NCBI GenBank assembly: GCA_965218785.1
Contig: OZ244650.1
Span: 64,001-128,000 of the forward strand
Direction: 5' to 3'
From: Nitrosopumilus sp.
GTDB taxonomy: Archaea > Thermoproteota > Nitrososphaeria > Nitrososphaerales > Nitrosopumilaceae
DNA: 64,000 nt
The translations under genes were made by a program, and so were the position numbers. The notes beneath the pieces are model-generated. The model did no database searches and was not told where the DNA came from. It saw only the letters and a program-made list of their open reading frames with translations. Shown here one piece after another: positions 1 to 64,000 of the stretch (within the stretch, counting starts at the first letter, position 1; every line of letters starts with the position of its first letter).

Positions 1-2
1 TT

Positions 3-302
3 AGAACAAAAAATCGAGAAGACGGTGAATTAATTTTTCAATTTGTTCAAACAAAATTATTTGAAATATATATGATACGCCAGATGGAGGGCCTGGCATA
101 TCCTGCTGTAACTAGTAACACCATTGCGAACTCTTCAATTTTATATCCGACAGAAAGGAATGAAAGAGAAAAAATTGCGTCAATCTTGTCTGGAATTGAC
201 ACATATATTCAAAAAAACCAAGAATACAAGAAAAAACTAGAGAAATTGAAGAAAGGTCTAATGCAGAATCTTTTAACAGGAAAGATACGCGTGAAAACAT
301 GA
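3..302 (+). CDS. hsdS: Type I R-M specificity subunit, 3' part (gene begins before the window)
   Basis: Frame open from base 3; C-terminus EKIASILSGID...LKKGLMQNLLTGKIRV is the conserved HsdS terminal helix. Confidence 0.9.
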   Translation, partial: RTKNREDGELIFQFVQTKLFEIYMIRQMEGLAYPAVTSNTIANSSILYPTERNEREKIASILSGIDTYIQKNQEYKKKLEKLKKGLMQNLLTGKIRVKT

Positions 303-490
303 TTCTATAAAAAAATCATTCAAACCCATTAAGATATGATCAAACAGGGCAGTTTTTTTGAATTTAGAGAAAATCCATATTTTTGAGCCTTGACCGTATC
401 AAAATCATTCCTCTGGAATTTTTTCAAAACTATCATGTCACACACCAACTAGTTTGTAGGTCTTTTTTTTGGCTTTGAAATCTGCATTTT

Positions 491-1981
491 TTACACCTCA
501 AAGCCTAGTTTTTTGAGATCTGCAGTTACTTCCTTTTCTAATTCTTGACGTTTATTTTTGAGTTGGGAAATTTCTTTTATAGTTTTTTGAATATCTACAA
601 TTTTTTCAGGCTCTGAATTGTCAATGTAACGTCTTACATTAAGATTCCAATCATTATCTTTAATGTCCTGAAGCGTAATTACTTTGGATTTATCTGATTC
701 GTCTTTTTTAGCATACTTTGATACAACATCTGGTAAATCATTTTCTTCAACAGGTTTACGTTTATCATCAAGTGACATTCCATCTGCTTGAACATCATAT
801 AGCCAAACTTTGTCAGTACTTCCACCTTTAGTGAAAAATAATACAGCAGTAGATACTCCTGCATATGGTTTGAATACACCTGAGGGTAAATACACAATTG
901 CATCTAGTTGACATTTCTCTAAGAGTAATTTTTTTGTATTTAAATGTACTTTAGAGGATCCAAACAAAACTCCCATTGGAACAATAATTGCTGCACGTCC
1001 TCCATTTTCTAAAATATTATAAAATAATTCAATGAACAGTAATTCTGTTTTCTTTGTATCTAATATAAATTCATTATTTAGAGAATCTTTATCAATTGAA
1101 CCTTTGAATGGTGGATTTGCCATTACAACTTGATATTTTGATGATTGCTCAAATTGTTTTGATAATGAATCTGTTCTTGTAATGTTTGGGTGTTCAATTC
1201 CATGTAGAATCATGTTAAATGTTCCAATTCTTAGCATAGTTCTATCTATATCATGACCATAGAATGTATCCTCACGTAATAGACTCCATCGGTCTCCAAG
1301 TTTTTCTCCTATTGGTCCTTGCTCTTTGAGAATTTTTACACTAGTATTTTGTTTAACGATATACTCGTATGAATTAATCAAAAACCCACCAGTACCACAC
1401 GCAGGATCACAAATCTTCTCACCAATCTTTGGGTTGATGATTTCAGTCATCATTTCAATAATATGTCTAGGTGTACGAAATTGACCATTCTTGCCTGATT
1501 GTTGCAGTTCACTAAGTAACTCTTCAAAAATATCTCCTTGAACATCTGGTCTGTGGTGAGAGATATCTAATTGGTCAATAATACTCACTGCTTCTTGAAG
1601 TAGTGATGCTTTTTCAATTTGAAATGAGGCATCACTCATAGTTTCACTAAATAATGTTTTTTCTCCATGATGAAGATCTTTGATAAATGGAAATACTCTA
1701 TCTTTTACATGTGCAATTATTTCTTCTCCATACATATTTTTCCATGAAGACCACTTACAATCCGTAAATGGTTTTTTATCCTTATCTAATCTATCAAAAA
1801 TTGATTCAAACTTTTCGTTTCCAGCTTCTGTTCTTTGGCGGTCTGCTGAATCTAAAACTTCAATTCTTCTCATAAATATTAGATAAGAAATCTGTTCTAC
1901 TACTCGTAAAGTATCAGTAATTCCTCCCTCCCAAAACTTTTGCCATAGTTGTCTTGCAAGTTTTTTTGCTTCGGGTTCCAT
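491..1981 (-). CDS. hsdM: Type I R-M N6-adenine methyltransferase
   Basis: GQFRTPRHI, DPACGTGGFL (motif I), ANPPF (motif IV); 496 aa. Confidence 0.95.
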   Translation of the reverse strand: MEPEAKKLARQLWQKFWEGGITDTLRVVEQISYLIFMRRIEVLDSADRQRTEAGNEKFESIFDRLDKDKKPFTDCKWSSWKNMYGEEIIAHVKDRVFPFIKDLHHGEKTLFSETMSDASFQIEKASLLQEAVSIIDQLDISHHRPDVQGDIFEELLSELQQSGKNGQFRTPRHIIEMMTEIINPKIGEKICDPACGTGGFLINSYEYIVKQNTSVKILKEQGPIGEKLGDRWSLLREDTFYGHDIDRTMLRIGTFNMILHGIEHPNITRTDSLSKQFEQSSKYQVVMANPPFKGSIDKDSLNNEFILDTKKTELLFIELFYNILENGGRAAIIVPMGVLFGSSKVHLNTKKLLLEKCQLDAIVYLPSGVFKPYAGVSTAVLFFTKGGSTDKVWLYDVQADGMSLDDKRKPVEENDLPDVVSKYAKKDESDKSKVITLQDIKDNDWNLNVRRYIDNSEPEKIVDIQKTIKEISQLKNKRQELEKEVTADLKKLGFEV

Positions 1982-3042
1982 TACTCATTTACCTTTCTTT
2001 TCAAGATTTTACAAAATTTTACCATCTCTAAAAGTTCTTCTTTTTCAAAAAAGTTTGTAGCTGATTTACCCATATTGCTAAATGGAAGATCAAAGAAATC
2101 AACATATTCAATATTTTTCTTTGAGAGAAATAATGCTTCTAAAATCCTAATAAAGTTGATTTGTTCGGGATTGAATTTTTTTGATAACAAAAATCCTGCA
2201 AATGCCTCTCCAATCATATCTTCTTTGTTTGATAGTTTTACTAGTCCCAAAATATGTCTGATAAACTCTACAATGTCTCTTTTTGGAGTATTGTATGCTT
2301 TACTTAGTGTCTCATCTGTAATTCCAAGTTCTGATGAATTCAAAGTATCTGCAAGTGATTCAATGTCTTCTTGAGTGATTTGTTCATCATTTTTAATTTT
2401 TAAAATAACTGGATTAGATTCTGCTAACTCTCGAATCTTCTTTTCAACTTTTTCAATATATATCTGAGAATCAACTGATTCTCTTTCTGGACCATACCTT
2501 ATAGTATCACGTTGTTGAATCACATCATCCATTCTAATCAAAATGGTCTGCACAGGCTCAGATTGCTGATAAATCATTATAGGGGACAATTCATCTCTAA
2601 TTTGACATATTTTCTCAATAGTAATATCATCCCAAAAAATTTTTTCAGTTAGCATTGTTTTAATTAACTGTCTTTTATCTACAATCTCTTCAATACTATC
2701 CGGAATTTTAGTCAGTGATGCACAAATCTCATCAATTAGTTTTTTTGGATTTTCTTGCTTCCACCACTCTGAAATATGATCAAATTCAAGTTTTGCAAGT
2801 AATAACTGCTCACACTTGTAAACAAATGATGCGGGCTTTAGTGAAACATCTGGTTTGTATTTCATTAATGGCATAATTCTTTTTTTTAAGAAAATCAATG
2901 GATCTAGTCCTCTTGTATTCCAAAAGTTTGGGTTCAAAGCAGTTTCAATATCTGCCATATGTGAGGACACTGATTCTGAATCTTTTGGCAGACTTTTCAC
3001 TTCATCAATAATTGATTGTTTAATTTTATCAAAATCATCCAT
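1981..3042 (-). CDS. hsdR: C-terminal part of split Type I restriction subunit (EcoEI-R C-terminal-like)
   Basis: Continues the 3035-4819 ORF in another frame with 8-nt overlap; C-terminus resembles EcoEI_R_C (FIRHILGL...EQINFI...PFS); abuts hsdM. Confidence 0.7.
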   Translation of the reverse strand: MDDFDKIKQSIIDEVKSLPKDSESVSSHMADIETALNPNFWNTRGLDPLIFLKKRIMPLMKYKPDVSLKPASFVYKCEQLLLAKLEFDHISEWWKQENPKKLIDEICASLTKIPDSIEEIVDKRQLIKTMLTEKIFWDDITIEKICQIRDELSPIMIYQQSEPVQTILIRMDDVIQQRDTIRYGPERESVDSQIYIEKVEKKIRELAESNPVILKIKNDEQITQEDIESLADTLNSSELGITDETLSKAYNTPKRDIVEFIRHILGLVKLSNKEDMIGEAFAGFLLSKKFNPEQINFIRILEALFLSKKNIEYVDFFDLPFSNMGKSATNFFEKEELLEMVKFCKILKRKVNE

Positions 3043-4819
3043 TTCTTTGAACCATCCTTTTGTATTGATTTAGTTTAGTGAGCAGTATTCTTGTAGCAAT
3101 TGCATCAGTAGGTTTTGGAATATCTCCTTTTGGATGCATTTCAAAGAAATCAAAATTTCCCATATAATCAAATATCAAAAACATATCTTTACCAGTTATT
3201 GGTAACCAATCTTTATTTTCACATATAGAATTATGCCTAGTTCCTCTACCAATCATTTGCCAAAAGCGAATCTTTGATTTTGTTGGTCGTGCAAAAACTA
3301 GATTACAAACTTCAGGAATATCTACTCCGGTATCTAAAATCCCAACAGAGATTACTATGCGTGGTAGACTGTTTTTCTTAAACTGTTTAACTAGATCTTT
3401 TGCTTTACTATCTTCCGAACTGATTAGTTTTATCATCTCACCTTTGTATACTTTATACATTTTTTCAAATTCCTCTAAGATAATTTTACCATGTCTAATT
3501 GACGTTGGAAAAATTATTGTTTTACAAGGCAATCCTGCATCATCTGTTAAACAATTTTCCATAAATTCTTTAATCCATGCTTTATTTGTGCCTGTAACTG
3601 AGATTTTTCTTTCAATATCAGTTCCTTCAAAGTTTAATTCTTCTTCTTCAATTCCTTCTTCTGCCAGTAATCTTATTTTCTCTTCATCAGGTATATCATC
3701 TGGTCTAATACCCTCTATCTGAAAATGTGATTTGACTGGAAATGCTTTGAATGGAACAAGATATCTTGGAACTGCCTGTTCATAACTAAATAATGATGTT
3801 GGAACACCATTTTCACATTCAAATGCATCATATGTGTCTCTTGCAATCATATCTGCCGGAGTTGCAGTAAGACCTACTTGAATTGCATCAAAGTATTGAA
3901 ATAGATTTTTGAATTTATTAAAAATAGAACGATGTGCCTCATCTGAAATGATTAAATCAAAGAATCCAATCGAGAATTCTTTGAAAACATTTTCCATTGT
4001 TTGTAAAGTTGAAACATAAATTCTTGAATTAACATCTACTTTTTTAGAAAATACTTTTTGTTTTGCCTCATTTGGGAAAAATTTTACAATGTTATCATCA
4101 AATGCCTGTGTTCGTAACTCATCTCTATCTACTAAAAATAATATCCTTTTAGCTCTTCTTGCCTTTAACATCATATCAATTAATGCCATAGATACTCTAG
4201 TTTTTCCTGTTCCTGTAGCTTGTACTATGAGAAATTTTCTTTTTACTCCATTTTCAATTCCGTCTAATATGCGCTCTGTTGCTTCAATTTGATATGGTCT
4301 ATTAATAATCTCCTCACGAATTTTTATTTCAGAAAAGCTTTTTTTGTTTTGATTTTGATAAAGATTTTCTTCTAAATCTTCTCTTGAATGAAACCTCAAA
4401 ATTTTTCTTGGATTAGAATGCCCTTTATTCCAAAACCAAATATCTATTCCATTTGTTAAATAAATAAAAATATCTGAATTAATCTGATCTTTGATGTCTT
4501 TGGCATATCCTTCACCCTGTGTTTGTCCTGCTATTCGTGAATCTTTTGATGTGCGTTTTGCTTCAATTACTGCTATTGGATTACCATTGTTATCTAATAA
4601 AACATAATCTGCATAGGCTTTTTCTTCTTTTAAGCCGATAGTATCTTTTCTTGTTTTGTAATCTCTTGTCTTAAAATCTGAATTTTTAGTATCTACTTCT
4701 TGTTTTACAATTGATACATCATCAGTATCCCATCCTGCTTGCTTGAGACGTTTGTCAATTCTATTTTTTCTAGTCTCGGCTTCTGTTTCTTGACTCAACT
4801 CTATATCTGTATAGTCCAT
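3035..4819 (-). CDS. hsdR: N-terminal part of split Type I restriction subunit (nuclease + SF2 motor)
   Basis: ADYVL...IEAK nuclease motif, ATGTGKT Walker A, DEAHRS, LTATP, QMIGRGTR. Confidence 0.92.
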   Translation of the reverse strand: MDYTDIELSQETEAETRKNRIDKRLKQAGWDTDDVSIVKQEVDTKNSDFKTRDYKTRKDTIGLKEEKAYADYVLLDNNGNPIAVIEAKRTSKDSRIAGQTQGEGYAKDIKDQINSDIFIYLTNGIDIWFWNKGHSNPRKILRFHSREDLEENLYQNQNKKSFSEIKIREEIINRPYQIEATERILDGIENGVKRKFLIVQATGTGKTRVSMALIDMMLKARRAKRILFLVDRDELRTQAFDDNIVKFFPNEAKQKVFSKKVDVNSRIYVSTLQTMENVFKEFSIGFFDLIISDEAHRSIFNKFKNLFQYFDAIQVGLTATPADMIARDTYDAFECENGVPTSLFSYEQAVPRYLVPFKAFPVKSHFQIEGIRPDDIPDEEKIRLLAEEGIEEEELNFEGTDIERKISVTGTNKAWIKEFMENCLTDDAGLPCKTIIFPTSIRHGKIILEEFEKMYKVYKGEMIKLISSEDSKAKDLVKQFKKNSLPRIVISVGILDTGVDIPEVCNLVFARPTKSKIRFWQMIGRGTRHNSICENKDWLPITGKDMFLIFDYMGNFDFFEMHPKGDIPKPTDAIATRILLTKLNQYKRMVQRNG

Positions 4820-5024
4820 CCTTTTAGAGATGTCGCTTTATCCCAAGTATGAGGCGGATGAATTCTTTTTTTCTTTCATGAAAAAGATCGTAATAACTTA
4901 TCTAATCAAACTTGATTTTGATAATATCTATAGGAGTGTTTTCAGGTTTTGCCTTGGATTTGGTTGGTAAAATTGATGATTGCTGATGTGTTCAAATCCA
5001 TTCATTCTTTGACTAGGCATAAAT

Positions 5025-5171
5025 TTATGGGATTCTGCTAGTATCATCTGAAATTTTGTCTAATTGACTACTGATATCATTCATAGTTTGATTCAGTAAT
5101 TTTATCTCTTCTAGAACCAACTTTAGTGTATCATTAACGTCGTTTATATGAAGAATTTCATCTGTGCCCAT
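5025..5171 (-). CDS. small putative coiled-coil protein (48 aa)
   Basis: Manually translated MGTDEILHINDVNDTLKLVLEEIKLLNQTMNDISSQLDKISDDTSRIP; heptad-like hydrophobic spacing; below ORF-track cutoff. Confidence 0.4.
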   Translation of the reverse strand: MGTDEILHINDVNDTLKLVLEEIKLLNQTMNDISSQLDKISDDTSRIP

Positions 5172-5409
5172 ATTTTACTACCCAGCAACATCAATAAAAA
5201 TAGTAACTATGGTCTGTTCTGTCTTGAGAGCACTGAATCTCTTGAATCAAACATCTGGTTGAAAATATCTTCCAGTATTGTATTCTTCTGCACACATATC
5301 GAAAAGACGCATGTATGATTTTTCATTATATTGTGAGTTTACAGGACATCATATTCCTATATGTTTTGATCTTGACTCTATATGTTCTGTAGGATCATCT
5401 GGGGATGTG

Positions 5410-5639
5410 ATGAAATATGGATCTTCTCTGGATTGAAAATCCATCTTTATCCGTACTGATTCCCAGAAGCATTTTGAATCAAAATATTCCCTTTGTTGAA
5501 ACTATTCTCCAAAATACCTACTCTTGCTGACACACGATAACTTCACAGCATCGATCAAAATTGAAGATAAAAAATTGATTATTACGAGTTCAAAATAAAA
5601 ATGAGTCTAAATACAAATGATTTATAATCAAACCTAAAC
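5410..5639 (-). repeat. outer inverted repeat, left copy (230 bp; partner 16064-16293)
   Basis: Reverse complement matches 16064-16293 with 3 mismatches seen by eye; covers hsdS stop codon and downstream non-coding DNA. Confidence 0.95.
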
Positions 5640-6899
5640 CCTGATTTTGCCCGACATTAATTTTGGGAGAAGTGAATCACGAATTTTTATCAAATTTTGT
5701 ATTGAAATATTATTTGATAATAATTTTTCAAAAATAAGATTCATAGTGCCATTCATTTTTTCTAATATTTTTGAAGATGGAATGGTAATTAGAGCTTCTG
5801 ATAAATGATGTCTTTGGATGTGACCCATAGTGGTTACTTTTCCTTCTGCAATTCTACAAAATCTAGGTAAATGAAATCGTATCCATTCATAGTAAAACCA
5901 CTTCTCATATTTTTCAGAAATTACTTTGAAAATATGTTGATTTAAAGCACCTTTACCATAATGCCACATCATTAATTCTAATGTACCTGACCATGAAAAT
6001 AAAATATCACCATTTTCAACAACATATTTTTTCTCTAAATCAACTCTGGCTTTTTCAATATTTGAAGAAAATCCATTTTTCATTTCTCGTATTTTAATGA
6101 CAGGTAAATAATTATTTGTCGTTGGTCTGAATTTTTGCAACGGTAACCCATTAATGAAAATTACAATTTTATCCAGTGCTTTTAATTCCCACCCTTTTGG
6201 AATCTCCTTTCCCAGTTCTTCATTATACTCCATTTCCCCATCCGACGACTTGTACGGTTTTCCATTCTCATCTGGGAACTCATAGTCAACAAACCATGAT
6301 TTGAAGATTGTTTGGGATATTTGTTCTAAGATCTGATTCATATTTCGATTTAATTCAATTTTAGAGTCTAGGTCTGAAAGAATTTTTGAAATTGTGGCCT
6401 GTTCATTTTTCTCAGGTATCTGAACAATAATTTGATCAAATGTATTTCTTGTAATAGTATTGAATACAGAACCATGTGTATTTGATTGTAAATCTTTTAT
6501 TTTAAACTTCAATAAATAATACAAAAAATCATTCTGTATTGCATTTTTTCCGTCTAGCCCATAACAAGATTGATTAAATGCCATATCTTTAGTGACTTGT
6601 CCAATTTCACCAACTGTGCCTCTAGCAGAAATAACCAACTGTCCTTTATGTAATAATTTTGTTGAACTTTCTTGTAAGCCTTTTTCTGTAATCGTTTTTG
6701 TGGTTTTGTAGATCTTTTTAATATCTCCAACAAAATCATTTATAGAAATCCAAGGTATACTACCATTCCAATAATTTGGATTTGATGTTTTAGGAGTTCC
6801 TCCGCCAATAATGTGTGTAATTTGAGAAAGAGGTTGAACTTTCCAATTTTTAGGAATCATTCCAAATTCTGTTTGTTTGAAATTTGTTTTTTGTTTCAT
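5634..6899 (-). CDS. hsdS: Type I R-M specificity subunit, intact, two TRDs
   Basis: FKQTEFGMIPKNW start, GGGTP, central ILSDLDSKIELN...IFKSWFVD...EIPKGW, terminal RDSLLPKLMSGKIRV. Confidence 0.95.
   Translation of the reverse strand: MKQKTNFKQTEFGMIPKNWKVQPLSQITHIIGGGTPKTSNPNYWNGSIPWISINDFVGDIKKIYKTTKTITEKGLQESSTKLLHKGQLVISARGTVGEIGQVTKDMAFNQSCYGLDGKNAIQNDFLYYLLKFKIKDLQSNTHGSVFNTITRNTFDQIIVQIPEKNEQATISKILSDLDSKIELNRNMNQILEQISQTIFKSWFVDYEFPDENGKPYKSSDGEMEYNEELGKEIPKGWELKALDKIVIFINGLPLQKFRPTTNNYLPVIKIREMKNGFSSNIEKARVDLEKKYVVENGDILFSWSGTLELMMWHYGKGALNQHIFKVISEKYEKWFYYEWIRFHLPRFCRIAEGKVTTMGHIQRHHLSEALITIPSSKILEKMNGTMNLIFEKLLSNNISIQNLIKIRDSLLPKLMSGKIRV
6193..6302 (-). repeat. inner inverted repeat in hsdS central conserved region (110 bp; partner 15380-15489)
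   Basis: Reverse complement identical to 15380-15489 on manual comparison. Confidence 0.95.
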
Positions 6900-7348
6900 T
6901 ATCTTTATTAATTTACTTCTATATCTTAAGGTTGTTGTAGAAAATAAAATTATTGTTTAATTACCTCAAAAGATAGATTTGCATTATAGATTTATAATCA
7001 TTGAATATGTATAGCGAGATGCACAAGTTTGTAAATTATTTTCAGGATATTCCAATTTTATTATTCATATTTACCTTGGATAAATCCATCAATCTCTAAT
7101 TTTTAGATGATTTTTGGTTTATGAATTTTGTCTTTTCGTTATATGTGGTTTTTCTTCAATTAGATACAACAAAAAATAAAATATGTATGTATTAATGAAT
7201 TATGTAACAATCTCACATAATAAAATATTAAATCAATCAATTTTAATTTTTTTTAAATTTATCCAAGTATTTTTTTAAATTTATAAATCAGATAAATAAT
7301 TTGTTTTGACATAGTATTTTTTATTTATAAATATTTTAATGAACACTA

Positions 7349-8674
7349 TTGAAGAAATTATTGAATACCACAAACTTTAAGAAAATATCTTTTAATGATT
7401 TCTGTAATCTGAATTCTATACGATATTGGCGTGAGCAATTGAACGATGCAAATATAAAAAACATAACAAATAAATCACAACTTGGTGGGACAAGAAATGT
7501 CTATACATATGGATTACTGGAGTTTCATAATTGGTTATTAGATAGAGAATTTCAATATGTTGCGGATATACAGATCAAAGAAAATATAATCCAGCAATGC
7601 AAAGTTGATGTACGTCTAGATGGTGTCGAACACTTACTAGATCTAAATAGAAAGAACATATCCAATAAAACAAGTTTTGCATGTCTAATAAAACAATATT
7701 TGGCAGAATTATCATCATACAGAAAACAATCAACAGTAAAAAACTCAATGTACTCAATAAGATCATTCTTCAGAGAAAACGAAGCAGACATTTCGTTTAG
7801 ATTTAAGCATAGGATCAAGAGAAATTATAAAAAATATGTAGAAAAATCATTATCTCTTGCAGATTTGCAAAAAATCCTTACAGTAAGAGATATTCAGTCA
7901 ATAGAAAGAGCCGTATTTCTGTGCAAGTTTCATAGAGGTCTAGATAACGCTACATTTGCTGATAGATTTAACTTTGAAGTGTGGGCATGTCTTCTAAAAC
8001 ACTTTGGTTCAGACATTCCAGAAAAATGGGATCTGAACAACATTCCAGTACCAATACGTCTTGTGAGAGTGAAGACGGGATTTACCCATACAGGATTTTT
8101 AGATCTGGATTCGATTGTAGCAATAATACAATATGTAAAGACTAGATACGACAAACCACAAATCAATAAGGCATTGTTTGTTGATACAAAAAATAGACCA
8201 ATTACAACAAACTGGATATCAAGAAGATTTCATAAATTAGTCATGAGAATTGATTTACAAGATAACATAAAACAACAATCGACTAAAGGGTATACCTCAC
8301 ATGAAATGAGAGATCTACTTAAATCTACTTTGATTGATTCTGGATGTAGAGTAGATGTAGCAGATCATGTTATAGGTCATGTTCCAAAAGATTCGTATGA
8401 GAAACAATCTTTATTATATCCTGAATCATTGATGAGAGAGTTTATGCGTGCATCACATCGTGTTAATATTATTACAAACAATTCTCAAAATAATCATGCT
8501 GTAAATTATTCTTTATTGCATGATGTAAATTGCCGATCAAAATATAACAATATTGTTGATATTGAAATTACACTTAAAAATATTCAAAAGGATATGATTG
8601 TACAGAGAGAGAAACTTTCACATATGGAAAGATTGTTTGATATTTCAACTAAATCAGAAGTACGTAATACATAA
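7349..8674 (+). CDS. tyrosine recombinase/integrase (XerC/D-like)
   Basis: Catalytic-domain motifs: RVKTG (K), HEMR (HxxR), VIGH, DSY (Tyr nucleophile); N-terminal SAM-like region with SIRSFF. Confidence 0.85.
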   Translation: MKKLLNTTNFKKISFNDFCNLNSIRYWREQLNDANIKNITNKSQLGGTRNVYTYGLLEFHNWLLDREFQYVADIQIKENIIQQCKVDVRLDGVEHLLDLNRKNISNKTSFACLIKQYLAELSSYRKQSTVKNSMYSIRSFFRENEADISFRFKHRIKRNYKKYVEKSLSLADLQKILTVRDIQSIERAVFLCKFHRGLDNATFADRFNFEVWACLLKHFGSDIPEKWDLNNIPVPIRLVRVKTGFTHTGFLDLDSIVAIIQYVKTRYDKPQINKALFVDTKNRPITTNWISRRFHKLVMRIDLQDNIKQQSTKGYTSHEMRDLLKSTLIDSGCRVDVADHVIGHVPKDSYEKQSLLYPESLMREFMRASHRVNIITNNSQNNHAVNYSLLHDVNCRSKYNNIVDIEITLKNIQKDMIVQREKLSHMERLFDISTKSEVRNT

Positions 8675-8831
8675 CATAGAGATTTATATTAATAAAGAAG
8701 AATTAATTTCAAGAAGAATATGATAAAAAAATTACAAAATTCAATATTCAACCAGATCTATTGCAAAGATTATAATGGATTATTTTTACATGGGATGAAT
8801 ATGAGCTAAAATTCTAACTGCAGGTGAATAA

Positions 8832-11800
8832 ATGAAAAAAATAATTTCTGAAGCAGACGTTGAAGAAAATGTTCTAGATATTCTAAAAGATTTAGGTTAT
8901 GAAATAATTCTAGGAAAAAATGAAGATTATCTTCCAGGCGGAAATAACTCATTAAGAGATAGCTATCAAGATATCATATTAGAAAACCGATTACGTAACG
9001 CTTTAAAACAAATTAATCCATCAGTATCTGATTTATCAATTGAACATGCAATAAAACAAGTTTTGCGAAACTCCAGTCAGAAGTTTATTGTAAACAATGA
9101 GAATTTTCACAAAATGCTCGTAGATGGAATAGACGTACCATCACAAAAGGATGTGGAAAGATACGAAAAAATATGGCTTTTTGAGTTTGATCCAAAAAAA
9201 ATCCATAATAATGATTTTGTTGCAACAAACCAGTTCACAGTAATAGAAAACAATATGGAAAGAAGACTCGACATAATACTCTTCATTAATGGTATTCCGT
9301 TACTAGTTTTTGAGCTAAAAAACTTGGCAGATGAAAAGGTAGACATTTGGACTGCATATAATCAATTCCAAACGTATATGGAACAGCTTCCTACTTTGTT
9401 CAAATTCAATGAAATACTTGTAATTAGCGATGGAATACAAGCAAGAGCGGGAACTATAACTTCAAACAAGGAACGATTCATGGAGTGGAAAACAGTTGAT
9501 GGTCATGTATCAAAGAAAAATTTGACTGCAATTGAAATTCTTTTGCGTGGATTATGTGACAGACAAAAACTCTTAGATATAATTAGAAATTTTATTATTT
9601 TTGAAAAGAACAAGAAGATAACAAAAAAACTTGCTGCATATCATCAATATCGAGCTGTAAACAAGGCAGTAGAATCCACAATCTGTGCTAGAAGAAAAAA
9701 TAAAAAAGCAGGTATAATTTGGCACACGCAAGGCTCCGGCAAATCATTAACCATGATATTTTACACAGGAAAGCTTGTCCGAGAGCTCGACAATCCAACT
9801 ATAGTTGTATTAACCGATAGAAATGATCTTGATGATCAACTGTTTGGTACTTTTGGCAGATGTCAGGATATTCTGAGACAAAAACCCAAACAAGCAGACA
9901 AGAGAACAGATCTTGAAAAACTAATCAATGTATCTTCAGGAGGTATTGTATTTACAACAATTCAGAAATTCTTTCCAGATAAAGATAGGAAGAAATATCC
10001 TGTATTGTCTGAACGAGATAATATTTTTGTGATTGTGGATGAAGCACATAGAAGTCAATATGGTTTTTCTGCCAAGATCGTAAATAAAAAAGACAAAGAA
10101 ACATTGATCACATATGGTTACGCAAAATATCTCAGAGATGCACTACCAAACGCATCGTTTATTGGTTTCACGGGAACACCAATCGAAAAATCTGACAAAT
10201 CAACTCCTGCAGTATTTGGTAAATATGTGGATTCATACGATATAGAACAAGCAGTAGAAGATGGTGCAACTGTGAGAATTTATTATGAAAGTAGACTTGC
10301 CAAACTGGATCTAAAACTAGAAGAAAAACCAAAAATTGATAAAGAATTTGAAGATGTGACAGAAGGAGGAGAAGAAGAGGAAAAAGAAAAATTAAAAAGC
10401 AAATGGGCAAGAACTGAAAAGATAGTCGGCTCTCCCAGACGAATAAAAAGAATAGCAAAAGATATTGTGGATCATTTTGAAGAACGAACCTCGATTTTCG
10501 AGGGAAAGGCAATGATAGTGTGCATGTCACGAAGAATCTGTGTTGATTTACATGACGAGATAACAAAACTTAGGCCTTTATGGCACCACAACGATGATGA
10601 TAAAGGAATAATCAAAGTAGTCATGACGGGTTCAGCTTCGGATCCAAAAGAATGGCAAGAACATATACGGAACAAAGCCAGAAGAAAGATAATTGGAGAT
10701 AATTTCAAAGAAGAAGAAGAAAAGCCACAGATCATCATTGTAAGAGACATGTTTCTTACTGGATTTGATGCTCCATCTTTACACACAATGTATCTGGACA
10801 AACCAATCAAGGGTCACTCTCTCATGCAAGCAATTGCAAGAGTTAACAGGATATATCCTGGAAAAGAAGGTGGTCTAGTAGTAGATTATATAGGAATAGG
10901 TGCGGATCTAAAAAAAGCATTAGTGGACTATACCAAAAGTGGTGGAAATGGTAAACCTGCTTTTGATCAAAACCAAGCAATATCACTTATGCTTGAAAAA
11001 TATGAAATTGTAAGGGATATGTTCTACGGTTTTGATTACAGAGAATTCTTTGATCTCAAACCCAATCAGAGAATCTCATTTATACCTGATGCTATGGAGC
11101 ATATTCTAAAGGAAAAAGGAAAGAAAGAGAGATTTGAAAAAGAAACTACAGCACTTTTGAAGGCATTTTCTCTTGCTGTGCCAAGTGACAAAGCAATGAA
11201 TATTAAAGACGAAGTAGGATTGTTTCAAGCAATTAAATCTGCAATCACCAAAACAATTGAATCCAAAAATATACTCAAAGGTGAGTTTGATGCAGGAATT
11301 AAACAAATTCTTTCAAAGGCAGTAGTATCTGACAGAATAGTAGATATATTTGAAGCGGCAGGATTACAAAAACCAGAACTCTCAATATTATCCGAAGAAT
11401 TTCTAAAAGAAGTCAAAGAAATGCCTCAAAAGAATCTTGCATTTGAAGCACTTAAAAAATTACTTAATGATGAAATTAGATTATTTGCAAAGAAAAATAT
11501 TGTTCAGGGAAAATCGTTTATGGATTTGTTAGATAAAGCTATTAAAAAATACACCAACAGAAGTGTAGATACAGCACAAATCATTGATGAACTTGTGTCA
11601 CTTGCAAGAAAAATAAGAGATGAGAAAAAAAGAGGAAAAGATCAAAATCTTTCAGATGATGAGATTGCGTTCTATGATGCACTTGAGGTTAATGACAGTG
11701 CAGTCAAAATTCTTGGTGATAAAGTGCTACAAAAAATTGCACTAGATCTGACTGATATGATACGAAATAGTGTAACAATAGATTGGACACAAAGAGAGAG

Positions 11801-11936
11801 TGTTCAGGCAGGAATTAGACTGAAGGTTAAAAAGATTCTTAGAAAATATGGATATCCCCCTGACAAGGAAAAAAAAGCTACCGAAACCGTACTCAAACAA
11901 GCTGGTGTAATTGCAAAGAGCTGGGCAGAATCTTAG
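8832..11936 (+). CDS. hsdR: Type I restriction subunit R (EcoR124I-like)
   Basis: [49 protein letters not shown]; 1034 aa. Confidence 0.96.
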
Positions 11937-12026
11937 AAAATTCTATATTTTTTGTAATAAACTGAATTGATTAGATTATCCAGAAGAATTAGTTATAAAA
12001 TAGAACAATGTATGTCTTAACCTATA

Positions 12027-12162
12027 GCGAAAAGACAAAGTTCGTGAACTAAAAATCATCAAAAAACTAGAGAAATTAGCGGATTTTATCCAAGGTAAGT
12101 ATGAATAATAAAATTGGAATCCTGACAATAATTCATAAACTTATGCTTCTTGTTACATATGA
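12027..12162 (+). repeat. dispersed non-coding repeat (~135 bp; second copy 60121-60253)
   Basis: Shared blocks gacaaagttc.tgaactaaaaatcatca and gtatgaataataaaattggaa in both copies. Confidence 0.85.
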
Positions 12163-12288
12163 CTAATTCAATCATAAGATATAACATTTTAGGTACAAAA
12201 TATTACAAAATATTAATTCATACGAATAATGTGATAAAATGAACAATCTTAATTTATTTTTAGTATTATTATGAAACAAGTATATTGA

Positions 12289-13818
12289 ATGATAAATTCA
12301 TCTAATGTTGTGAATCTTGCATTCGAAGAAAAACTTTGGAAGACTGCAGATAAACTTCGAAGTAATATGGATGCTGCAGAATACAAACATGTTGTTTTAG
12401 GATTAATTTTTCTCAAATATATCTCGGATGTTTTCATCGAAATTTATGATGAATTAAGCAAAGATTCTAATTCAGATCCAGAAGATGTTGATGAATATAT
12501 TTCCAGAAGAATCTTTTGGGTTCCTAAAAATGCTAGATGGAATTATTTTGAAAGCAAAGCAAAAAACCCAGAAATTGGTGAAATTATTGATGATGCGATG
12601 GATTCTATAGAAAAAGAGAATATTTCTCTAACAGGCGTGCTTCCAAAAAGCTATGCGAAACCCAATTTGGATAAACAAAGATTAGGGGAATTAATTGATC
12701 TGATTGGTACAATTAGTTTAGGTGATAAAGAAAATCGAAGTAAAGATATTCTTGGACGAGTATATGAGTATTTTTTAGGACAATTTGCGGATGCCGAAGG
12801 AAAGAAAGGAGGTCAATTCTATACACCTCGTAGTATTGTTAAATTGTTGGTTGGGATGTTAGAACCATACAAAGGCAGAATTTTTGATCCATGTTGTGGT
12901 TCAGGAGGAATGTTTGTTCAAAGTGAGAAATTTATAGACGCTCATGGTGGAAAGATTAGAAACATCTCTGTATTTGGTCAAGAAAGTAATCAAACAACTT
13001 GGCGCTTATGTAAAATGAATATGGCGATTAGGGGAATTGATGCAAATATAAAATGGGGGGATTCTTTTAGAGATGATCAATTCAAAGATTTAAGAGCAGA
13101 TTTCATATTAGCTAATCCACCGTTTAATGATAGTGATTGGAGTGGAGAGTTATTACAAGATGATGTACGATGGAGCTTTGGACCACCTCCTAAAGGTAAT
13201 GCAAACTTTGCATGGATTCAAAATTTCATACATCATCTTTCCCCAACTGGAATTGCAGGATTTGTTTTAGCTAATGGCTCTATGACTTCTAACATATCTG
13301 GTGAAGGAGATATTCGTAAGAACATCGTGAAGGCAGATCTGATTGATTGCATGATTGCATTACCCTCTCAATTATTTTATAATACAATGATCCCTGCTTG
13401 TTTATGGTTTGTATCACACAATAAAAAAAAATATAAAATTAGAGATAGGCAAAAACAAACACTTTTCATTGATGCACGTAAAATGGGTGAATTAATTGAC
13501 AGAAGACATAGAGCATTAACAGATGACGACATAGAAAAAATTTCAGATACCTATCATATGTGGCAAGGAAAAATTGATAAAAAATATGAAGATGTATTAG
13601 GATTTTGTAAATCTGTTTCTTTAGAAGAGATAAGAAAACATGAATGGGTTTTATCACCGGGTAGATATGTAGGAGTGAAGACAGAAGAAGAAGATCCAAT
13701 AGAATTTGAAGAAAAAATGAAACAGTTAACAGCAAAGATTGCAAAACAAATGAATGAAGGAAAGATACTTGATGCAGAGATAAGAAAAAATTTAGCGAGT
13801 ATTGGATATGAATTCTGA
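12289..13818 (+). CDS. hsdM: Type I R-M N6-adenine methyltransferase
   Basis: [35 protein letters not shown]. Confidence 0.96.
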
Positions 13819-14791
13819 TAAAACATTAATCTTAATGGACACAAATAAAACTAGAAACATATTAGATGGTTCTCCTCGTTATGATGAATTTGATTTTGGA
13901 AGAGATTTCAAAGTATTAAAGTTGTTTATTGATAAAAATAATTTATCGGATAATATAATTTTAGCAATCACTGAAATGACATTAAAAGAATTACTTGTAC
14001 AAAAAAAGAAGACATATGAAGATGATAAAGAAAATCTAAGATCTGCATCAACTAGACTAAGAACTTTAAAAAATGTAGTAGTTATTCCTGATTTTACTCT
14101 ACCTGATAATTCTTTTGATTGTGTTAACTACCTTGATCCAATAATAAATGAATTCTTAAAAGAAAACAATATTACAATTATTAAAGTTGAAGATAGTAAA
14201 AAATCATCAACATTTGATGCATTAATTCAAAGGGCTATCGATAGAAAACCTCCTTTTAAGCCAGGAAAAAATAATAATTTTGGATCTGGGTTTAAAGATG
14301 CAATTATCTGGGAAACATTCAGTCAAAATGATATCAAAAAAAGTTGTGATAATATAATATTATTTACAAATGATAATGATTTTAATGGATGCGAGAAGGA
14401 AATCAACGATGTTAATTTTAAGATAATTAAATCAACAGGAGAATTAATTGATGAACTTGAATCAATATATGACACACAGATACGTATTAAAAAATATGAA
14501 AAAATATTAGAAAATCAATATTTTGAGAATAATCTTAAACATAATATTGAATTAGAGTTAGACCATACAATAGATGATATCAATATAGTTTCATTGCGTG
14601 ATCAAATTATAGACGATCCAATAGACTTGAAAGAAAAATTCCATTCTCTAAATAAAAATGAAGAATATTTTGAAAATATGATATGTTTAGTTAGCAATAT
14701 CCGGATTTTAGATGATGAGTACATAATATACAGTCTAATAGATCTTGGTCCTAATACAATTATAACAATTCAGGTAGAGAATAACCCATGA
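13802..14791 (+). CDS. PIN-domain protein (DUF4935-like)
   Basis: LMDTN, KPPF...[18 protein letters not shown] acidic PIN motifs; overlaps hsdM stop and hsdS start. Confidence 0.8.
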
Positions 14792-16069
14792 AACAAAGAT
14801 TCAAGCAGACAGAAATTGGATTAATTCTAGGGAATTAGAATTTTGAAGAATTAAATAAACACGCAAACATCATAATGGGTCAATCACCAAAATCTAAGTA
14901 CTATAATTCTGATGGAAAAGGAATTATATTTTTACAAGGTAATAGAACATTTGATAGAATACATCCAAGATATGATACATGGACAACCAGAGTAACAAAA
15001 CTAGCAAGAAAGATTCAGTGTTTGTAAGTGCACGAGCGCCTGTTGGTAAAGTAAATATTGCTTGTGATGATTTATGTATTGAACGAGGTTTAATGTCTAT
15101 TTCTGGAGACAATAATAAATTTATTTTTTATTTATTTAAAGCATACAAGAGTCACATTATCAGTAAAGAAACAGGAACTATATATGGTTTAGTAACCAAA
15201 GCAAGTATTTTAAACTTCAAATTTCTATTTCCAAGTTTGCATGAACAAGATCAAATTGTTAAAATCCTCTCCGATCTTGATTCTAAAATAGAACTCAATC
15301 ACAAAATAAACAAAACTCTAGAACAAATAGCCCAAACAATCTTCAAATCATGATTTCATGACTTGTTTAGCTAGTCCATAAATCATGGTTTGTTGACTAT
15401 GAGTTCCCAGATGAGAATGGAAAACCGTACAAGTCGTCGGATGGGGAAATGGAGTATAATGAAGAACTGGGAAAGGAGATTCCAAAAGGATGGAGAAATT
15501 GCAATCATAATGAACTAGGAGATTTTAAAAATGGTATAAATTTTTCAAAAAATGAAAATGGTGATTCATCTTTTTATATAATTAACGTACGGGATATAAT
15601 TAAAAATAATTTTGTGTTAGAATCTACGTGTGATGTGATAAACATAGATTTCAATAAAGCCAAAAAATATTTGTTAAAAGAAGGTGATATAATACTTGCT
15701 AGAAGTGCAAGTCCGGGGGAAGTTATTTTTATTTATGAATTTAATAATAAATTAATTTATTCTGGATTTAGTATACGATTTAGATCTTTTAATCCTATAC
15801 ATAGAATTTATTTATTTCAAAATTTTCAATTAATACAAAATATTATCAGATATAATCTTTCAGATGGCACAACTCTGAAAAATATTACTCAAGAAACGTT
15901 AAAACAAATCCAAATTCTTATTCCTGATGATGTGTTGCTTATTAGATATAACATACTTATTAAAAATATACATAAAAAGATAGTCTTATTATTGAAAGAA
16001 AACAGATCATTAATTTCTATTCGTGATTTCTTATTACCAAAATTAATATCGGGTAAAATCAGAGTTTAG
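14788..16069 (+). pseudogene. hsdS: disrupted hsdS: broken TRD1 half, intact TRD2 half
   Basis: ATG 14788 gives [16 protein letters not shown] then TAG at 14836; a frameshift near 15000; TGA at 15351 with 35-bp insertion; from 15380 an open frame to RDFLLPKLISGKIRV. Confidence 0.9.
15380..15489 (+). repeat. inner inverted repeat, right copy
   Basis: Identical to reverse complement of 6193-6302. Confidence 0.95.
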
Positions 16070-16293
16070 GTTTGATTATAAATCATTTACATTTAGATTC
16101 ATTTTTATTTTGAACTCGTAATAATCAATTTTTTATCTTCAATTTTGATCGATGCTGTGAAGTTATCGTGTGTCAGCAAGAGTAGGTATTTTGGAGAATA
16201 GTTTCAACAAAGGGAATATTTTGATTCAAAATGCTTCTGGGAATCAGTACGGATAAAGATGGATTTTCAATCCAGAGAAGATCCATATTTCAT
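16064..16293 (+). repeat. outer inverted repeat, right copy
   Basis: Near-identical to reverse complement of 5410-5639. Confidence 0.95.
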
Positions 16294-16335
16294 GTCTATA
16301 TCCACATAACTTGGGATAACCGAAAAAACAGAGTT

Positions 16336-16875
16336 TTAAATCCGCGAGGCCACATCAAAGAATGCAGAGTTTGTCTCCTCGATTGTTTTTGAACCTACAA
16401 TGATCCCTTTTCCTGATGTAAACAACAACGCAACACAGCTATCCTGAATCCGGTAAATCAATCCTGGAAACTGTTCTGGCTCGTAGATGCATCTGGGCAG
16501 TGTTCTTGCCAGAGTTTCTATTGAAAGTTTTCTACCCATATCAAACCTTGATACGATGTTTCTTACCTGTGGTGTGATCTTGACAGGCTTTACCAAATCA
16601 TAATTCCGCAGTATCCTGCATGCCTTGCGCAGTTCCCGTCTTGCCTGCTCTGGGCTTTTTGTACCCACGGAGATCAGCTTTCCGGTTCTAAAGACTGTCA
16701 CTCTACCTGTCATAACGTCATCTTTTACATATCCACATCGATACAGCTCCAGATTTGCACTGAGATGTTCATATTTGTTAAATGATTTTAGGTTGACTTC
16801 CTGCTTGAGGTCAGCAGTACACACTGTATTTTGAATCTTGATCTCTGATCGAAGCTTGATATCTGATTTTTTCAA
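16336..16875 (-). CDS. tbp: TATA-box-binding protein paralogue (divergent)
   Basis: Two TBP repeats: IQNTV...VFRTGKLISVGTKS and VRNIV...YEPEQFPGLIYR...LLFTSGKGIIVGSK. Confidence 0.9.
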   Translation of the reverse strand: MKKSDIKLRSEIKIQNTVCTADLKQEVNLKSFNKYEHLSANLELYRCGYVKDDVMTGRVTVFRTGKLISVGTKSPEQARRELRKACRILRNYDLVKPVKITPQVRNIVSRFDMGRKLSIETLARTLPRCIYEPEQFPGLIYRIQDSCVALLFTSGKGIIVGSKTIEETNSAFFDVASRI

Positions 16876-16931
16876 CTCTAATTGTTTTTGTAATCCCCTG
16901 TTTTAAAAACACTCACAGTAAAACACATTTT

Positions 16932-19577
16932 TTATTTTCCAAAAACAGAAAAGAACTCTAATGCGCCTTTTTTTGAAAGTTTTTTATTTTTTGTAAGACA
17001 GTAGTTTGTGGTAAACGTACATCTTGGACATCCCTCCCACTCCCCATCTTCCTGATTGGAGTCTGCCGAACAATCACAGTCATTAACAAGCATATATGAC
17101 GCGGCCAGTATTTTTTCAAATTCATCAAAAATCATCCTGCTGTATCCGTTAAATCCGTTTGATGAGTTGTCATAAAGATAGATTACTCCATCTTCATAGT
17201 ATGCATCTATCTCGTTTGATTCTGACTTTGTAATGATCTTCGATGCGTTAATCAGCATGTGTATAACCGTATGAACTCGATAATCTGATGACATTTGACT
17301 TTTGGATCCAGAATCTATTTTTAAAACAAATTCTGATGGAATATCTATCCTGACTGCAGAATGCCTTGATCTCCAATTAAAGTTGCGCCATGCCGGAATG
17401 TCTGCACCATTAAACGTCTCAAACTTTTCTATTGATTCATTATAATTTCCCTTTAGATATCCAATAACTGTTTTATTTATTTCGACCATACCATAACGCA
17501 ACTGAATTTTTCTAGAGTTCATTATAACTTCCCTATATACTGCATCATCTGAAATTTCAGTAATTGATGTTATAATAATCGGAATCGTATTTTTTTGTAT
17601 TTCATCTGATTCCTTCAGGCGAGCTATTGCCCCGTTTCGAGATTTTGTTAACGATTCCACCTTGTAGGTTTGTTTGTTAAAATGATAAATTGCATCCTGG
17701 TGCAGCTGGTAATATCCCATGGGAATCCCTCTGGTCCCTATCTTTTTTGAATTATGATAAATTTCAATCTCACCTGACACCCCACGCAAATTGACACTAT
17801 TTGCAAAGGCAAAAAATTCAAGCTTGTCTGGCGTCATAACTGATCGTTTTTCAACCTCCACTGACTTTGTATGTTTTTCAGAAATGATAGGATTTTCTTT
17901 GTTAATTGAAATGATGTGCCTCTGTGCAAGATAATCCTTTATGTGCCGGGCAAAATAATGACATGCTGCATCATCTGGATCAAACACGCATACGGCATAT
18001 GATTTTTGTCCCATTCTTCCTGCACGCCCAATTCTTTGAACAAAAGAGTCATACTCGTTTTTAAACGCTGAAATTACCACATCCACACGACCTATGTCGA
18101 TTCCAAGCTCTAGTGTGGGCGTGCAGGATAACGCGTCTAATTCCCCTGCCTTCATCTGCAATTCGTAGAGTTTTCTATCCCTCTGATTAATGCCCCCTCT
18201 GTGAACCTGTATCCTGATTCTCTTGTTTGATTCTTCCAGATTTGATGCAAGAAACTCTGCGTTATTGTGGGAATTACTGAAAATCAACTGTGTAGAACCA
18301 TTTTCATAGCAAATTGACGCTAGCCGCTCCATGGTCGTCCTTTGTCCAAATTTTCTTGGCATGATAAAGATCATGTGCATGTCATGTTTTCTTCTGATCT
18401 TGCTTTTGATGTGTGAAAATGATTCTATAGGCAGATCAAACATATCGGAAAAAAACTCCCTGGAATTATCAAGTGTCGCAGAAGAGCCGACAAACTGGAC
18501 TTTACTCATGTACCTCTTCATTCGTTTTAACACGTGATACACGTTTGATCCATGAAAACTAGTGTAGGAATGGGCCTCATCCATTACAATTATTTTTGCA
18601 TTTTTGAACAGATGGCGCCATTTTTTATCCTGTAAAATCAGATGATAATTGATAAAATCAAAATTTGTTGCAATGATAACTGATTTTTTATATGAATCTG
18701 AAATGACTTTCTCCTTATATTCGGGATTCTGACCGCCGTGAATAGAGTAAACGCCTACAGTGCTGTTTAATCCGCATTTTTCAATTAGCTCTGATATTTT
18801 TGCTACCTGATCATCAATTAACGCATTTAATGGATATACAAACAGTGCAAAGACTCCGCGTTCTTTTACTTTGGAGATTTTCTGTAAAATCGGAATGGTA
18901 AATGCTTCGGTTTTACCAGAACCCGTGGGCGCCGATATTATCGAGTTATCCCCCTTTAGAATACGGCGAATCGTCTCTTCTTGGAATGGCAATAATCCTG
19001 AAAATCCGTATTTCTGTATTCCGCTTCGGATGTTTTCAGATAAAATATCCTTCAAGTTGTTAATGGGAATTTTCTCTGGTTCTGGAGCAGTCATGTTTTC
19101 ATAGTGAATTATGCCTAGTGTCTCTTCTTTGTGGCCCTGGATAATTTCATTAATTATTTTATCTTCATTTAGTAGTGATTCTGGAATTTTACTGATGTCA
19201 AAGAGGATGTCTGATGATATCGGTGTTGGTGATGTTGGTGTCTCTGGTTTTATGACTTTGGGCTTTTGTTTTTTATATTTTTTAATTTCATCTGGATAAT
19301 ATGGTTCGGCTGATTCTATGGGGCCATCACATTGATGCGGTCTGTCTGTCCGGGAATCCATTGGAATGAATTTGCCGCTGTCGGACTTGAATTCCTCATC
19401 CCAGTATATCTCGGTCCCGCATCCTTTATTGCATTGTTTTGTCTTTGAGTAATTAATTCCATATGCCGGTCTTTTTTTAACGACTAATTCAGGATTACAT
19501 CTTGGACAAATCCATGATGCTCCCACATCTTTTGAATTCTGCAAAAGTCTAGTATCACAATCTGAACAGAATTTCAT
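16932..19577 (-). CDS. DEAH-box SF2 helicase with DUF1998 (MrfA/Hrq1/SftH-like) and N-terminal Zn-binding modules
   Basis: APTGSGKT, DEAH, SAT, QRIGRAGR; C-terminal CDC...GCPRC; start placed at MKFCSDC. Confidence 0.9.
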   Translation of the reverse strand: MKFCSDCDTRLLQNSKDVGASWICPRCNPELVVKKRPAYGINYSKTKQCNKGCGTEIYWDEEFKSDSGKFIPMDSRTDRPHQCDGPIESAEPYYPDEIKKYKKQKPKVIKPETPTSPTPISSDILFDISKIPESLLNEDKIINEIIQGHKEETLGIIHYENMTAPEPEKIPINNLKDILSENIRSGIQKYGFSGLLPFQEETIRRILKGDNSIISAPTGSGKTEAFTIPILQKISKVKERGVFALFVYPLNALIDDQVAKISELIEKCGLNSTVGVYSIHGGQNPEYKEKVISDSYKKSVIIATNFDFINYHLILQDKKWRHLFKNAKIIVMDEAHSYTSFHGSNVYHVLKRMKRYMSKVQFVGSSATLDNSREFFSDMFDLPIESFSHIKSKIRRKHDMHMIFIMPRKFGQRTTMERLASICYENGSTQLIFSNSHNNAEFLASNLEESNKRIRIQVHRGGINQRDRKLYELQMKAGELDALSCTPTLELGIDIGRVDVVISAFKNEYDSFVQRIGRAGRMGQKSYAVCVFDPDDAACHYFARHIKDYLAQRHIISINKENPIISEKHTKSVEVEKRSVMTPDKLEFFAFANSVNLRGVSGEIEIYHNSKKIGTRGIPMGYYQLHQDAIYHFNKQTYKVESLTKSRNGAIARLKESDEIQKNTIPIIITSITEISDDAVYREVIMNSRKIQLRYGMVEINKTVIGYLKGNYNESIEKFETFNGADIPAWRNFNWRSRHSAVRIDIPSEFVLKIDSGSKSQMSSDYRVHTVIHMLINASKIITKSESNEIDAYYEDGVIYLYDNSSNGFNGYSRMIFDEFEKILAASYMLVNDCDCSADSNQEDGEWEGCPRCTFTTNYCLTKNKKLSKKGALEFFSVFGK

Positions 19578-19881
19578 TAATAATTTTTGTAAATATACCA
19601 TTAATGAATAGTGCTTTGTTGAACAAGACATCCTGTATTCTCAATAGATCACTATTCCACTAACAAGAACTTCTCCCGTCAGTATGTATTCAAATAAACA
19701 TTGGATTTAGATCTGATTCTTTCATCAGTAATAGTACATGAAATGTAATAGACATCTCAAATTCAATTGAATTGATCATTACAAAAACTGATCACTGATT
19801 TTCTAGTAAGAGTGTCATTTTAATAAATTCACATAAAAAAATTAGCGAATGATTTAAGGAGCCGACTTTATTAAAAAAATT

Positions 19882-22782
19882 ATGGATTATGAAGGATTAA
19901 AGCTGTTTATTCAGTATAGTGCTCATCCTCAAACAAATTACGAATTTGTAATAATAAGAATTCTTTTAAATGTAGAACATGCAACACGTAATTCAATAGT
20001 TAAAGACCTGAATGACGCAAATCCTTCATCTGGTGAAGATTTTCATGAATCAAGCATATTTGATCTTCTTGTTGAAAGAGGAATAATAAAAGAAGATGAT
20101 GGAATTTATACTTTAATTGATTATGATAAATTTTCTGTAGAACAAAAGAAAATGCTTGTAAAATTATGTAATGAAAGAATTCAAGCCATTGACTCTAAAA
20201 TCGATCCTCAGCCAAATTATTTTAAAATTGCACCTGGAGAACAAGCTCGGGACTGGCAAAGACAAAAGAAACAAAGAAGCATTGGAATTGGTTGGAATGA
20301 TCTAGGTGATTTAAGTAGATTAGAATTTGAACAAGTAAATGAATTAATTAAAAAAAGCAAACATGCTAGATCAATTTTTACACAATTCAAAAATTTTCTC
20401 AGTATCAAAAAAGGAGACATCATTATTGCAAACAAAGGAATGAGTAAAATAGTTGGTATAGGTAAAGTGATTGGAGAATATCAATACAAACAAGACGAAG
20501 AACATGCACATACATTTCCTGTAGAATGGATTTACACAAAAGAAAAATACATTCCAACACAAACAAACTGGTTTTTTACAGTTTCCAAAATTACTCCTGA
20601 ATCATTCAATAATATAATTTCAGAAAAATCATCTTTATCAGAAGAATTTGAAGATCTGGTAAAAAAATTCGATAAAAATCCAAAAGACTTTGAAATTAAT
20701 GATTGGACATGGACAAAAAAAGAAGTTAGAGAAAAATATCATGAACATTTTGTCACAAAATTCCCTGCAGAAAAAATTGATAATCTTACAATTGAACAAT
20801 ATGTTTTAGGAATTTTAGATGATGAAAAAAAGCCAAATCAAGAATCATTTTCATATTATTTGGAAAGAGAGGCACCCACAACAGGCAACATTATGGGCAG
20901 TGTATCAAAAAAATTTGGAATTTATTATGATAGAAAAAATCAAAAAGATTTCATCTATTCAAAGTCATATTCCAATGAGATTGATGCGTTTAATGCAGTA
21001 AAGCATGACATTACAGTGATTTTATCTGCTGGAAAAAAATACATAGATGACAAAAATTCTAAAAAATTATCTAACATTGTTGATATACAAGATCGAAATA
21101 TTCATAGACATATTAGATCAAAGTTACTATCTACATATTATCCAGATTCATTTTTATCAATACATAGCAGAAAGAAAATTGATTTACTATTAGATTATTT
21201 TAATATTCCAAAAGTGGAACTCAAAGAAAAACTAACTATGAAACAACTCAAATTACTTGACATTAAAGATAGACATCCAATAATGAAAAATTGGGATGTT
21301 TGGACATATTCTTACTTTTTGTTTGCAGTAATTTTACCAAAAATGGAATCAAAACATCCTATAAGGCGTGATGAGCAAATTTCAAAAAAACAATTACCAA
21401 TACCAAGTTCAGAAAATCTGGCAGAACTCAAAAAACAATTAGCAAAAGTATTACTGATAAGGGATGACAAGTTGGAGGAAATAATTTCTGCATTATTAAC
21501 AGGAAAAGGTGTATTATTAACAGGTGCGGTGGGTACCGGAAAAACTCATCTTGCAAAAATATTGCCTGAAATTGCTTGGAAAGACCATGGTGGTGGATAT
21601 TATTCCAAGATAGTAACGGCAACATCGGATTGGACTACAACAGACGTAATTGGAGGAATTCATCCTAAAGTGGATGCGGGAAAGATAACCTATGAAATTC
21701 AAAAAGGATGTGTTGCAAATACGGTTTCATTAAATTGGAAGGAAGGAACAAACAAATCAAAAGAAAGAGAATCATTTGAAGGATTAAACGCAGAAAAAAA
21801 CAAGCATAAATTTAGAGGCGTTTGGCTAGTCATTGATGAATTTAATCGTGCAAACATAGACAAAGCATTTGGACAATTATTCACGGCTTTGGAATACAAA
21901 ATTATGCAAATCCCAACAGTAGATCCAAATGAATCAGAAGAAGAATTAATCATTCCAGAAGATTATAGGATTATAGGTACACTGAATACCGCAGATAAGC
22001 ATTATTTGCATTCATTATCGGATGCATTAAAACGAAGATTTTCAATTATTGAATTATCAATACCTGATTATTCTCAAAAAGATGAGGAATTATATTTCGT
22101 AATCAAAAAAGCAATGAAAGACAATGTTAGTAAAGTAAATCTGATTTTATCTGATATAGAAGGAAAATTTGCTAGAGGTAAAGGTGATCCGGATGCAGAA
22201 AATATTGTTGATACATTATACACATTAATGACATTTATCAGAGAAATAAAACCATTAGGAACCGCATTATTAATTTCCATGTTGAGATTTATGATTGTAA
22301 ATCACTCATTAGATTTGGTAACAAATAAAAAATGGAATACAAGTTTAGATAGTGCACTAGTATCATTTATTATTCCACAGATCGAAGATTTACCTTATTG
22401 GACATTAAAAGTAATTAGAGCCGCCTTTTGCAATGATTTAGAAAAATTCTTTGAAAATGATCCTGAGATAAAAGTTGAAGGTCCTGAAAAATATAAAAAA
22501 GATTTTCACAAATCCGTCGAATTTATTAAAAAAATAAAAACTAAAAAACGAAATAAAATTTTATTTAGATTTCTAGATAACAAACTTGGAACAAATAAAG
22601 AAAATGATGAAGATGGTAATGAAAAACCTGACAAAGATATAGAATATCTGAAAATATGGAATGCAGAAAATATAGGAAGCAAGCCAGCTCTTCCAAAATT
22701 TAGCAATGCGATTGATCAGATAATTTCTGAAAATGGATTTGATGAACAAACAGAGGAAGAATCTGAAAAAAATGTCGGATAA
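19882..22782 (+). CDS. mcrB: McrB-like AAA+ GTPase with long multi-domain N-terminus
   Basis: GAVGTGKT, IDEFNRA, signature NTAD, ALKRRF. Confidence 0.88.
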   Translation: MDYEGLKLFIQYSAHPQTNYEFVIIRILLNVEHATRNSIVKDLNDANPSSGEDFHESSIFDLLVERGIIKEDDGIYTLIDYDKFSVEQKKMLVKLCNERIQAIDSKIDPQPNYFKIAPGEQARDWQRQKKQRSIGIGWNDLGDLSRLEFEQVNELIKKSKHARSIFTQFKNFLSIKKGDIIIANKGMSKIVGIGKVIGEYQYKQDEEHAHTFPVEWIYTKEKYIPTQTNWFFTVSKITPESFNNIISEKSSLSEEFEDLVKKFDKNPKDFEINDWTWTKKEVREKYHEHFVTKFPAEKIDNLTIEQYVLGILDDEKKPNQESFSYYLEREAPTTGNIMGSVSKKFGIYYDRKNQKDFIYSKSYSNEIDAFNAVKHDITVILSAGKKYIDDKNSKKLSNIVDIQDRNIHRHIRSKLLSTYYPDSFLSIHSRKKIDLLLDYFNIPKVELKEKLTMKQLKLLDIKDRHPIMKNWDVWTYSYFLFAVILPKMESKHPIRRDEQISKKQLPIPSSENLAELKKQLAKVLLIRDDKLEEIISALLTGKGVLLTGAVGTGKTHLAKILPEIAWKDHGGGYYSKIVTATSDWTTTDVIGGIHPKVDAGKITYEIQKGCVANTVSLNWKEGTNKSKERESFEGLNAEKNKHKFRGVWLVIDEFNRANIDKAFGQLFTALEYKIMQIPTVDPNESEEELIIPEDYRIIGTLNTADKHYLHSLSDALKRRFSIIELSIPDYSQKDEELYFVIKKAMKDNVSKVNLILSDIEGKFARGKGDPDAENIVDTLYTLMTFIREIKPLGTALLISMLRFMIVNHSLDLVTNKKWNTSLDSALVSFIIPQIEDLPYWTLKVIRAAFCNDLEKFFENDPEIKVEGPEKYKKDFHKSVEFIKKIKTKKRNKILFRFLDNKLGTNKENDEDGNEKPDKDIEYLKIWNAENIGSKPALPKFSNAIDQIISENGFDEQTEEESEKNVG

Positions 22783-24247
22783 ACAATTTCGTGCCGAAGT
22801 AGTAAAAATCATTGAAAATGTAAAAGATAACAAAAATGAATTTGGGCAATTAGCAAGTTCGGCTCATTATTTTAAATCACAATATCCTGAAATTTCAAAG
22901 CAATTCAAAGATGAAATATCCAAATTAGATGATCATAAAACATGGAGTGGTTTTTTTCGAGAGATACGTTTCTGGAATGAATTAGGCGTTCCACAGATGT
23001 ACCGCCGTACAATGCTACTTTCAATGAGATTAGCAAGCAAGACAGATGAATTTTTTAAAATTGATAGTGATATCGGATCATATACTCTACCCACAAAATT
23101 AGGTAAATTTCTAAAAATGGCACTTGTTGCAAAAGATTTCGTTTATGATATTTATCCAAGAATTGAAAATAACATAAATTTCAAATCAGAGTCCATTATT
23201 GAAACATCTGATACAATTAGAGGCACGATTAATTGGACTAGAACAATTACAAATTCAGTAAAACGAGGAGATAAACATCCAACACAATTTGCATGTATTA
23301 TTAATCAAAATGATTTTGAAACTCCAGAAAATATTTTAACAATATTATGTTTATTAAAGATTCAAACAGATTTAGAGACATTACTTTTTGAAACAAGTGA
23401 ATTAGATTATGCCAGAAATGAATTGAGGATGATTTTTGAATTAAAAACAAGAATTGATTTTCTCGTATCACATTCTCACATGAAATTTTTGATTTCAAAA
23501 TTTGATAAATATAAATTTCTAAATTTGGATAGTAAAATTGTCAAATTCTATGAAAACGAAACAAAGAATGAAATTCAAAAAGGCACCATCAAACAAAAAT
23601 CATACTTGGATCTTACAGAATGGTTAAAAAAATATCGAGGATACAATATGGAAGGAATAATACAAAAATATTTAGAATTTCCAATAAAACACGAACGTTC
23701 ACTTGACACAATGTATGAATTGTGGATATTTTTTGAAATGTCAAACTATTTCAAAGAACAAAAAAATGTTAAAGTTTTATCATCTTTAAAAAATACAAAG
23801 AACAATTTTGCCGGATTTGAATTAAAGATAGAAAATAAAAAAGTAAATCTAAGATATCAATATGAAGAAGTTGGTTGGACAGGAATAAAATCAAATCCAG
23901 ATATTGTGCTTGAAATAGATGGAAAAATTCCAATTATTATGGATCCTAAAAATTATACACGAGAACAAAGCGTGGCAATAAACAAAATGTTGGCATATTT
24001 GTTGAATTTAGGCAAGTCAGGTGCAACTATAGGAATTTTATTTTTTCCATATGGTATTGAAAGAACCAAAATTAATGAGACAGATTACAAATCTGTAGTT
24101 AATACCACAGATTCAGTATTTGGGAGAACATTGTCATTATCAACCATTGTGCTTAATCCAACAAAGCCACAGGAAGTTAAGAAAAACATGGGTGTTGTTT
24201 TTGGTTATGTTTATGAAACAATTTTAAGTGAAATCAAATCTAAATGA
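22772..24247 (+). CDS. mcrC: McrC-like PD-(D/E)xK nuclease
   Basis: IRGTINW, FETPEN, YELWIF, PDIVL...MDPKNY; overlaps mcrB stop. Confidence 0.8.
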   Translation: MSDKQFRAEVVKIIENVKDNKNEFGQLASSAHYFKSQYPEISKQFKDEISKLDDHKTWSGFFREIRFWNELGVPQMYRRTMLLSMRLASKTDEFFKIDSDIGSYTLPTKLGKFLKMALVAKDFVYDIYPRIENNINFKSESIIETSDTIRGTINWTRTITNSVKRGDKHPTQFACIINQNDFETPENILTILCLLKIQTDLETLLFETSELDYARNELRMIFELKTRIDFLVSHSHMKFLISKFDKYKFLNLDSKIVKFYENETKNEIQKGTIKQKSYLDLTEWLKKYRGYNMEGIIQKYLEFPIKHERSLDTMYELWIFFEMSNYFKEQKNVKVLSSLKNTKNNFAGFELKIENKKVNLRYQYEEVGWTGIKSNPDIVLEIDGKIPIIMDPKNYTREQSVAINKMLAYLLNLGKSGATIGILFFPYGIERTKINETDYKSVVNTTDSVFGRTLSLSTIVLNPTKPQEVKKNMGVVFGYVYETILSEIKSK

Positions 24248-24549
24248 GAAATTTCACATCTAAAAATAGCAATTCATCTGAAAGTCCACAATACATCAAA
24301 AACAATGTAATGTGATTAAATCCAAAATAATTTTATGCTCTTCTTGAATGGTCCGTATCATTTCTTTGTTGGTAAAATTCTGCTAGAATTGTAACGCCTT
24401 GATACATAGACTTTTTGAACAAGTTGGAGGGTAAGATCCAGGGCTAGAATGTCTGAAAATACGTATGAATTTAGCTTTATTTTACATGGGATGACAAGAA
24501 ATCCCTATTAGTTTCATCATCTACTCATAATTATGAGTGGAATAGGAAC

Positions 24550-27500
24550 ATGTCCTTGTTGCAAGGACTGGAAAATGTTAACGGAACATCATGGAGAAAC
24601 GGGAACTTGGTAAGTGAGTTATTTAACAAGAAAACAGTAAGCAAACAATCCCAGAAAGTCGAAATCACATCTGCTCAAGTGGATAATGCCCAGGAATGGC
24701 TTGATATGTTGAATCAGGGGGTATTAGTAGAAACTGAACATTATTATGATTTTCGTGATATTGTATTGCAGGGCATTCTAGGATATGATAAAAAACGAAT
24801 CAAGGAACATAACGATAACATGGAATATCAGGTTACTGATGATGGTGGAAATAAGGTACTTGTAATCGAAGCTAAAGGAAGTGACAAGGATCTATACAAA
24901 AAACAACATTATGGCAGAAACTCGCAAGAAACACCAATCCTACAAACATGGACTTACATGGGTCTTGGTCGAAAATATGGAATATGTACCAACTACAATA
25001 AATTCATTCTTTTGACAATAGTTGGAGGCTATGAAAGACAACATGTATTTGATTTTAAATCTATAAAAAAAGATAACGAAAAAATAAATGAAGAAAAACT
25101 CAAAGAATTCATTCATGTATTCTCCATGAAGACTTTGATTGATGGGCAAAGTTCTGAGAAACTACGTGAGGAATCAAAATCAGAACAGAGAGATTTCACT
25201 GAAAAATTTTACAATTTGTATCATGATACTAGAGTGAGGATGATCAATGCATTTGAAAACAACGATAATGTGGATAGGGGTAAGGCGATATATTATACGC
25301 AGATCATGTTAAACAGACTGATATTCATTTTCTTTGTTGCAGATCGAGGTGTACTGCGTGATCAGAGTCTATTTGAAGACACTTTGAATAAGATCATAAA
25401 TTCTGGGGAGTTTAGTGAACAATCACATAGAATTCATGATAGGCTAAAGGAATTGTTTAGACAATTTGACAAAGGTTCACGCATAGATGGAATAAGCAAA
25501 TTTAATGGTAGTTTGTTTAGCAGTCCGTTTCCAGATATGATAAGTTTTCCAGACATAGTTGAAGAACCCCCAAAACAATCAAGTTCAAAATTGCCAAAGC
25601 AAGGTGAAAAAGTCAAGAATATTATGCAAAAAGAACCCAAACTAAATCCCATAATAACAAATCTACTCACTATGGATCAATATGATTTTAAAACAGAAGT
25701 TGATGTGGATATACTCGGTCACATATTTGAGCAATCATTGTCAGATATAGAAATTTTAAAATTAGAAAATTTAGAGAATACAAGAAAAAATGAGGGAGTG
25801 TATTACACGCCAGATTATATCACAAATTATATTTGTAAAAATACGATTGTTCCATATCTGTCTAAATCCAAATCCAATTCCATACAAAAATTATTGGGGG
25901 AATATGACGGAAATTTGGATGAATTGAAAGAAAAAATAAGAAAATTAAGAATACTAGATCCTGCATGTGGCTCTGGTGCATTTTTGATTCAAGCTGTTGA
26001 TATGCTAATGATCATATCTAGAGCAATACATAACACTATTGGGGATAATTCTAATGAACAACAACAATTAGATCAAAATTGGGAAGATGATGCAATAAGA
26101 CAAATCATTACTGAAAACATCTATGGTGTCGATCTGAATAGAGAGTCAGCAGACATTACAAAATTAAGCCTATTCTTGAAAATGGTTACAAATGAACATC
26201 CATTAATCGATTTATCGACCAATATCAAAACAGGAAATAGTGTAATAACCGATATCAGTAAGCCAAACGCATTTGACTGGAACAAAAACTTCCCATCCAT
26301 AATGGAATCTGGGGGTTTTGACATAATCATCGGAAACCCGCCCTATGTTAGATACCAAAGTTTGGAATCATATATCGATTACATACAATTACCCAAATCC
26401 AATACTTTGGTGTTGGAAAAAGATTTTAAGATTCATTCTTACACGGATTTGGTAGGATATTTTTTCTATCATTCTTTGAACATTCTCAAACAAAATGGTA
26501 AGCTAGGATTCATATCCAGTGATGGTTGGATGCATTCTAATTATGGTAAATCACTTCAAAAAGTTATTCTTGATAATTGTGTTATTGAGAAAATGATGCA
26601 TACGGTGTTTAATGTGTTTGAAGATGCAGATATAAAAACTATAACAATATTGCTTGAAAAGAAAAAATCATCGACCAACACAAATGTACAATTAATTAAT
26701 GTAAATGAAGAAGACGAAATCACAAGTGGTGATTTTAAAAATATCATAAAACCACAATCTGAATTTGAACAAGGAAATTGGAATTTATATTTTGCAGAAG
26801 ATGAATTTATACCAAAAATAGATATGATAAAAATACATCCCGACATAGGCCATGTCAAAATAGGAAAATTGACGGGATGTGATTCATTTTTTGTATTATC
26901 AAAGGAAATTATTGATAAATATCAAATTCCAGACACATATTTGAAACCGATTCTTTCAAAAAATATAGATAGTGCATATGTCGTGCCTAAACAAGCAACT
27001 GAATATTTTTTTAATGTAGATGAATCAAAAGGAAAATTATTACAAAGTGAAGATGGAAAAAAGGCTCTCAAATACATAGAGATGGGAGAAAAAACAACTA
27101 TAACACCAAAAATGGGAAGTGATAGAACACCTAAACTAATACCAGAACTTTATAATCTCAAAAATAAAAAAACATGGTATTCATTAAGCCTTGGAATTGC
27201 CCCACCTATATTCATAGCTAGATTTGGAGATAAACAAATGAAGCTTGTTGAAAATAGTGGTGATTTTCATTCCACAAGAAGAAATATAGGTATAACACCA
27301 AAGAAAACAAAATATACTTACGCATTACTATCATATCTACGTTCATCATTCTTTGCACTGTATTTAGAAAAACATGGGCATATTCATGGAGGGGGAGTTT
27401 TGGAAATTCGTACTACGGATTACAGAAATGCGTTGGTTCCAGATTTAGATAAAATATCAAAAATTAATGTAGAAAAAATGAAAAAAGCATGGGAACGATA

Positions 27501-27636
27501 CAAAGAAGATCTTGATCAGAAAAAATTAGATGATGTTGTATTCAAAGTACTGGGATTTACTTCAAATGAAAAAGAACAGATTGAGGTAAAATTGGAAGAA
27601 ATACGAAATAATCGGTTAAATTCAAAAAAGAATTAG
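24550..27636 (+). CDS. Type IIG (Eco57I-like) fused restriction-modification enzyme
   Basis: N-terminal IEAK nuclease, GVYYTP, LDPACGSGAFL, GNPPYV, C-terminal TRD; 1028 aa. Confidence 0.9.
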   Translation: MSLLQGLENVNGTSWRNGNLVSELFNKKTVSKQSQKVEITSAQVDNAQEWLDMLNQGVLVETEHYYDFRDIVLQGILGYDKKRIKEHNDNMEYQVTDDGGNKVLVIEAKGSDKDLYKKQHYGRNSQETPILQTWTYMGLGRKYGICTNYNKFILLTIVGGYERQHVFDFKSIKKDNEKINEEKLKEFIHVFSMKTLIDGQSSEKLREESKSEQRDFTEKFYNLYHDTRVRMINAFENNDNVDRGKAIYYTQIMLNRLIFIFFVADRGVLRDQSLFEDTLNKIINSGEFSEQSHRIHDRLKELFRQFDKGSRIDGISKFNGSLFSSPFPDMISFPDIVEEPPKQSSSKLPKQGEKVKNIMQKEPKLNPIITNLLTMDQYDFKTEVDVDILGHIFEQSLSDIEILKLENLENTRKNEGVYYTPDYITNYICKNTIVPYLSKSKSNSIQKLLGEYDGNLDELKEKIRKLRILDPACGSGAFLIQAVDMLMIISRAIHNTIGDNSNEQQQLDQNWEDDAIRQIITENIYGVDLNRESADITKLSLFLKMVTNEHPLIDLSTNIKTGNSVITDISKPNAFDWNKNFPSIMESGGFDIIIGNPPYVRYQSLESYIDYIQLPKSNTLVLEKDFKIHSYTDLVGYFFYHSLNILKQNGKLGFISSDGWMHSNYGKSLQKVILDNCVIEKMMHTVFNVFEDADIKTITILLEKKKSSTNTNVQLINVNEEDEITSGDFKNIIKPQSEFEQGNWNLYFAEDEFIPKIDMIKIHPDIGHVKIGKLTGCDSFFVLSKEIIDKYQIPDTYLKPILSKNIDSAYVVPKQATEYFFNVDESKGKLLQSEDGKKALKYIEMGEKTTITPKMGSDRTPKLIPELYNLKNKKTWYSLSLGIAPPIFIARFGDKQMKLVENSGDFHSTRRNIGITPKKTKYTYALLSYLRSSFFALYLEKHGHIHGGGVLEIRTTDYRNALVPDLDKISKINVEKMKKAWERYKEDLDQKKLDDVVFKVLGFTSNEKEQIEVKLEEIRNNRLNSKKN

Positions 27637-27939
27637 TTCGTATGTATTAGACATAGATCTTAGATCAGTAATTCGGAATAAAGTCCATACTTCATACCAA
27701 CATTTCTATCTAGCAAAGATTATACCGAACACGCATCTAACACATAATAACTCAACAGAACTCAATTTATGATTCCAACAAATAGAAAACAATAATCCAA
27801 AACGTCTCATTAAACAAGGATTCTCAATAGACACAAATTTTCAATCTGGAGAAGATCGTTATTTCAGGTCTCATTATCAGGCATTAATTCCATATTACGA
27901 TAACCCGACAGAATCCTAAAAATTGCTCTGGTGCGTTAG

Positions 27940-27965
27940 CGTGTGTTTTCACTGCATTGTAACTT
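27940..27965 (+). repeat. 26-bp direct repeat (second copy 29503-29528)
   Basis: cgtgtgttttcactgcattgtaactt exact in both places. Confidence 0.9.
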
Positions 27966-28059
27966 GGGGTGTTTTGTGAAATTTTATCCCAAAAGCACCT
28001 GATCGCAAAATCATAACTTGTAGAATTCATTTGGGGAAATGACGGTGATAGATATTGCA

Positions 28060-28250
28060 ACATGCCCCCTGCCTTGTCATAGTATTTCCTCAACAGTCCA
28101 CCGAGATTGTCATCTCCTAACTAAGTATCAACACCCATGCTTCTGTAGGTGTCTTTCTTTTCAGTCCTATGTGTGGCTTTATGAAATTATGATGGATTTG
28201 CAGCATATCTGCAAATCCTGCGATGATTCATCATCATCCGTACTTCTGAT
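28060..28250 (-). mobile_element. DDE transposase C-terminal remnant (IS6-like)
   Basis: Manual translation FADMLQIHHNFIKPHIGLKRKTPTEA resembles the N..rPH.gL...TP tail of DDE transposases; boundaries approximate. Confidence 0.6.
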
Positions 28251-28463
28251 CATGTGGTAGTGAAAATATGCAGTCATAATACCAGATATTGCTTTGTGGA
28301 AACCATTGAACGGCGTACGATTTTTCAAGGTCCGACTTGGAATCTAGGATGAAGCAAAGAGAAGACTGTAATTGTTATTGCATTGTAATTGACAAAGAAA
28401 TACAAATCTGCCCAAATTTGAACATTAAATCTCTGAAAGGGATTTTCTAATTGATTCAAGTCT

Positions 28464-29444
28464 CTAAGATTTTGGAATTTTCTTTTTGATATACTCTGTA
28501 AAAAGTGTGGGACTCATCTTCCCTTTTCTTACATTTTTAATCAATTCATCTAGTTCCTTTTTTGTCAATACACTCACCGTGTTTAAGACACATTCTCTTT
28601 TTGCAAGATTGTCAGAAAAAACATCTTTGTTGGTACATACCACAACAGGGTAAACTTTGACATTCTCCCACAACTTGTACTCTTCTTCGTATTCTGTTTT
28701 TCTTCCTACAATTTGATCAACTTTTGATTTTGATATCTTTCCTGTTGTGTCTTCGAATATGCATACTATCTCTTCTCTTGAATCTATTGCAATAACATCT
28801 ACATTTCCAGAAATTCCTGGATCATATATTTCAGTATCAAATCCTGATAGGCGTAACAACTTGTCAATTGCTTTGTCAAGAACAACGTTGTGTTGACTAA
28901 GTAAATTACTAGATAATTTTTTAAGGTTAGGATCTATCTTGTTATACATCTTTAATCTTGTCTCTCTCTTTTCTTTTTCCAATTCTTTGATTGAAGCATC
29001 TACTTGAGATTCAGAATATTTCTTTTTTGATAAATTAGCTTTGTTTTTTGCTATGCTCACCTTTATGATTCGCTCAAATTCATTTACGGATTGGTTGAAC
29101 ATGCGTAGCGGTTCAAACAATCCTGCACCGTCTGGATGTGAATCTTGATTCAAACCAAGCGCAAAATAATAGAGACCCTCACTATTATGTGTTAATTGTT
29201 GTGTGAATTGCTTCCAACTCTCATGTTCTAGTTCATTGTTTATTTCAGATGCTCTTGTAACTATCGTTTGGGTTTTCTCGATTATCTCGTTTATTTCATT
29301 TTGTGTAAGTTGAACAAACGGCAATGCGATCTGTAGCCTTACACTATTATCATGTTTTGGCAAATGATCTTGTAAAATTGTACTAATATACTCTGTATCT
29401 TTTTTCATTGTAGTAATATGATCTAGAATTATGTCCTGACTCAT
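28464..29444 (-). CDS. hypothetical protein, coiled coil plus C-terminal restriction-endonuclease-like domain
   Basis: LLRLSGF...NVDVIA...IFEDTT resembles a PD-(D/E)xK variant. Confidence 0.6.
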   Translation of the reverse strand: MSQDIILDHITTMKKDTEYISTILQDHLPKHDNSVRLQIALPFVQLTQNEINEIIEKTQTIVTRASEINNELEHESWKQFTQQLTHNSEGLYYFALGLNQDSHPDGAGLFEPLRMFNQSVNEFERIIKVSIAKNKANLSKKKYSESQVDASIKELEKEKRETRLKMYNKIDPNLKKLSSNLLSQHNVVLDKAIDKLLRLSGFDTEIYDPGISGNVDVIAIDSREEIVCIFEDTTGKISKSKVDQIVGRKTEYEEEYKLWENVKVYPVVVCTNKDVFSDNLAKRECVLNTVSVLTKKELDELIKNVRKGKMSPTLFTEYIKKKIPKS

Positions 29445-30042
29445 ACAAATACTATATGCTTCTGATTAATGAATATTCTAAACTTATGCTCTGGTTAGTT
29501 GACGTGTGTTTTCACTGCATTGTAACTTCTGGATCTTGGAGTGAACCCCCGTAAATGAGACTACTTTTTGCATGTTTTACAGTCACCATCATTTATTTCT
29601 CATCTTTCATTACGATAAGAATTTCTCAGGAGTTATCCCCCCACATGTGAGTCATTACAAGATTGATAATTCCAATCAAATCGATACAAAACTTTGTCAA
29701 ATAAGTGCTGAAAAGATATTGTGTAATGATAACATATTTGCTATTGAAAAAAATAGATTTTAATGATGATGGAATATTTACAATTGATTTTAAAATAAAC
29801 AAAGAATACTATAAGGGGATTTTTTGAAGCTGAAATTCTCTTGCAATTCCCACATTAAAATCACAACATTCACAATCAAATAATATTATATATTATTTTT
29901 TTGAATCTTTGAGCAGTTTACATTTATGCCCCTGCCAAATTACAATTAACACGGAGAAATATCGAATGCTAAGATAACAAAATCGCAGAGCAAGAGTTTT
30001 TAAAAAAACAAAATTTTAAAAAAAATATTTTGGAAATAATAT

Positions 30043-30126
30043 TTACTTGTTATTTCCTCTACCTTTGCCTGATATTTTTCCTGTTGTACTAGGACCATTC
30101 TTTAGCGTTGACTTCGCTTTTGCCAT
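30043..30126 (-). CDS. small basic Gly-rich peptide (27 aa)
   Basis: Manually translated MAKAKSTLKNGPSTTGKISGKGRGNNK; AT-rich TATA-like sequence upstream. Confidence 0.5.
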   Translation of the reverse strand: MAKAKSTLKNGPSTTGKISGKGRGNNK

Positions 30127-30164
30127 ATACTTGTTTAATATAGGAATTATTTATGCTTCTCTGT

Positions 30165-30455
30165 TGTACAAAAAGTAGATCTGCCCAGAATCTGAAGGAT
30201 AATAGCGGATTATTTTAGACCATACCGATCACAAAAGCATGAAAAAAAGATTGCTAGAAAATAGGTATTGCAATTCTTCCAAGAGGATTCTCATATGGGG
30301 ACACTTAACCAGCGTTATTGCAGATAGATGATGAACCAGCATGTCTATTTGTTTCCTAGACATCCTGCATATCTGTCTGGTAAATGACGGGCATCTCTTT
30401 TGCCTTAATTCATGGAAAAGTGTCAATATTGGAAACCAGATACAAAATGCAAAAA
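30165..30455 (+). mobile_element. IS481-family left-end fragment
   Basis: Begins tgtacaaaaagtag and is similar to 46453 onward and to the reverse complement of the 42298 end; right boundary approximate. Confidence 0.7.
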
Positions 30456-30607
30456 TTAAGCCGGTATATATCTAGTTAGAACTACACAGAGTATGTTTAA
30501 AAAAATACTAGAGAAATTAAAGTTTGGTTCTTGTAAAACCAACTCGGCAGGCGATATTGATGCGTTTAAAGAATCTGAAAAGAGCTCAGAGGAAAAATCG
30601 AAATAAA

Positions 30608-30718
30608 ATGAAATACAATTGTAGTAATTGCAGTTTTCATTGGGATGGAAATTCTGATACTTTTGATAAGGTATTGATTCATGAAAAAACTCACAACAAG
30701 AAGGTTGTTGTTGACTAG
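30608..30718 (+). CDS. small C2H2-type zinc-finger protein (36 aa)
   Basis: MKYNCSNCSFHW...LIHEKTH. Confidence 0.6.
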   Translation: MKYNCSNCSFHWDGNSDTFDKVLIHEKTHNKKVVVD

Positions 30719-30846
30719 TGGTCATTTGTAGCAAGTGTTACAATAAACAGCATGATCAATGTATGGAAAAATCTGGAATGTTTGCGTGCAGTTGCAAAAA
30801 TTGTAAAAAATAAGATACTGTTAAAACTTCATTCACGTATTCTTCA

Positions 30847-31788
30847 CTAGTATTTCTTTTCAAGTTGAAAATCTATTTTGTAAGTGTAAAACTCTATGTT
30901 GTGAGCAACTGAAAGGGCATATTGAATTTTTATGTTATCTTCAGATGCGATTATGACTCCTCTTACATCTTGATTTTTTTCTGCAAGTTCTTTCTTTAGA
31001 TACCCCATGTATCTTTGACATTGTGCTACGGCAACGTCACTTGCTCTTCCTTTTTTGAGTTCTACTACAAGAAGTGTTTTGTTGTCTTTACTTACCGCTA
31101 GAATATCAATTGGGCCTGTATCAGTTGGATATTGCTGACCTACCACCTCATCATCATCTTTGTAAATATCATAAGTTTTACCAATTTCAGTGCTTCCCCA
31201 ATTTTGTACAAGAAAATCTTCAAGATGTTTTTCAAGAGCAAAAATACTTGGATCTTCTACAGTTTCATCATTTGAAAAAATTGTCTGAGGGCGATTTCCA
31301 GAAAGTAAATTCTCTATTTCTTTTGCATGTTTACTAATGTTAATTACAGTTCCATGTGCACCAATAGTATTACGAAGCTGTTTGCTCATCTCATTACGTG
31401 GAATTGTCTCTGTATACCATCGTACTGCACGATGATGAGGCAAGCCTTCATTTTTATGGAATTCATAATTATCTGTAACCTCACCCGCATAGTAGTTATT
31501 TTTGCCGTCATTTTTGCCGTCAGGACATATGACAACATCGCCAATCTGCATTTCTTTTGCTATTGTCCAGAGCATGCTAGAAGCAAGTCCGACAGCAATT
31601 CTTGTCTTACCTGGATTTTGTTCAAGAAAAATTGGTACAAGCACTTCAAAAAATCTACGCCGATCGCCTGAAAGATGACTCGTTAAATCTATATTTTGGA
31701 TAAATCCTGCTGCAATAAAATTGCCTTTATGTGCTTCTTCAGCAAAAGTATTCTTTTTACCTAGTATTACACGATAATAATTTCTCAT
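30847..31788 (-). CDS. NucS/DUF91-type endonuclease with N-terminal putative modified-DNA sensor domain
   Basis: FALEKHLEDFL, GPIDILA...VVELKKGRASD...QCQRYMG. Confidence 0.85.
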   Translation of the reverse strand: MRNYYRVILGKKNTFAEEAHKGNFIAAGFIQNIDLTSHLSGDRRRFFEVLVPIFLEQNPGKTRIAVGLASSMLWTIAKEMQIGDVVICPDGKNDGKNNYYAGEVTDNYEFHKNEGLPHHRAVRWYTETIPRNEMSKQLRNTIGAHGTVINISKHAKEIENLLSGNRPQTIFSNDETVEDPSIFALEKHLEDFLVQNWGSTEIGKTYDIYKDDDEVVGQQYPTDTGPIDILAVSKDNKTLLVVELKKGRASDVAVAQCQRYMGYLKKELAEKNQDVRGVIIASEDNIKIQYALSVAHNIEFYTYKIDFQLEKKY

Positions 31789-31900
31789 ATTGTTTGGTAG
31801 GAATTTACACTTTTAATAATTCTTTGATTTTATACGACAAAAAACATAGAAACTATGTCGTTATTTTAATTTCTTTACAGAACTGTATATTCATACCTGA

Positions 31901-32268
31901 CATCATATCACATCCGATCAATTTTTAAAACTTGTAAATACTTGTTATTGATATTAAATGCATGCAGCCTCTTCTTTTTGATGAAATGTATGAGGGAAAG
32001 GCAGAAGAATTTAGAAAATTAGGATACCATGCAGTAAGTGTAAGAGAACTAAGAGATATGGGATTTCATATCCAGTATGATTATTCAGTAATTTTATACA
32101 CCGATGAGAACAGTATGATCTTGATTACTGAAGACAAAGAAAACTATGGGGGCTGCATGGAAAATCAAATCCCGTGCGTGCAATTAGGACAGAACCCTTC
32201 AAATGATGAAATTCTTGAAAAACTAAAGAAATTTGAAAATTTACCTTGATTTGTAATTGATTTTCTAA
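31901..32268 (+). repeat. ~365-bp direct repeat copy 1 (gene plus upstream region; copy 2 at 36325-36692)
   Basis: Near-identical DNA including upstream gatcaatttttaaaacttgtaaatacttgttattgatattaaatgcatgc. Confidence 0.93.
31962..32249 (+). CDS. small PIN-like protein (DUF5615-like), copy 1
   Basis: LLFDEM...D...ILITEDKE acidic PIN pattern. Confidence 0.75.
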   Translation: MQPLLFDEMYEGKAEEFRKLGYHAVSVRELRDMGFHIQYDYSVILYTDENSMILITEDKENYGGCMENQIPCVQLGQNPSNDEILEKLKKFENLP

Positions 32269-32361
32269 AATTTATTATCTCTCCTGGATTTGTTTATCTT
32301 GAAATGATTTGATGTATTGGAGAGTTGATATACGTAATATGTGAAATAGACAAAATCCAGA

Positions 32362-32955
32362 TTATTCTTCTTCTTCAACAGGAACAAGGAAATTACCATC
32401 TTCTAGATTTTGAATTGCCCTTTTAACATCTGTACTAGTAAATCCTGCATCAGGTTTTAACTCTGTCAGTTTTTCGTAAATATAATCAGCAGTGCATTCA
32501 TCTGTCAGTTCTTGTTGTTTTTGTGCCCAATAATGAACTGAAGCAAGTAATTCCAAATCTCTTGGACCCCGTCCAGCTGTAAATTTTATAATCTCGTCCA
32601 ATGTCTTGTCTAATTCAGGAGGAAATCCTCCCTCAAAATCCAAAGAATCTTTTACGTACAGCATATTTTTGATATATGCATTTTCTTTCTTAGTTTTAAT
32701 ATCTTTAATTGTAATTTTATTCCCATATGCCAAATCATGAAAAATTTGTTGAACCTCCCCACTTAATGGTCCATAGTCTGCCCATCTAAAACTAAATCGA
32801 TTATGTTTCAAGTTAAAAAAATAAATACTTTTTTGTAATGCTTTTTTTCCTATAATCCCTTTAACCTCTGCACCTGGATTATCTGTTGCTTTTTGAATTA
32901 AACGCAGTACTATTGACTTATTCGTAGCTATTATTGGCATATTCTCCCCTCCCAT
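32362..32955 (-). CDS. YwgA-like winged-helix protein
   Basis: IIGKKALQKSIYF, YGPLSGEV, RDLELLASVHY match YwgA/DUF4065-like motifs. Confidence 0.7.
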   Translation of the reverse strand: MGGENMPIIATNKSIVLRLIQKATDNPGAEVKGIIGKKALQKSIYFFNLKHNRFSFRWADYGPLSGEVQQIFHDLAYGNKITIKDIKTKKENAYIKNMLYVKDSLDFEGGFPPELDKTLDEIIKFTAGRGPRDLELLASVHYWAQKQQELTDECTADYIYEKLTELKPDAGFTSTDVKRAIQNLEDGNFLVPVEEEE

Positions 32956-33004
32956 CTATTTTGCATTAATTCCAGTATTAATGTCGTGGTAATAATATTA
33001 TTTC

Positions 33005-34339
33005 TCATTTTATCTCACGTTTTGGTAAAACATAGTTATGGTTTTTTTCTAGATAATCTATAACTAAATGATACTTTTCAGGAATAACAAAACCTCTAGT
33101 CATAAATGGTTGGTTTTCTGCAAGAGTATAAACTACATGAGATCTCTTTTCTATTGGTTCTGTTAGTTCATTATTTTTATAATATATGGAAATACTGCTT
33201 CCTTCTCCATCACCTTCATTTGAATTGTTATAGTCAGACATTAACTTGTATGATGAACGAGATGAATCATCTGTTAAGAATTCATGGTCTTCAATTCCTA
33301 TACGGTTTAAATTACTCATCAATGCAGTTTGTATTGTCTCTAACCCCTCTACCGAATTATCTGGTTTAGTTTTCACTCTGGGCGATTTTTTTCTATTTGA
33401 TATTGGCGAATAAGTTTCCCAGTAGGGCTTTCTGTTCTTAATCATGTCTGCAATAGTTTTAACTTTATCAGGATTCGACTTTTTAAAAATTTGATTCAGA
33501 AACCATCTGTCATCACATTGAATGAATTTTTCAATTCCTGAACTACTTTCCAAGTCATTTAATTTTGGATATTCAAGTAAATCATTTTCCATTAAAATTT
33601 CTCCACATCTACGTAACATTAATTCAAAAGCTCTCTTTGTCTTATGAAAATACACTTGTTGATACATTTGATATCTGGCAAAAATTAATTGTTCTACAGC
33701 CTCATATCCACCTTGAAGAACTACAAATTTGTTCTTTACAACAGCTAATTGTCCAATAATTCTTTTTAAATCATATTCTCCATAAGATACTCCACAATAG
33801 TATGAATCTCTTAGTAAATAATCTAATCTGTCTACATCAAGTTGTCCACTAACAATTTTGCTAAGATAATGTTCTTTTGGATATGCACCTTCAATTAAAT
33901 TATTTACAGCATCTGGATCCACTCCTGCTTTTTCCAAAGTCTCTCCAAAGTGATGTTTAACAAGTTTTTGAGAGTATTTTTCATGTTCAACTTCAAGAAT
34001 ATTCTCTAAAGAATGTGAAAATGGAGCATGTCCTACATCGTGTAAAAGAGCCGCCATTCGTAAAGTTGCCTTATCATTTTCATCAGCATGAAAATCTTCT
34101 CCTAATTCTTTTGTATTTTGTTTTAGAGCATTAAATGCAAGACCAGCAATATGAGCAGCACCTATCATATGCCCAAAACGCGTGTGTTCTGCTCCATGAT
34201 AAACGTAATATCCCAAACTAAGTTGTTTGATATTATGTGTACGCTGAAAAACAGGATTATTGATAATCTCCAATTCTTCTGGGCTTATATGAATAAAACC
34301 ATGTATTGGATCACGAAATTTTTTACTTTTGCTTGACAA
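33005..34339 (-). CDS. HD-domain dNTP triphosphohydrolase-like protein (SAMHD1/YwfO family)
   Basis: RDPIHG, KQL, HTRFGH, LLHDVGHAPFSH, DVDRLDYLLRD, VYFHK. Confidence 0.92.
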   Translation of the reverse strand: MSSKSKKFRDPIHGFIHISPEELEIINNPVFQRTHNIKQLSLGYYVYHGAEHTRFGHMIGAAHIAGLAFNALKQNTKELGEDFHADENDKATLRMAALLHDVGHAPFSHSLENILEVEHEKYSQKLVKHHFGETLEKAGVDPDAVNNLIEGAYPKEHYLSKIVSGQLDVDRLDYLLRDSYYCGVSYGEYDLKRIIGQLAVVKNKFVVLQGGYEAVEQLIFARYQMYQQVYFHKTKRAFELMLRRCGEILMENDLLEYPKLNDLESSSGIEKFIQCDDRWFLNQIFKKSNPDKVKTIADMIKNRKPYWETYSPISNRKKSPRVKTKPDNSVEGLETIQTALMSNLNRIGIEDHEFLTDDSSRSSYKLMSDYNNSNEGDGEGSSISIYYKNNELTEPIEKRSHVVYTLAENQPFMTRGFVIPEKYHLVIDYLEKNHNYVLPKREIK

Positions 34340-34434
34340 TAGATTTCATTATTGTTTTGTAACAAGAAGTTCATAAACCTGATCTTTTATGCGATCAGCT
34401 AAACTCTTAACTTTTAGTCTACATAACAAATTTA

Positions 34435-34908
34435 GTGGATGAATTTAGACCTAAACACACTATTTCTGATAACAAGAAATTCCAAGATGATCGGGACAAA
34501 CTAGGTCATTTAATCATAGGTAAAATGAACACTACCGGCGGGACTGATATTGATTGGTTGATTGAACATAGAGGAGGTTTTATTATAATGGAAAACAAAA
34601 CCTTTTCACAAAATAAAATATCTATTCCTAGGGGACAGATGATCGCATTTGAAAATTTGCACACAAAATTAAACTCTGATGGCAAGTGCCATTTTCTATT
34701 CTTTGGATTTGATGATATTGATTTTAAGAATCCAGAATCTATTATTTGGTATTTCGATATGGAAGATTGGAAGGATAAACGAATTCCTAACGAATACGAT
34801 GAAAGATACAAACGGCATTTAATTCAAAGGAAGTCCATGAAGTCCATTACTTTGCAGGGATATAGAACCCTCATGGAAAAATACTGGAAAGAGTTTGAAA
34901 ACCCTTAA
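34435..34908 (+). CDS. putative PD-(D/E)xK nuclease
   Basis: TDIDWLIE...IMENK motif; 157 aa. Confidence 0.6.
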   Translation: MDEFRPKHTISDNKKFQDDRDKLGHLIIGKMNTTGGTDIDWLIEHRGGFIIMENKTFSQNKISIPRGQMIAFENLHTKLNSDGKCHFLFFGFDDIDFKNPESIIWYFDMEDWKDKRIPNEYDERYKRHLIQRKSMKSITLQGYRTLMEKYWKEFENP

Positions 34909-34932
34909 TTCCTAGTTTTATTTTATAGAATC

Positions 34933-35127
34933 ATGCATGTGGGAGAATGTCCAATATGTCAACAAAAGGGTGTCGAATTAGCCATACACCATGTGGTTGA
35001 AGCCCCGGATGAAAATGGCAAAGCTCCCAGCATTAATCTATGCAATGACTGTCATGACAAACACGAAAAATATCGCAACTATCTAAGAGATATTTGTAAA
35101 ATAGATATTGACAAGACAACAAAATAA
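34933..35127 (+). CDS. minimal HNH-like zinc-binding protein
   Basis: CPIC...HH...LCNDCHDKH; paralogue at 48438-48650. Confidence 0.7.
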   Translation: MHVGECPICQQKGVELAIHHVVEAPDENGKAPSINLCNDCHDKHEKYRNYLRDICKIDIDKTTK

Positions 35128-35163
35128 CTCAATCCAAGCCTTCCTACTCAAAATCGATTCTCC

Positions 35164-36318
35164 TGTCCAAAAAGTAGTTCACTCCCCTCCCCACATGAGA
35201 AAAAATGGAGACATATTGGCAAAAGAAGCATACGCGTCATGGTAAAACTAGACGAATTCAAAATCCGATGGATAATAAATCAGAAGAGAAAGGTGCTGCT
35301 GTCAAACAGGGAGATTGCATCACAGTATGACATATTCGTACACTGGATCCAGAAACTCTGGGCACGATACGCAGATCAAATCCGCAGCTATCTCATATCC
35401 ACTGTCGATGGGAAGATCCATCTCAGGCCTTCCTAGCAGAAGAGAGCATTTTGCCACGATATGGGCACATCACATAAACGGAGCAGGCGTGGTAACCATA
35501 CAGGAACAGATCAAAGAAAAGATCGGAATACACATACCACACAACACCATACACCATGTGTTAAGGAAGATGGGTCTTGCTGAATAAAGTCCGAAAAAAT
35601 CAAGAAGGCGGACATGGGTACGATACGAACGTGACTATTCAAACTCCATGTGGCATACAGACTATAAACAGCTAGTGACGGCAGATGGTTCATTGCATAC
35701 GAGGATGACGCATCGAGATTCATAACGGGATACGGTGTATTTGAGCGTGCAACCACACAAAATGCTTTGTCTGTACTGCATAGGGCGATAAAAGATCACG
35801 GCTCACAGTTTTATTCAAACGCGTCTGAATACAAGAAAAAGGAGGCATCAGAGTTTGAGCAGGATTTGGTACGTCTGGAAATACGGCACATACTTGCCGG
35901 TGTGGAGCATCTCAGACAAACGACAAGCTCGAACGGTTCCATGGTAAGCTGCAGCATAAATTACATCTGTTTGAACCTGTCACAGACGACCCGCCATCAT
36001 GTCCTCCCACGTGATATGTGGAGACAAAAGATGATCCCACAGACAGAGGAAGCGCGGTAAGAAGGTTTGTCCAATGTCATAACGAGATAAAGTATCACAT
36101 GTAGCTTAACATACATGAGACTCCGGCACAGGCGTTCCTACGAAAGATGCTCTAACCGGAGGAGGGAAGGTTATGGATTCACAGCCAGGTGAAATGTACG
36201 CTGTGAAAAGATTCTCGAGTGAAAATACTAGCGGTGGGTAGACGAGGGGAAAAACTAATGAAAGACAGGAGACAAAGAGATGACATGCGTGATTTAGAGA
36301 TGAATTACTTTTCGTATT
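35164..36318 (+). mobile_element. IS481-family element, frameshifted transposase
   Basis: Imperfect terminal IRs tgtccaaaaagtagttca / tgaattacttttcgtatt; fragments encode HTH, WVRYER...WHTDYK, YEDDASRF, DHGSQF. Confidence 0.85.
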
Positions 36319-36385
36319 CTATATCATCATATCACATATGATCAATTTTTAAAACTTGTAAATACTTGTTATTGATATTAAATGC

Positions 36386-36673
36386 ATGCGGCCTCTTCTT
36401 TTTGATGAAATGTATGAGGGAAAGGCAGAAGAATTTAGAAAATTAGGATACCAGGCCGTAAGTGTAAGAGAACTAAGAGGCATGGGATTTCATATCCAGT
36501 ATGATTATTCAGTAATTTCATATGCCAATGATAACTGTATGATTTTGATTACTGAAGACAAAGAAAACTATGGAGGCTGTATAGAAAACCAAATCCCATG
36601 TGTACAATTGGGACAGAACCCTTCAAATGAGGAAATTCTTGAAAAACTAAAGAAATTTGAAAATTTACCTTGA
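36386..36673 (+). CDS. small PIN-like protein (DUF5615-like), copy 2
   Basis: Near-identical to 31962-32249. Confidence 0.75.
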   Translation: MRPLLFDEMYEGKAEEFRKLGYQAVSVRELRGMGFHIQYDYSVISYANDNCMILITEDKENYGGCIENQIPCVQLGQNPSNEEILEKLKKFENLP

Positions 36674-36943
36674 TTTGTACTTGATCTTCTAATGAAAAAA
36701 TCTGGAAATCATTTTTTATGCAATAATCATATTTGAATGTGGAATCCAAAAAATAGTTTAGCACTGAATCACGCATGATCTCAATGTTGTTGTTTCTCAT
36801 TAATCATCCTCTCTTGGATTCATCCACACGTCGATATATCCACTTGGAATCTCTTCAAATAAGGGGGATGAATTACTTTTTGGGCAATAGAGATTTTATT
36901 ATTCATCCAAAATTTAATATGCATCATCTCGAGGAGGAATACT

Positions 36944-37258
36944 ATGTCACTGTTGATTAAGGAATCCGTATACGTTGAATTAGAAATTACAGAACATCTT
37001 GTTCCTACAGACGGAAGTATATGCACTGTTGATAATCATGATGCATGTGATTGGAAAAAAGTGTTGAAAACTGAACTTGAACAATTATTTCCAGAAATTG
37101 AGATTACTAATCCTGAATCTAAAAACAATGTAATCTATTTCACAGTATCTTATAGTAACCGAAGTGCACAGAAAGCTGATATCTTAAGTAAACTGGATTT
37201 ATTTTTCAATTATTATCCGATGACAGCAGTCAAATCTGTTAATGTTACTCAAAAGTAA
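36944..37258 (+). CDS. hypothetical protein
   Basis: 104-aa ORF with gaggagg upstream of ATG. Confidence 0.6.
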   Translation: MSLLIKESVYVELEITEHLVPTDGSICTVDNHDACDWKKVLKTELEQLFPEIEITNPESKNNVIYFTVSYSNRSAQKADILSKLDLFFNYYPMTAVKSVNVTQK

Positions 37259-37324
37259 TCTGTCTGAATTTTATAACATCACCCTTGACTCACTAAAATT
37301 AGATTCTGTCTCACCTATTCTATT

Positions 37325-37676
37325 GAGTTTTATGACCTTGGATATTTGAGGGTGGAAAAAGTCTTTCTAGAAAAAATCAACATCTGCCATACAAGAAAAA
37401 GAAAGGAAGAGTTAACCTACTATCAAAAGGATTGGAATAAATTAGTCTAAAATTAGAATCAAAGTAGAACACGTAATAAATAAAATCAAGAAATTTCGGA
37501 TCAATTCTGACAAGTTTAGGAACATGCTGTGTAGATATGATGTAATCAGTGACATTGTATGTGGAATTATCAATTTCAAAATACGATGGAAGCAATAATC
37601 TGTTGTGATTCCATAAAATCAAAAATCAAATACAAGAAAAGGTAAGGTATTATTTGTAATTACGCAAGAGGTCTAA
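37325..37676 (+). mobile_element. IS5-family (ISL2-like, DDE_Tnp_4) 3' remnant
   Basis: Fragments YDLGYL and RIKVEHVINKIKKFRINSDKFRN; end sequence ttacgcaagaggtctaa. Confidence 0.7.
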
Positions 37677-37884
37677 TGTTCATGTGCAGCTCAAGTTATA
37701 GGAATGCTGTCATTTCTAATTCTTCATTTTCTCTTCTAATTGATCCGTTAATTGTTGCGATATCTTAGATCAAATGACATTGAAATTTCAACTTTGTGAT
37801 CTTCTTAAATTTTTCTACCAACGACTCTTGCATTATCGGGATCTACGAATATGTATAAAATAACTCAACACGTTGTTCAAACTG

Positions 37885-39552
37885 TTATTTATTAGACAAA
37901 GTAATATTGGGATATGGCCAAATCTCAATTGCATTATCTGCGAGTTTATGAGATCTCTTAATTATCTCATCTTTGTCCCATTTATCCAGATATTTCAAAT
38001 CCTGGTTCAGTCTGATTGGACTATATGCAAATCCAATATCTGGCATGTCACGCTTTTCTAAAAATGATTTGTCACCATATTCTGAATTATATCCCGTAAG
38101 TGTAAGATTTCCAATAGTATGCAAGTACACTTCCTGAATTTCTTTGTAATCAGGTCCAAGATCATCAATCCAAGATTGAGACAGGTTTGGATTTTGAGGC
38201 ATAATGTGCTCTAGGGTAACCCATTTAGAAATCTCTTTTTGATTGTGATTTTCTAGTTTTTCAAAGAGATAGTGTCTATTTCGAAAATAATACACATTTC
38301 TATCAACAAACCTATTTTTAAATTCAATATCACTGGGAAATCTGGAGCGTCCTACAAAATCTGTTAATTGATTTTTTAAATCATAAAGATAATCTGTCCC
38401 AATAGATCCATGAGATAATGCTGCAAATATCTTATTAAGAGAATTTGTAGGAACATCGCAAATGACACGTCTAAACACATAGTTTTCAATCATTTTAAAG
38501 ATATTCAAAAGATCTTCTTTTGAAAAATATTTTTTATCAAAATCAGCTAGCACACGCAACAAAAATGGATATGCAACATTAACTTCCAACGTATTAATAT
38601 TATCAATAACTTGTTTTAGTTCGGGATCAGATTCTGAGTTAAATGCCAATCTAGAATATAGTTTTCCAAAGTATAAAATCTCCGAGATTATCTCTTTGAT
38701 TGTGTCCTCATTAGGTGAAAAATAATTTCTAAAATTTTCATAGACTCTGCGGATGTTTGGGATTTTTCCAGTTTTTAATGTAAGATAATGGCGGATGAAT
38801 TTATCAAAATGGGTAGTTTTGTTATCAATGCTAAAGATATTTTCTAGAGGGTACCAATATTTGTCATAGATATGATTCTGCAGGTCAGGACTTAGATTCA
38901 TCAGAATATAATTTCGGATCAAATCTGATTGTGATAATTCAAGTCCTGTAGAATTGAGAGACTCGAAGATTTGCTGAGGATCATCATTATTTCTTAAAAG
39001 CGCTACATTAACAACAAATAATTTATTCAGTCCCGCCAATATCTTTGAAGAAGATATTCCACTCGTTGCAATACTTTCCTTAAAAAATGAAAAATTATTA
39101 TATACATTTCTTGAATAGTTTTCAGGTAATGGACATTCACCCAAAATATGATACAATGTTTCTTTATCCCTTTTTGTCAATACTAGTTTATGGTATCTGT
39201 CTTTTTTCTCTTTCTCATTTACTAGATAATAATCTGTAATTCGTGTCTTATCATACTCACTAGATATCTCTAAAATGGCAATTAAAAGCAAGTATATGCT
39301 AGTCAGGCGCTGTTGCCCATCAATGATCAGGAGCTGTGGAATAATTCCAGGCTGTTGCATATCATCAGAGATATGCACAATAGACCCAATAAAATGACTG
39401 GTTTGTGATGAATTATCTGATACACGTATAATGTCATCCCATAATTGCTTGCAATGTTTTTCAGTCCAGCTGTACTTTCTCTGAAATATAGGAACTATAA
39501 ACTGGTTTTTATCATCTAAAAATTTTAACAGTGGTGTTTCAGTTGCCTTCAT
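37885..39552 (-). CDS. GmrSD-like Type IV restriction protein (DUF262 + DUF1524)
   Basis: VPIFQRKYSW, IDGQQRLTS, IFESLNSTG, LEHIMPQ, IGNLTL. Confidence 0.92.
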   Translation of the reverse strand: MKATETPLLKFLDDKNQFIVPIFQRKYSWTEKHCKQLWDDIIRVSDNSSQTSHFIGSIVHISDDMQQPGIIPQLLIIDGQQRLTSIYLLLIAILEISSEYDKTRITDYYLVNEKEKKDRYHKLVLTKRDKETLYHILGECPLPENYSRNVYNNFSFFKESIATSGISSSKILAGLNKLFVVNVALLRNNDDPQQIFESLNSTGLELSQSDLIRNYILMNLSPDLQNHIYDKYWYPLENIFSIDNKTTHFDKFIRHYLTLKTGKIPNIRRVYENFRNYFSPNEDTIKEIISEILYFGKLYSRLAFNSESDPELKQVIDNINTLEVNVAYPFLLRVLADFDKKYFSKEDLLNIFKMIENYVFRRVICDVPTNSLNKIFAALSHGSIGTDYLYDLKNQLTDFVGRSRFPSDIEFKNRFVDRNVYYFRNRHYLFEKLENHNQKEISKWVTLEHIMPQNPNLSQSWIDDLGPDYKEIQEVYLHTIGNLTLTGYNSEYGDKSFLEKRDMPDIGFAYSPIRLNQDLKYLDKWDKDEIIKRSHKLADNAIEIWPYPNITLSNK

Positions 39553-39791
39553 TTCAGAGTATTGTTTTGTAAGACACAATAAAAACGCATATTAAAAATA
39601 AATCATAAACATGATTCTTTGATGTTTTTCAGTGCACGGCATTGATATTGGATGGTTTACACGTGAGCAGTATTTGTTATCAACTATCGGATCACAGATC
39701 AGCATTGATTCGTCTTCAATACACGGGACATATCTTTCCTTTTCCAGACAAGAAATGTATTTGGTAGACAATAGCATACCAACCAGAATCA

Positions 39792-40364
39792 TCAACCATA
39801 TCGTACATTATCTCTTTCTTGTTTTAATTGTTCAATTTCTTGTTTTAATTGTTTAATTTCTTGTTTTAATTGTTTAATTTCTTGTTTTAAATCTTCCACA
39901 CTTTCGTCTAATGACTCAAAACCTGAACTATATGCAAATCTACTACCACTAAAACCGAATACTTTTTCTTCAGTTGTTTCTAATTTATCTAAAACAATTT
40001 GTAATTTTTGTTTAGTATTTTGTAGTTCTCTCTTAGTTGAAATTAAATCACCTTGAGTTTCAATTAATGTTTGATTTGCTTTTTCAAGTAATTTAGCATT
40101 TTTTATAACATCATCACTTGTTTTTTTGAGAATTTGAGTTGAATTATTAACTTGTGTTTGTGTATTTTTTAAATCAGATGAAAATTTCCATAAAACTCGT
40201 ACACCCAAAAATAGGCCCACTGATACTAGAATTCCACCAATAAAAGTACTAATATTAGACTCTATGAAATTTGTACCAATCAAAAAACCCCCACTAACTA
40301 AAAAAGAATCCGCAAGTATGAATTCAAATGTTTCGTATTTTGATTTGAGAATTTTGTCTTTCAA
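39792..40364 (-). CDS. 2-TM membrane protein with long coiled coil
   Basis: Two hydrophobic N-terminal segments; heptad repeats KQEIKQL near C-terminus. Confidence 0.75.
   Translation of the reverse strand: MKDKILKSKYETFEFILADSFLVSGGFLIGTNFIESNISTFIGGILVSVGLFLGVRVLWKFSSDLKNTQTQVNNSTQILKKTSDDVIKNAKLLEKANQTLIETQGDLISTKRELQNTKQKLQIVLDKLETTEEKVFGFSGSRFAYSSGFESLDESVEDLKQEIKQLKQEIKQLKQEIEQLKQERDNVRYG
39820..39890. repeat. 21-bp tandem repeat, ~3.4 copies, in frame
   Basis: Unit tgttttaattgtttaatttct at 39820, 39841, 39862 plus a partial copy. Confidence 0.92.
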
Positions 40365-40455
40365 TCGTATTTAGAAAAGACAATCTTGTTTAAAAAAACT
40401 ATTAAGGTATTATGTTATAATGATCTGTTAAATAGAATATGGTTTATATTGCAAT

Positions 40456-40758
40456 GTGACAATGTGGGCTGATTTTGTAATAACACGTGTTAGTTATAAT
40501 GAAAATAATATGAGAATAGTGAAAGTAGAATGTAAAACTGATAATGGGAAAGAGCTGATTAATCGTGAAATAAAAAATCGTTCAGTTATTGTAGATAGTA
40601 TCAATGAAGGACATACATACATTACAGCTAGATTTGTAAATGGTAAATGGAAACGTGGTGACACGATTATTGCATATTTTTTAGATGGGGAATATTTCAT
40701 CAGAACAGATGGAAATGAGACCAAATCAGATAACTTGGGCGAATTACCAACTTTTTAA
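40456..40758 (+). CDS. DUF3892 family protein
   Basis: ADFVITRVSY start and YFIRTDGNETKSDNLGELP C-terminal signature. Confidence 0.8.
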   Translation: MTMWADFVITRVSYNENNMRIVKVECKTDNGKELINREIKNRSVIVDSINEGHTYITARFVNGKWKRGDTIIAYFLDGEYFIRTDGNETKSDNLGELPTF

Positions 40759-41313
40759 CAAAAATCAGTGTACAGTTTGTCCAAAATTATCTGATCTGAT
40801 GAATTTTGACAGTCTAGAAGATCTGACAGAGACTTGGTAGGACCGGAAAGAGATAGTGAGATCTTAGAAAGTGGCAATTCTTGAGCGATTCTCAAGTGAT
40901 GGATAAGATCGATTTTTCAATCTGATGAAGATCCATATTTCTGATCTCCATAACTTTACAGTATCTATTACTCAGGAAATTCATTCATAATCATCAATAA
41001 ATAATCAGATATTTCTACTTTGATCACATGTAACTATGTGAATACTAAAGAATCCTGTTAATATGATCATAGACTATTTGTGTAACCCGGCACCAAGATA
41101 TCTTTGCCTTGAATGGGATAATCTGAACTACTGTGATAGTGGGGCACGATTCTTGATAAACCCAACCCAAATTACAGATGTCCAATTTGTGGTCAATAAC
41201 GGATAAATTATGAATATTTTGACATTCAATTTAGATTTGTTAGAATATTTTTCTAAAAGTTGTTTTTATCCTAGTACACTATTGATAAAGTATGAATTAC
41301 AACGGTGAGATTA

Positions 41314-41466
41314 TTGGGTAAAGATTCAGATGCAGCCATCGGTATAGCTCTTGGAATTTTGGGATTAGCTGCACTGATAAAATTCTCAGAAAAAGATTGT
41401 CCACACTGTTTTAAAAAAATAGCAAGAGGTACATCACAATGTCCATTTTGTGGGAATAGGATCTAA
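41314..41466 (+). CDS. small TM + zinc-ribbon protein (50 aa)
   Basis: Manual translation from TTG: MGKDSDAAIGIALGILGLAALIKFSEKDCPHC...CPFCGNRI; stop 1 nt before next ATG. Confidence 0.65.
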   Translation: MGKDSDAAIGIALGILGLAALIKFSEKDCPHCFKKIARGTSQCPFCGNRI

Positions 41467-41467
41467 T

Positions 41468-41767
41468 ATGGAAAATTTTCTTTTTAGAATTCCTAAGATT
41501 GGATCTCGTGGTCTCATAGCTCAAGGTATAGCAGGATTACTTGCATTGTTTTTATTTATGATAAATTCCGTGTTACCAGAAAAATTTTTACCTGATCTGC
41601 TTTATTGGAGTACATTTTCTTATGTCTTATTTTCATTATCCACAATGATAACTCTAGGAATACAACAAAATATCAAGACCACAGTAGATGGAGAGAAATG
41701 TCATTACTGTGATGGTGCCGTTGAAATTAACAGTTTCATATGTAAGGTTTGTGGAAAAGTACAATAA
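41468..41767 (+). CDS. 2-TM protein with C-terminal zinc ribbon
   Basis: Two hydrophobic segments then CHYC...CKVC. Confidence 0.7.
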   Translation: MENFLFRIPKIGSRGLIAQGIAGLLALFLFMINSVLPEKFLPDLLYWSTFSYVLFSLSTMITLGIQQNIKTTVDGEKCHYCDGAVEINSFICKVCGKVQ

Positions 41768-41768
41768 G

Positions 41769-42298
41769 TGTATGAAAAATATGTTAGCTAGTTATCTGCA
41801 TCATTCTCCATCCATTGAGGATTATTTTTTTTTGATTGCATCTGTGGCTTTTTTGTTTCTAAACGCCATAAATGGAGTCTTATAGTTGCCAATGTCAAAT
41901 GAAAAGTGTAGTCTTGACTCGTTGTAATAGTTCACATATTTCCTAAGGGTATGATAGTGAAATATCCCATCTTCTATTGTACTGTGAAATCTCTCCAGCT
42001 TGTCGTTTGTCTGCGGATGGTACGGTCTGGAGTTTATCAGCACGATGGCTTTCGCCAAAAACTCCTCCTCAAACAAGATAATGATATGCCAGTCAACGCG
42101 CCATATGGCATTAGAGTATTTGTGCTCAAACCGTATCTATTTGTGTTTTTTTGATTTTGCAGCAGAGCAGACTGTCACATCCTCTTTGATCAGATACTCT
42201 ACGGATTTTTCTGCAGTTTTTTTATGTTTTTTGTGATCGATGTAGTCAAATAAGCCACTATCGTCCTTCAGATCCTGGGCGGATCTACTTTTCGTACA
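41769..42298 (-). mobile_element. IS481-family element, internally deleted
   Basis: TGT...ACA ends; RPYHPQTNDKLERFH...YYNESRLH; homologous to 46453-47247. Confidence 0.85.
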
Positions 42299-42414
42299 GA
42301 AGAATTGATATCATCATAACCACATCTAAATATATGATCAAATGCTAGTCAATCAATGATCACACTTAAATCAACTAAACAACTCTCATTAAGGTTAAAT
42401 CGTCATAGGTATTT

Positions 42415-42978
42415 GTGAATCAGATGGGATTAGACGCTTTTGATGCTATTGCACTAACTATTCATGCAAATGATAATAAAATAATTAGTAAAACTACTGT
42501 ACAGAAATTAATTTATTTTCATACTGTGACAATTCCAAATTTAGATATTTCAAGTTATATTCCTCATTTCTATGGACCTTTTAATCGTGAAGTATCAACT
42601 GCATTAGAAGACATGTCTGAATTTTCTTATATTGATCAAAATATAATTTCTGGATATTATGAAACTTATAGTTACAAATTAACTGATAACGGAATTAAAT
42701 ATGCTGAATCTGCAAAACAAAAGTATTCTGATAAGTTTGAAACAATCTCTAAAACTTTACAAATATGTAAAGAATACTGTAAATTAGAACCTTCATCATT
42801 ATCATATGCTGCAAAAGCACATTATATTTTAACAAATTCTGGAGATAAATTTCAAGATAAATATTCGATAGATGATGTAAAAACAATTGCAAAAGATTTT
42901 GATTGGAATATTTCAGAAGATGATACAGTTACTGGACTCAAACTACTTCAAAATCTAAGCCTTGTCTCTGCCTCATAG
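42415..42978 (+). CDS. YwgA-like winged-helix protein
   Basis: KTTVQKLIYF, HFYGPFNREV, YKLTDNG. Confidence 0.7.
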   Translation: MNQMGLDAFDAIALTIHANDNKIISKTTVQKLIYFHTVTIPNLDISSYIPHFYGPFNREVSTALEDMSEFSYIDQNIISGYYETYSYKLTDNGIKYAESAKQKYSDKFETISKTLQICKEYCKLEPSSLSYAAKAHYILTNSGDKFQDKYSIDDVKTIAKDFDWNISEDDTVTGLKLLQNLSLVSAS

Positions 42979-44284
42979 CTACTTTAGATCTAAGACGATA
43001 AGAGATCCTCTATATGGTTTTATTGATCTTTCTGAATTAGAAACAAAAATAATTGACACTGAAATTTTTCGAAGACTCCAATTTATTAAACAACTTTCTC
43101 ATGCTTATGTTGTCTATCCATCTTCAATTCATACCAGATTTGAACACTCTCTAGGAACTAATTTTGTTTCAAACATTATGGCTAATGAATTAGGATTCAC
43201 TGATCAGGATGATATTGAAAGAATACGATTATCATGCTTACTTCATGATGTAGGTCATGGTCCATTTTCTCATCTATTTGAGGCTATTATGAAAAAAATT
43301 AACCCTGCAATTGATGAACCACATGAAAAAATCTCAAAAATTATGATTAATGAAGATTCAGAACTTGATTCAATTTTAGGTTTAAAGAAAAATGAAATTA
43401 TTGAATTACTTGATAAAGATAAAATTTCATACAACGATAATTCAAAATTACTTCAATCCGATATTGTTTCAAGTGGTATTGATGCTGATAAAATAGATTA
43501 TCTCAGACGAGATTCATATCATATTGGTGTTGCATATGGACAATTCGATTTTAATAGAATTCTTCATACTCTTTCTACAACACGACAACGTTCCCAAATT
43601 TGTATTAGTAATAAAGGCAAAGACGCTCTTGAAAATTATAGATTAGCTCGTTATCTGATGCATGTTCAAGTTTATGCCCATCATGCAAGACTGGCAGCAG
43701 ATAAGATGTTTCTTAAAGCTCTTGAAATCGCAATTTTTGATGAAAAAATTATTGATGAAGATTTATTAAAATTTAATCCGGCAAAAGATAATACAGATTT
43801 CTTAAAATTTTATACATCTCTTGATGATTGTTCAATATATAATAAAATTATACATAATCCTCAAGCTAAAACATCTAAATCCATTCTAAATAATATCAAG
43901 AAAAGAAAATTATTGAAACGTGCTTGTGAATTCACACCTAAGGATCTAGAAACTGCTGCAGATGTTGAAGGTAAATTTATGAAAATGGAACCAGAAGATT
44001 TTGAGAAAACTGCATTGGATATTAGCAATTCACTTGGTTTAGAATCTCATGAGGTAATTTTCTTTAAATCCGAAATTAAGAATAAATTATTCAAAACAGG
44101 AGAAATTCTTTTTCGAGTTGGTGATGAAGTTCATAATTTTGCTGCCATCTCTCCAATATCTGGAAAAGACATAGAGAAATTTTTGATATATGGTCCAGCT
44201 GATAAGGGCATTAGAGATAAAATAGCTTTAAAAATATCTGAAAAATTTGGTGTTGATCTTTCAAAAATAGCCCCAACTCTATAA
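42962..44284 (+). CDS. HD-domain dNTP triphosphohydrolase-like protein (SAMHD1/YwfO family)
   Basis: RDPLYG, IKQL, HTRFEHSLG, LLHDVGHGPFSH, DADKIDYLRRD, VYAHH. Confidence 0.93.
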   Translation: MSLPHSYFRSKTIRDPLYGFIDLSELETKIIDTEIFRRLQFIKQLSHAYVVYPSSIHTRFEHSLGTNFVSNIMANELGFTDQDDIERIRLSCLLHDVGHGPFSHLFEAIMKKINPAIDEPHEKISKIMINEDSELDSILGLKKNEIIELLDKDKISYNDNSKLLQSDIVSSGIDADKIDYLRRDSYHIGVAYGQFDFNRILHTLSTTRQRSQICISNKGKDALENYRLARYLMHVQVYAHHARLAADKMFLKALEIAIFDEKIIDEDLLKFNPAKDNTDFLKFYTSLDDCSIYNKIIHNPQAKTSKSILNNIKKRKLLKRACEFTPKDLETAADVEGKFMKMEPEDFEKTALDISNSLGLESHEVIFFKSEIKNKLFKTGEILFRVGDEVHNFAAISPISGKDIEKFLIYGPADKGIRDKIALKISEKFGVDLSKIAPTL

Positions 44285-44349
44285 TTTTTTAATTTGGACC
44301 TGAAATTACTAGAGTTTATGCATATCCATGTGCGATCCTAATAAATATT

Positions 44350-45615
44350 TCATGCAATATCAGAACATAGAGTATGGCCTACGCTAGAGATGTACTGCAA
44401 ACCAAAGATGAAATCGGACACGTATCCATTCGGGGCTCTCCCCCAGTACCATTCTTCATCCATTTGTCAGGTGAAATCGCAGTTATTTAACGAGGTATAA
44501 TCCTCAACGCATAGAACGCGGCCATACTCCTAACTATAATGTCTTCAAATTTATGAACCTGTGTCAATTTTGACATGTGACAAATTCCCTCTTTTCTTTT
44601 AGCATCCAGTATATGACACGCAGCATCTTTGTTGCAGCTGCCACTGCAGCCTTTGATGTACCTCTCTTCTTTGCAAGACGTTTGTAAAACTTTGTAATGT
44701 CACTGTCAGGGGCATATCTTACATGCGTATGGATGGTCTCGACTAGCAGCCACCTCATCATACTGCTTCCTCTTTTTGTTATCCTTCCATGGTGTACGGT
44801 ATCTGCGGAATTTCTTACCGATGGGACTATTCCCGCGTATGCACAAAGCTTGTGAGAATTTGAAAACCTGCCAATCTCCGCAATCTCTGAATATATTGCA
44901 AGTGCTGTGTATGGTCCCACACCTGGAATAGATACAAGAAGGCGTACATTGTCGTTCTCTTTTGCAATGCGATTGATCATCATGTTTGATTCTGCAATCT
45001 CTTTTTCATGAAATTCGATGCTGTTTAGGTATGAATTTATCCTGTAATCTTTGAGTTTTTTCAGCTCGTCTATGTGTGCATTAGAAAACGACTTTTTGAC
45101 CTTGGATCTTATTCCCTGCTGTAATGTGATGCCGTGTATGAAATTCTTCATCTTGGTCTTGATGTGCACCAACTTGTACCTATGCCTTACAAGGCGTTTG
45201 TAATCCATAATTCTGGGCTCTGCAACATAACACGTTGCAATGTATCCTCCCCTGAGAAGGTTTGCAAGATGGAATGCGTCTATCTTGTCTGTCTTTTTGA
45301 GGGATGCTGCAATTATCTTTGTATTGTACGGGTTTGATACTGTAACATCCAGGTTCAGTGTATCAGTCATGTGCATGTACAGTCCATATCATACAGATGA
45401 TGATTCCATTACATATTTTGCATTCTTTGGAATGGTTGCAGCAATCCTAGACATGGCATCAAACCTGCTGGATATTTTTTTGTTAAACAAAAGCTTGCCT
45501 GCATTATCTACTGCTGCTACCTGAACTGTTTCCTTGTGAACGTCAAGACCTACAAACACTGCACCTTTTCTCCGGGACTGCCTAATTGATTTGTTTGTAT
45601 TGGTACTGCAAACTC
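44350..45615 (-). mobile_element. IS110-family element; ends approximate
   Basis: Transposase plus ~200-bp structured downstream non-coding region; imperfect IR caatatcagaaca (44355-44367) / tgtttgtattg (45592-45602). Confidence 0.7.
44370..44529 (-). ncRNA. candidate IS110 bridge/seek RNA
   Basis: Closing stem gagtatggcc/ggccatactc, internal stems gatgaa/ttcatc, gggg/cccc, gagg/cctc; lies directly 3' of the transposase. Confidence 0.55.
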
Positions 45616-45661
45616 TCTTTATTTGTGTACCATCTAAATGCCTTGATCTCGATTTACGCAC
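44564..45661 (-). pseudogene. IS110 transposase with one in-frame nonsense codon
   Basis: VGLDVHK, VMESS, KTDKIDA (DEDD domain); IPGVG, YAGIVPSVRNSA (Tnp20 domain); TGA at 45389-45391 in frame with the downstream ORF. Confidence 0.92.
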
Positions 45662-45825
45662 ATATGGTTAATCGATCCTATACTGTGATATAGCATAAAT
45701 GTATAAACTATATGTTATCACATATTTGAGATTATGATCTGAAAAACTTGCTCGTGTGTAGTTATTTTAGGGTTGGGTTAAATACGCATAAACTCTAAAA
45801 TATAAACAAAGAAGAGTTTGAGATA

Positions 45826-46122
45826 TTATGCTTCTATGGTAGTATCTACAACTTGATCCAAGTATGTTCTAAGTGCTTCTTCCATTTTGCAACCAATAGT
45901 AGTTAAAGAATAAACTACAAAATTTCGCCCTGTTTTATTTTTTGTAGATGACGGTTCAATAATTTCATAATTTTTTAACAAACTCATTTTTTTAGATAAT
46001 GTCGCATCTGAAATATTTAGATTACCTTTAAGATCTTGGTATCTCTGATTAGGATTTGATTTTAGATTTTTTAAAATCTCAGCTATAATAGGATCAAGTA
46101 AGACTTTATTATTTACAGACAT
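45826..46122 (-). CDS. winged-helix transcriptional regulator (HxlR/MarR-like)
   Basis: RYQDLKGNLNISDATLSKKM...YSLTTIG. Confidence 0.85.
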   Translation of the reverse strand: MSVNNKVLLDPIIAEILKNLKSNPNQRYQDLKGNLNISDATLSKKMSLLKNYEIIEPSSTKNKTGRNFVVYSLTTIGCKMEEALRTYLDQVVDTTIEA

Positions 46123-46242
46123 GAACCACCCCTTTTCTTAGTGTATAAATATGTAATAAGCATCCTTAGTTATCTAAAGTATTCTTTTGTTAAACAAACT
46201 ATACTTCAGTTCTTTTATATAGAAGTATCACGGTAATTAGGC

Positions 46243-46350
46243 ATGCCCTCTAAAAGAGTCTACGTTTGTAAGGATACCCCAAAAGGTACAACTTGTAAAC
46301 CAATTAGCAAAACACCGGCACGAAAAAACAGTGTCACTTTCAAGAAATAG
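46243..46350 (+). CDS. small basic peptide (35 aa)
   Basis: MPSKRVYVCKDTPKGTTCKPISKTPARKNSVTFKK; ttttatata box ~20-30 nt upstream. Confidence 0.45.
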   Translation: MPSKRVYVCKDTPKGTTCKPISKTPARKNSVTFKK

Positions 46351-46452
46351 TGTTAAAATAGAACTAATCTAGGCGAGCAGATTATTCTAAATTCCTCTTT
46401 TTTTAAAATATTCCTATAAATTAATTCACATCTATCAGCTGTAAATGTCTAT

Positions 46453-47247
46453 TGTACAAAAAGTAGGTCCGCCCTGGATCCGAAGGACAATAGAGGATTA
46501 TTTTAGACTGCATCGATCACAAAAAAACATGAAAAAAAGACTGACAGAAAAGTTCATACAGTATCTGATCAGAAGGCGCAAAAACAGAATAACCCTCACA
46601 CAGATAGCAAAGGATCTTGGCATCACTGCCAGATACATGTGAAATCTATGGGTGCGGTTCAAGACGACAGAACCATCCATGTAAGGATGGGCAGACCCCG
46701 CATTCCAGTAGCGACAGCCCAGATATGCCTGCTAACTGACATGCATAAAATCGTCAGATGGAGTGGTCATACTGCAAAAAACCTAAGAAAGAATTATGAT
46801 ACAAGCTACCACACAATATACCATATATTGAAGAAGAGTGGTGCGGTAGTCTTCTCTGCTACAAAATCAAAAAAACGCAAATGGGTACGGTTTGAGCGCA
46901 AGTACTCTAATGCTATATGGCATGTTGACTGGCACACCTACCTTGTTTGAGGAGGATCTTTTGGCCAAAGATATCGTACTGATAAACTCCAGACCATACC
47001 ATCCGCAGACAAACGGCAAGCTGGAGAGATTTCACAGGACGATAGAAGATGAGATATTCCACTATCGTACTCGGAGAATATGTGGATTATTACAATGAGT
47101 CAAGATTGCACTTTTCACTTGACATTGACAACTATGAGACCCCGCCTATGGCTTTTAGAAATAAAAAAGCCACAGATGCGATCAGAAAAAACAATCCAGA
47201 ATGGATGGAGAATGATGCAGATGACTAGCGGACGTACTTTTCATATA
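46453..47247 (+). mobile_element. IS481-family element, degenerate
   Basis: tgtacaaaaagtag left end, tacttttcatata right end; KWVRFERKYSNAIWHVDW and RPYHPQTNGKLERFH in different frames. Confidence 0.88.
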
Positions 47248-47305
47248 ATACAATACCTTCCATTCACTACATAATAATAAATAGGATATACGATTGTAAT
47301 GAGAT

Positions 47306-47707
47306 ATGAAAAGAAAAGTTTTCCTTAGTTTTGTTGAAGAAGATTTACAACTGGTAAATCTTTTTCGTGGTCAAGCCAAAAATGATAATAGTGATTTAGA
47401 ATTTTACGATTTTTCAGTTAAAGAGCCCTATAACAGTGTTAATGAGGATTACATTAAACAGCAAATACGACAAAAATTGGATTTAGTTTCTGTTACGTTA
47501 TGTCTGTTTGGACATGATACTTATCGTAGTAAATATGTGAAATGGGAAATTGAGACGAGTGTCGGTAAAGGTAAAGGTTTAGTAGGTGTTAGATTACATA
47601 GTGATAATTCGGATGGTATTCCATCTATCTTTAGTGACAACGGTGGTATTTTGTGTGACTGGGATCATGATGAGATATCTAAAGCCATTCGTAGAGCTGC
47701 ACAATAA
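47306..47707 (+). CDS. TIR-domain protein (ThsB/DUF1863-like)
   Basis: RKVFLSF, YIKQQIR, SKYVKWEI with catalytic Glu. Confidence 0.9.
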   Translation: MKRKVFLSFVEEDLQLVNLFRGQAKNDNSDLEFYDFSVKEPYNSVNEDYIKQQIRQKLDLVSVTLCLFGHDTYRSKYVKWEIETSVGKGKGLVGVRLHSDNSDGIPSIFSDNGGILCDWDHDEISKAIRRAAQ

Positions 47708-47718
47708 TTCTTTTAATT

Positions 47719-48159
47719 ATGAATAATTCTGAATTTGAAGATTTTGTAAATAATAGATATAAAAAATCTATAGAATGGTATGATAAAAAATCACAATCTA
47801 ATAAGAAATTATATGTTTCCTTTCAAACTCTTTTAATCATTTTTTCGGCAATGACTCCTGTTCTGTTTGCAATTGATTTTGGTATTGTTGGTCATGACTA
47901 TTTAAAATGGATTGCAGTCATTACTGCCATAGTGGTATCAATTTCAGTATCGTCTTTACGAATTTTTAAATTACATGATAATTGGATTACCTATAGAAGT
48001 ATCTGTGAAACATTGAAAAAAGAAATCAATTTCTTTAATGCAGATATTCATGAGTATTCTAATTGTGATGATAAACAGGCTTTGTTTGTAGAACGTGTTG
48101 AAAGTCTAATTTCTAAAGAACACAATTTATGGAAGACTTATTTTAGAAAAGAATCTTAA
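47719..48159 (+). CDS. SLATT/DUF4231 2-TM effector
   Basis: IEWYDKKS, two TM helices, WITYRSICETLKKE, FVERVESLISKE. Confidence 0.88.
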   Translation: MNNSEFEDFVNNRYKKSIEWYDKKSQSNKKLYVSFQTLLIIFSAMTPVLFAIDFGIVGHDYLKWIAVITAIVVSISVSSLRIFKLHDNWITYRSICETLKKEINFFNADIHEYSNCDDKQALFVERVESLISKEHNLWKTYFRKES

Positions 48160-48437
48160 TTTTTAAAAAGTGTAATGATTTAAATTTTATTCTACAATAA
48201 GTGTATAGTGACAATCAATAATTCATGAATTTTTGATTGCCGCTATACATTCAAGATCACATAAGAATTTTTTTAATTTTTGAATATTATCTGTTTCGAC
48301 AGACATTTAATTTTATGTAATATCGACTCAATTAAAGATGATGTATCTAAAAAGTTGTTTACCACCAACTATCAAATCTGCATACATTGGATTGTGTACA
48401 TCAATAAAAGCAATCTTTTGTTTGCAAACTAGTCCTG

Positions 48438-48650
48438 TCAATCAGAATTCTTTCTTTGATCAATATTGATGTCGCACTCATCACGAAGATAATTTCGATA
48501 TCTTTCATGAGCATCGTGGCAGTCTCTACAAAGATCTATTTTTGGAGTTCGACCCTCTTTGTCTAGATATTCAACGACGTGATGTTCTGTTAGTTCAACT
48601 CCTGGACTATTGCATATACCACATTTTCCAACATGAATGGTTGTATTCAT
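48438..48650 (-). CDS. minimal HNH-like zinc-binding protein
   Basis: CGIC...EHH...LCRDCHDAH; paralogue of 34933-35127. Confidence 0.7.
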   Translation of the reverse strand: MNTTIHVGKCGICNSPGVELTEHHVVEYLDKEGRTPKIDLCRDCHDAHERYRNYLRDECDINIDQRKNSD

Positions 48651-48759
48651 ACCAAATAGTATTCCTTAGACACGTATTAATCTAAAGAAAATTTGAATCG
48701 ATTTTTCCAAAATTTTAAAGTCTGGAAGTTAATTCGAGTTTGATCAGTCTTTCTTTACC

Positions 48760-49150
48760 AGTAATTTTTTCTGCTATTTCAAATATTTGGGATCCAGTGG
48801 ATATCTTGTATTTTTTCTAATTTGTAATTCCTCGAGAATTGGTGCAAGTCATGATCTTACAATTGCAAAATTCTCATCCTACAGTCTGGCAGATACCATT
48901 ATGCCTAAATCAGATTCCAACCTTATTGAATTATTCTCAAAGGCCACATCACAAAGCCTGCACAACAAAAGTCTATTGACAGGATTTATAATGTTCTCTA
49001 CATCTTTACCCTCATTACCGAATAAGGGAGAATGTGAGTCACTGTCATATATTCTGGAATCTTAAATCCGTAAAATGCACATTTTCTGTATTGAGCAAAA
49101 ATTCATTTCTAAAATTGTTCTGTTTTTGTCTGTCAAATACTATACACATA
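48760..49150 (-). pseudogene. HNH endonuclease remnant
   Basis: Three frames give RQKQNNFR, RKCAFYG...HILPYS and NPVNRLLLCRLCDVAFE, the HNH_2 pattern; boundaries approximate. Confidence 0.7.
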
Positions 49151-49326
49151 GAGCACCCTTCGAAATGGAAATTTTTCTTCCTTGTTTCTTGTCTAGCCTG
49201 ATTGTACATGTGTTCCCCGAGCTTTGTTTTGTCAAGACGCTATACGCTTATGCCATCTTGGTTTGATTTGCACCCAGTCTATGAGAATTAGTATCCTACG
49301 TGTTTTGCTATCTAGTTTGCTACAAA

Positions 49327-50079
49327 TTATGAATATTTTATCCAAAGTTGCCTAAGGTGTTCAAGTAGATTTTTTAATTCATTTCTTTTTCTCTCTAACA
49401 TTTGTCCTAATCTTATTTGAGACATAGTACTACTACTTTTGTATGACTTAGAAATCTCATCAATCTCTTGCCTTATCATCCGTATTTTTGAATAATGTTC
49501 TTTGACATCTTTTGAAAGTTTACCTATCTCTTCTGAATAAACTGTATGGTCACAATATTTAATAATTTCATCATACCATTCTATTTCTGGATATTTATCA
49601 GAATAGTTAATTGAAACTTTAGGTTTCAGATTATTAATTTTTGATTTAATCTCTTCTAATTGTTCAGAAATATTCTCTGGAGTTCTTTCTCTAGATCCTT
49701 TTTCTTGAATGTGTTTTAGAACAGATTTGCATGATTCCGCGAAAGAATTTTTAGAAAAAATTTCAGTTTCTAATCCAAATATGAGCACGCCAACTTTTAA
49801 ATTCTCTTCTTGCATAATTATGGGAGATATTCCTTCTCTTAGAGCAAAACCCAATTCTTGATGTACTGAAGGTGAATCGTTTGAATCTTTTCTTAAGATT
49901 GCAACCATATGATCTGAATTTTTTATTTCAGAAATTATTTTATCTCGAACTAATTTATCATATCTTTTTATAGTTTCAGCCAAATAACCCGTAATTCCTT
50001 CTGCAGCTAAGATTTTTTTTAATTCTTGAGCTAATTCTATATCTGTTTCTAAAAAGGCATGACTGATGAAAACTTTCAT
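49327..50079 (-). CDS. TIR-domain protein with helical C-terminus
   Basis: MKVFISHA, SPSVHQELGFA with catalytic Glu. Confidence 0.88.
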   Translation of the reverse strand: MKVFISHAFLETDIELAQELKKILAAEGITGYLAETIKRYDKLVRDKIISEIKNSDHMVAILRKDSNDSPSVHQELGFALREGISPIIMQEENLKVGVLIFGLETEIFSKNSFAESCKSVLKHIQEKGSRERTPENISEQLEEIKSKINNLKPKVSINYSDKYPEIEWYDEIIKYCDHTVYSEEIGKLSKDVKEHYSKIRMIRQEIDEISKSYKSSSTMSQIRLGQMLERKRNELKNLLEHLRQLWIKYS

Positions 50080-50194
50080 AATATTGCATGTAAATCAGAT
50101 TACTCAATTTAATAATTTTGAATCTAAATTGCTTGTTTATACGGTAAAATTATTCTATCGAAACCGCTTTAACTCCAAACAAGTCTTTTGATTT

Positions 50195-51058
50195 GTGGAC
50201 TTTAAAGACAAGGTCGTTCTAATCACCGGTGCCTCATCTGGCATCGGAAGGCAGGCTGCAACAGAATTTGCAAAGCAGGGCGCCCACCTAATCCTGGTTG
50301 CAAGAAGACAGGACAAACTACAACAGGTACAAACCCAGCTAAACAACACTGCCGCATCCGTCCTGGTCTGCCCCTGCGATGTCTCAAAAAAAGACAAAGT
50401 GGCAGAAATGTCAAAAACAGTCCTGGAAAAATTCGATTCAGTTGACATCCTAATTAACAACGCAGGTTTTGCAATATACGGCTCCGTCGCCGACCTTACT
50501 ATAACCGATATCGAATCCCAGATGAATACAAACTATTTCGGCATGATCTACTGCATCAAGAACTTTCTTCCATCCATGATAAAGAAAAACTCCGGGCACA
50601 TCGTAAATGTCGCATCAGTTGCCGCAAGCTTTGGCCTCCCAGGTATTGCTCCATACTGTGCATCAAAGTTTGCAATGCTTGGTTTCTCAGAAGGTCTAAA
50701 ACACGAGCTGGCAGACACCAAAGTAAACGTTACCGTAGTCAGCCCGATCATGGTGAGAACCAATTTCTTTGATCATCCATCCTTTGAGAAGATGCCAAGA
50801 TTCTCCCCAACCTCCCTTGATTCCAAAACAGTGGCAAAGGCAATTCTAAGGGCCGCCAATTCCCCAAGACTGGAGATCATAGTACCGCCAGTAGTACGCG
50901 GTGCAGTCTGGTTTAAAAACACGTTTCCATATATTATCAATCCGATTCTGGGTAAAACCTTCAAAAAACAGCTAGATACCGCAAGACAGTCTCACTCTTC
51001 ATCTGCTGACTCGCCAGAACCCACATCAAGCAGCTCCAACGACTTTAATCCAAACTGA
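50195..51058 (+). CDS. short-chain dehydrogenase/reductase
   Basis: TGASSGIG, NNAG, YCASK. Confidence 0.95.
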   Translation: MDFKDKVVLITGASSGIGRQAATEFAKQGAHLILVARRQDKLQQVQTQLNNTAASVLVCPCDVSKKDKVAEMSKTVLEKFDSVDILINNAGFAIYGSVADLTITDIESQMNTNYFGMIYCIKNFLPSMIKKNSGHIVNVASVAASFGLPGIAPYCASKFAMLGFSEGLKHELADTKVNVTVVSPIMVRTNFFDHPSFEKMPRFSPTSLDSKTVAKAILRAANSPRLEIIVPPVVRGAVWFKNTFPYIINPILGKTFKKQLDTARQSHSSSADSPEPTSSSSNDFNPN

Positions 51059-51387
51059 TAGATGGCATCCATCTCCAGCTCTTTCTCCTTTTTGAGATAT
51101 TCTGAACACTTCTTGCTGAGTGCAGCCTTGTGCTGCTCAAATACAAACTCGTACACCTCACCCTTTACCAGGTCATCCATCTTGATCTTCTTTTTTTCTG
51201 TCACATCCATCGTAACAATGTGCCGTCCATCCTCCACGGGATCATACAGCTGCACATCCATCTTGTCATCCTCGTAATAAAATTCCAGAATGTATCCCGA
51301 CTTTTTGATCTGTTTTGGCTTTGCAAATTTGGCGTTTTGAATCTCCTCTGTTACCCACTCTGGTACTTCTTCTTTCTTTTTTACCAT
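50992..51387 (-). CDS. hypothetical protein
   Basis: 131-aa ATG ORF in an operon-like run on the minus strand. Confidence 0.75.
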   Translation of the reverse strand: MVKKKEEVPEWVTEEIQNAKFAKPKQIKKSGYILEFYYEDDKMDVQLYDPVEDGRHIVTMDVTEKKKIKMDDLVKGEVYEFVFEQHKAALSKKCSEYLKKEKELEMDAIYQFGLKSLELLDVGSGESADEE

Positions 51388-51396
51388 GATAAACTC

Positions 51397-51711
51397 TTAA
51401 CTTTCTGCTTTTTCTTTTTTACTCTTTGACCACCATTCCAGATAGTCATCGTGCTTGTCATCACGTGTTCGCTCCCTTTGATTCAGCTTGAATTTGATAT
51501 CGGATATCTCCTCACGTGTAGCATACAACCCGCACCTCTTGCAAATGAAATGTCTCCTGTTCTTTTCATCCATCTTCATAGGAATATCAATATCATCAAA
51601 TAACTTGAATAATCCGTCCCTGCTCCTATCCTCCTCTTCTGGGTAGTCATCGACGTACTTTGTCTCTATCTTCTTTTTTTCTCGTGATGTACATTCGGGA
51701 CAGTTTGGCAA
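51397..51711 (-). CDS. zinc-binding hypothetical protein
   Basis: CPEC...CKRC. Confidence 0.75.
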   Translation of the reverse strand: MPNCPECTSREKKKIETKYVDDYPEEEDRSRDGLFKLFDDIDIPMKMDEKNRRHFICKRCGLYATREEISDIKFKLNQRERTRDDKHDDYLEWWSKSKKEKAES

Positions 51712-51769
51712 CTATTCATCTGGCTTTATTTTTTCCTTAAAAGCGTTCCCAAATAATTATTTGATCGAT

Positions 51770-51837
51770 ATCTGACACGCGGATTTTTTCATCATCCCTT
51801 GCGGTCCGTTCGCCCATCGAAATCCCGCGTGCCAGAT
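51770..51837 (-). ncRNA. candidate structured RNA with K-turn-like motif
   Basis: Long GC-rich stem tctgacacgcggattt / aaatcccgcgtgccaga; minus strand has CGGA-cc-GCAA-gg-G-AUGAUGA. Confidence 0.45.
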
Positions 51838-51861
51838 GAGCCATATTCCACAAATAACATA

Positions 51862-53100
51862 TTATCTCTTTTCCTCCAGGGTCTGACTGGCAATCCTGGC
51901 GGCATTCACTGCCCCATCAGGAACAAAATTCCTTGAAAACTCTGTTAAACACCCGTTGAACTCCTCGTAATTCTCTCGGATCCTGGATATTGCATCGATT
52001 ACCTGCCCGGTCTTTTCAGCTAGTACGCCCAGGTTCTTCTCCTGGGCCCACCTGATGTTGTTTGTATGCTCGTCATATACTGGAATTCCTATTATCGGCT
52101 TTGCCTTTCCTCCCATGATCTCCCCCATCACGGTGTGCGAGCCGTTTACTACTGCGTATCTGCAGGAATCCAGCACCGTGTTTTTTTCCTGCTCTGAGAG
52201 GTACCCAACATCAATCTGTATCCAGTCTATCTTCTTTTCTACAGCATCTGAAATCGAGTACTTTTTCCCATCAACACCAGTTACACAGTCGATTCCCGGC
52301 TCGTCTCTTGCATGGGATACAACCCTTCTCTCTTTTCCCATCTCGCTCTGGCAGAATACCTCTTCATATCTCTGGCCGGTCCCGTCATTTGTGGATTTGT
52401 TGCCGGTTCTCATCCAGTATCCAAATTCCTCACCTTTAACCAACCTTTCAAGATCCGTATCATCACCTTTCACGAAACCCTGCTTGCCACCTGTAAAGTG
52501 CCCCACATACGTCACCTTCTCCATAACATCATCTGTAAAATTCAGATTATACTGACATACAGTATACGGTGGCGGGGAATCAGCAACAAGTATCCTCGTA
52601 GCCTTTGCAATCTGCTTTGCAATAAAAACCAGTGACGGATAAAGATAGGACCTTGACCTGTACAACTTTGGCTTGAACTGGTTTGTCACAAACAGGCTTG
52701 GAATACCCCTGTTTTTTGCCAGGATGTTCGAGCCCATGTCCCCGTCATTAATTACTAGATCAAACTTTTCCTTGTCATACAGCCTCTTCTCCTCTTTCAG
52801 GTAACTTGCAATCTGTTTTACCAGCGGGGGATTATCTGATACCGGTAACAACAGATTCGCCAGTGACAACGACACACTCGGACCGAATTTCCCGTCAATG
52901 GGAGTCGGCATCAGGATCTCATGGATTCTCTCCATGCTTTCTGGAAACCTCTTTAACAGTTTGTCATACACGTGATCTTTACTTGAGAAATGAACCTCGA
53001 TCTCTTCCTTTATCTGGTCTTGTAACACGTCATTTAGGCGCATCATCCTGGAATAGTGACCGCTCCCCCACGGATAGATAAACTTCCCTATCTTAAACAC
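51862..53100 (-). CDS. GT-B glycosyltransferase (MurG/GT28-like)
   Basis: GSGHYSR N-terminal motif; VVNGSHTVMGE...IPVYDEHTNN. Confidence 0.8.
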   Translation of the reverse strand: MFKIGKFIYPWGSGHYSRMMRLNDVLQDQIKEEIEVHFSSKDHVYDKLLKRFPESMERIHEILMPTPIDGKFGPSVSLSLANLLLPVSDNPPLVKQIASYLKEEKRLYDKEKFDLVINDGDMGSNILAKNRGIPSLFVTNQFKPKLYRSRSYLYPSLVFIAKQIAKATRILVADSPPPYTVCQYNLNFTDDVMEKVTYVGHFTGGKQGFVKGDDTDLERLVKGEEFGYWMRTGNKSTNDGTGQRYEEVFCQSEMGKERRVVSHARDEPGIDCVTGVDGKKYSISDAVEKKIDWIQIDVGYLSEQEKNTVLDSCRYAVVNGSHTVMGEIMGGKAKPIIGIPVYDEHTNNIRWAQEKNLGVLAEKTGQVIDAISRIRENYEEFNGCLTEFSRNFVPDGAVNAARIASQTLEEKR

Positions 53101-53122
53101 AATATCAAATTAACATACCCGT

Positions 53123-54241
53123 TTAAATTCTGTGATCCCCCAGCGAATCTAGTATATCATGAACGTTGTTGGGTCCGACTTTGACTACTATCTTTTTTAC
53201 CGTTTTTAATGCGTCATTAACCGTATTTTCTGAAAAACCTGGAATCTCCCCGGTTCTAACTGATGTTACCTTCTCCAGCCTTTTGAGACTCCGCTCTGAT
53301 CCAATCTCCATTACCTCATCAAACAGGTTGTTCTCCGCACCTGCAAGCGGAATTATCGGAATCTTTCCTGTCTTAAACACCCGCCTTTGCGAGTCCTCAA
53401 TGAAATTAGTGGAGAACACCAGCGGTGATAACGCAACTGATACGTATCTGTCCTGATACCGCAACAGTATCTCCAGTACGGAATTCACAAAGACTAGATA
53501 ATTTTTTCCTCCTTCTGGTCTTATCTTTATCTGGAAGAACTCCAGCTCTACCTCGTCTTGCACCATCCTTGGAATTATCCTGTTAATCATCTTGACCAGG
53601 TTCATCAGTTCGGACTCCTGTCTGTAACAAACCGTAATCCTGGTGTCATATCCCTGCTTTATCGTCTCATAACACGAGACGGCAGAGATCTCATCATATA
53701 CCGCACAGACTGCCTTTTGTTTCTGTGATTGATATGGAATCCCGCCCATGCCGTCATCTAAAAAGATGCAGACAAACGCGCTGTTCTCTGTTAGGTACGT
53801 GTACAGTAATTTATCGTGATCCCCCTCCGTCCCTGGTACAACTCCAAGTTCCGACCTTGTCTCTATTATATTTGATGTTGCGGCAATCTCCACATCCTTG
53901 ACCAGAAATCCCTTTGATGCACCCTCCACACTCACCAGGAACCTATTACCCTTTAACAGCAGGTTTCCGCCAATGGATGTAATCTCTGAAACGATACCTT
54001 CAAAGTCATTGTCAACACGTCTTGCAATTGCAATTTTTTTAATCCCAAACAGCAGGTTGATTGCAGACGAGGCAAACACCGGATCGTTGGCATCAACTAA
54101 AATGACATCCCCGTCACGCTTTACGGATCCGAACTTCTGCCCTTTTATCCTGAGAATCTTTTTGATGTTTGTAATCAACTGCGGAATCTTGTTTTTCGTA
54201 AATATGGTTGGAAAGACCACCACATACGATGTTTCATCCAT
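53123..54241 (-). CDS. ThiI-like THUMP-domain protein
   Basis: THUMP-like N-half and GMGGIP; canonical PP-loop not seen. Confidence 0.65.
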   Translation of the reverse strand: MDETSYVVVFPTIFTKNKIPQLITNIKKILRIKGQKFGSVKRDGDVILVDANDPVFASSAINLLFGIKKIAIARRVDNDFEGIVSEITSIGGNLLLKGNRFLVSVEGASKGFLVKDVEIAATSNIIETRSELGVVPGTEGDHDKLLYTYLTENSAFVCIFLDDGMGGIPYQSQKQKAVCAVYDEISAVSCYETIKQGYDTRITVCYRQESELMNLVKMINRIIPRMVQDEVELEFFQIKIRPEGGKNYLVFVNSVLEILLRYQDRYVSVALSPLVFSTNFIEDSQRRVFKTGKIPIIPLAGAENNLFDEVMEIGSERSLKRLEKVTSVRTGEIPGFSENTVNDALKTVKKIVVKVGPNNVHDILDSLGDHRI

Positions 54242-54318
54242 GTTTCTAGACTGGGTCTCTTGTTTATAATTTAGGACGATCGGGTAATCAATATAAAACG
54301 AATACTTTAACACAGTAC

Positions 54319-55035
54319 GTGAAAAGATTCACCGCACAACAGGTAGCTGATCTCAACAGCACAATAAAGACCACAAAAGAGGCGCTCCAATGGACCTCTG
54401 AGAACCTGCACCCCCGCGTTGCCAAGGCATCAAGCTTTGGTGCAGAAGACGCCGTAATGATGGATATCATGATTAATATCAATCCGGAGTTCAGGTTCTT
54501 CACACTAGATACCGGGAGACTCCCCCAAGAGACATATGATATCATGGATGCCGTAAGAAAGAGATACAACGTTGCAATCGAGGTGTTATTCCCTGATGCT
54601 CAACAAGTCCAGAACATGGTCCAAGAAAAAGGTGTAAACCTGTTTTATGATAGTGTTGATAATAGAAAGCTCTGCTGTGAGATCCGCAAGGTAAACCCGA
54701 TGAACAAGATGTTAAGCACGCTAGACGGCTGGATCACCGGACTGCGCAGGGATCAAACCAAAAACCGGGAGGATGCCAGAATCTTTCAGCTGGATGCAGG
54801 ACACGACAACATACTAAAGATTAATCCGATAATTGACTGGACCTGGGACCAGGTCTGGGGGTACATCAAAGAAAATAACCTACCATACAACGCTTTGCTT
54901 GACCAGGGTTACCCCAGTATTGGCTGCCAACCCTGTACCAGACCCGTAAAGCCCGGAGAAGATCTCAGGGCAGGACGATGGTGGTGGGAACAGGGAGAAA
55001 ACAAAGAGTGTGGACTTCATATAGACCCTAAATAG
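54319..55035 (+). CDS. cysH: APS/PAPS reductase
   Basis: SSFGAED, LDTG, CCEIRK, GYPSIGCQPCT, ECGLH. Confidence 0.95.
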   Translation: MKRFTAQQVADLNSTIKTTKEALQWTSENLHPRVAKASSFGAEDAVMMDIMININPEFRFFTLDTGRLPQETYDIMDAVRKRYNVAIEVLFPDAQQVQNMVQEKGVNLFYDSVDNRKLCCEIRKVNPMNKMLSTLDGWITGLRRDQTKNREDARIFQLDAGHDNILKINPIIDWTWDQVWGYIKENNLPYNALLDQGYPSIGCQPCTRPVKPGEDLRAGRWWWEQGENKECGLHIDPK

Positions 55036-55038
55036 AGG

Positions 55039-56190
55039 ATGAACATGTCGCAGACACCTGATCCAATAAAGCCGCATGGCGGCGTACTGATAAACAGGGT
55101 TATCAGCGGTGATCCGTCCGGGTTATTCCCAGTTACAATCAGCGAGGATCTTGCAAACGACGTTGAAAACATCGCCGACGGCATATTCAGTCCGCTTGAG
55201 GGATTCCTCAACAAGGCAGACTTTGAGAGTGTCGTATCCAATGGAAGACTGACATCCGGTCTGGCATGGACAATCCCAATCGTACTTGATGTTGATGAAC
55301 AGACTGCCGCCAAGATAAAGGAGGCAGGCAACGTATTACTACAAAACCCGCAGGGAACAGGAGTTGCCATATTACACTCTGATGAGATATACACCTTTGA
55401 TAAGGAAAAGACGGCACAGGGCGTGTATGGCACGACTGATGTGTCCCACCCGGGCGTTGCAAAGACGATGGCAATGAAGGATCACCTGGTTAGCGGCAAG
55501 ATTGACTACATCTGCAGACCTGCAGATACTGATATTAGAAGATACAGGCTGACACCAAAACAGACTCGGGAGGCATTTGCCAAGGCGGGATGGAGCACCA
55601 TCTGCGCATTTCAAACCAGGAATCCGCCACACGTGGCACACGAGATGCTGCAAAAGACCTCAATTACAACACGTGACGGGGTATTTGTAAATCCAATCAT
55701 CGGAAAAAAGAAATCCGGCGACTTTGTAGATGATCTAATTATAAAATGTTATGAAACCATGATAAAATTATACTATCCTGAAAACCGATGCCGTCTTGGA
55801 ACCCTGCACACGGAGATGAAGTATGCCGGTCCGAAGGAGGCAGTCCACCACGCAATCATGAGACAAAACTATGGCTGCACGCACATAATCATTGGAAGGG
55901 ACCACGCAGGAGTTGGAAAATTCTATGATCCATTTGCAGCACAAAAGATATTTGAGGATTACCCGGAGCTTGATATCTCACCTGTGTTCTTTCCGGCGTT
56001 TTTTTACTGCAAAAAATGCCTCACATACACGACTCCCAAAGCATGCCCGCACGATGATGATGCAAAGGAGCAGATCAGTGGAACCAAACTCCGGGAGATG
56101 ATTCAAAACGGGCAGTCACCCTCTGAATTTATCTTGAGACCCGAGGTTGCAAAGGTAATCCTGGATCATCCAAAGCCGTTTGTTGATTAG
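55039..56190 (+). CDS. sat: sulfate adenylyltransferase
   Basis: [25 protein letters not shown]. Confidence 0.97.
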
Positions 56191-56220
56191 ATATTTATTA
56201 AATCGATTCTGGTTTAGATT

Positions 56221-56892
56221 GTGAAGTTTCTAATTGTATTGTTACTACTATTACCGGTATCTGTGATTCATCCCGTCTTTGCCCAGGAAGCGGTAAATCC
56301 ATCGCTGATTATCCACACAGAGGAGATCCCAGCATCGGAGTTCAACAGGGTTCAAAGGGACGCGCCCATAATAAAACTGGAAGACACACACGCAGTCAGC
56401 TGGCAGGTTACAATTGATAACAACCTGCTATACATCAGGCCCGATGGCAGTGCCGTCTTTAGAATATATGACCAGGAAACCCTCGATGAATTCATCGAGA
56501 TCGGAATGGGCTCCGAGCCTGACAACAGGTACTGGGTCGCAGTCCAGACCCCCAAGGAGGGATATATCGTGATTCACAAGGACTTTGAGCGGGGCTGGTA
56601 TCCGCAGGCAAAATCCATCGTATCATATACAGACAGGGCGGGACTGACTGTCAACAACGGTGCCAGGATCGTAGTTACCAACTTGGATATCGGGGTGTTT
56701 GCAGTGGATTCGTATTCCACATATGGTTTAGAGTCCTCCACTGACCCGCCTGCAGTTGGGTCTGGCAGCATGACTGTGGAGTTTCTCTCAGGCGACCCTT
56801 CAAAGAACATCTACTCGCTGTATCCGTTTGTAATTGCAGCGGTAATAGGCTCGCTGGTCGGCGTGTTATTCATTACTAAGAAGCGTTCCTAG
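56221..56892 (+). CDS. secreted, C-terminally membrane-anchored hypothetical protein
   Basis: Signal peptide ending VFA, C-terminal TM then KKRS. Confidence 0.75.
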   Translation: MKFLIVLLLLLPVSVIHPVFAQEAVNPSLIIHTEEIPASEFNRVQRDAPIIKLEDTHAVSWQVTIDNNLLYIRPDGSAVFRIYDQETLDEFIEIGMGSEPDNRYWVAVQTPKEGYIVIHKDFERGWYPQAKSIVSYTDRAGLTVNNGARIVVTNLDIGVFAVDSYSTYGLESSTDPPAVGSGSMTVEFLSGDPSKNIYSLYPFVIAAVIGSLVGVLFITKKRS

Positions 56893-57529
56893 TTTTGTAG
56901 TATCTGCAACTCTTCCTGATTTTGCACACGTTACACATTGGTGATACCGGCTTGCAGATGTTCTGGCCATACATGACAAAGGTGTCGTTAATCTCAAGCC
57001 AGAACTCTTTTTTGATCTTCTTCATCAGTGCTTGTTCTGTATCCTCTGGAGTCTTTGTGTCCACCAGTCCGAGCCTGTTTGAGATCCTGTGAACATGAAT
57101 GTCCACCGGAATTGCCGGCTTTTCAAAAGCGTAAACCAGGACACAGTTGGCAGTCTTTCTGCCGACACCCGGGAGTTGTATTAACGTCTCTAGATCTTCT
57201 GGAACTTTTCCCCTGTACTTTGAGTCAATTATTTTTGCAACATCGATAATTCTTCTGGACTTTACGTGGTAGAACCCGATTGATCTTATTATCTTTTCAA
57301 CGTCTTTTAACTTGGCATTTGCAAGCTGTCTCGGATTCTTGTATTTTGAGAACAACACCTTCACTACTTTTGTGGTGCTCTCGTCTTTGGTTCTTGCAGA
57401 AAGGATGGTTCCAATCAAAATGCTGAATGCCCCTCCCGTCTCTGCCTCGTGAAGCTCCCTGAGTGCAGTCACCCTGGGCGGTTTTATGGAGTTCATGGTA
57501 TCCATCATTCCACGAAGAATTCTTTTCAT
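56876..57529 (-). CDS. nth: endonuclease III
   Basis: LPGVGRKTAN HhH, VDIHVHR, C-x6-C-x2-C-x5-C; start placed at MKRILRG. Confidence 0.95.
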   Translation of the reverse strand: MKRILRGMMDTMNSIKPPRVTALRELHEAETGGAFSILIGTILSARTKDESTTKVVKVLFSKYKNPRQLANAKLKDVEKIIRSIGFYHVKSRRIIDVAKIIDSKYRGKVPEDLETLIQLPGVGRKTANCVLVYAFEKPAIPVDIHVHRISNRLGLVDTKTPEDTEQALMKKIKKEFWLEINDTFVMYGQNICKPVSPMCNVCKIRKSCRYYKTRNAS

Positions 57530-57581
57530 TTCATATACGGGACGCATACAAGTATTATAACTGTAGTAACCAAGGGAACAC

Positions 57582-58739
57582 ATGGAACTAACACGCGAGG
57601 AGGAATCCGCGTTAAAGGGGGAGCAGGGGGAGACCATGCAGATGGCATACAGAATCCTGGTTGCAACAGGCCAGGCAACTGATGCTGACAGGCTGGTACC
57701 AATACAGTGGGCACACCTCTCTGGCGTAAACTATAACACCATCGGGGATGCAGGAGAGGAGTTCCTCTCGACGTTTAGCAAGGATGCCAGAGTCAAGGTT
57801 AGAACGACTCTCAATCCGATGGGCTTTGATATTGACAACGTATCAGATTACGGACTAGATGAGAACTTTATCTCAAAACAGCTCTCCATTAGAGATTCGT
57901 ATAAAACGATGGGCGTCACCCCGTCATTTTCCTGTATTCCTTATGAAATATTTGATATTCCAAAGGAGGGCACACAAGTCGCATTTGCCGAAAGTAACGC
58001 TGCCATCCATGCAAACTCGTATGACCATCTAAAGACCAACAAGGAGAGCTCATTTAGCGCACTTGCCAGTGCGATAACTGGAAAGAGCCCCTACTCTTCA
58101 CTGCGAAAGGAGGATGCCCCCAACGTGAGCATCAGGATGAAGGTAAAAGATCCTGATGAACTAACATATGGAATGCTTGGATTTTTTGCAGGTAAAGTGG
58201 GCGATACCTCCGTGAATATCTCCGGTCTTGGTGATATGGACAGACGGCAGTGCAAGGCCATGTGCGGGGGGATGGGCACGTCTGGAACATGTGCAAAGTT
58301 TCTTTTTGAGGATGCCGCTGATTCAGACTGTGAAGTAATGGATTTTGATCAAAAAGAGATGCAGGATGTTCATGATACTCTAAACACTGCCGAGAGCGGT
58401 GATCTAATCACGTTGGGCAGTCCCCAGCTGGGACTCGAGGAGATCTCTGATCTGGCAGGCAAGCTAAAGGGTCGCTCCTTTAAGAAGAGATGCATGGTAT
58501 TCTGTCCGAGAACCGTAAAAGAGCAGGCAAGAAAAATCGGATACACAAACGAGCTTGAACACGCCGGCTGTGAAATTCTCTCTGATTGTTGTACCTGTCT
58601 GACTCCGTTGATAAACAAGGATGATGTTGATGCGGTAACTACCAACAGCGTAAAGGGCGCGTTTTATCTTAAAAATTCCAATGGTGTGGATGTAAACCTG
58701 AAATCACTCTCACAGATAATTCAAGACGAGACAAAATGA
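57582..58739 (+). CDS. aconitase X catalytic subunit (DUF521; phosphomevalonate dehydratase large subunit)
   Basis: AHLSGVNY, FSCIPY, AESNA, LGSPQ, TNSVK; coupled to the DUF126 gene. Confidence 0.88.
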   Translation: MELTREEESALKGEQGETMQMAYRILVATGQATDADRLVPIQWAHLSGVNYNTIGDAGEEFLSTFSKDARVKVRTTLNPMGFDIDNVSDYGLDENFISKQLSIRDSYKTMGVTPSFSCIPYEIFDIPKEGTQVAFAESNAAIHANSYDHLKTNKESSFSALASAITGKSPYSSLRKEDAPNVSIRMKVKDPDELTYGMLGFFAGKVGDTSVNISGLGDMDRRQCKAMCGGMGTSGTCAKFLFEDAADSDCEVMDFDQKEMQDVHDTLNTAESGDLITLGSPQLGLEEISDLAGKLKGRSFKKRCMVFCPRTVKEQARKIGYTNELEHAGCEILSDCCTCLTPLINKDDVDAVTTNSVKGAFYLKNSNGVDVNLKSLSQIIQDETK

Positions 58740-59122
58740 ACAAGGTTATAGTCTCAGGCAAAGTTACTGGAACCGTCCTAAAATCTGGTCACCCGATCAA
58801 CTTTCTGGGTACGGTGGATAAAAAAACCGGGGTCATCGGTGATGAGAACCATGATTTATTCCAGAAATCAATCAAGGATGTTGTTCTTGTGTTTCCCAAT
58901 GGAGCTGGCAGTAGTGTTGGTGCATACACGATTTATTCGATAAAGTCAAACGGTGTTGCACCGCTTGCCATGGTCTGTCTAAAGGCAGATCTTACGGTGG
59001 CTACCGGATGTGCGGTGGCAGGCATTCCGTTAATTACAGTTACAGATGAAGAGTTTTCATCAATCAAGAACAACACCGTAATCTCAATTGACACTGATTC
59101 ATCTAGTCCGATCAGTCAGTAA
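58736..59122 (+). CDS. aconitase X swivel subunit (DUF126)
   Basis: INFLGTVD...VFPNGAGSSVG; ATGA overlap. Confidence 0.88.
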   Translation: MNKVIVSGKVTGTVLKSGHPINFLGTVDKKTGVIGDENHDLFQKSIKDVVLVFPNGAGSSVGAYTIYSIKSNGVAPLAMVCLKADLTVATGCAVAGIPLITVTDEEFSSIKNNTVISIDTDSSSPISQ

Positions 59123-59249
59123 GATCACTGTTATCATCTATTTCTCTTATCTTTTGCGCCTCCCCAACCCCGGTATCTTTGATCTGGCTTTTTCCTGCTG
59201 GCAGCACCCGGACAAAATCATCAATGCTGATCTTTTTTGTAATATCCTC
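59108..59249. repeat. duplicated 3' end of rqc2 (direct repeat with 60632-60779)
   Basis: 142 vs 148 bp, near-identical apart from a few substitutions and a 6-bp indel. Confidence 0.93.
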
Positions 59250-59448
59250 ACTTAACCTATATCAAGAATGTAATGAATCTGAAAAATGTGTGAATTTTGA
59301 TAAAATCTGGGATCATGTGGGGCGTTGATACATTATCCCGATCTTTGATAGGTAGAAGAATTTGACTAATGCCCCCATCTTGACAGAACCGCTGTTGTGT
59401 CTACTGTGGGAGTATTTTATTCGTATTTTTTTGTAGGTACATGAAAAT

Positions 59449-59958
59449 CTAAGTAAAATAGGAAAATTGTAAAATCAATCCGGATAAGACCAATACTATA
59501 GCGGTTGTTCGGATCATTAATCTGTGATCAACTTCATTTTCTGTAGTAATAAAATTGGTAAGATATTTAGAAACTGGATTAAGATATATGAAAAATCCTA
59601 TCATTTCTAGTACAATTCCTCTATCATTATAATTTAAAAGAATGTCATCTTCTTCCCATGTCCCGAACAATACTAGTGTAGACAATGCAGTTATTAAAAT
59701 AGTTAAAAATTTCATAATAGATTTATTTTTTATCAATAAACCAAAACTCTCCAAAAAAGGTTTCAGCAAATTCAAAACTCCATAATATGCTATAGTTGTA
59801 ATTGTTATGTGCCAAATAATTTGTAACGTATCAGAAAAATCGAAATCAAAAACCCAACTTTTTAGCAGATCATAGATTATCCAAATCACCATAATTGGAA
59901 TGATTGAGCCAATTGCACAGAGAATACCAATATGTATGTTTCTAGTCAGTTTTTTCAT
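59449..59958 (-). CDS. multi-pass membrane hypothetical protein (islet cargo)
   Basis: About five hydrophobic segments; AT-rich. Confidence 0.65.
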   Translation of the reverse strand: MKKLTRNIHIGILCAIGSIIPIMVIWIIYDLLKSWVFDFDFSDTLQIIWHITITTIAYYGVLNLLKPFLESFGLLIKNKSIMKFLTILITALSTLVLFGTWEEDDILLNYNDRGIVLEMIGFFIYLNPVSKYLTNFITTENEVDHRLMIRTTAIVLVLSGLILQFSYFT

Positions 59959-60120
59959 TTGTTATAATCTCATATTCATTAAAGGGCATATCTAATCGTG
60001 TTGTTTACGCCATTTTTTTAATTAAATATAAAAAAAGCATTTCCTTAATCTTGGAATATTTCATAGAATTGTTTAATTATGGATATTTCTATGACACGCT
60101 AGAGATTTGAGAGATGTAAT

Positions 60121-60253
60121 GCGACAAGACAAAGTTCATGAACTAAAAATCATCATAAAACTAAAGATTAGTGGATTTTACCTAGGTGAGTATGAATAAT
60201 AAAATTGGAACATCCTGAAAATAAATCACAAACTTATACCTCTTGCTATATGA
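60121..60253 (+). repeat. second copy of the 12027-12162 non-coding repeat
   Basis: Manual alignment shows long identical blocks. Confidence 0.85.
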
Positions 60254-60293
60254 TCTTAGCCAATTATCCATTAATGCAAAGATGTGTGCAAAT

Positions 60294-60497
60294 TCATATC
60301 ATGTGTAGTTCTTTGAGGATTTTTTCCAAGTTTGAAAAAACATGATCGGGGCAGGGATATTTTGGCTTTGCTGATATTCTGTTCCATGATTTATGTTTGG
60401 TTTTTCCATGTTGTCTTTTTATATCTGCAATCCAGCAAGTCTTTACAGTTTTTCCATAACGTTTCTTGTAAATTGTCTGTGCTTTATCATAGGTCAC
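60294..60497 (-). CDS. small basic helical protein
   Basis: TY...YG..VKTCWIADIK...G...PCP...L.MI pattern recalls small domains seen at the end of some RNA methyltransferases and in mobile DNA. Confidence 0.6.
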   Translation of the reverse strand: MTYDKAQTIYKKRYGKTVKTCWIADIKRQHGKTKHKSWNRISAKPKYPCPDHVFSNLEKILKELHMI

Positions 60498-60635
60498 AAA
60501 TGATTTTAAATCTTTGACAGATAAAAATACACTGTGCTCAATGTTATCTCAATTATTTTGGTGATAGTTCCAAAGATGTTCTATTCAAATTCATTTCCTG
60601 ATAACTCATCCTGAATATTCTTGTGAATCTACCGA

Positions 60636-62597
60636 TCAATCAGTAAGATCACTGTTATCATCTACTTCTTCTACTCCTATCTTTTGCGCCTCACCAATCC
60701 CGGCATCTTTGATCTGGCTTTTTCCTGCTGGTAGTACCCGGACAAAATCATCAATGCTGATCTTTTTTGTAATATCCTCCTCCATTCTGGAAAACTCTAG
60801 TCTGATCTTTTTGGCAGCATCGACCATCTCCAAGCCGTGCGGCTCTATTACTGCAAAACATATAGAACTCCTCTTTATCGTCTCAGGAGGTCCGCATGTC
60901 AGGGCATATCCATCCTCCTGCGGAATTATCCCCACAGCTAGTTTGAGGGTCTCTGATTTTATAAAATTCCGCTGTCCCTGGATTGTAAATGATCCCTTTG
61001 GCAGAAACTCCCCGCTGGGAGCAGATCTTTTTACCTGCTCGGGATTCACCCAGTACGCACTTACTCCGTACATTCCCTCCCTCCACGCACGGCTAAAACA
61101 TACTGTGGCATGTGCCACCTCGTTCATGCTTTTATCAGGTGCATTTTGCGCATCCTTTAGTATGAAAAACGGTGATCCAAAGATGTCCCCGTGAAATATA
61201 CGGTCGTTCTTTCCCAGATGCTTTCTGACTACTGCCGAGTTTGATGCCGCATCCCTCCCGCCAATTACAAGCATGTCATCAGATGTAAAGAACCATCTGT
61301 ACCTCTCATACCAGTTCTTCTTTCTTATCTCTGATACCAGTATCTTGTCTTTCTCTGCCTCTGTCTTGTTCTTCATTTTTTCGAGTCTTGTCTCCGCCTT
61401 CTGTTTGACTTGTTGAATCGAACCTATTGCACCTGACTGTTTTTTTGCCTTGTCAAAGAGTACGGATGCAATTGACTGCAGAGGAGATTTCACATCTATC
61501 TTTATCTTTTCATCCCCGATTACTACCAGCGAGACTCCCTTCTCACTGGTTAGTCTTGCGTTATATCTTGCCAGAATCTCCTGTGCCGGGACATCCTCAA
61601 TTGATGTGATCCCAGCTGCTACCATCTCATAAAGGGAGTTGGCAACATTTGTAATGTGTCTTGCCCTCTCCTTGACTGTCTCTATTGCCTTTTCCTGCTC
61701 GGAGACCTGTGTTTGCAGTTCCTTGATCTTTTTATCAGAATCACTTGACTGTATCGCCTTTCCTCTTTCTAGCAATCCACCGGTAAACACCGTATCTAAT
61801 CCCTTGATAAAACTCTCTGCCTCTGTTATCTCACCTTGCAGTCTGCCAAGTCTTACCGGACAGACATCGGTCTTTTCATTTCTTACTATTATGGGATCGT
61901 GTCTTCCCGTGATGACATCTGAGACAATCTTTGTAGCAGTCTCAAAGATGCTCTTTACCTCTTCATCATCAAGCTGGTTTCCTATCTTTTTTGAATCAAC
62001 TCCTGCAATCTCAAAGATACCTTCAACATACTTTTTTGGAAGACCCAGCGTCCGCCCGATCCACTTTGCGGAAATTATCTCCGCCTTTCTGAGATCATCA
62101 AAATCAGATATCGTCATGTTAAAGATATCCAACCCGCTCTCCGGTGGCTGCACATACTCTAGTCCGACACCGAGTTTTCTGTGTCTGACATCTATGGCGT
62201 GCTGCAATGCCAGAATCTTCATCTCGTTGTTGCACAGCAGAATGTTTCCATCACCGAAAAACTCGCCTACCAGCACGAACTCTTTTCCAAATCCCTCAAA
62301 GGTAAAATATGCGATTCTCTCCGAACCGATCTGTTCGATCTTTTTTAATTTCAGTCTGAGCAGATCACTTCGAAGCCTTTTGAGCAGCCGGTTTGGCTCC
62401 ATCTGCTCAATCTTTACTGATGTAAGCCAGACACCTGATGTCGATATCATCATAAAGAGATCGCTTTTTTCGGTGTGGTGCAGTTTGAAGAGGATGCTAT
62501 CCTTTGTAATTCCATAAATATTGCTGATATAGTAGTCTTGGACCTGCTCTGATATCTGTTTTACCAGATATCGCAGTTCTATTCCCGCCAGAGTCAT
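60636..62597 (-). CDS. rqcH: ribosome quality-control protein Rqc2/NFACT (NEMF homologue)
   Basis: EFFGDGNILL, WYERYRWF, GGRDAASN, PSGEFLPKGSF. Confidence 0.93.
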   Translation of the reverse strand: MTLAGIELRYLVKQISEQVQDYYISNIYGITKDSILFKLHHTEKSDLFMMISTSGVWLTSVKIEQMEPNRLLKRLRSDLLRLKLKKIEQIGSERIAYFTFEGFGKEFVLVGEFFGDGNILLCNNEMKILALQHAIDVRHRKLGVGLEYVQPPESGLDIFNMTISDFDDLRKAEIISAKWIGRTLGLPKKYVEGIFEIAGVDSKKIGNQLDDEEVKSIFETATKIVSDVITGRHDPIIVRNEKTDVCPVRLGRLQGEITEAESFIKGLDTVFTGGLLERGKAIQSSDSDKKIKELQTQVSEQEKAIETVKERARHITNVANSLYEMVAAGITSIEDVPAQEILARYNARLTSEKGVSLVVIGDEKIKIDVKSPLQSIASVLFDKAKKQSGAIGSIQQVKQKAETRLEKMKNKTEAEKDKILVSEIRKKNWYERYRWFFTSDDMLVIGGRDAASNSAVVRKHLGKNDRIFHGDIFGSPFFILKDAQNAPDKSMNEVAHATVCFSRAWREGMYGVSAYWVNPEQVKRSAPSGEFLPKGSFTIQGQRNFIKSETLKLAVGIIPQEDGYALTCGPPETIKRSSICFAVIEPHGLEMVDAAKKIRLEFSRMEEDITKKISIDDFVRVLPAGKSQIKDAGIGEAQKIGVEEVDDNSDLTD

Positions 62598-62647
62598 ACC
62601 AGCATGTCTCACGTCTGAAATTATACTCTTGCTATGTGCCTTGTCAA

Positions 62648-62790
62648 AAGTTCCGATTGTGTTCTAGCTTGACCCCATCTCACGATGAATTCGGTGGTCT
62701 GCCGCAAAACACGCCAGCTTTTAGATCATAATGTTGGGAAAATTCAAATTTATGGCATAGTTTTACTCAGAATGAGCACAATCGGAACTT
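62648..62790. repeat. 143-bp segment bounded by perfect 14-bp inverted repeats (MITE-like)
   Basis: aagttccgattgtg (62648-62661) / cacaatcggaactt (62777-62790). Confidence 0.7.
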
Positions 62791-62846
62791 CTGCTTGTGA
62801 CCAAAGATATTAAACATGGTCTGCTTGAGACACGCTAGAAATTTAC

Positions 62847-63344
62847 TTGGCGAAATTCAAAAAAAAGAGATCCAGCCCCACTCCCGAATCTGATGATTCC
62901 AAGATGGGGGCAGAACAGGCTGACATTCCACAGATAGAGAACATTGGCTCTGCCGGTGCTGATGCCACTACACCTGAGACCCCCTCATCGGATCTGCCGA
63001 TAGGCGACCCTGAGAAGAGCGAAAAGGACAGAAAGCTAAACAGGCTGTTTTGGATGCGTGTAGGTCTGGCAGTACTTGCCGGCACTGCGTCAACTTTTAT
63101 CTTTGAAGATATAGAAGGCGAGGACAGGAGATGGGCGTCAATCGGATTTATGATTTTGGTATTTTTTGGCACAATCATGGTTGCAAAATCAATGAATATG
63201 CAGCTGCCACACTCTGACCGGAAAAAACTCGTAACACAGGGAATAGGCAGTTACATCTTTTTGTATCTGTTTGTCTGGATCGTAACGTATACGTTTGCCA
63301 ATTCTGCAGGCTCTACAACTGGAATTTCAATGCCGGTCTCCTGA
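62847..63344 (+). CDS. 3-TM membrane hypothetical protein
   Basis: Low-complexity N-terminus then three hydrophobic helices. Confidence 0.75.
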   Translation: MAKFKKKRSSPTPESDDSKMGAEQADIPQIENIGSAGADATTPETPSSDLPIGDPEKSEKDRKLNRLFWMRVGLAVLAGTASTFIFEDIEGEDRRWASIGFMILVFFGTIMVAKSMNMQLPHSDRKKLVTQGIGSYIFLYLFVWIVTYTFANSAGSTTGISMPVS

Positions 63345-63356
63345 TATGTGGTTGTA

Positions 63357-63950
63357 ATGTGGAAATACAAGACTCCGGGGATTCCAGATGAATACTTTGA
63401 GCGCACTGAGAATGTCCCAATTACAAAGGAGGAGGCAAGGACCATTCAAATCAGCAAGGCAAGACTGCACCCCGGATATACAGTTTATGATGTGGGATGT
63501 GGAAGCGGCTCTGTCTCAGTTGAGGCGGCACTCCAGGTGGAATCCTCTGGTAGTGTGCTGGCAATTGACTATGATCAGAGCGCCGTGGAACTAACCAAAA
63601 AAAACATCCGCAAGTTTGATCTCTCAAACGTGTCGGTGATTTACGGTAATGCCAAGGAAAAGATACCAGAGCTGGAAAATAAAGCGGATGCGATATTCAT
63701 CGGAGGAACGGGTGGTGACACCGGGGAGATAGTCCGACTATCCGAGGGCAAGCTAAAGTCCGGCGGCAGGATTGTCATCGGTGTAATACTAATTGAGACG
63801 CTGTATTCCGTGCTGCAGGCCCTAGAGAAACTGCAGTTTGAATCAGTTGACATAACACAGGTAACCATATCCAAGAGCCGGAAGACTAGCACGGGAACCA
63901 TGATGCTTGCAAGAAACCCTGTAACCATAGTCTCTGCCACCAGAACCTGA
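63357..63950 (+). CDS. cbiT: cobalt-precorrin-6B C15-methyltransferase (decarboxylating)
   Basis: PGIPDEYF...PITKEE, DVGCGSGS, FIGG, ARNPV. Confidence 0.93.
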   Translation: MWKYKTPGIPDEYFERTENVPITKEEARTIQISKARLHPGYTVYDVGCGSGSVSVEAALQVESSGSVLAIDYDQSAVELTKKNIRKFDLSNVSVIYGNAKEKIPELENKADAIFIGGTGGDTGEIVRLSEGKLKSGGRIVIGVILIETLYSVLQALEKLQFESVDITQVTISKSRKTSTGTMMLARNPVTIVSATRT

Positions 63951-64000
63951 CATTCATTTTTAATTGGGAGTATAGCCGTATCATCATGACTGGATTGATT

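Follow-up and report, generated by a model that had tools for sequence, protein, structure and literature searches.

Can an archaeon switch the specificity of a Type I R-M system by programmed inversion of its hsdS genes? In host-associated bacteria, this process has been studied well and makes the members of one clone differ in methylome and phage defence. The question is raised by a locus at positions 5410-16293 of the window, i.e. of the whole 64,000-nt stretch of Nitrosopumilus DNA analysed here, to which all coordinates refer. The host is an ammonia-oxidising thaumarchaeon: archaeal amoA is present, and mcrA, which was also looked for, is absent, on which grounds a gut methanogen was rejected as the source. 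Archaea that oxidise ammonia rank with the most abundant microbes of ocean and soil and live under heavy viral pressure. As outlined below, the locus is a well-supported candidate for an archaeal hsdS shufflon that is built like the bacterial flip-switch systems.

The locus consists of an intact specificity gene on the minus strand, hsdS_A (5634-6899; 421 aa), followed on the plus strand by genes for a tyrosine recombinase (7349-8674; 441 aa), hsdR (8832-11936; 1034 aa), hsdM (12289-13818; 509 aa), a PIN_12-domain protein (13802-14791) and a second specificity gene, hsdS_B (14788-16069), the 5' half of which is broken. Gene calls and domain matches agree with the layout given in a preliminary description of this DNA: HsdR contains HSDR_N, SWI2_SNF2 and T1RH-like_C, HsdM contains HsdM_N and N6_Mtase, and HsdS contains two Methylase_S stretches, which together are the domain sets of a Type I system. 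Moreover, the two hsdS genes bracket hsdR and hsdM in opposite orientation, as is the case in inverting Type I systems. Within hsdS_A, the order is TRD1a, helix, site A (see below), linker, TRD2a and C-terminal helix. The surroundings of the R-M locus constitute a defence island, an Rfam scan of 4800-16900 returned no match, and contig C2 of the same assembly is unrelated to the locus.

TRD2 is bounded by two inverted repeats, an inner one at the border between TRD1 and TRD2 (6189-6302 and 15380-15493; 114 nt, 99% identical) and an outer one at or beyond the 3' end (5410-5684 and 16019-16293), whose left arm comprises the last 51 nt of hsdS_A and 224 nt of 3' non-coding DNA. The identical run of 110 nt described earlier for the inner repeat was recovered at the same coordinates (6193-6302 and 15380-15489), and the outer repeat, formerly put at a near-identical 230 bp, was confirmed with an extent of 275 nt at 96% identity, its 12 mismatches all lying within the first 80 nt and giving way to 195 perfect nt (5410-5604 = 16099-16293). 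In contrast, the conserved helix 5' of the inner repeat has a nucleotide identity of 72%; the many synonymous differences that had been reported for it are real (11 within 35 codons), but 10 non-synonymous codon differences accompany them. The repeat arms thus show concerted evolution: with the 110-nt and 195-nt tracts perfect and the adjoining helix at 72%, the arms are being homogenised, and the two copies therefore recombine.

With respect to the TRDs themselves, the preliminary description went too far in calling them unrelated. They are divergent: over 234 aa, the common linker included, the TRD2 halves have an identity of 39%, and the TRD1 halves reach 31-35% identity in parts. Its account of a second copy with a broken 5' half and an open TRD2 is borne out by three consecutive plus-strand segments of hsdS_B: TRD1b' and helix (14788-15344), in which codon 17 is an in-frame TAG and the frame shifts near 15000; an inserted, frame-shifting element of 35 nt (15345-15379), which carries a stop and makes the recombination site tandem; and a silent cassette of linker, TRD2b and C-terminal helix (15371-16069), the frame of which is open over 232 codons, with no stop where about 22 would be expected. 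TRD2b has full-length relatives with a best identity of 64% and by its sequence looks like a real TRD; the best protein match of TRD1a is 76% identical, and neither a protein combining TRD1a with TRD2b nor any other chimera was on record in the HsdS protein searches. The open state of TRD2b as opposed to the broken TRD1b' was considered as proof of selection and rejected, since two lesions in 557 nt against none in 696 nt correspond to P ~0.2 by our own estimate. The broken TRD1b' shows that decay has set in in one part of the second copy. However, decay does not fully describe the broken 5' half of hsdS_B: with its 35-nt insertion, the candidate recombination site is duplicated in tandem, and this copy is conserved.

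This candidate site, of recombinase type and 24 bp long, is found where the inner repeat begins. Its single copy in hsdS_A, site A (6285-6308, minus strand), reads ATCTTCAAA-TCATGG-TTTGTTGAC in gene orientation, while hsdS_B has a tandem pair on the plus strand: the upstream member, site B1 (15339-15362), is degenerate, with 3 mismatches in the 20-nt pattern and the spacer TCATGA, and the downstream member, site B2 (15374-15397), would be the partner for an in-frame swap of TRD2. In the 1.99-Mb genome the 20-nt pattern, with up to 3 mismatches allowed, occurs three times, each time inside the R-M locus, and the reversed pattern, scanned as a control, does not occur at all. Conservation of the site is partly due to the protein, as it overlaps the coding motif FKSWFVD.

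As in inverting Type I systems, a site-specific recombinase is encoded within the R-M locus. Its product reaches the profile of the tyrosine recombinase superfamily (PF00589; 31.2 bits, cut-off 27.1), and in an alignment R206, K242, H318, R321, H344, Y350 and Y357 are invariant across seven homologues; by their spacing they may correspond to the catalytic R..K..HxxR..H/W..Y residues of the superfamily, with Y350 or Y357 as candidate nucleophile. The predicted structure is of moderate confidence (pLDDT 67), and the Foldseek matches listed from the PDB are tyrosine recombinases, headed by XerA, XerH, XerD, Tn1549 Int, lambda Int and Cre with a best E-value of ~4e-5; a sequence search of PDB chains gave no recombinase match, its sole match at E <=1 being an unrelated enzyme (E 0.42), and NCBIfam and PADLOC gave none for the protein. 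Those of its relatives that carry a name come from Thaumarchaeota or Nitrosopumilus, and the nearest are thaumarchaeal integrases. No relatives were found in genome contigs, in metagenome contigs (single-protein as well as alignment query) or in viral contigs.

Amongst 151 genomes of the genus, orthologous recombinases of 425-448 aa are present in three more (G009, G151 and G172), together with a partial one in G163; their identity is 57-59% in the alignment and 58-61% by search, and in the host genome the gene is the sole copy of this short clade. All four complete genes, the host's included, adjoin hsdR, in each case within a Type I locus that has a pair of inverted hsdS genes, one with a single site and the other with two sites exactly 35 nt apart. 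In each of the four species, tracts of perfect identity within the genome border on the site, measuring upstream and downstream 14 and 110 nt in the host, 60 and 23 nt in G009, 43 and 23 nt in G151, and 57 and 90 nt in G172. The site at the repeat edge, the dedicated recombinase clade and the shared layout in three sister species are new with respect to the preliminary description, and these comparative data lend added support to the inversion proposed there. The closest R-M homologue, in G101 (amino acid identity of 81% for hsdM, 79% for hsdR and 68% for PIN), is an operon of the order hsdM-PIN-hsdS-hsdR with one hsdS and with no recombinase, repeats or site, and thus displays the form of the locus without the switch module; the PIN gene is kept in this recombinase-free operon. 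In G009 and G172, the hsdM-linked TRD1s are 85% identical, yet they are joined to TRD2s with less than 45% identity, which as a pattern of sequence pairings suggests TRD shuffling over evolutionary time.

An in-silico flip of 6303-15379 joins TRD1a in frame to TRD2b and gives an open hsdS of 428 aa. The previously suggested inversion of about 9 kb, by which the intact TRD1 would acquire the silent TRD2, is accordingly feasible as far as its product is concerned, but no inversion was seen in the public data, i.e. three DNA runs from two studies that were aligned as Logan contigs to 4300-17700. These contigs stop at every repeat, and none of them, in any of the three runs, contains the alternative junction; all four junctions of unique sequence with the inner repeat are reproduced with 0 differences, while the flanks on either side of a repeat are not linked by any contig, so that the orientation is that of the assembly. 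In X1, a single contig of depth 2 connects 5574 with 16127 across opposite strands; it carries 22 mismatches over 227 nt, probably stems from another strain and is not interpretable as to orientation. The joint of 5229 to 16322 in X2 and X3, with the intervening sequence unspecified, does not bear on inversion and hints at other strains without the locus or with a replacement. Opposite-strand joints of 7067/7076 with 12073 were rejected as evidence of inversion, as they lie in multi-copy MITE copies.

Taken as a whole, the locus is probably best explained as a Type I R-M system with an hsdS shufflon that is switched at sites A and B2. The two partners would be site A, in the expressed gene hsdS_A, and site B2, in its interrupted counterpart hsdS_B; the recombinase of the locus would recombine them, possibly with help from homologous recombination in the identical arms, and the event would invert about 9 kb with the recombinase gene, hsdR, hsdM, the PIN gene and both TRD1s. 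TRD1a would thereby be fused in frame to TRD2b in place of TRD2a, and methylase and nuclease alike would recognise a bipartite motif altered in one of its halves. The tandem second site 35 nt upstream, with its frame shift and stop, would keep the second copy from being translated at full length. We infer that the recombinase acts on the candidate sites and that switching continues in this strain.

Alternatively, the locus might be a relic of past recombination that is now static, with hsdS_B as a decaying duplicate and the identical arms as the outcome of recent gene conversion or duplication. This reading, which we consider unlikely but deserving of serious attention, would accommodate the nonsense codon and frameshift of TRD1b', the mismatches and altered spacer of site B1, and the lack of an alternative form on record in the contigs of the three runs and the protein searches. 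It is also in line with the damage visible in sister loci, namely an inserted element of ~82 kb that splits hsdM in G009, IS-like repeats in the locus of G172 and a frameshift in an A-run of S1 in G151, from which it follows that such loci can persist as relics, and with the orphan half-hsdS pairs of G036 and G162, which have sites but no intact recombinase. However, none of recombinase, hsdR, hsdM, hsdS_A and TRD2b has an interrupted frame, site A is intact and so is site B2, and one old event does not account for a divergent cassette with a separate perfect tract on either side (110 and 195 nt).

A rather improbable explanation is that of a mobile-element by-product, in which an integrase would have brought hsdS_A and hsdR, the repeats would be left from the insertion, and inversion would be due to general homologous recombination. 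More distant paralogues of the recombinase, of 500-600 aa, are indeed multi-copy, one of them being located at the end of the ~82-kb insertion in the G009 hsdM, and recombinase and hsdR are flanked by two inverted copies of a MITE-like dispersed repeat (7005-7154, plus strand, between hsdS_A and the recombinase gene; 12020-12160, minus strand, between hsdR and hsdM). Gene order unlike that of G101, the defence-island setting and the contigs of other strains that appear to skip the locus from 5229 to 16322 point in the same direction. Against this, the short recombinase clade is single-copy in the host and its four complete members all reside in two-hsdS loci, no direct att-like repeats flank the region, and the site lies within hsdS, inverted instead of direct, in a 35-nt tandem arrangement that is conserved across species. 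Mis-assembly as the source of the identical repeats, a worry voiced in the preliminary description, or of the second copy is very improbable. The orientation across the repeats is that of the assembly, but the four junctions recur without differences in three runs from two studies and the same layout is found in the genomes of three other species.

Bacterial precedents exist for a shufflon of this kind. In hsd1 of Mycoplasma pulmonis, two full-size inverted hsdS genes bracket hsdR and hsdM, and site-specific inversion at short sites in conserved regions generates chimeric hsdS genes. The present locus resembles it in the inverted hsdS pair around hsdR and hsdM and differs from it in its archaeal host, in the recombinase gene inside the inverted segment, in the central and 3' repeats only, by which TRD2 alone would be exchanged, and in the tandem sites 35 nt apart in one copy. 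[quoted passage not shown] The SpnIII/ivr system of Streptococcus pneumoniae (Spn556II, cod) is described as having the tyrosine recombinase CreX/PsrA and as altering its methylation motif by switching (PMC4190663, PMC4948785). With the system as described there, the locus shares an expressed hsdS, an inverted silent TRD cassette, repeats in conserved regions and a locus-encoded tyrosine recombinase, the latter being nearest here to thaumarchaeal integrases. According to these accounts, the silent copies of SpnIII are truncated and lack a 5' end, whereas here the silent copy is of full length, part of the hsdM operon and interrupted by a tandem site; likewise, the SpnIII inversions span ~1-3 kb without hsdR and hsdM, as compared to a segment of ~9 kb here.

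REBASE and genome scans of inverting Type I systems (Atack 2020, PMC7394358; Huang 2020, PMC7672463; Milman 2023, PMC9881135) report the same signature, in which hsdS is duplicated and variable, inverted repeats are present and the locus often encodes a recombinase. By its own account, the scan of Milman et al. covered bacteria only, with archaea said to remain (PMC9881135). No archaeal inverting Type I example is named in the passages searched in PMC7394358 and PMC7672463, and the supplementary lists (also that of PMC10028968) may include archaeal entries. The earlier statement that no characterised archaeal example was known is in agreement with the literature search, which found no described archaeal case.

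Bet-hedging of restriction specificity in ammonia-oxidising archaea would bear on virus-host dynamics and, in organisms that are not easily accessible to genetics, possibly also on epigenetic heterogeneity, and the locus offers a defined 24-bp candidate site, a dedicated recombinase clade and the tandem-site arrangement. The tandem sites could enforce mutually exclusive expression of the hsdS genes, a design that was not found described for bacterial systems. More tentatively, the loci might form a three-site switch, made up of a one-site hsdS and a two-site hsdS with sites 35 bp apart and run by a domesticated integrase of thaumarchaeal type that is specific to the genus. With B2, the distal partner, recombination would swap TRD2 in frame; with B1, the proximal one, it would pass the 35-nt frameshift-and-stop spacer to the other hsdS. 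At any given moment, one hsdS gene and only one would thus be intact; up to four specificities would be accessible where both TRD1s are intact, and in this genome the outcome would be two specificities and, in addition, a truncated or OFF state. Such a switch is supported by the 35-nt spacing, which breaks the reading frame and was found in all six genomes that carry the tandem pair, by the stop within the element, which is kept in the four loci whose frames were read, and by the orthologous hsdM-linked TRD1s of G009 and G172, which are in the split state in the former and in the intact state in the latter.

[quoted passage not shown] The first of them, hsdS_A (5634-6899, minus strand, 421 aa), is intact and is followed on the plus strand by the recombinase gene (7349-8674, 441 aa), hsdR (8832-11936, 1034 aa), hsdM (12289-13818, 509 aa), the PIN_12 gene (13802-14791), which overlaps both of its neighbours, and finally hsdS_B (14788-16069), the 5′ half of which is broken and the 3′ half open. 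The broken half is interrupted twice, by a TAG stop at codon 17 and by a frameshift close to position 15000. Downstream of it, a 35-nt insertion (15345-15379) precedes 232 open codons, a frame having no stops as compared to about 22 in base shuffles, and to 19 and 35 in the other two frames. Since the genome holding the locus (1.99 Mb in two contigs) encodes an archaeal AmoA and, in a search for it, no MCR alpha, and since a TBP gene adjoins the locus, the host is an ammonia-oxidising thaumarchaeon.

The two hsdS genes are connected by two pairs of inverted repeats. The outer repeat comprises 275 nt with 96% identity, and all 12 mismatches reside within the first 80 nt, which comprise the final 51 nt of the gene with its stop codon and the adjoining 29 nt, the other 195 nt being non-coding and perfectly conserved. 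The inner repeat extends over 114 nt with 99% identity and contains a perfect stretch of 110 nt that coincides exactly with the repeat reported in the preliminary description, whereas the coding helix directly 5′ of it is only 72% identical and differs by 11 synonymous and 10 non-synonymous codons out of 35. Perfect tracts on either side of a divergent TRD2 cassette and beside a diverged coding helix indicate that the repeat arms are being homogenised, and therefore that the two hsdS copies recombine with each other. The repeats are real and not an assembly artefact: contigs from three public runs of two studies reproduce, without differences, each of the four junctions at which unique sequence meets the inner repeat. 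These contigs end at every repeat, each covering one flank only, and no inversion is seen in them. Together with the gene calls and the repeats, these junctions confirm the architecture of the locus as initially described. In two of the public runs (X2 and X3), contigs join position 5229 to position 16322, the sequence between being not known, and the whole 11-kb locus may thus be absent or replaced in related strains.

The inner repeat starts at a 24-bp sequence in which two 9-nt arms of imperfect inverted symmetry flank a 6-nt spacer (ATCTTCAAA-TCATGG-TTTGTTGAC), and which by analogy appears to be shaped like the core site of a tyrosine recombinase. When up to three mismatches are allowed, the 20 nt at its centre have three matches in the entire genome, one in hsdS_A (site A, 6285-6308) and two in hsdS_B (B1, 15339-15362, and B2, 15374-15397), and a reversed-pattern control had no occurrence genome-wide. 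The 35-nt insertion in hsdS_B consists of the first tandem site and an 11-nt spacer.

Recombination at any point within the inner repeat would invert the segment 6303-15379. In silico, this inversion brings TRD1a, the first half of hsdS_A, to the plus strand and ahead of TRD2b, the open half of hsdS_B, and creates an open gene of 428 aa, the reciprocal product remaining broken; protein database searches found no chimeric HsdS protein on record. The outer repeat alone could flip the whole locus, and the outer and inner repeats together could flip only the TRD2 cassettes, so that four configurations with two specificities might be generated. Because a simulated crossover with the upstream tandem site (B1) results in a truncated product of 201 aa, a bolder three-site model can be conceived, in which the 35-nt spacer would shift between the two hsdS genes and only one of them would ever be intact.

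With respect to the recombinase, its PF00589 score exceeds the gathering cut-off. It matched no family in NCBIfam or PADLOC and, by sequence, no recombinase in the PDB. Some 19 database proteins are 55-62% identical to it, and those relatives that carry names are Thaumarchaeota or Nitrosopumilus proteins. Members of the tyrosine recombinase superfamily share the pattern R-K-HxxR-H-Y with its characteristic spacing. In an alignment of seven homologues, residues R206, K242, H318, R321, H344, Y350 and Y357 are invariant, which appears to fit this pattern, with two candidate tyrosines at the final position. An AlphaFold model built from this shallow alignment (pLDDT 67) was compared with the PDB by Foldseek, and the matches listed were tyrosine recombinases, led by archaeal XerA, XerH, XerD, the Tn1549 integrase, lambda integrase and Cre (best E-value 4e-5, with modest TM-scores of 0.3-0.5). 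Homologues are common and often multi-copy among 151 genomes of the genus, most of them being 500-600 aa long and 34-47% identical; since one of these borders an insertion of about 82 kb that splits hsdM in genome G009, the long class looks like integrases of mobile elements. A short class of 425-448 aa, with 57-59% identity in the alignment and 58-61% by search, is complete only in the present genome, G009, G151 and G172 out of the 151, with a partial copy in G163. Across 401 genomes sampled at class level, it was not found in any other genus, and the metagenome and viral contigs scanned yielded no relatives of the recombinase.

Each of the four complete short-class genes adjoins hsdR, and the Type I locus around it contains two inverted hsdS genes. 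In every one of these loci, one hsdS carries a single site, whereas its counterpart carries a pair at a spacing of exactly 35 nt, and a stop inside the 35-nt element ends the upstream half-frame. Perfect within-genome identity extends for 14 nt 5′ of the site and for 110 nt in the 3′ direction including the site in the genome studied here, and for 60 and 23 nt in G009, 43 and 23 nt in G151, and 57 and 90 nt in G172, respectively, the segment common to the tracts of all four species being the site itself. Comparing the hsdM-linked hsdS genes of G009 and G172, the TRD1s are 85% identical but the attached TRD2s less than 45%, and the gene is split by the tandem sites in G009 and intact in G172. 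G172 has an additional inverted repeat of 156 nt (98%) covering the 3′ end of hsdM together with the beginning of hsdS.

The initial proposal that the locus is an invertible, phase-variable hsdS switch is thus borne out in part: the in-frame 428-aa product, the defined site, the dedicated recombinase clade and the conserved tandem-site design speak for a candidate switch that may be active in this strain. A serious rival is that the locus is a relic, given the decay of TRD1b′ (the first half of hsdS_B), the degenerate site B1 in this genome, and the insertions or frameshifts in the sister loci.

No archaeal locus is named in the passages matched in surveys of inverting Type I systems that drew on REBASE or on whole genomes. 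The word 'Archaea' is absent from the main text of PMC7394358 and appears once, in general terms, in that of PMC7672463; PMC9881135 scanned bacteria only and names archaea as still to be covered, the text of PMC10028968 describes none of its 12 archaeal invertons as hsdS, and PMC5903667 reports no inversions in six archaeal datasets. This kind of locus has thus been mentioned for archaea in general terms, but among the main-text passages matched we found no described or tested example.

In the sister loci, the hsdM of G009 is split into a C-terminal half beside hsdS2 and an N-terminal half (295 aa) some 82 kb off, beside a 570-aa recombinase paralogue (halves at ~87.5-88.2 kb and 168.9-171.5 kb of contig C1, loci L023 and L020), which looks like the insertion of a large integrated element into hsdM. 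In G151, the hsdM-linked hsdS is frameshifted in an A-run (4 vs. 5) at ~21580 of the G151 concatenate (locus L040), exactly at the 5′ edge of the identity tract, and either a sequencing error or a real lesion may be the cause. G036 and G162 harbour orphan head-to-head pairs of half-size, TRD2-type hsdS genes (L035, 8838-10170, and L036, 8375-9702, respectively), joined by two or three sites at 35-nt spacing, and no intact short-class recombinase; the pair in G036 is flanked by IS copies, and in G162 a third site is about 300 kb away. In all four species with a complete short-class gene, one hsdS has a TBP paralogue (16336-16875 here; 34-64% identical between species) beside its 3′ end, and the surroundings of the locus are therefore conserved.

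The nearest relative of the R-M genes is found in G101 (81%, 68% and 79% amino acid identity for HsdM, PIN and HsdR, respectively), the operon of which, unlike the locus described here, is a plain hsdM-PIN-hsdS-hsdR without recombinase, second hsdS, repeats or site. The PIN_12 gene, which matched no PADLOC or NCBIfam family, has kept its position in G101, a position reminiscent of nucleases such as PrrC within Type I operons. A third inverted pair (~7049-7146 and 12020-12120) is no part of the switch: it represents two copies of a MITE-like element that is ~135 nt long, bounded by terminal inverted repeats of ~29 nt, and present in 13 copies in the genome (in the window at 7005-7154, plus strand, and at 12020-12160 and 60122-60250, minus strand). 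The element also occurs in further genomes of the genus, and its depth in the metagenome runs is very high. The two inverted copies flank the recombinase-hsdR segment and may account for the difference in gene order from G101.

Further defence genes adjoin the locus on both sides. Directly to the left, a second Type I system occupies 1-4819 and runs on upstream of the window start, with an hsdS tail (3-302), hsdM (491-1981, minus strand) and an apparently split hsdR, the two frames of which (1981-3042 and 3035-4819) overlap. To the right, a defence island (16932-27636) encodes a DEAD-box helicase that resembles BrxHI or SngC and carries an MZB zinc domain, an AAA_5 protein that is PD-T4-1-like in part, and a Type IIG MmeI-like enzyme.
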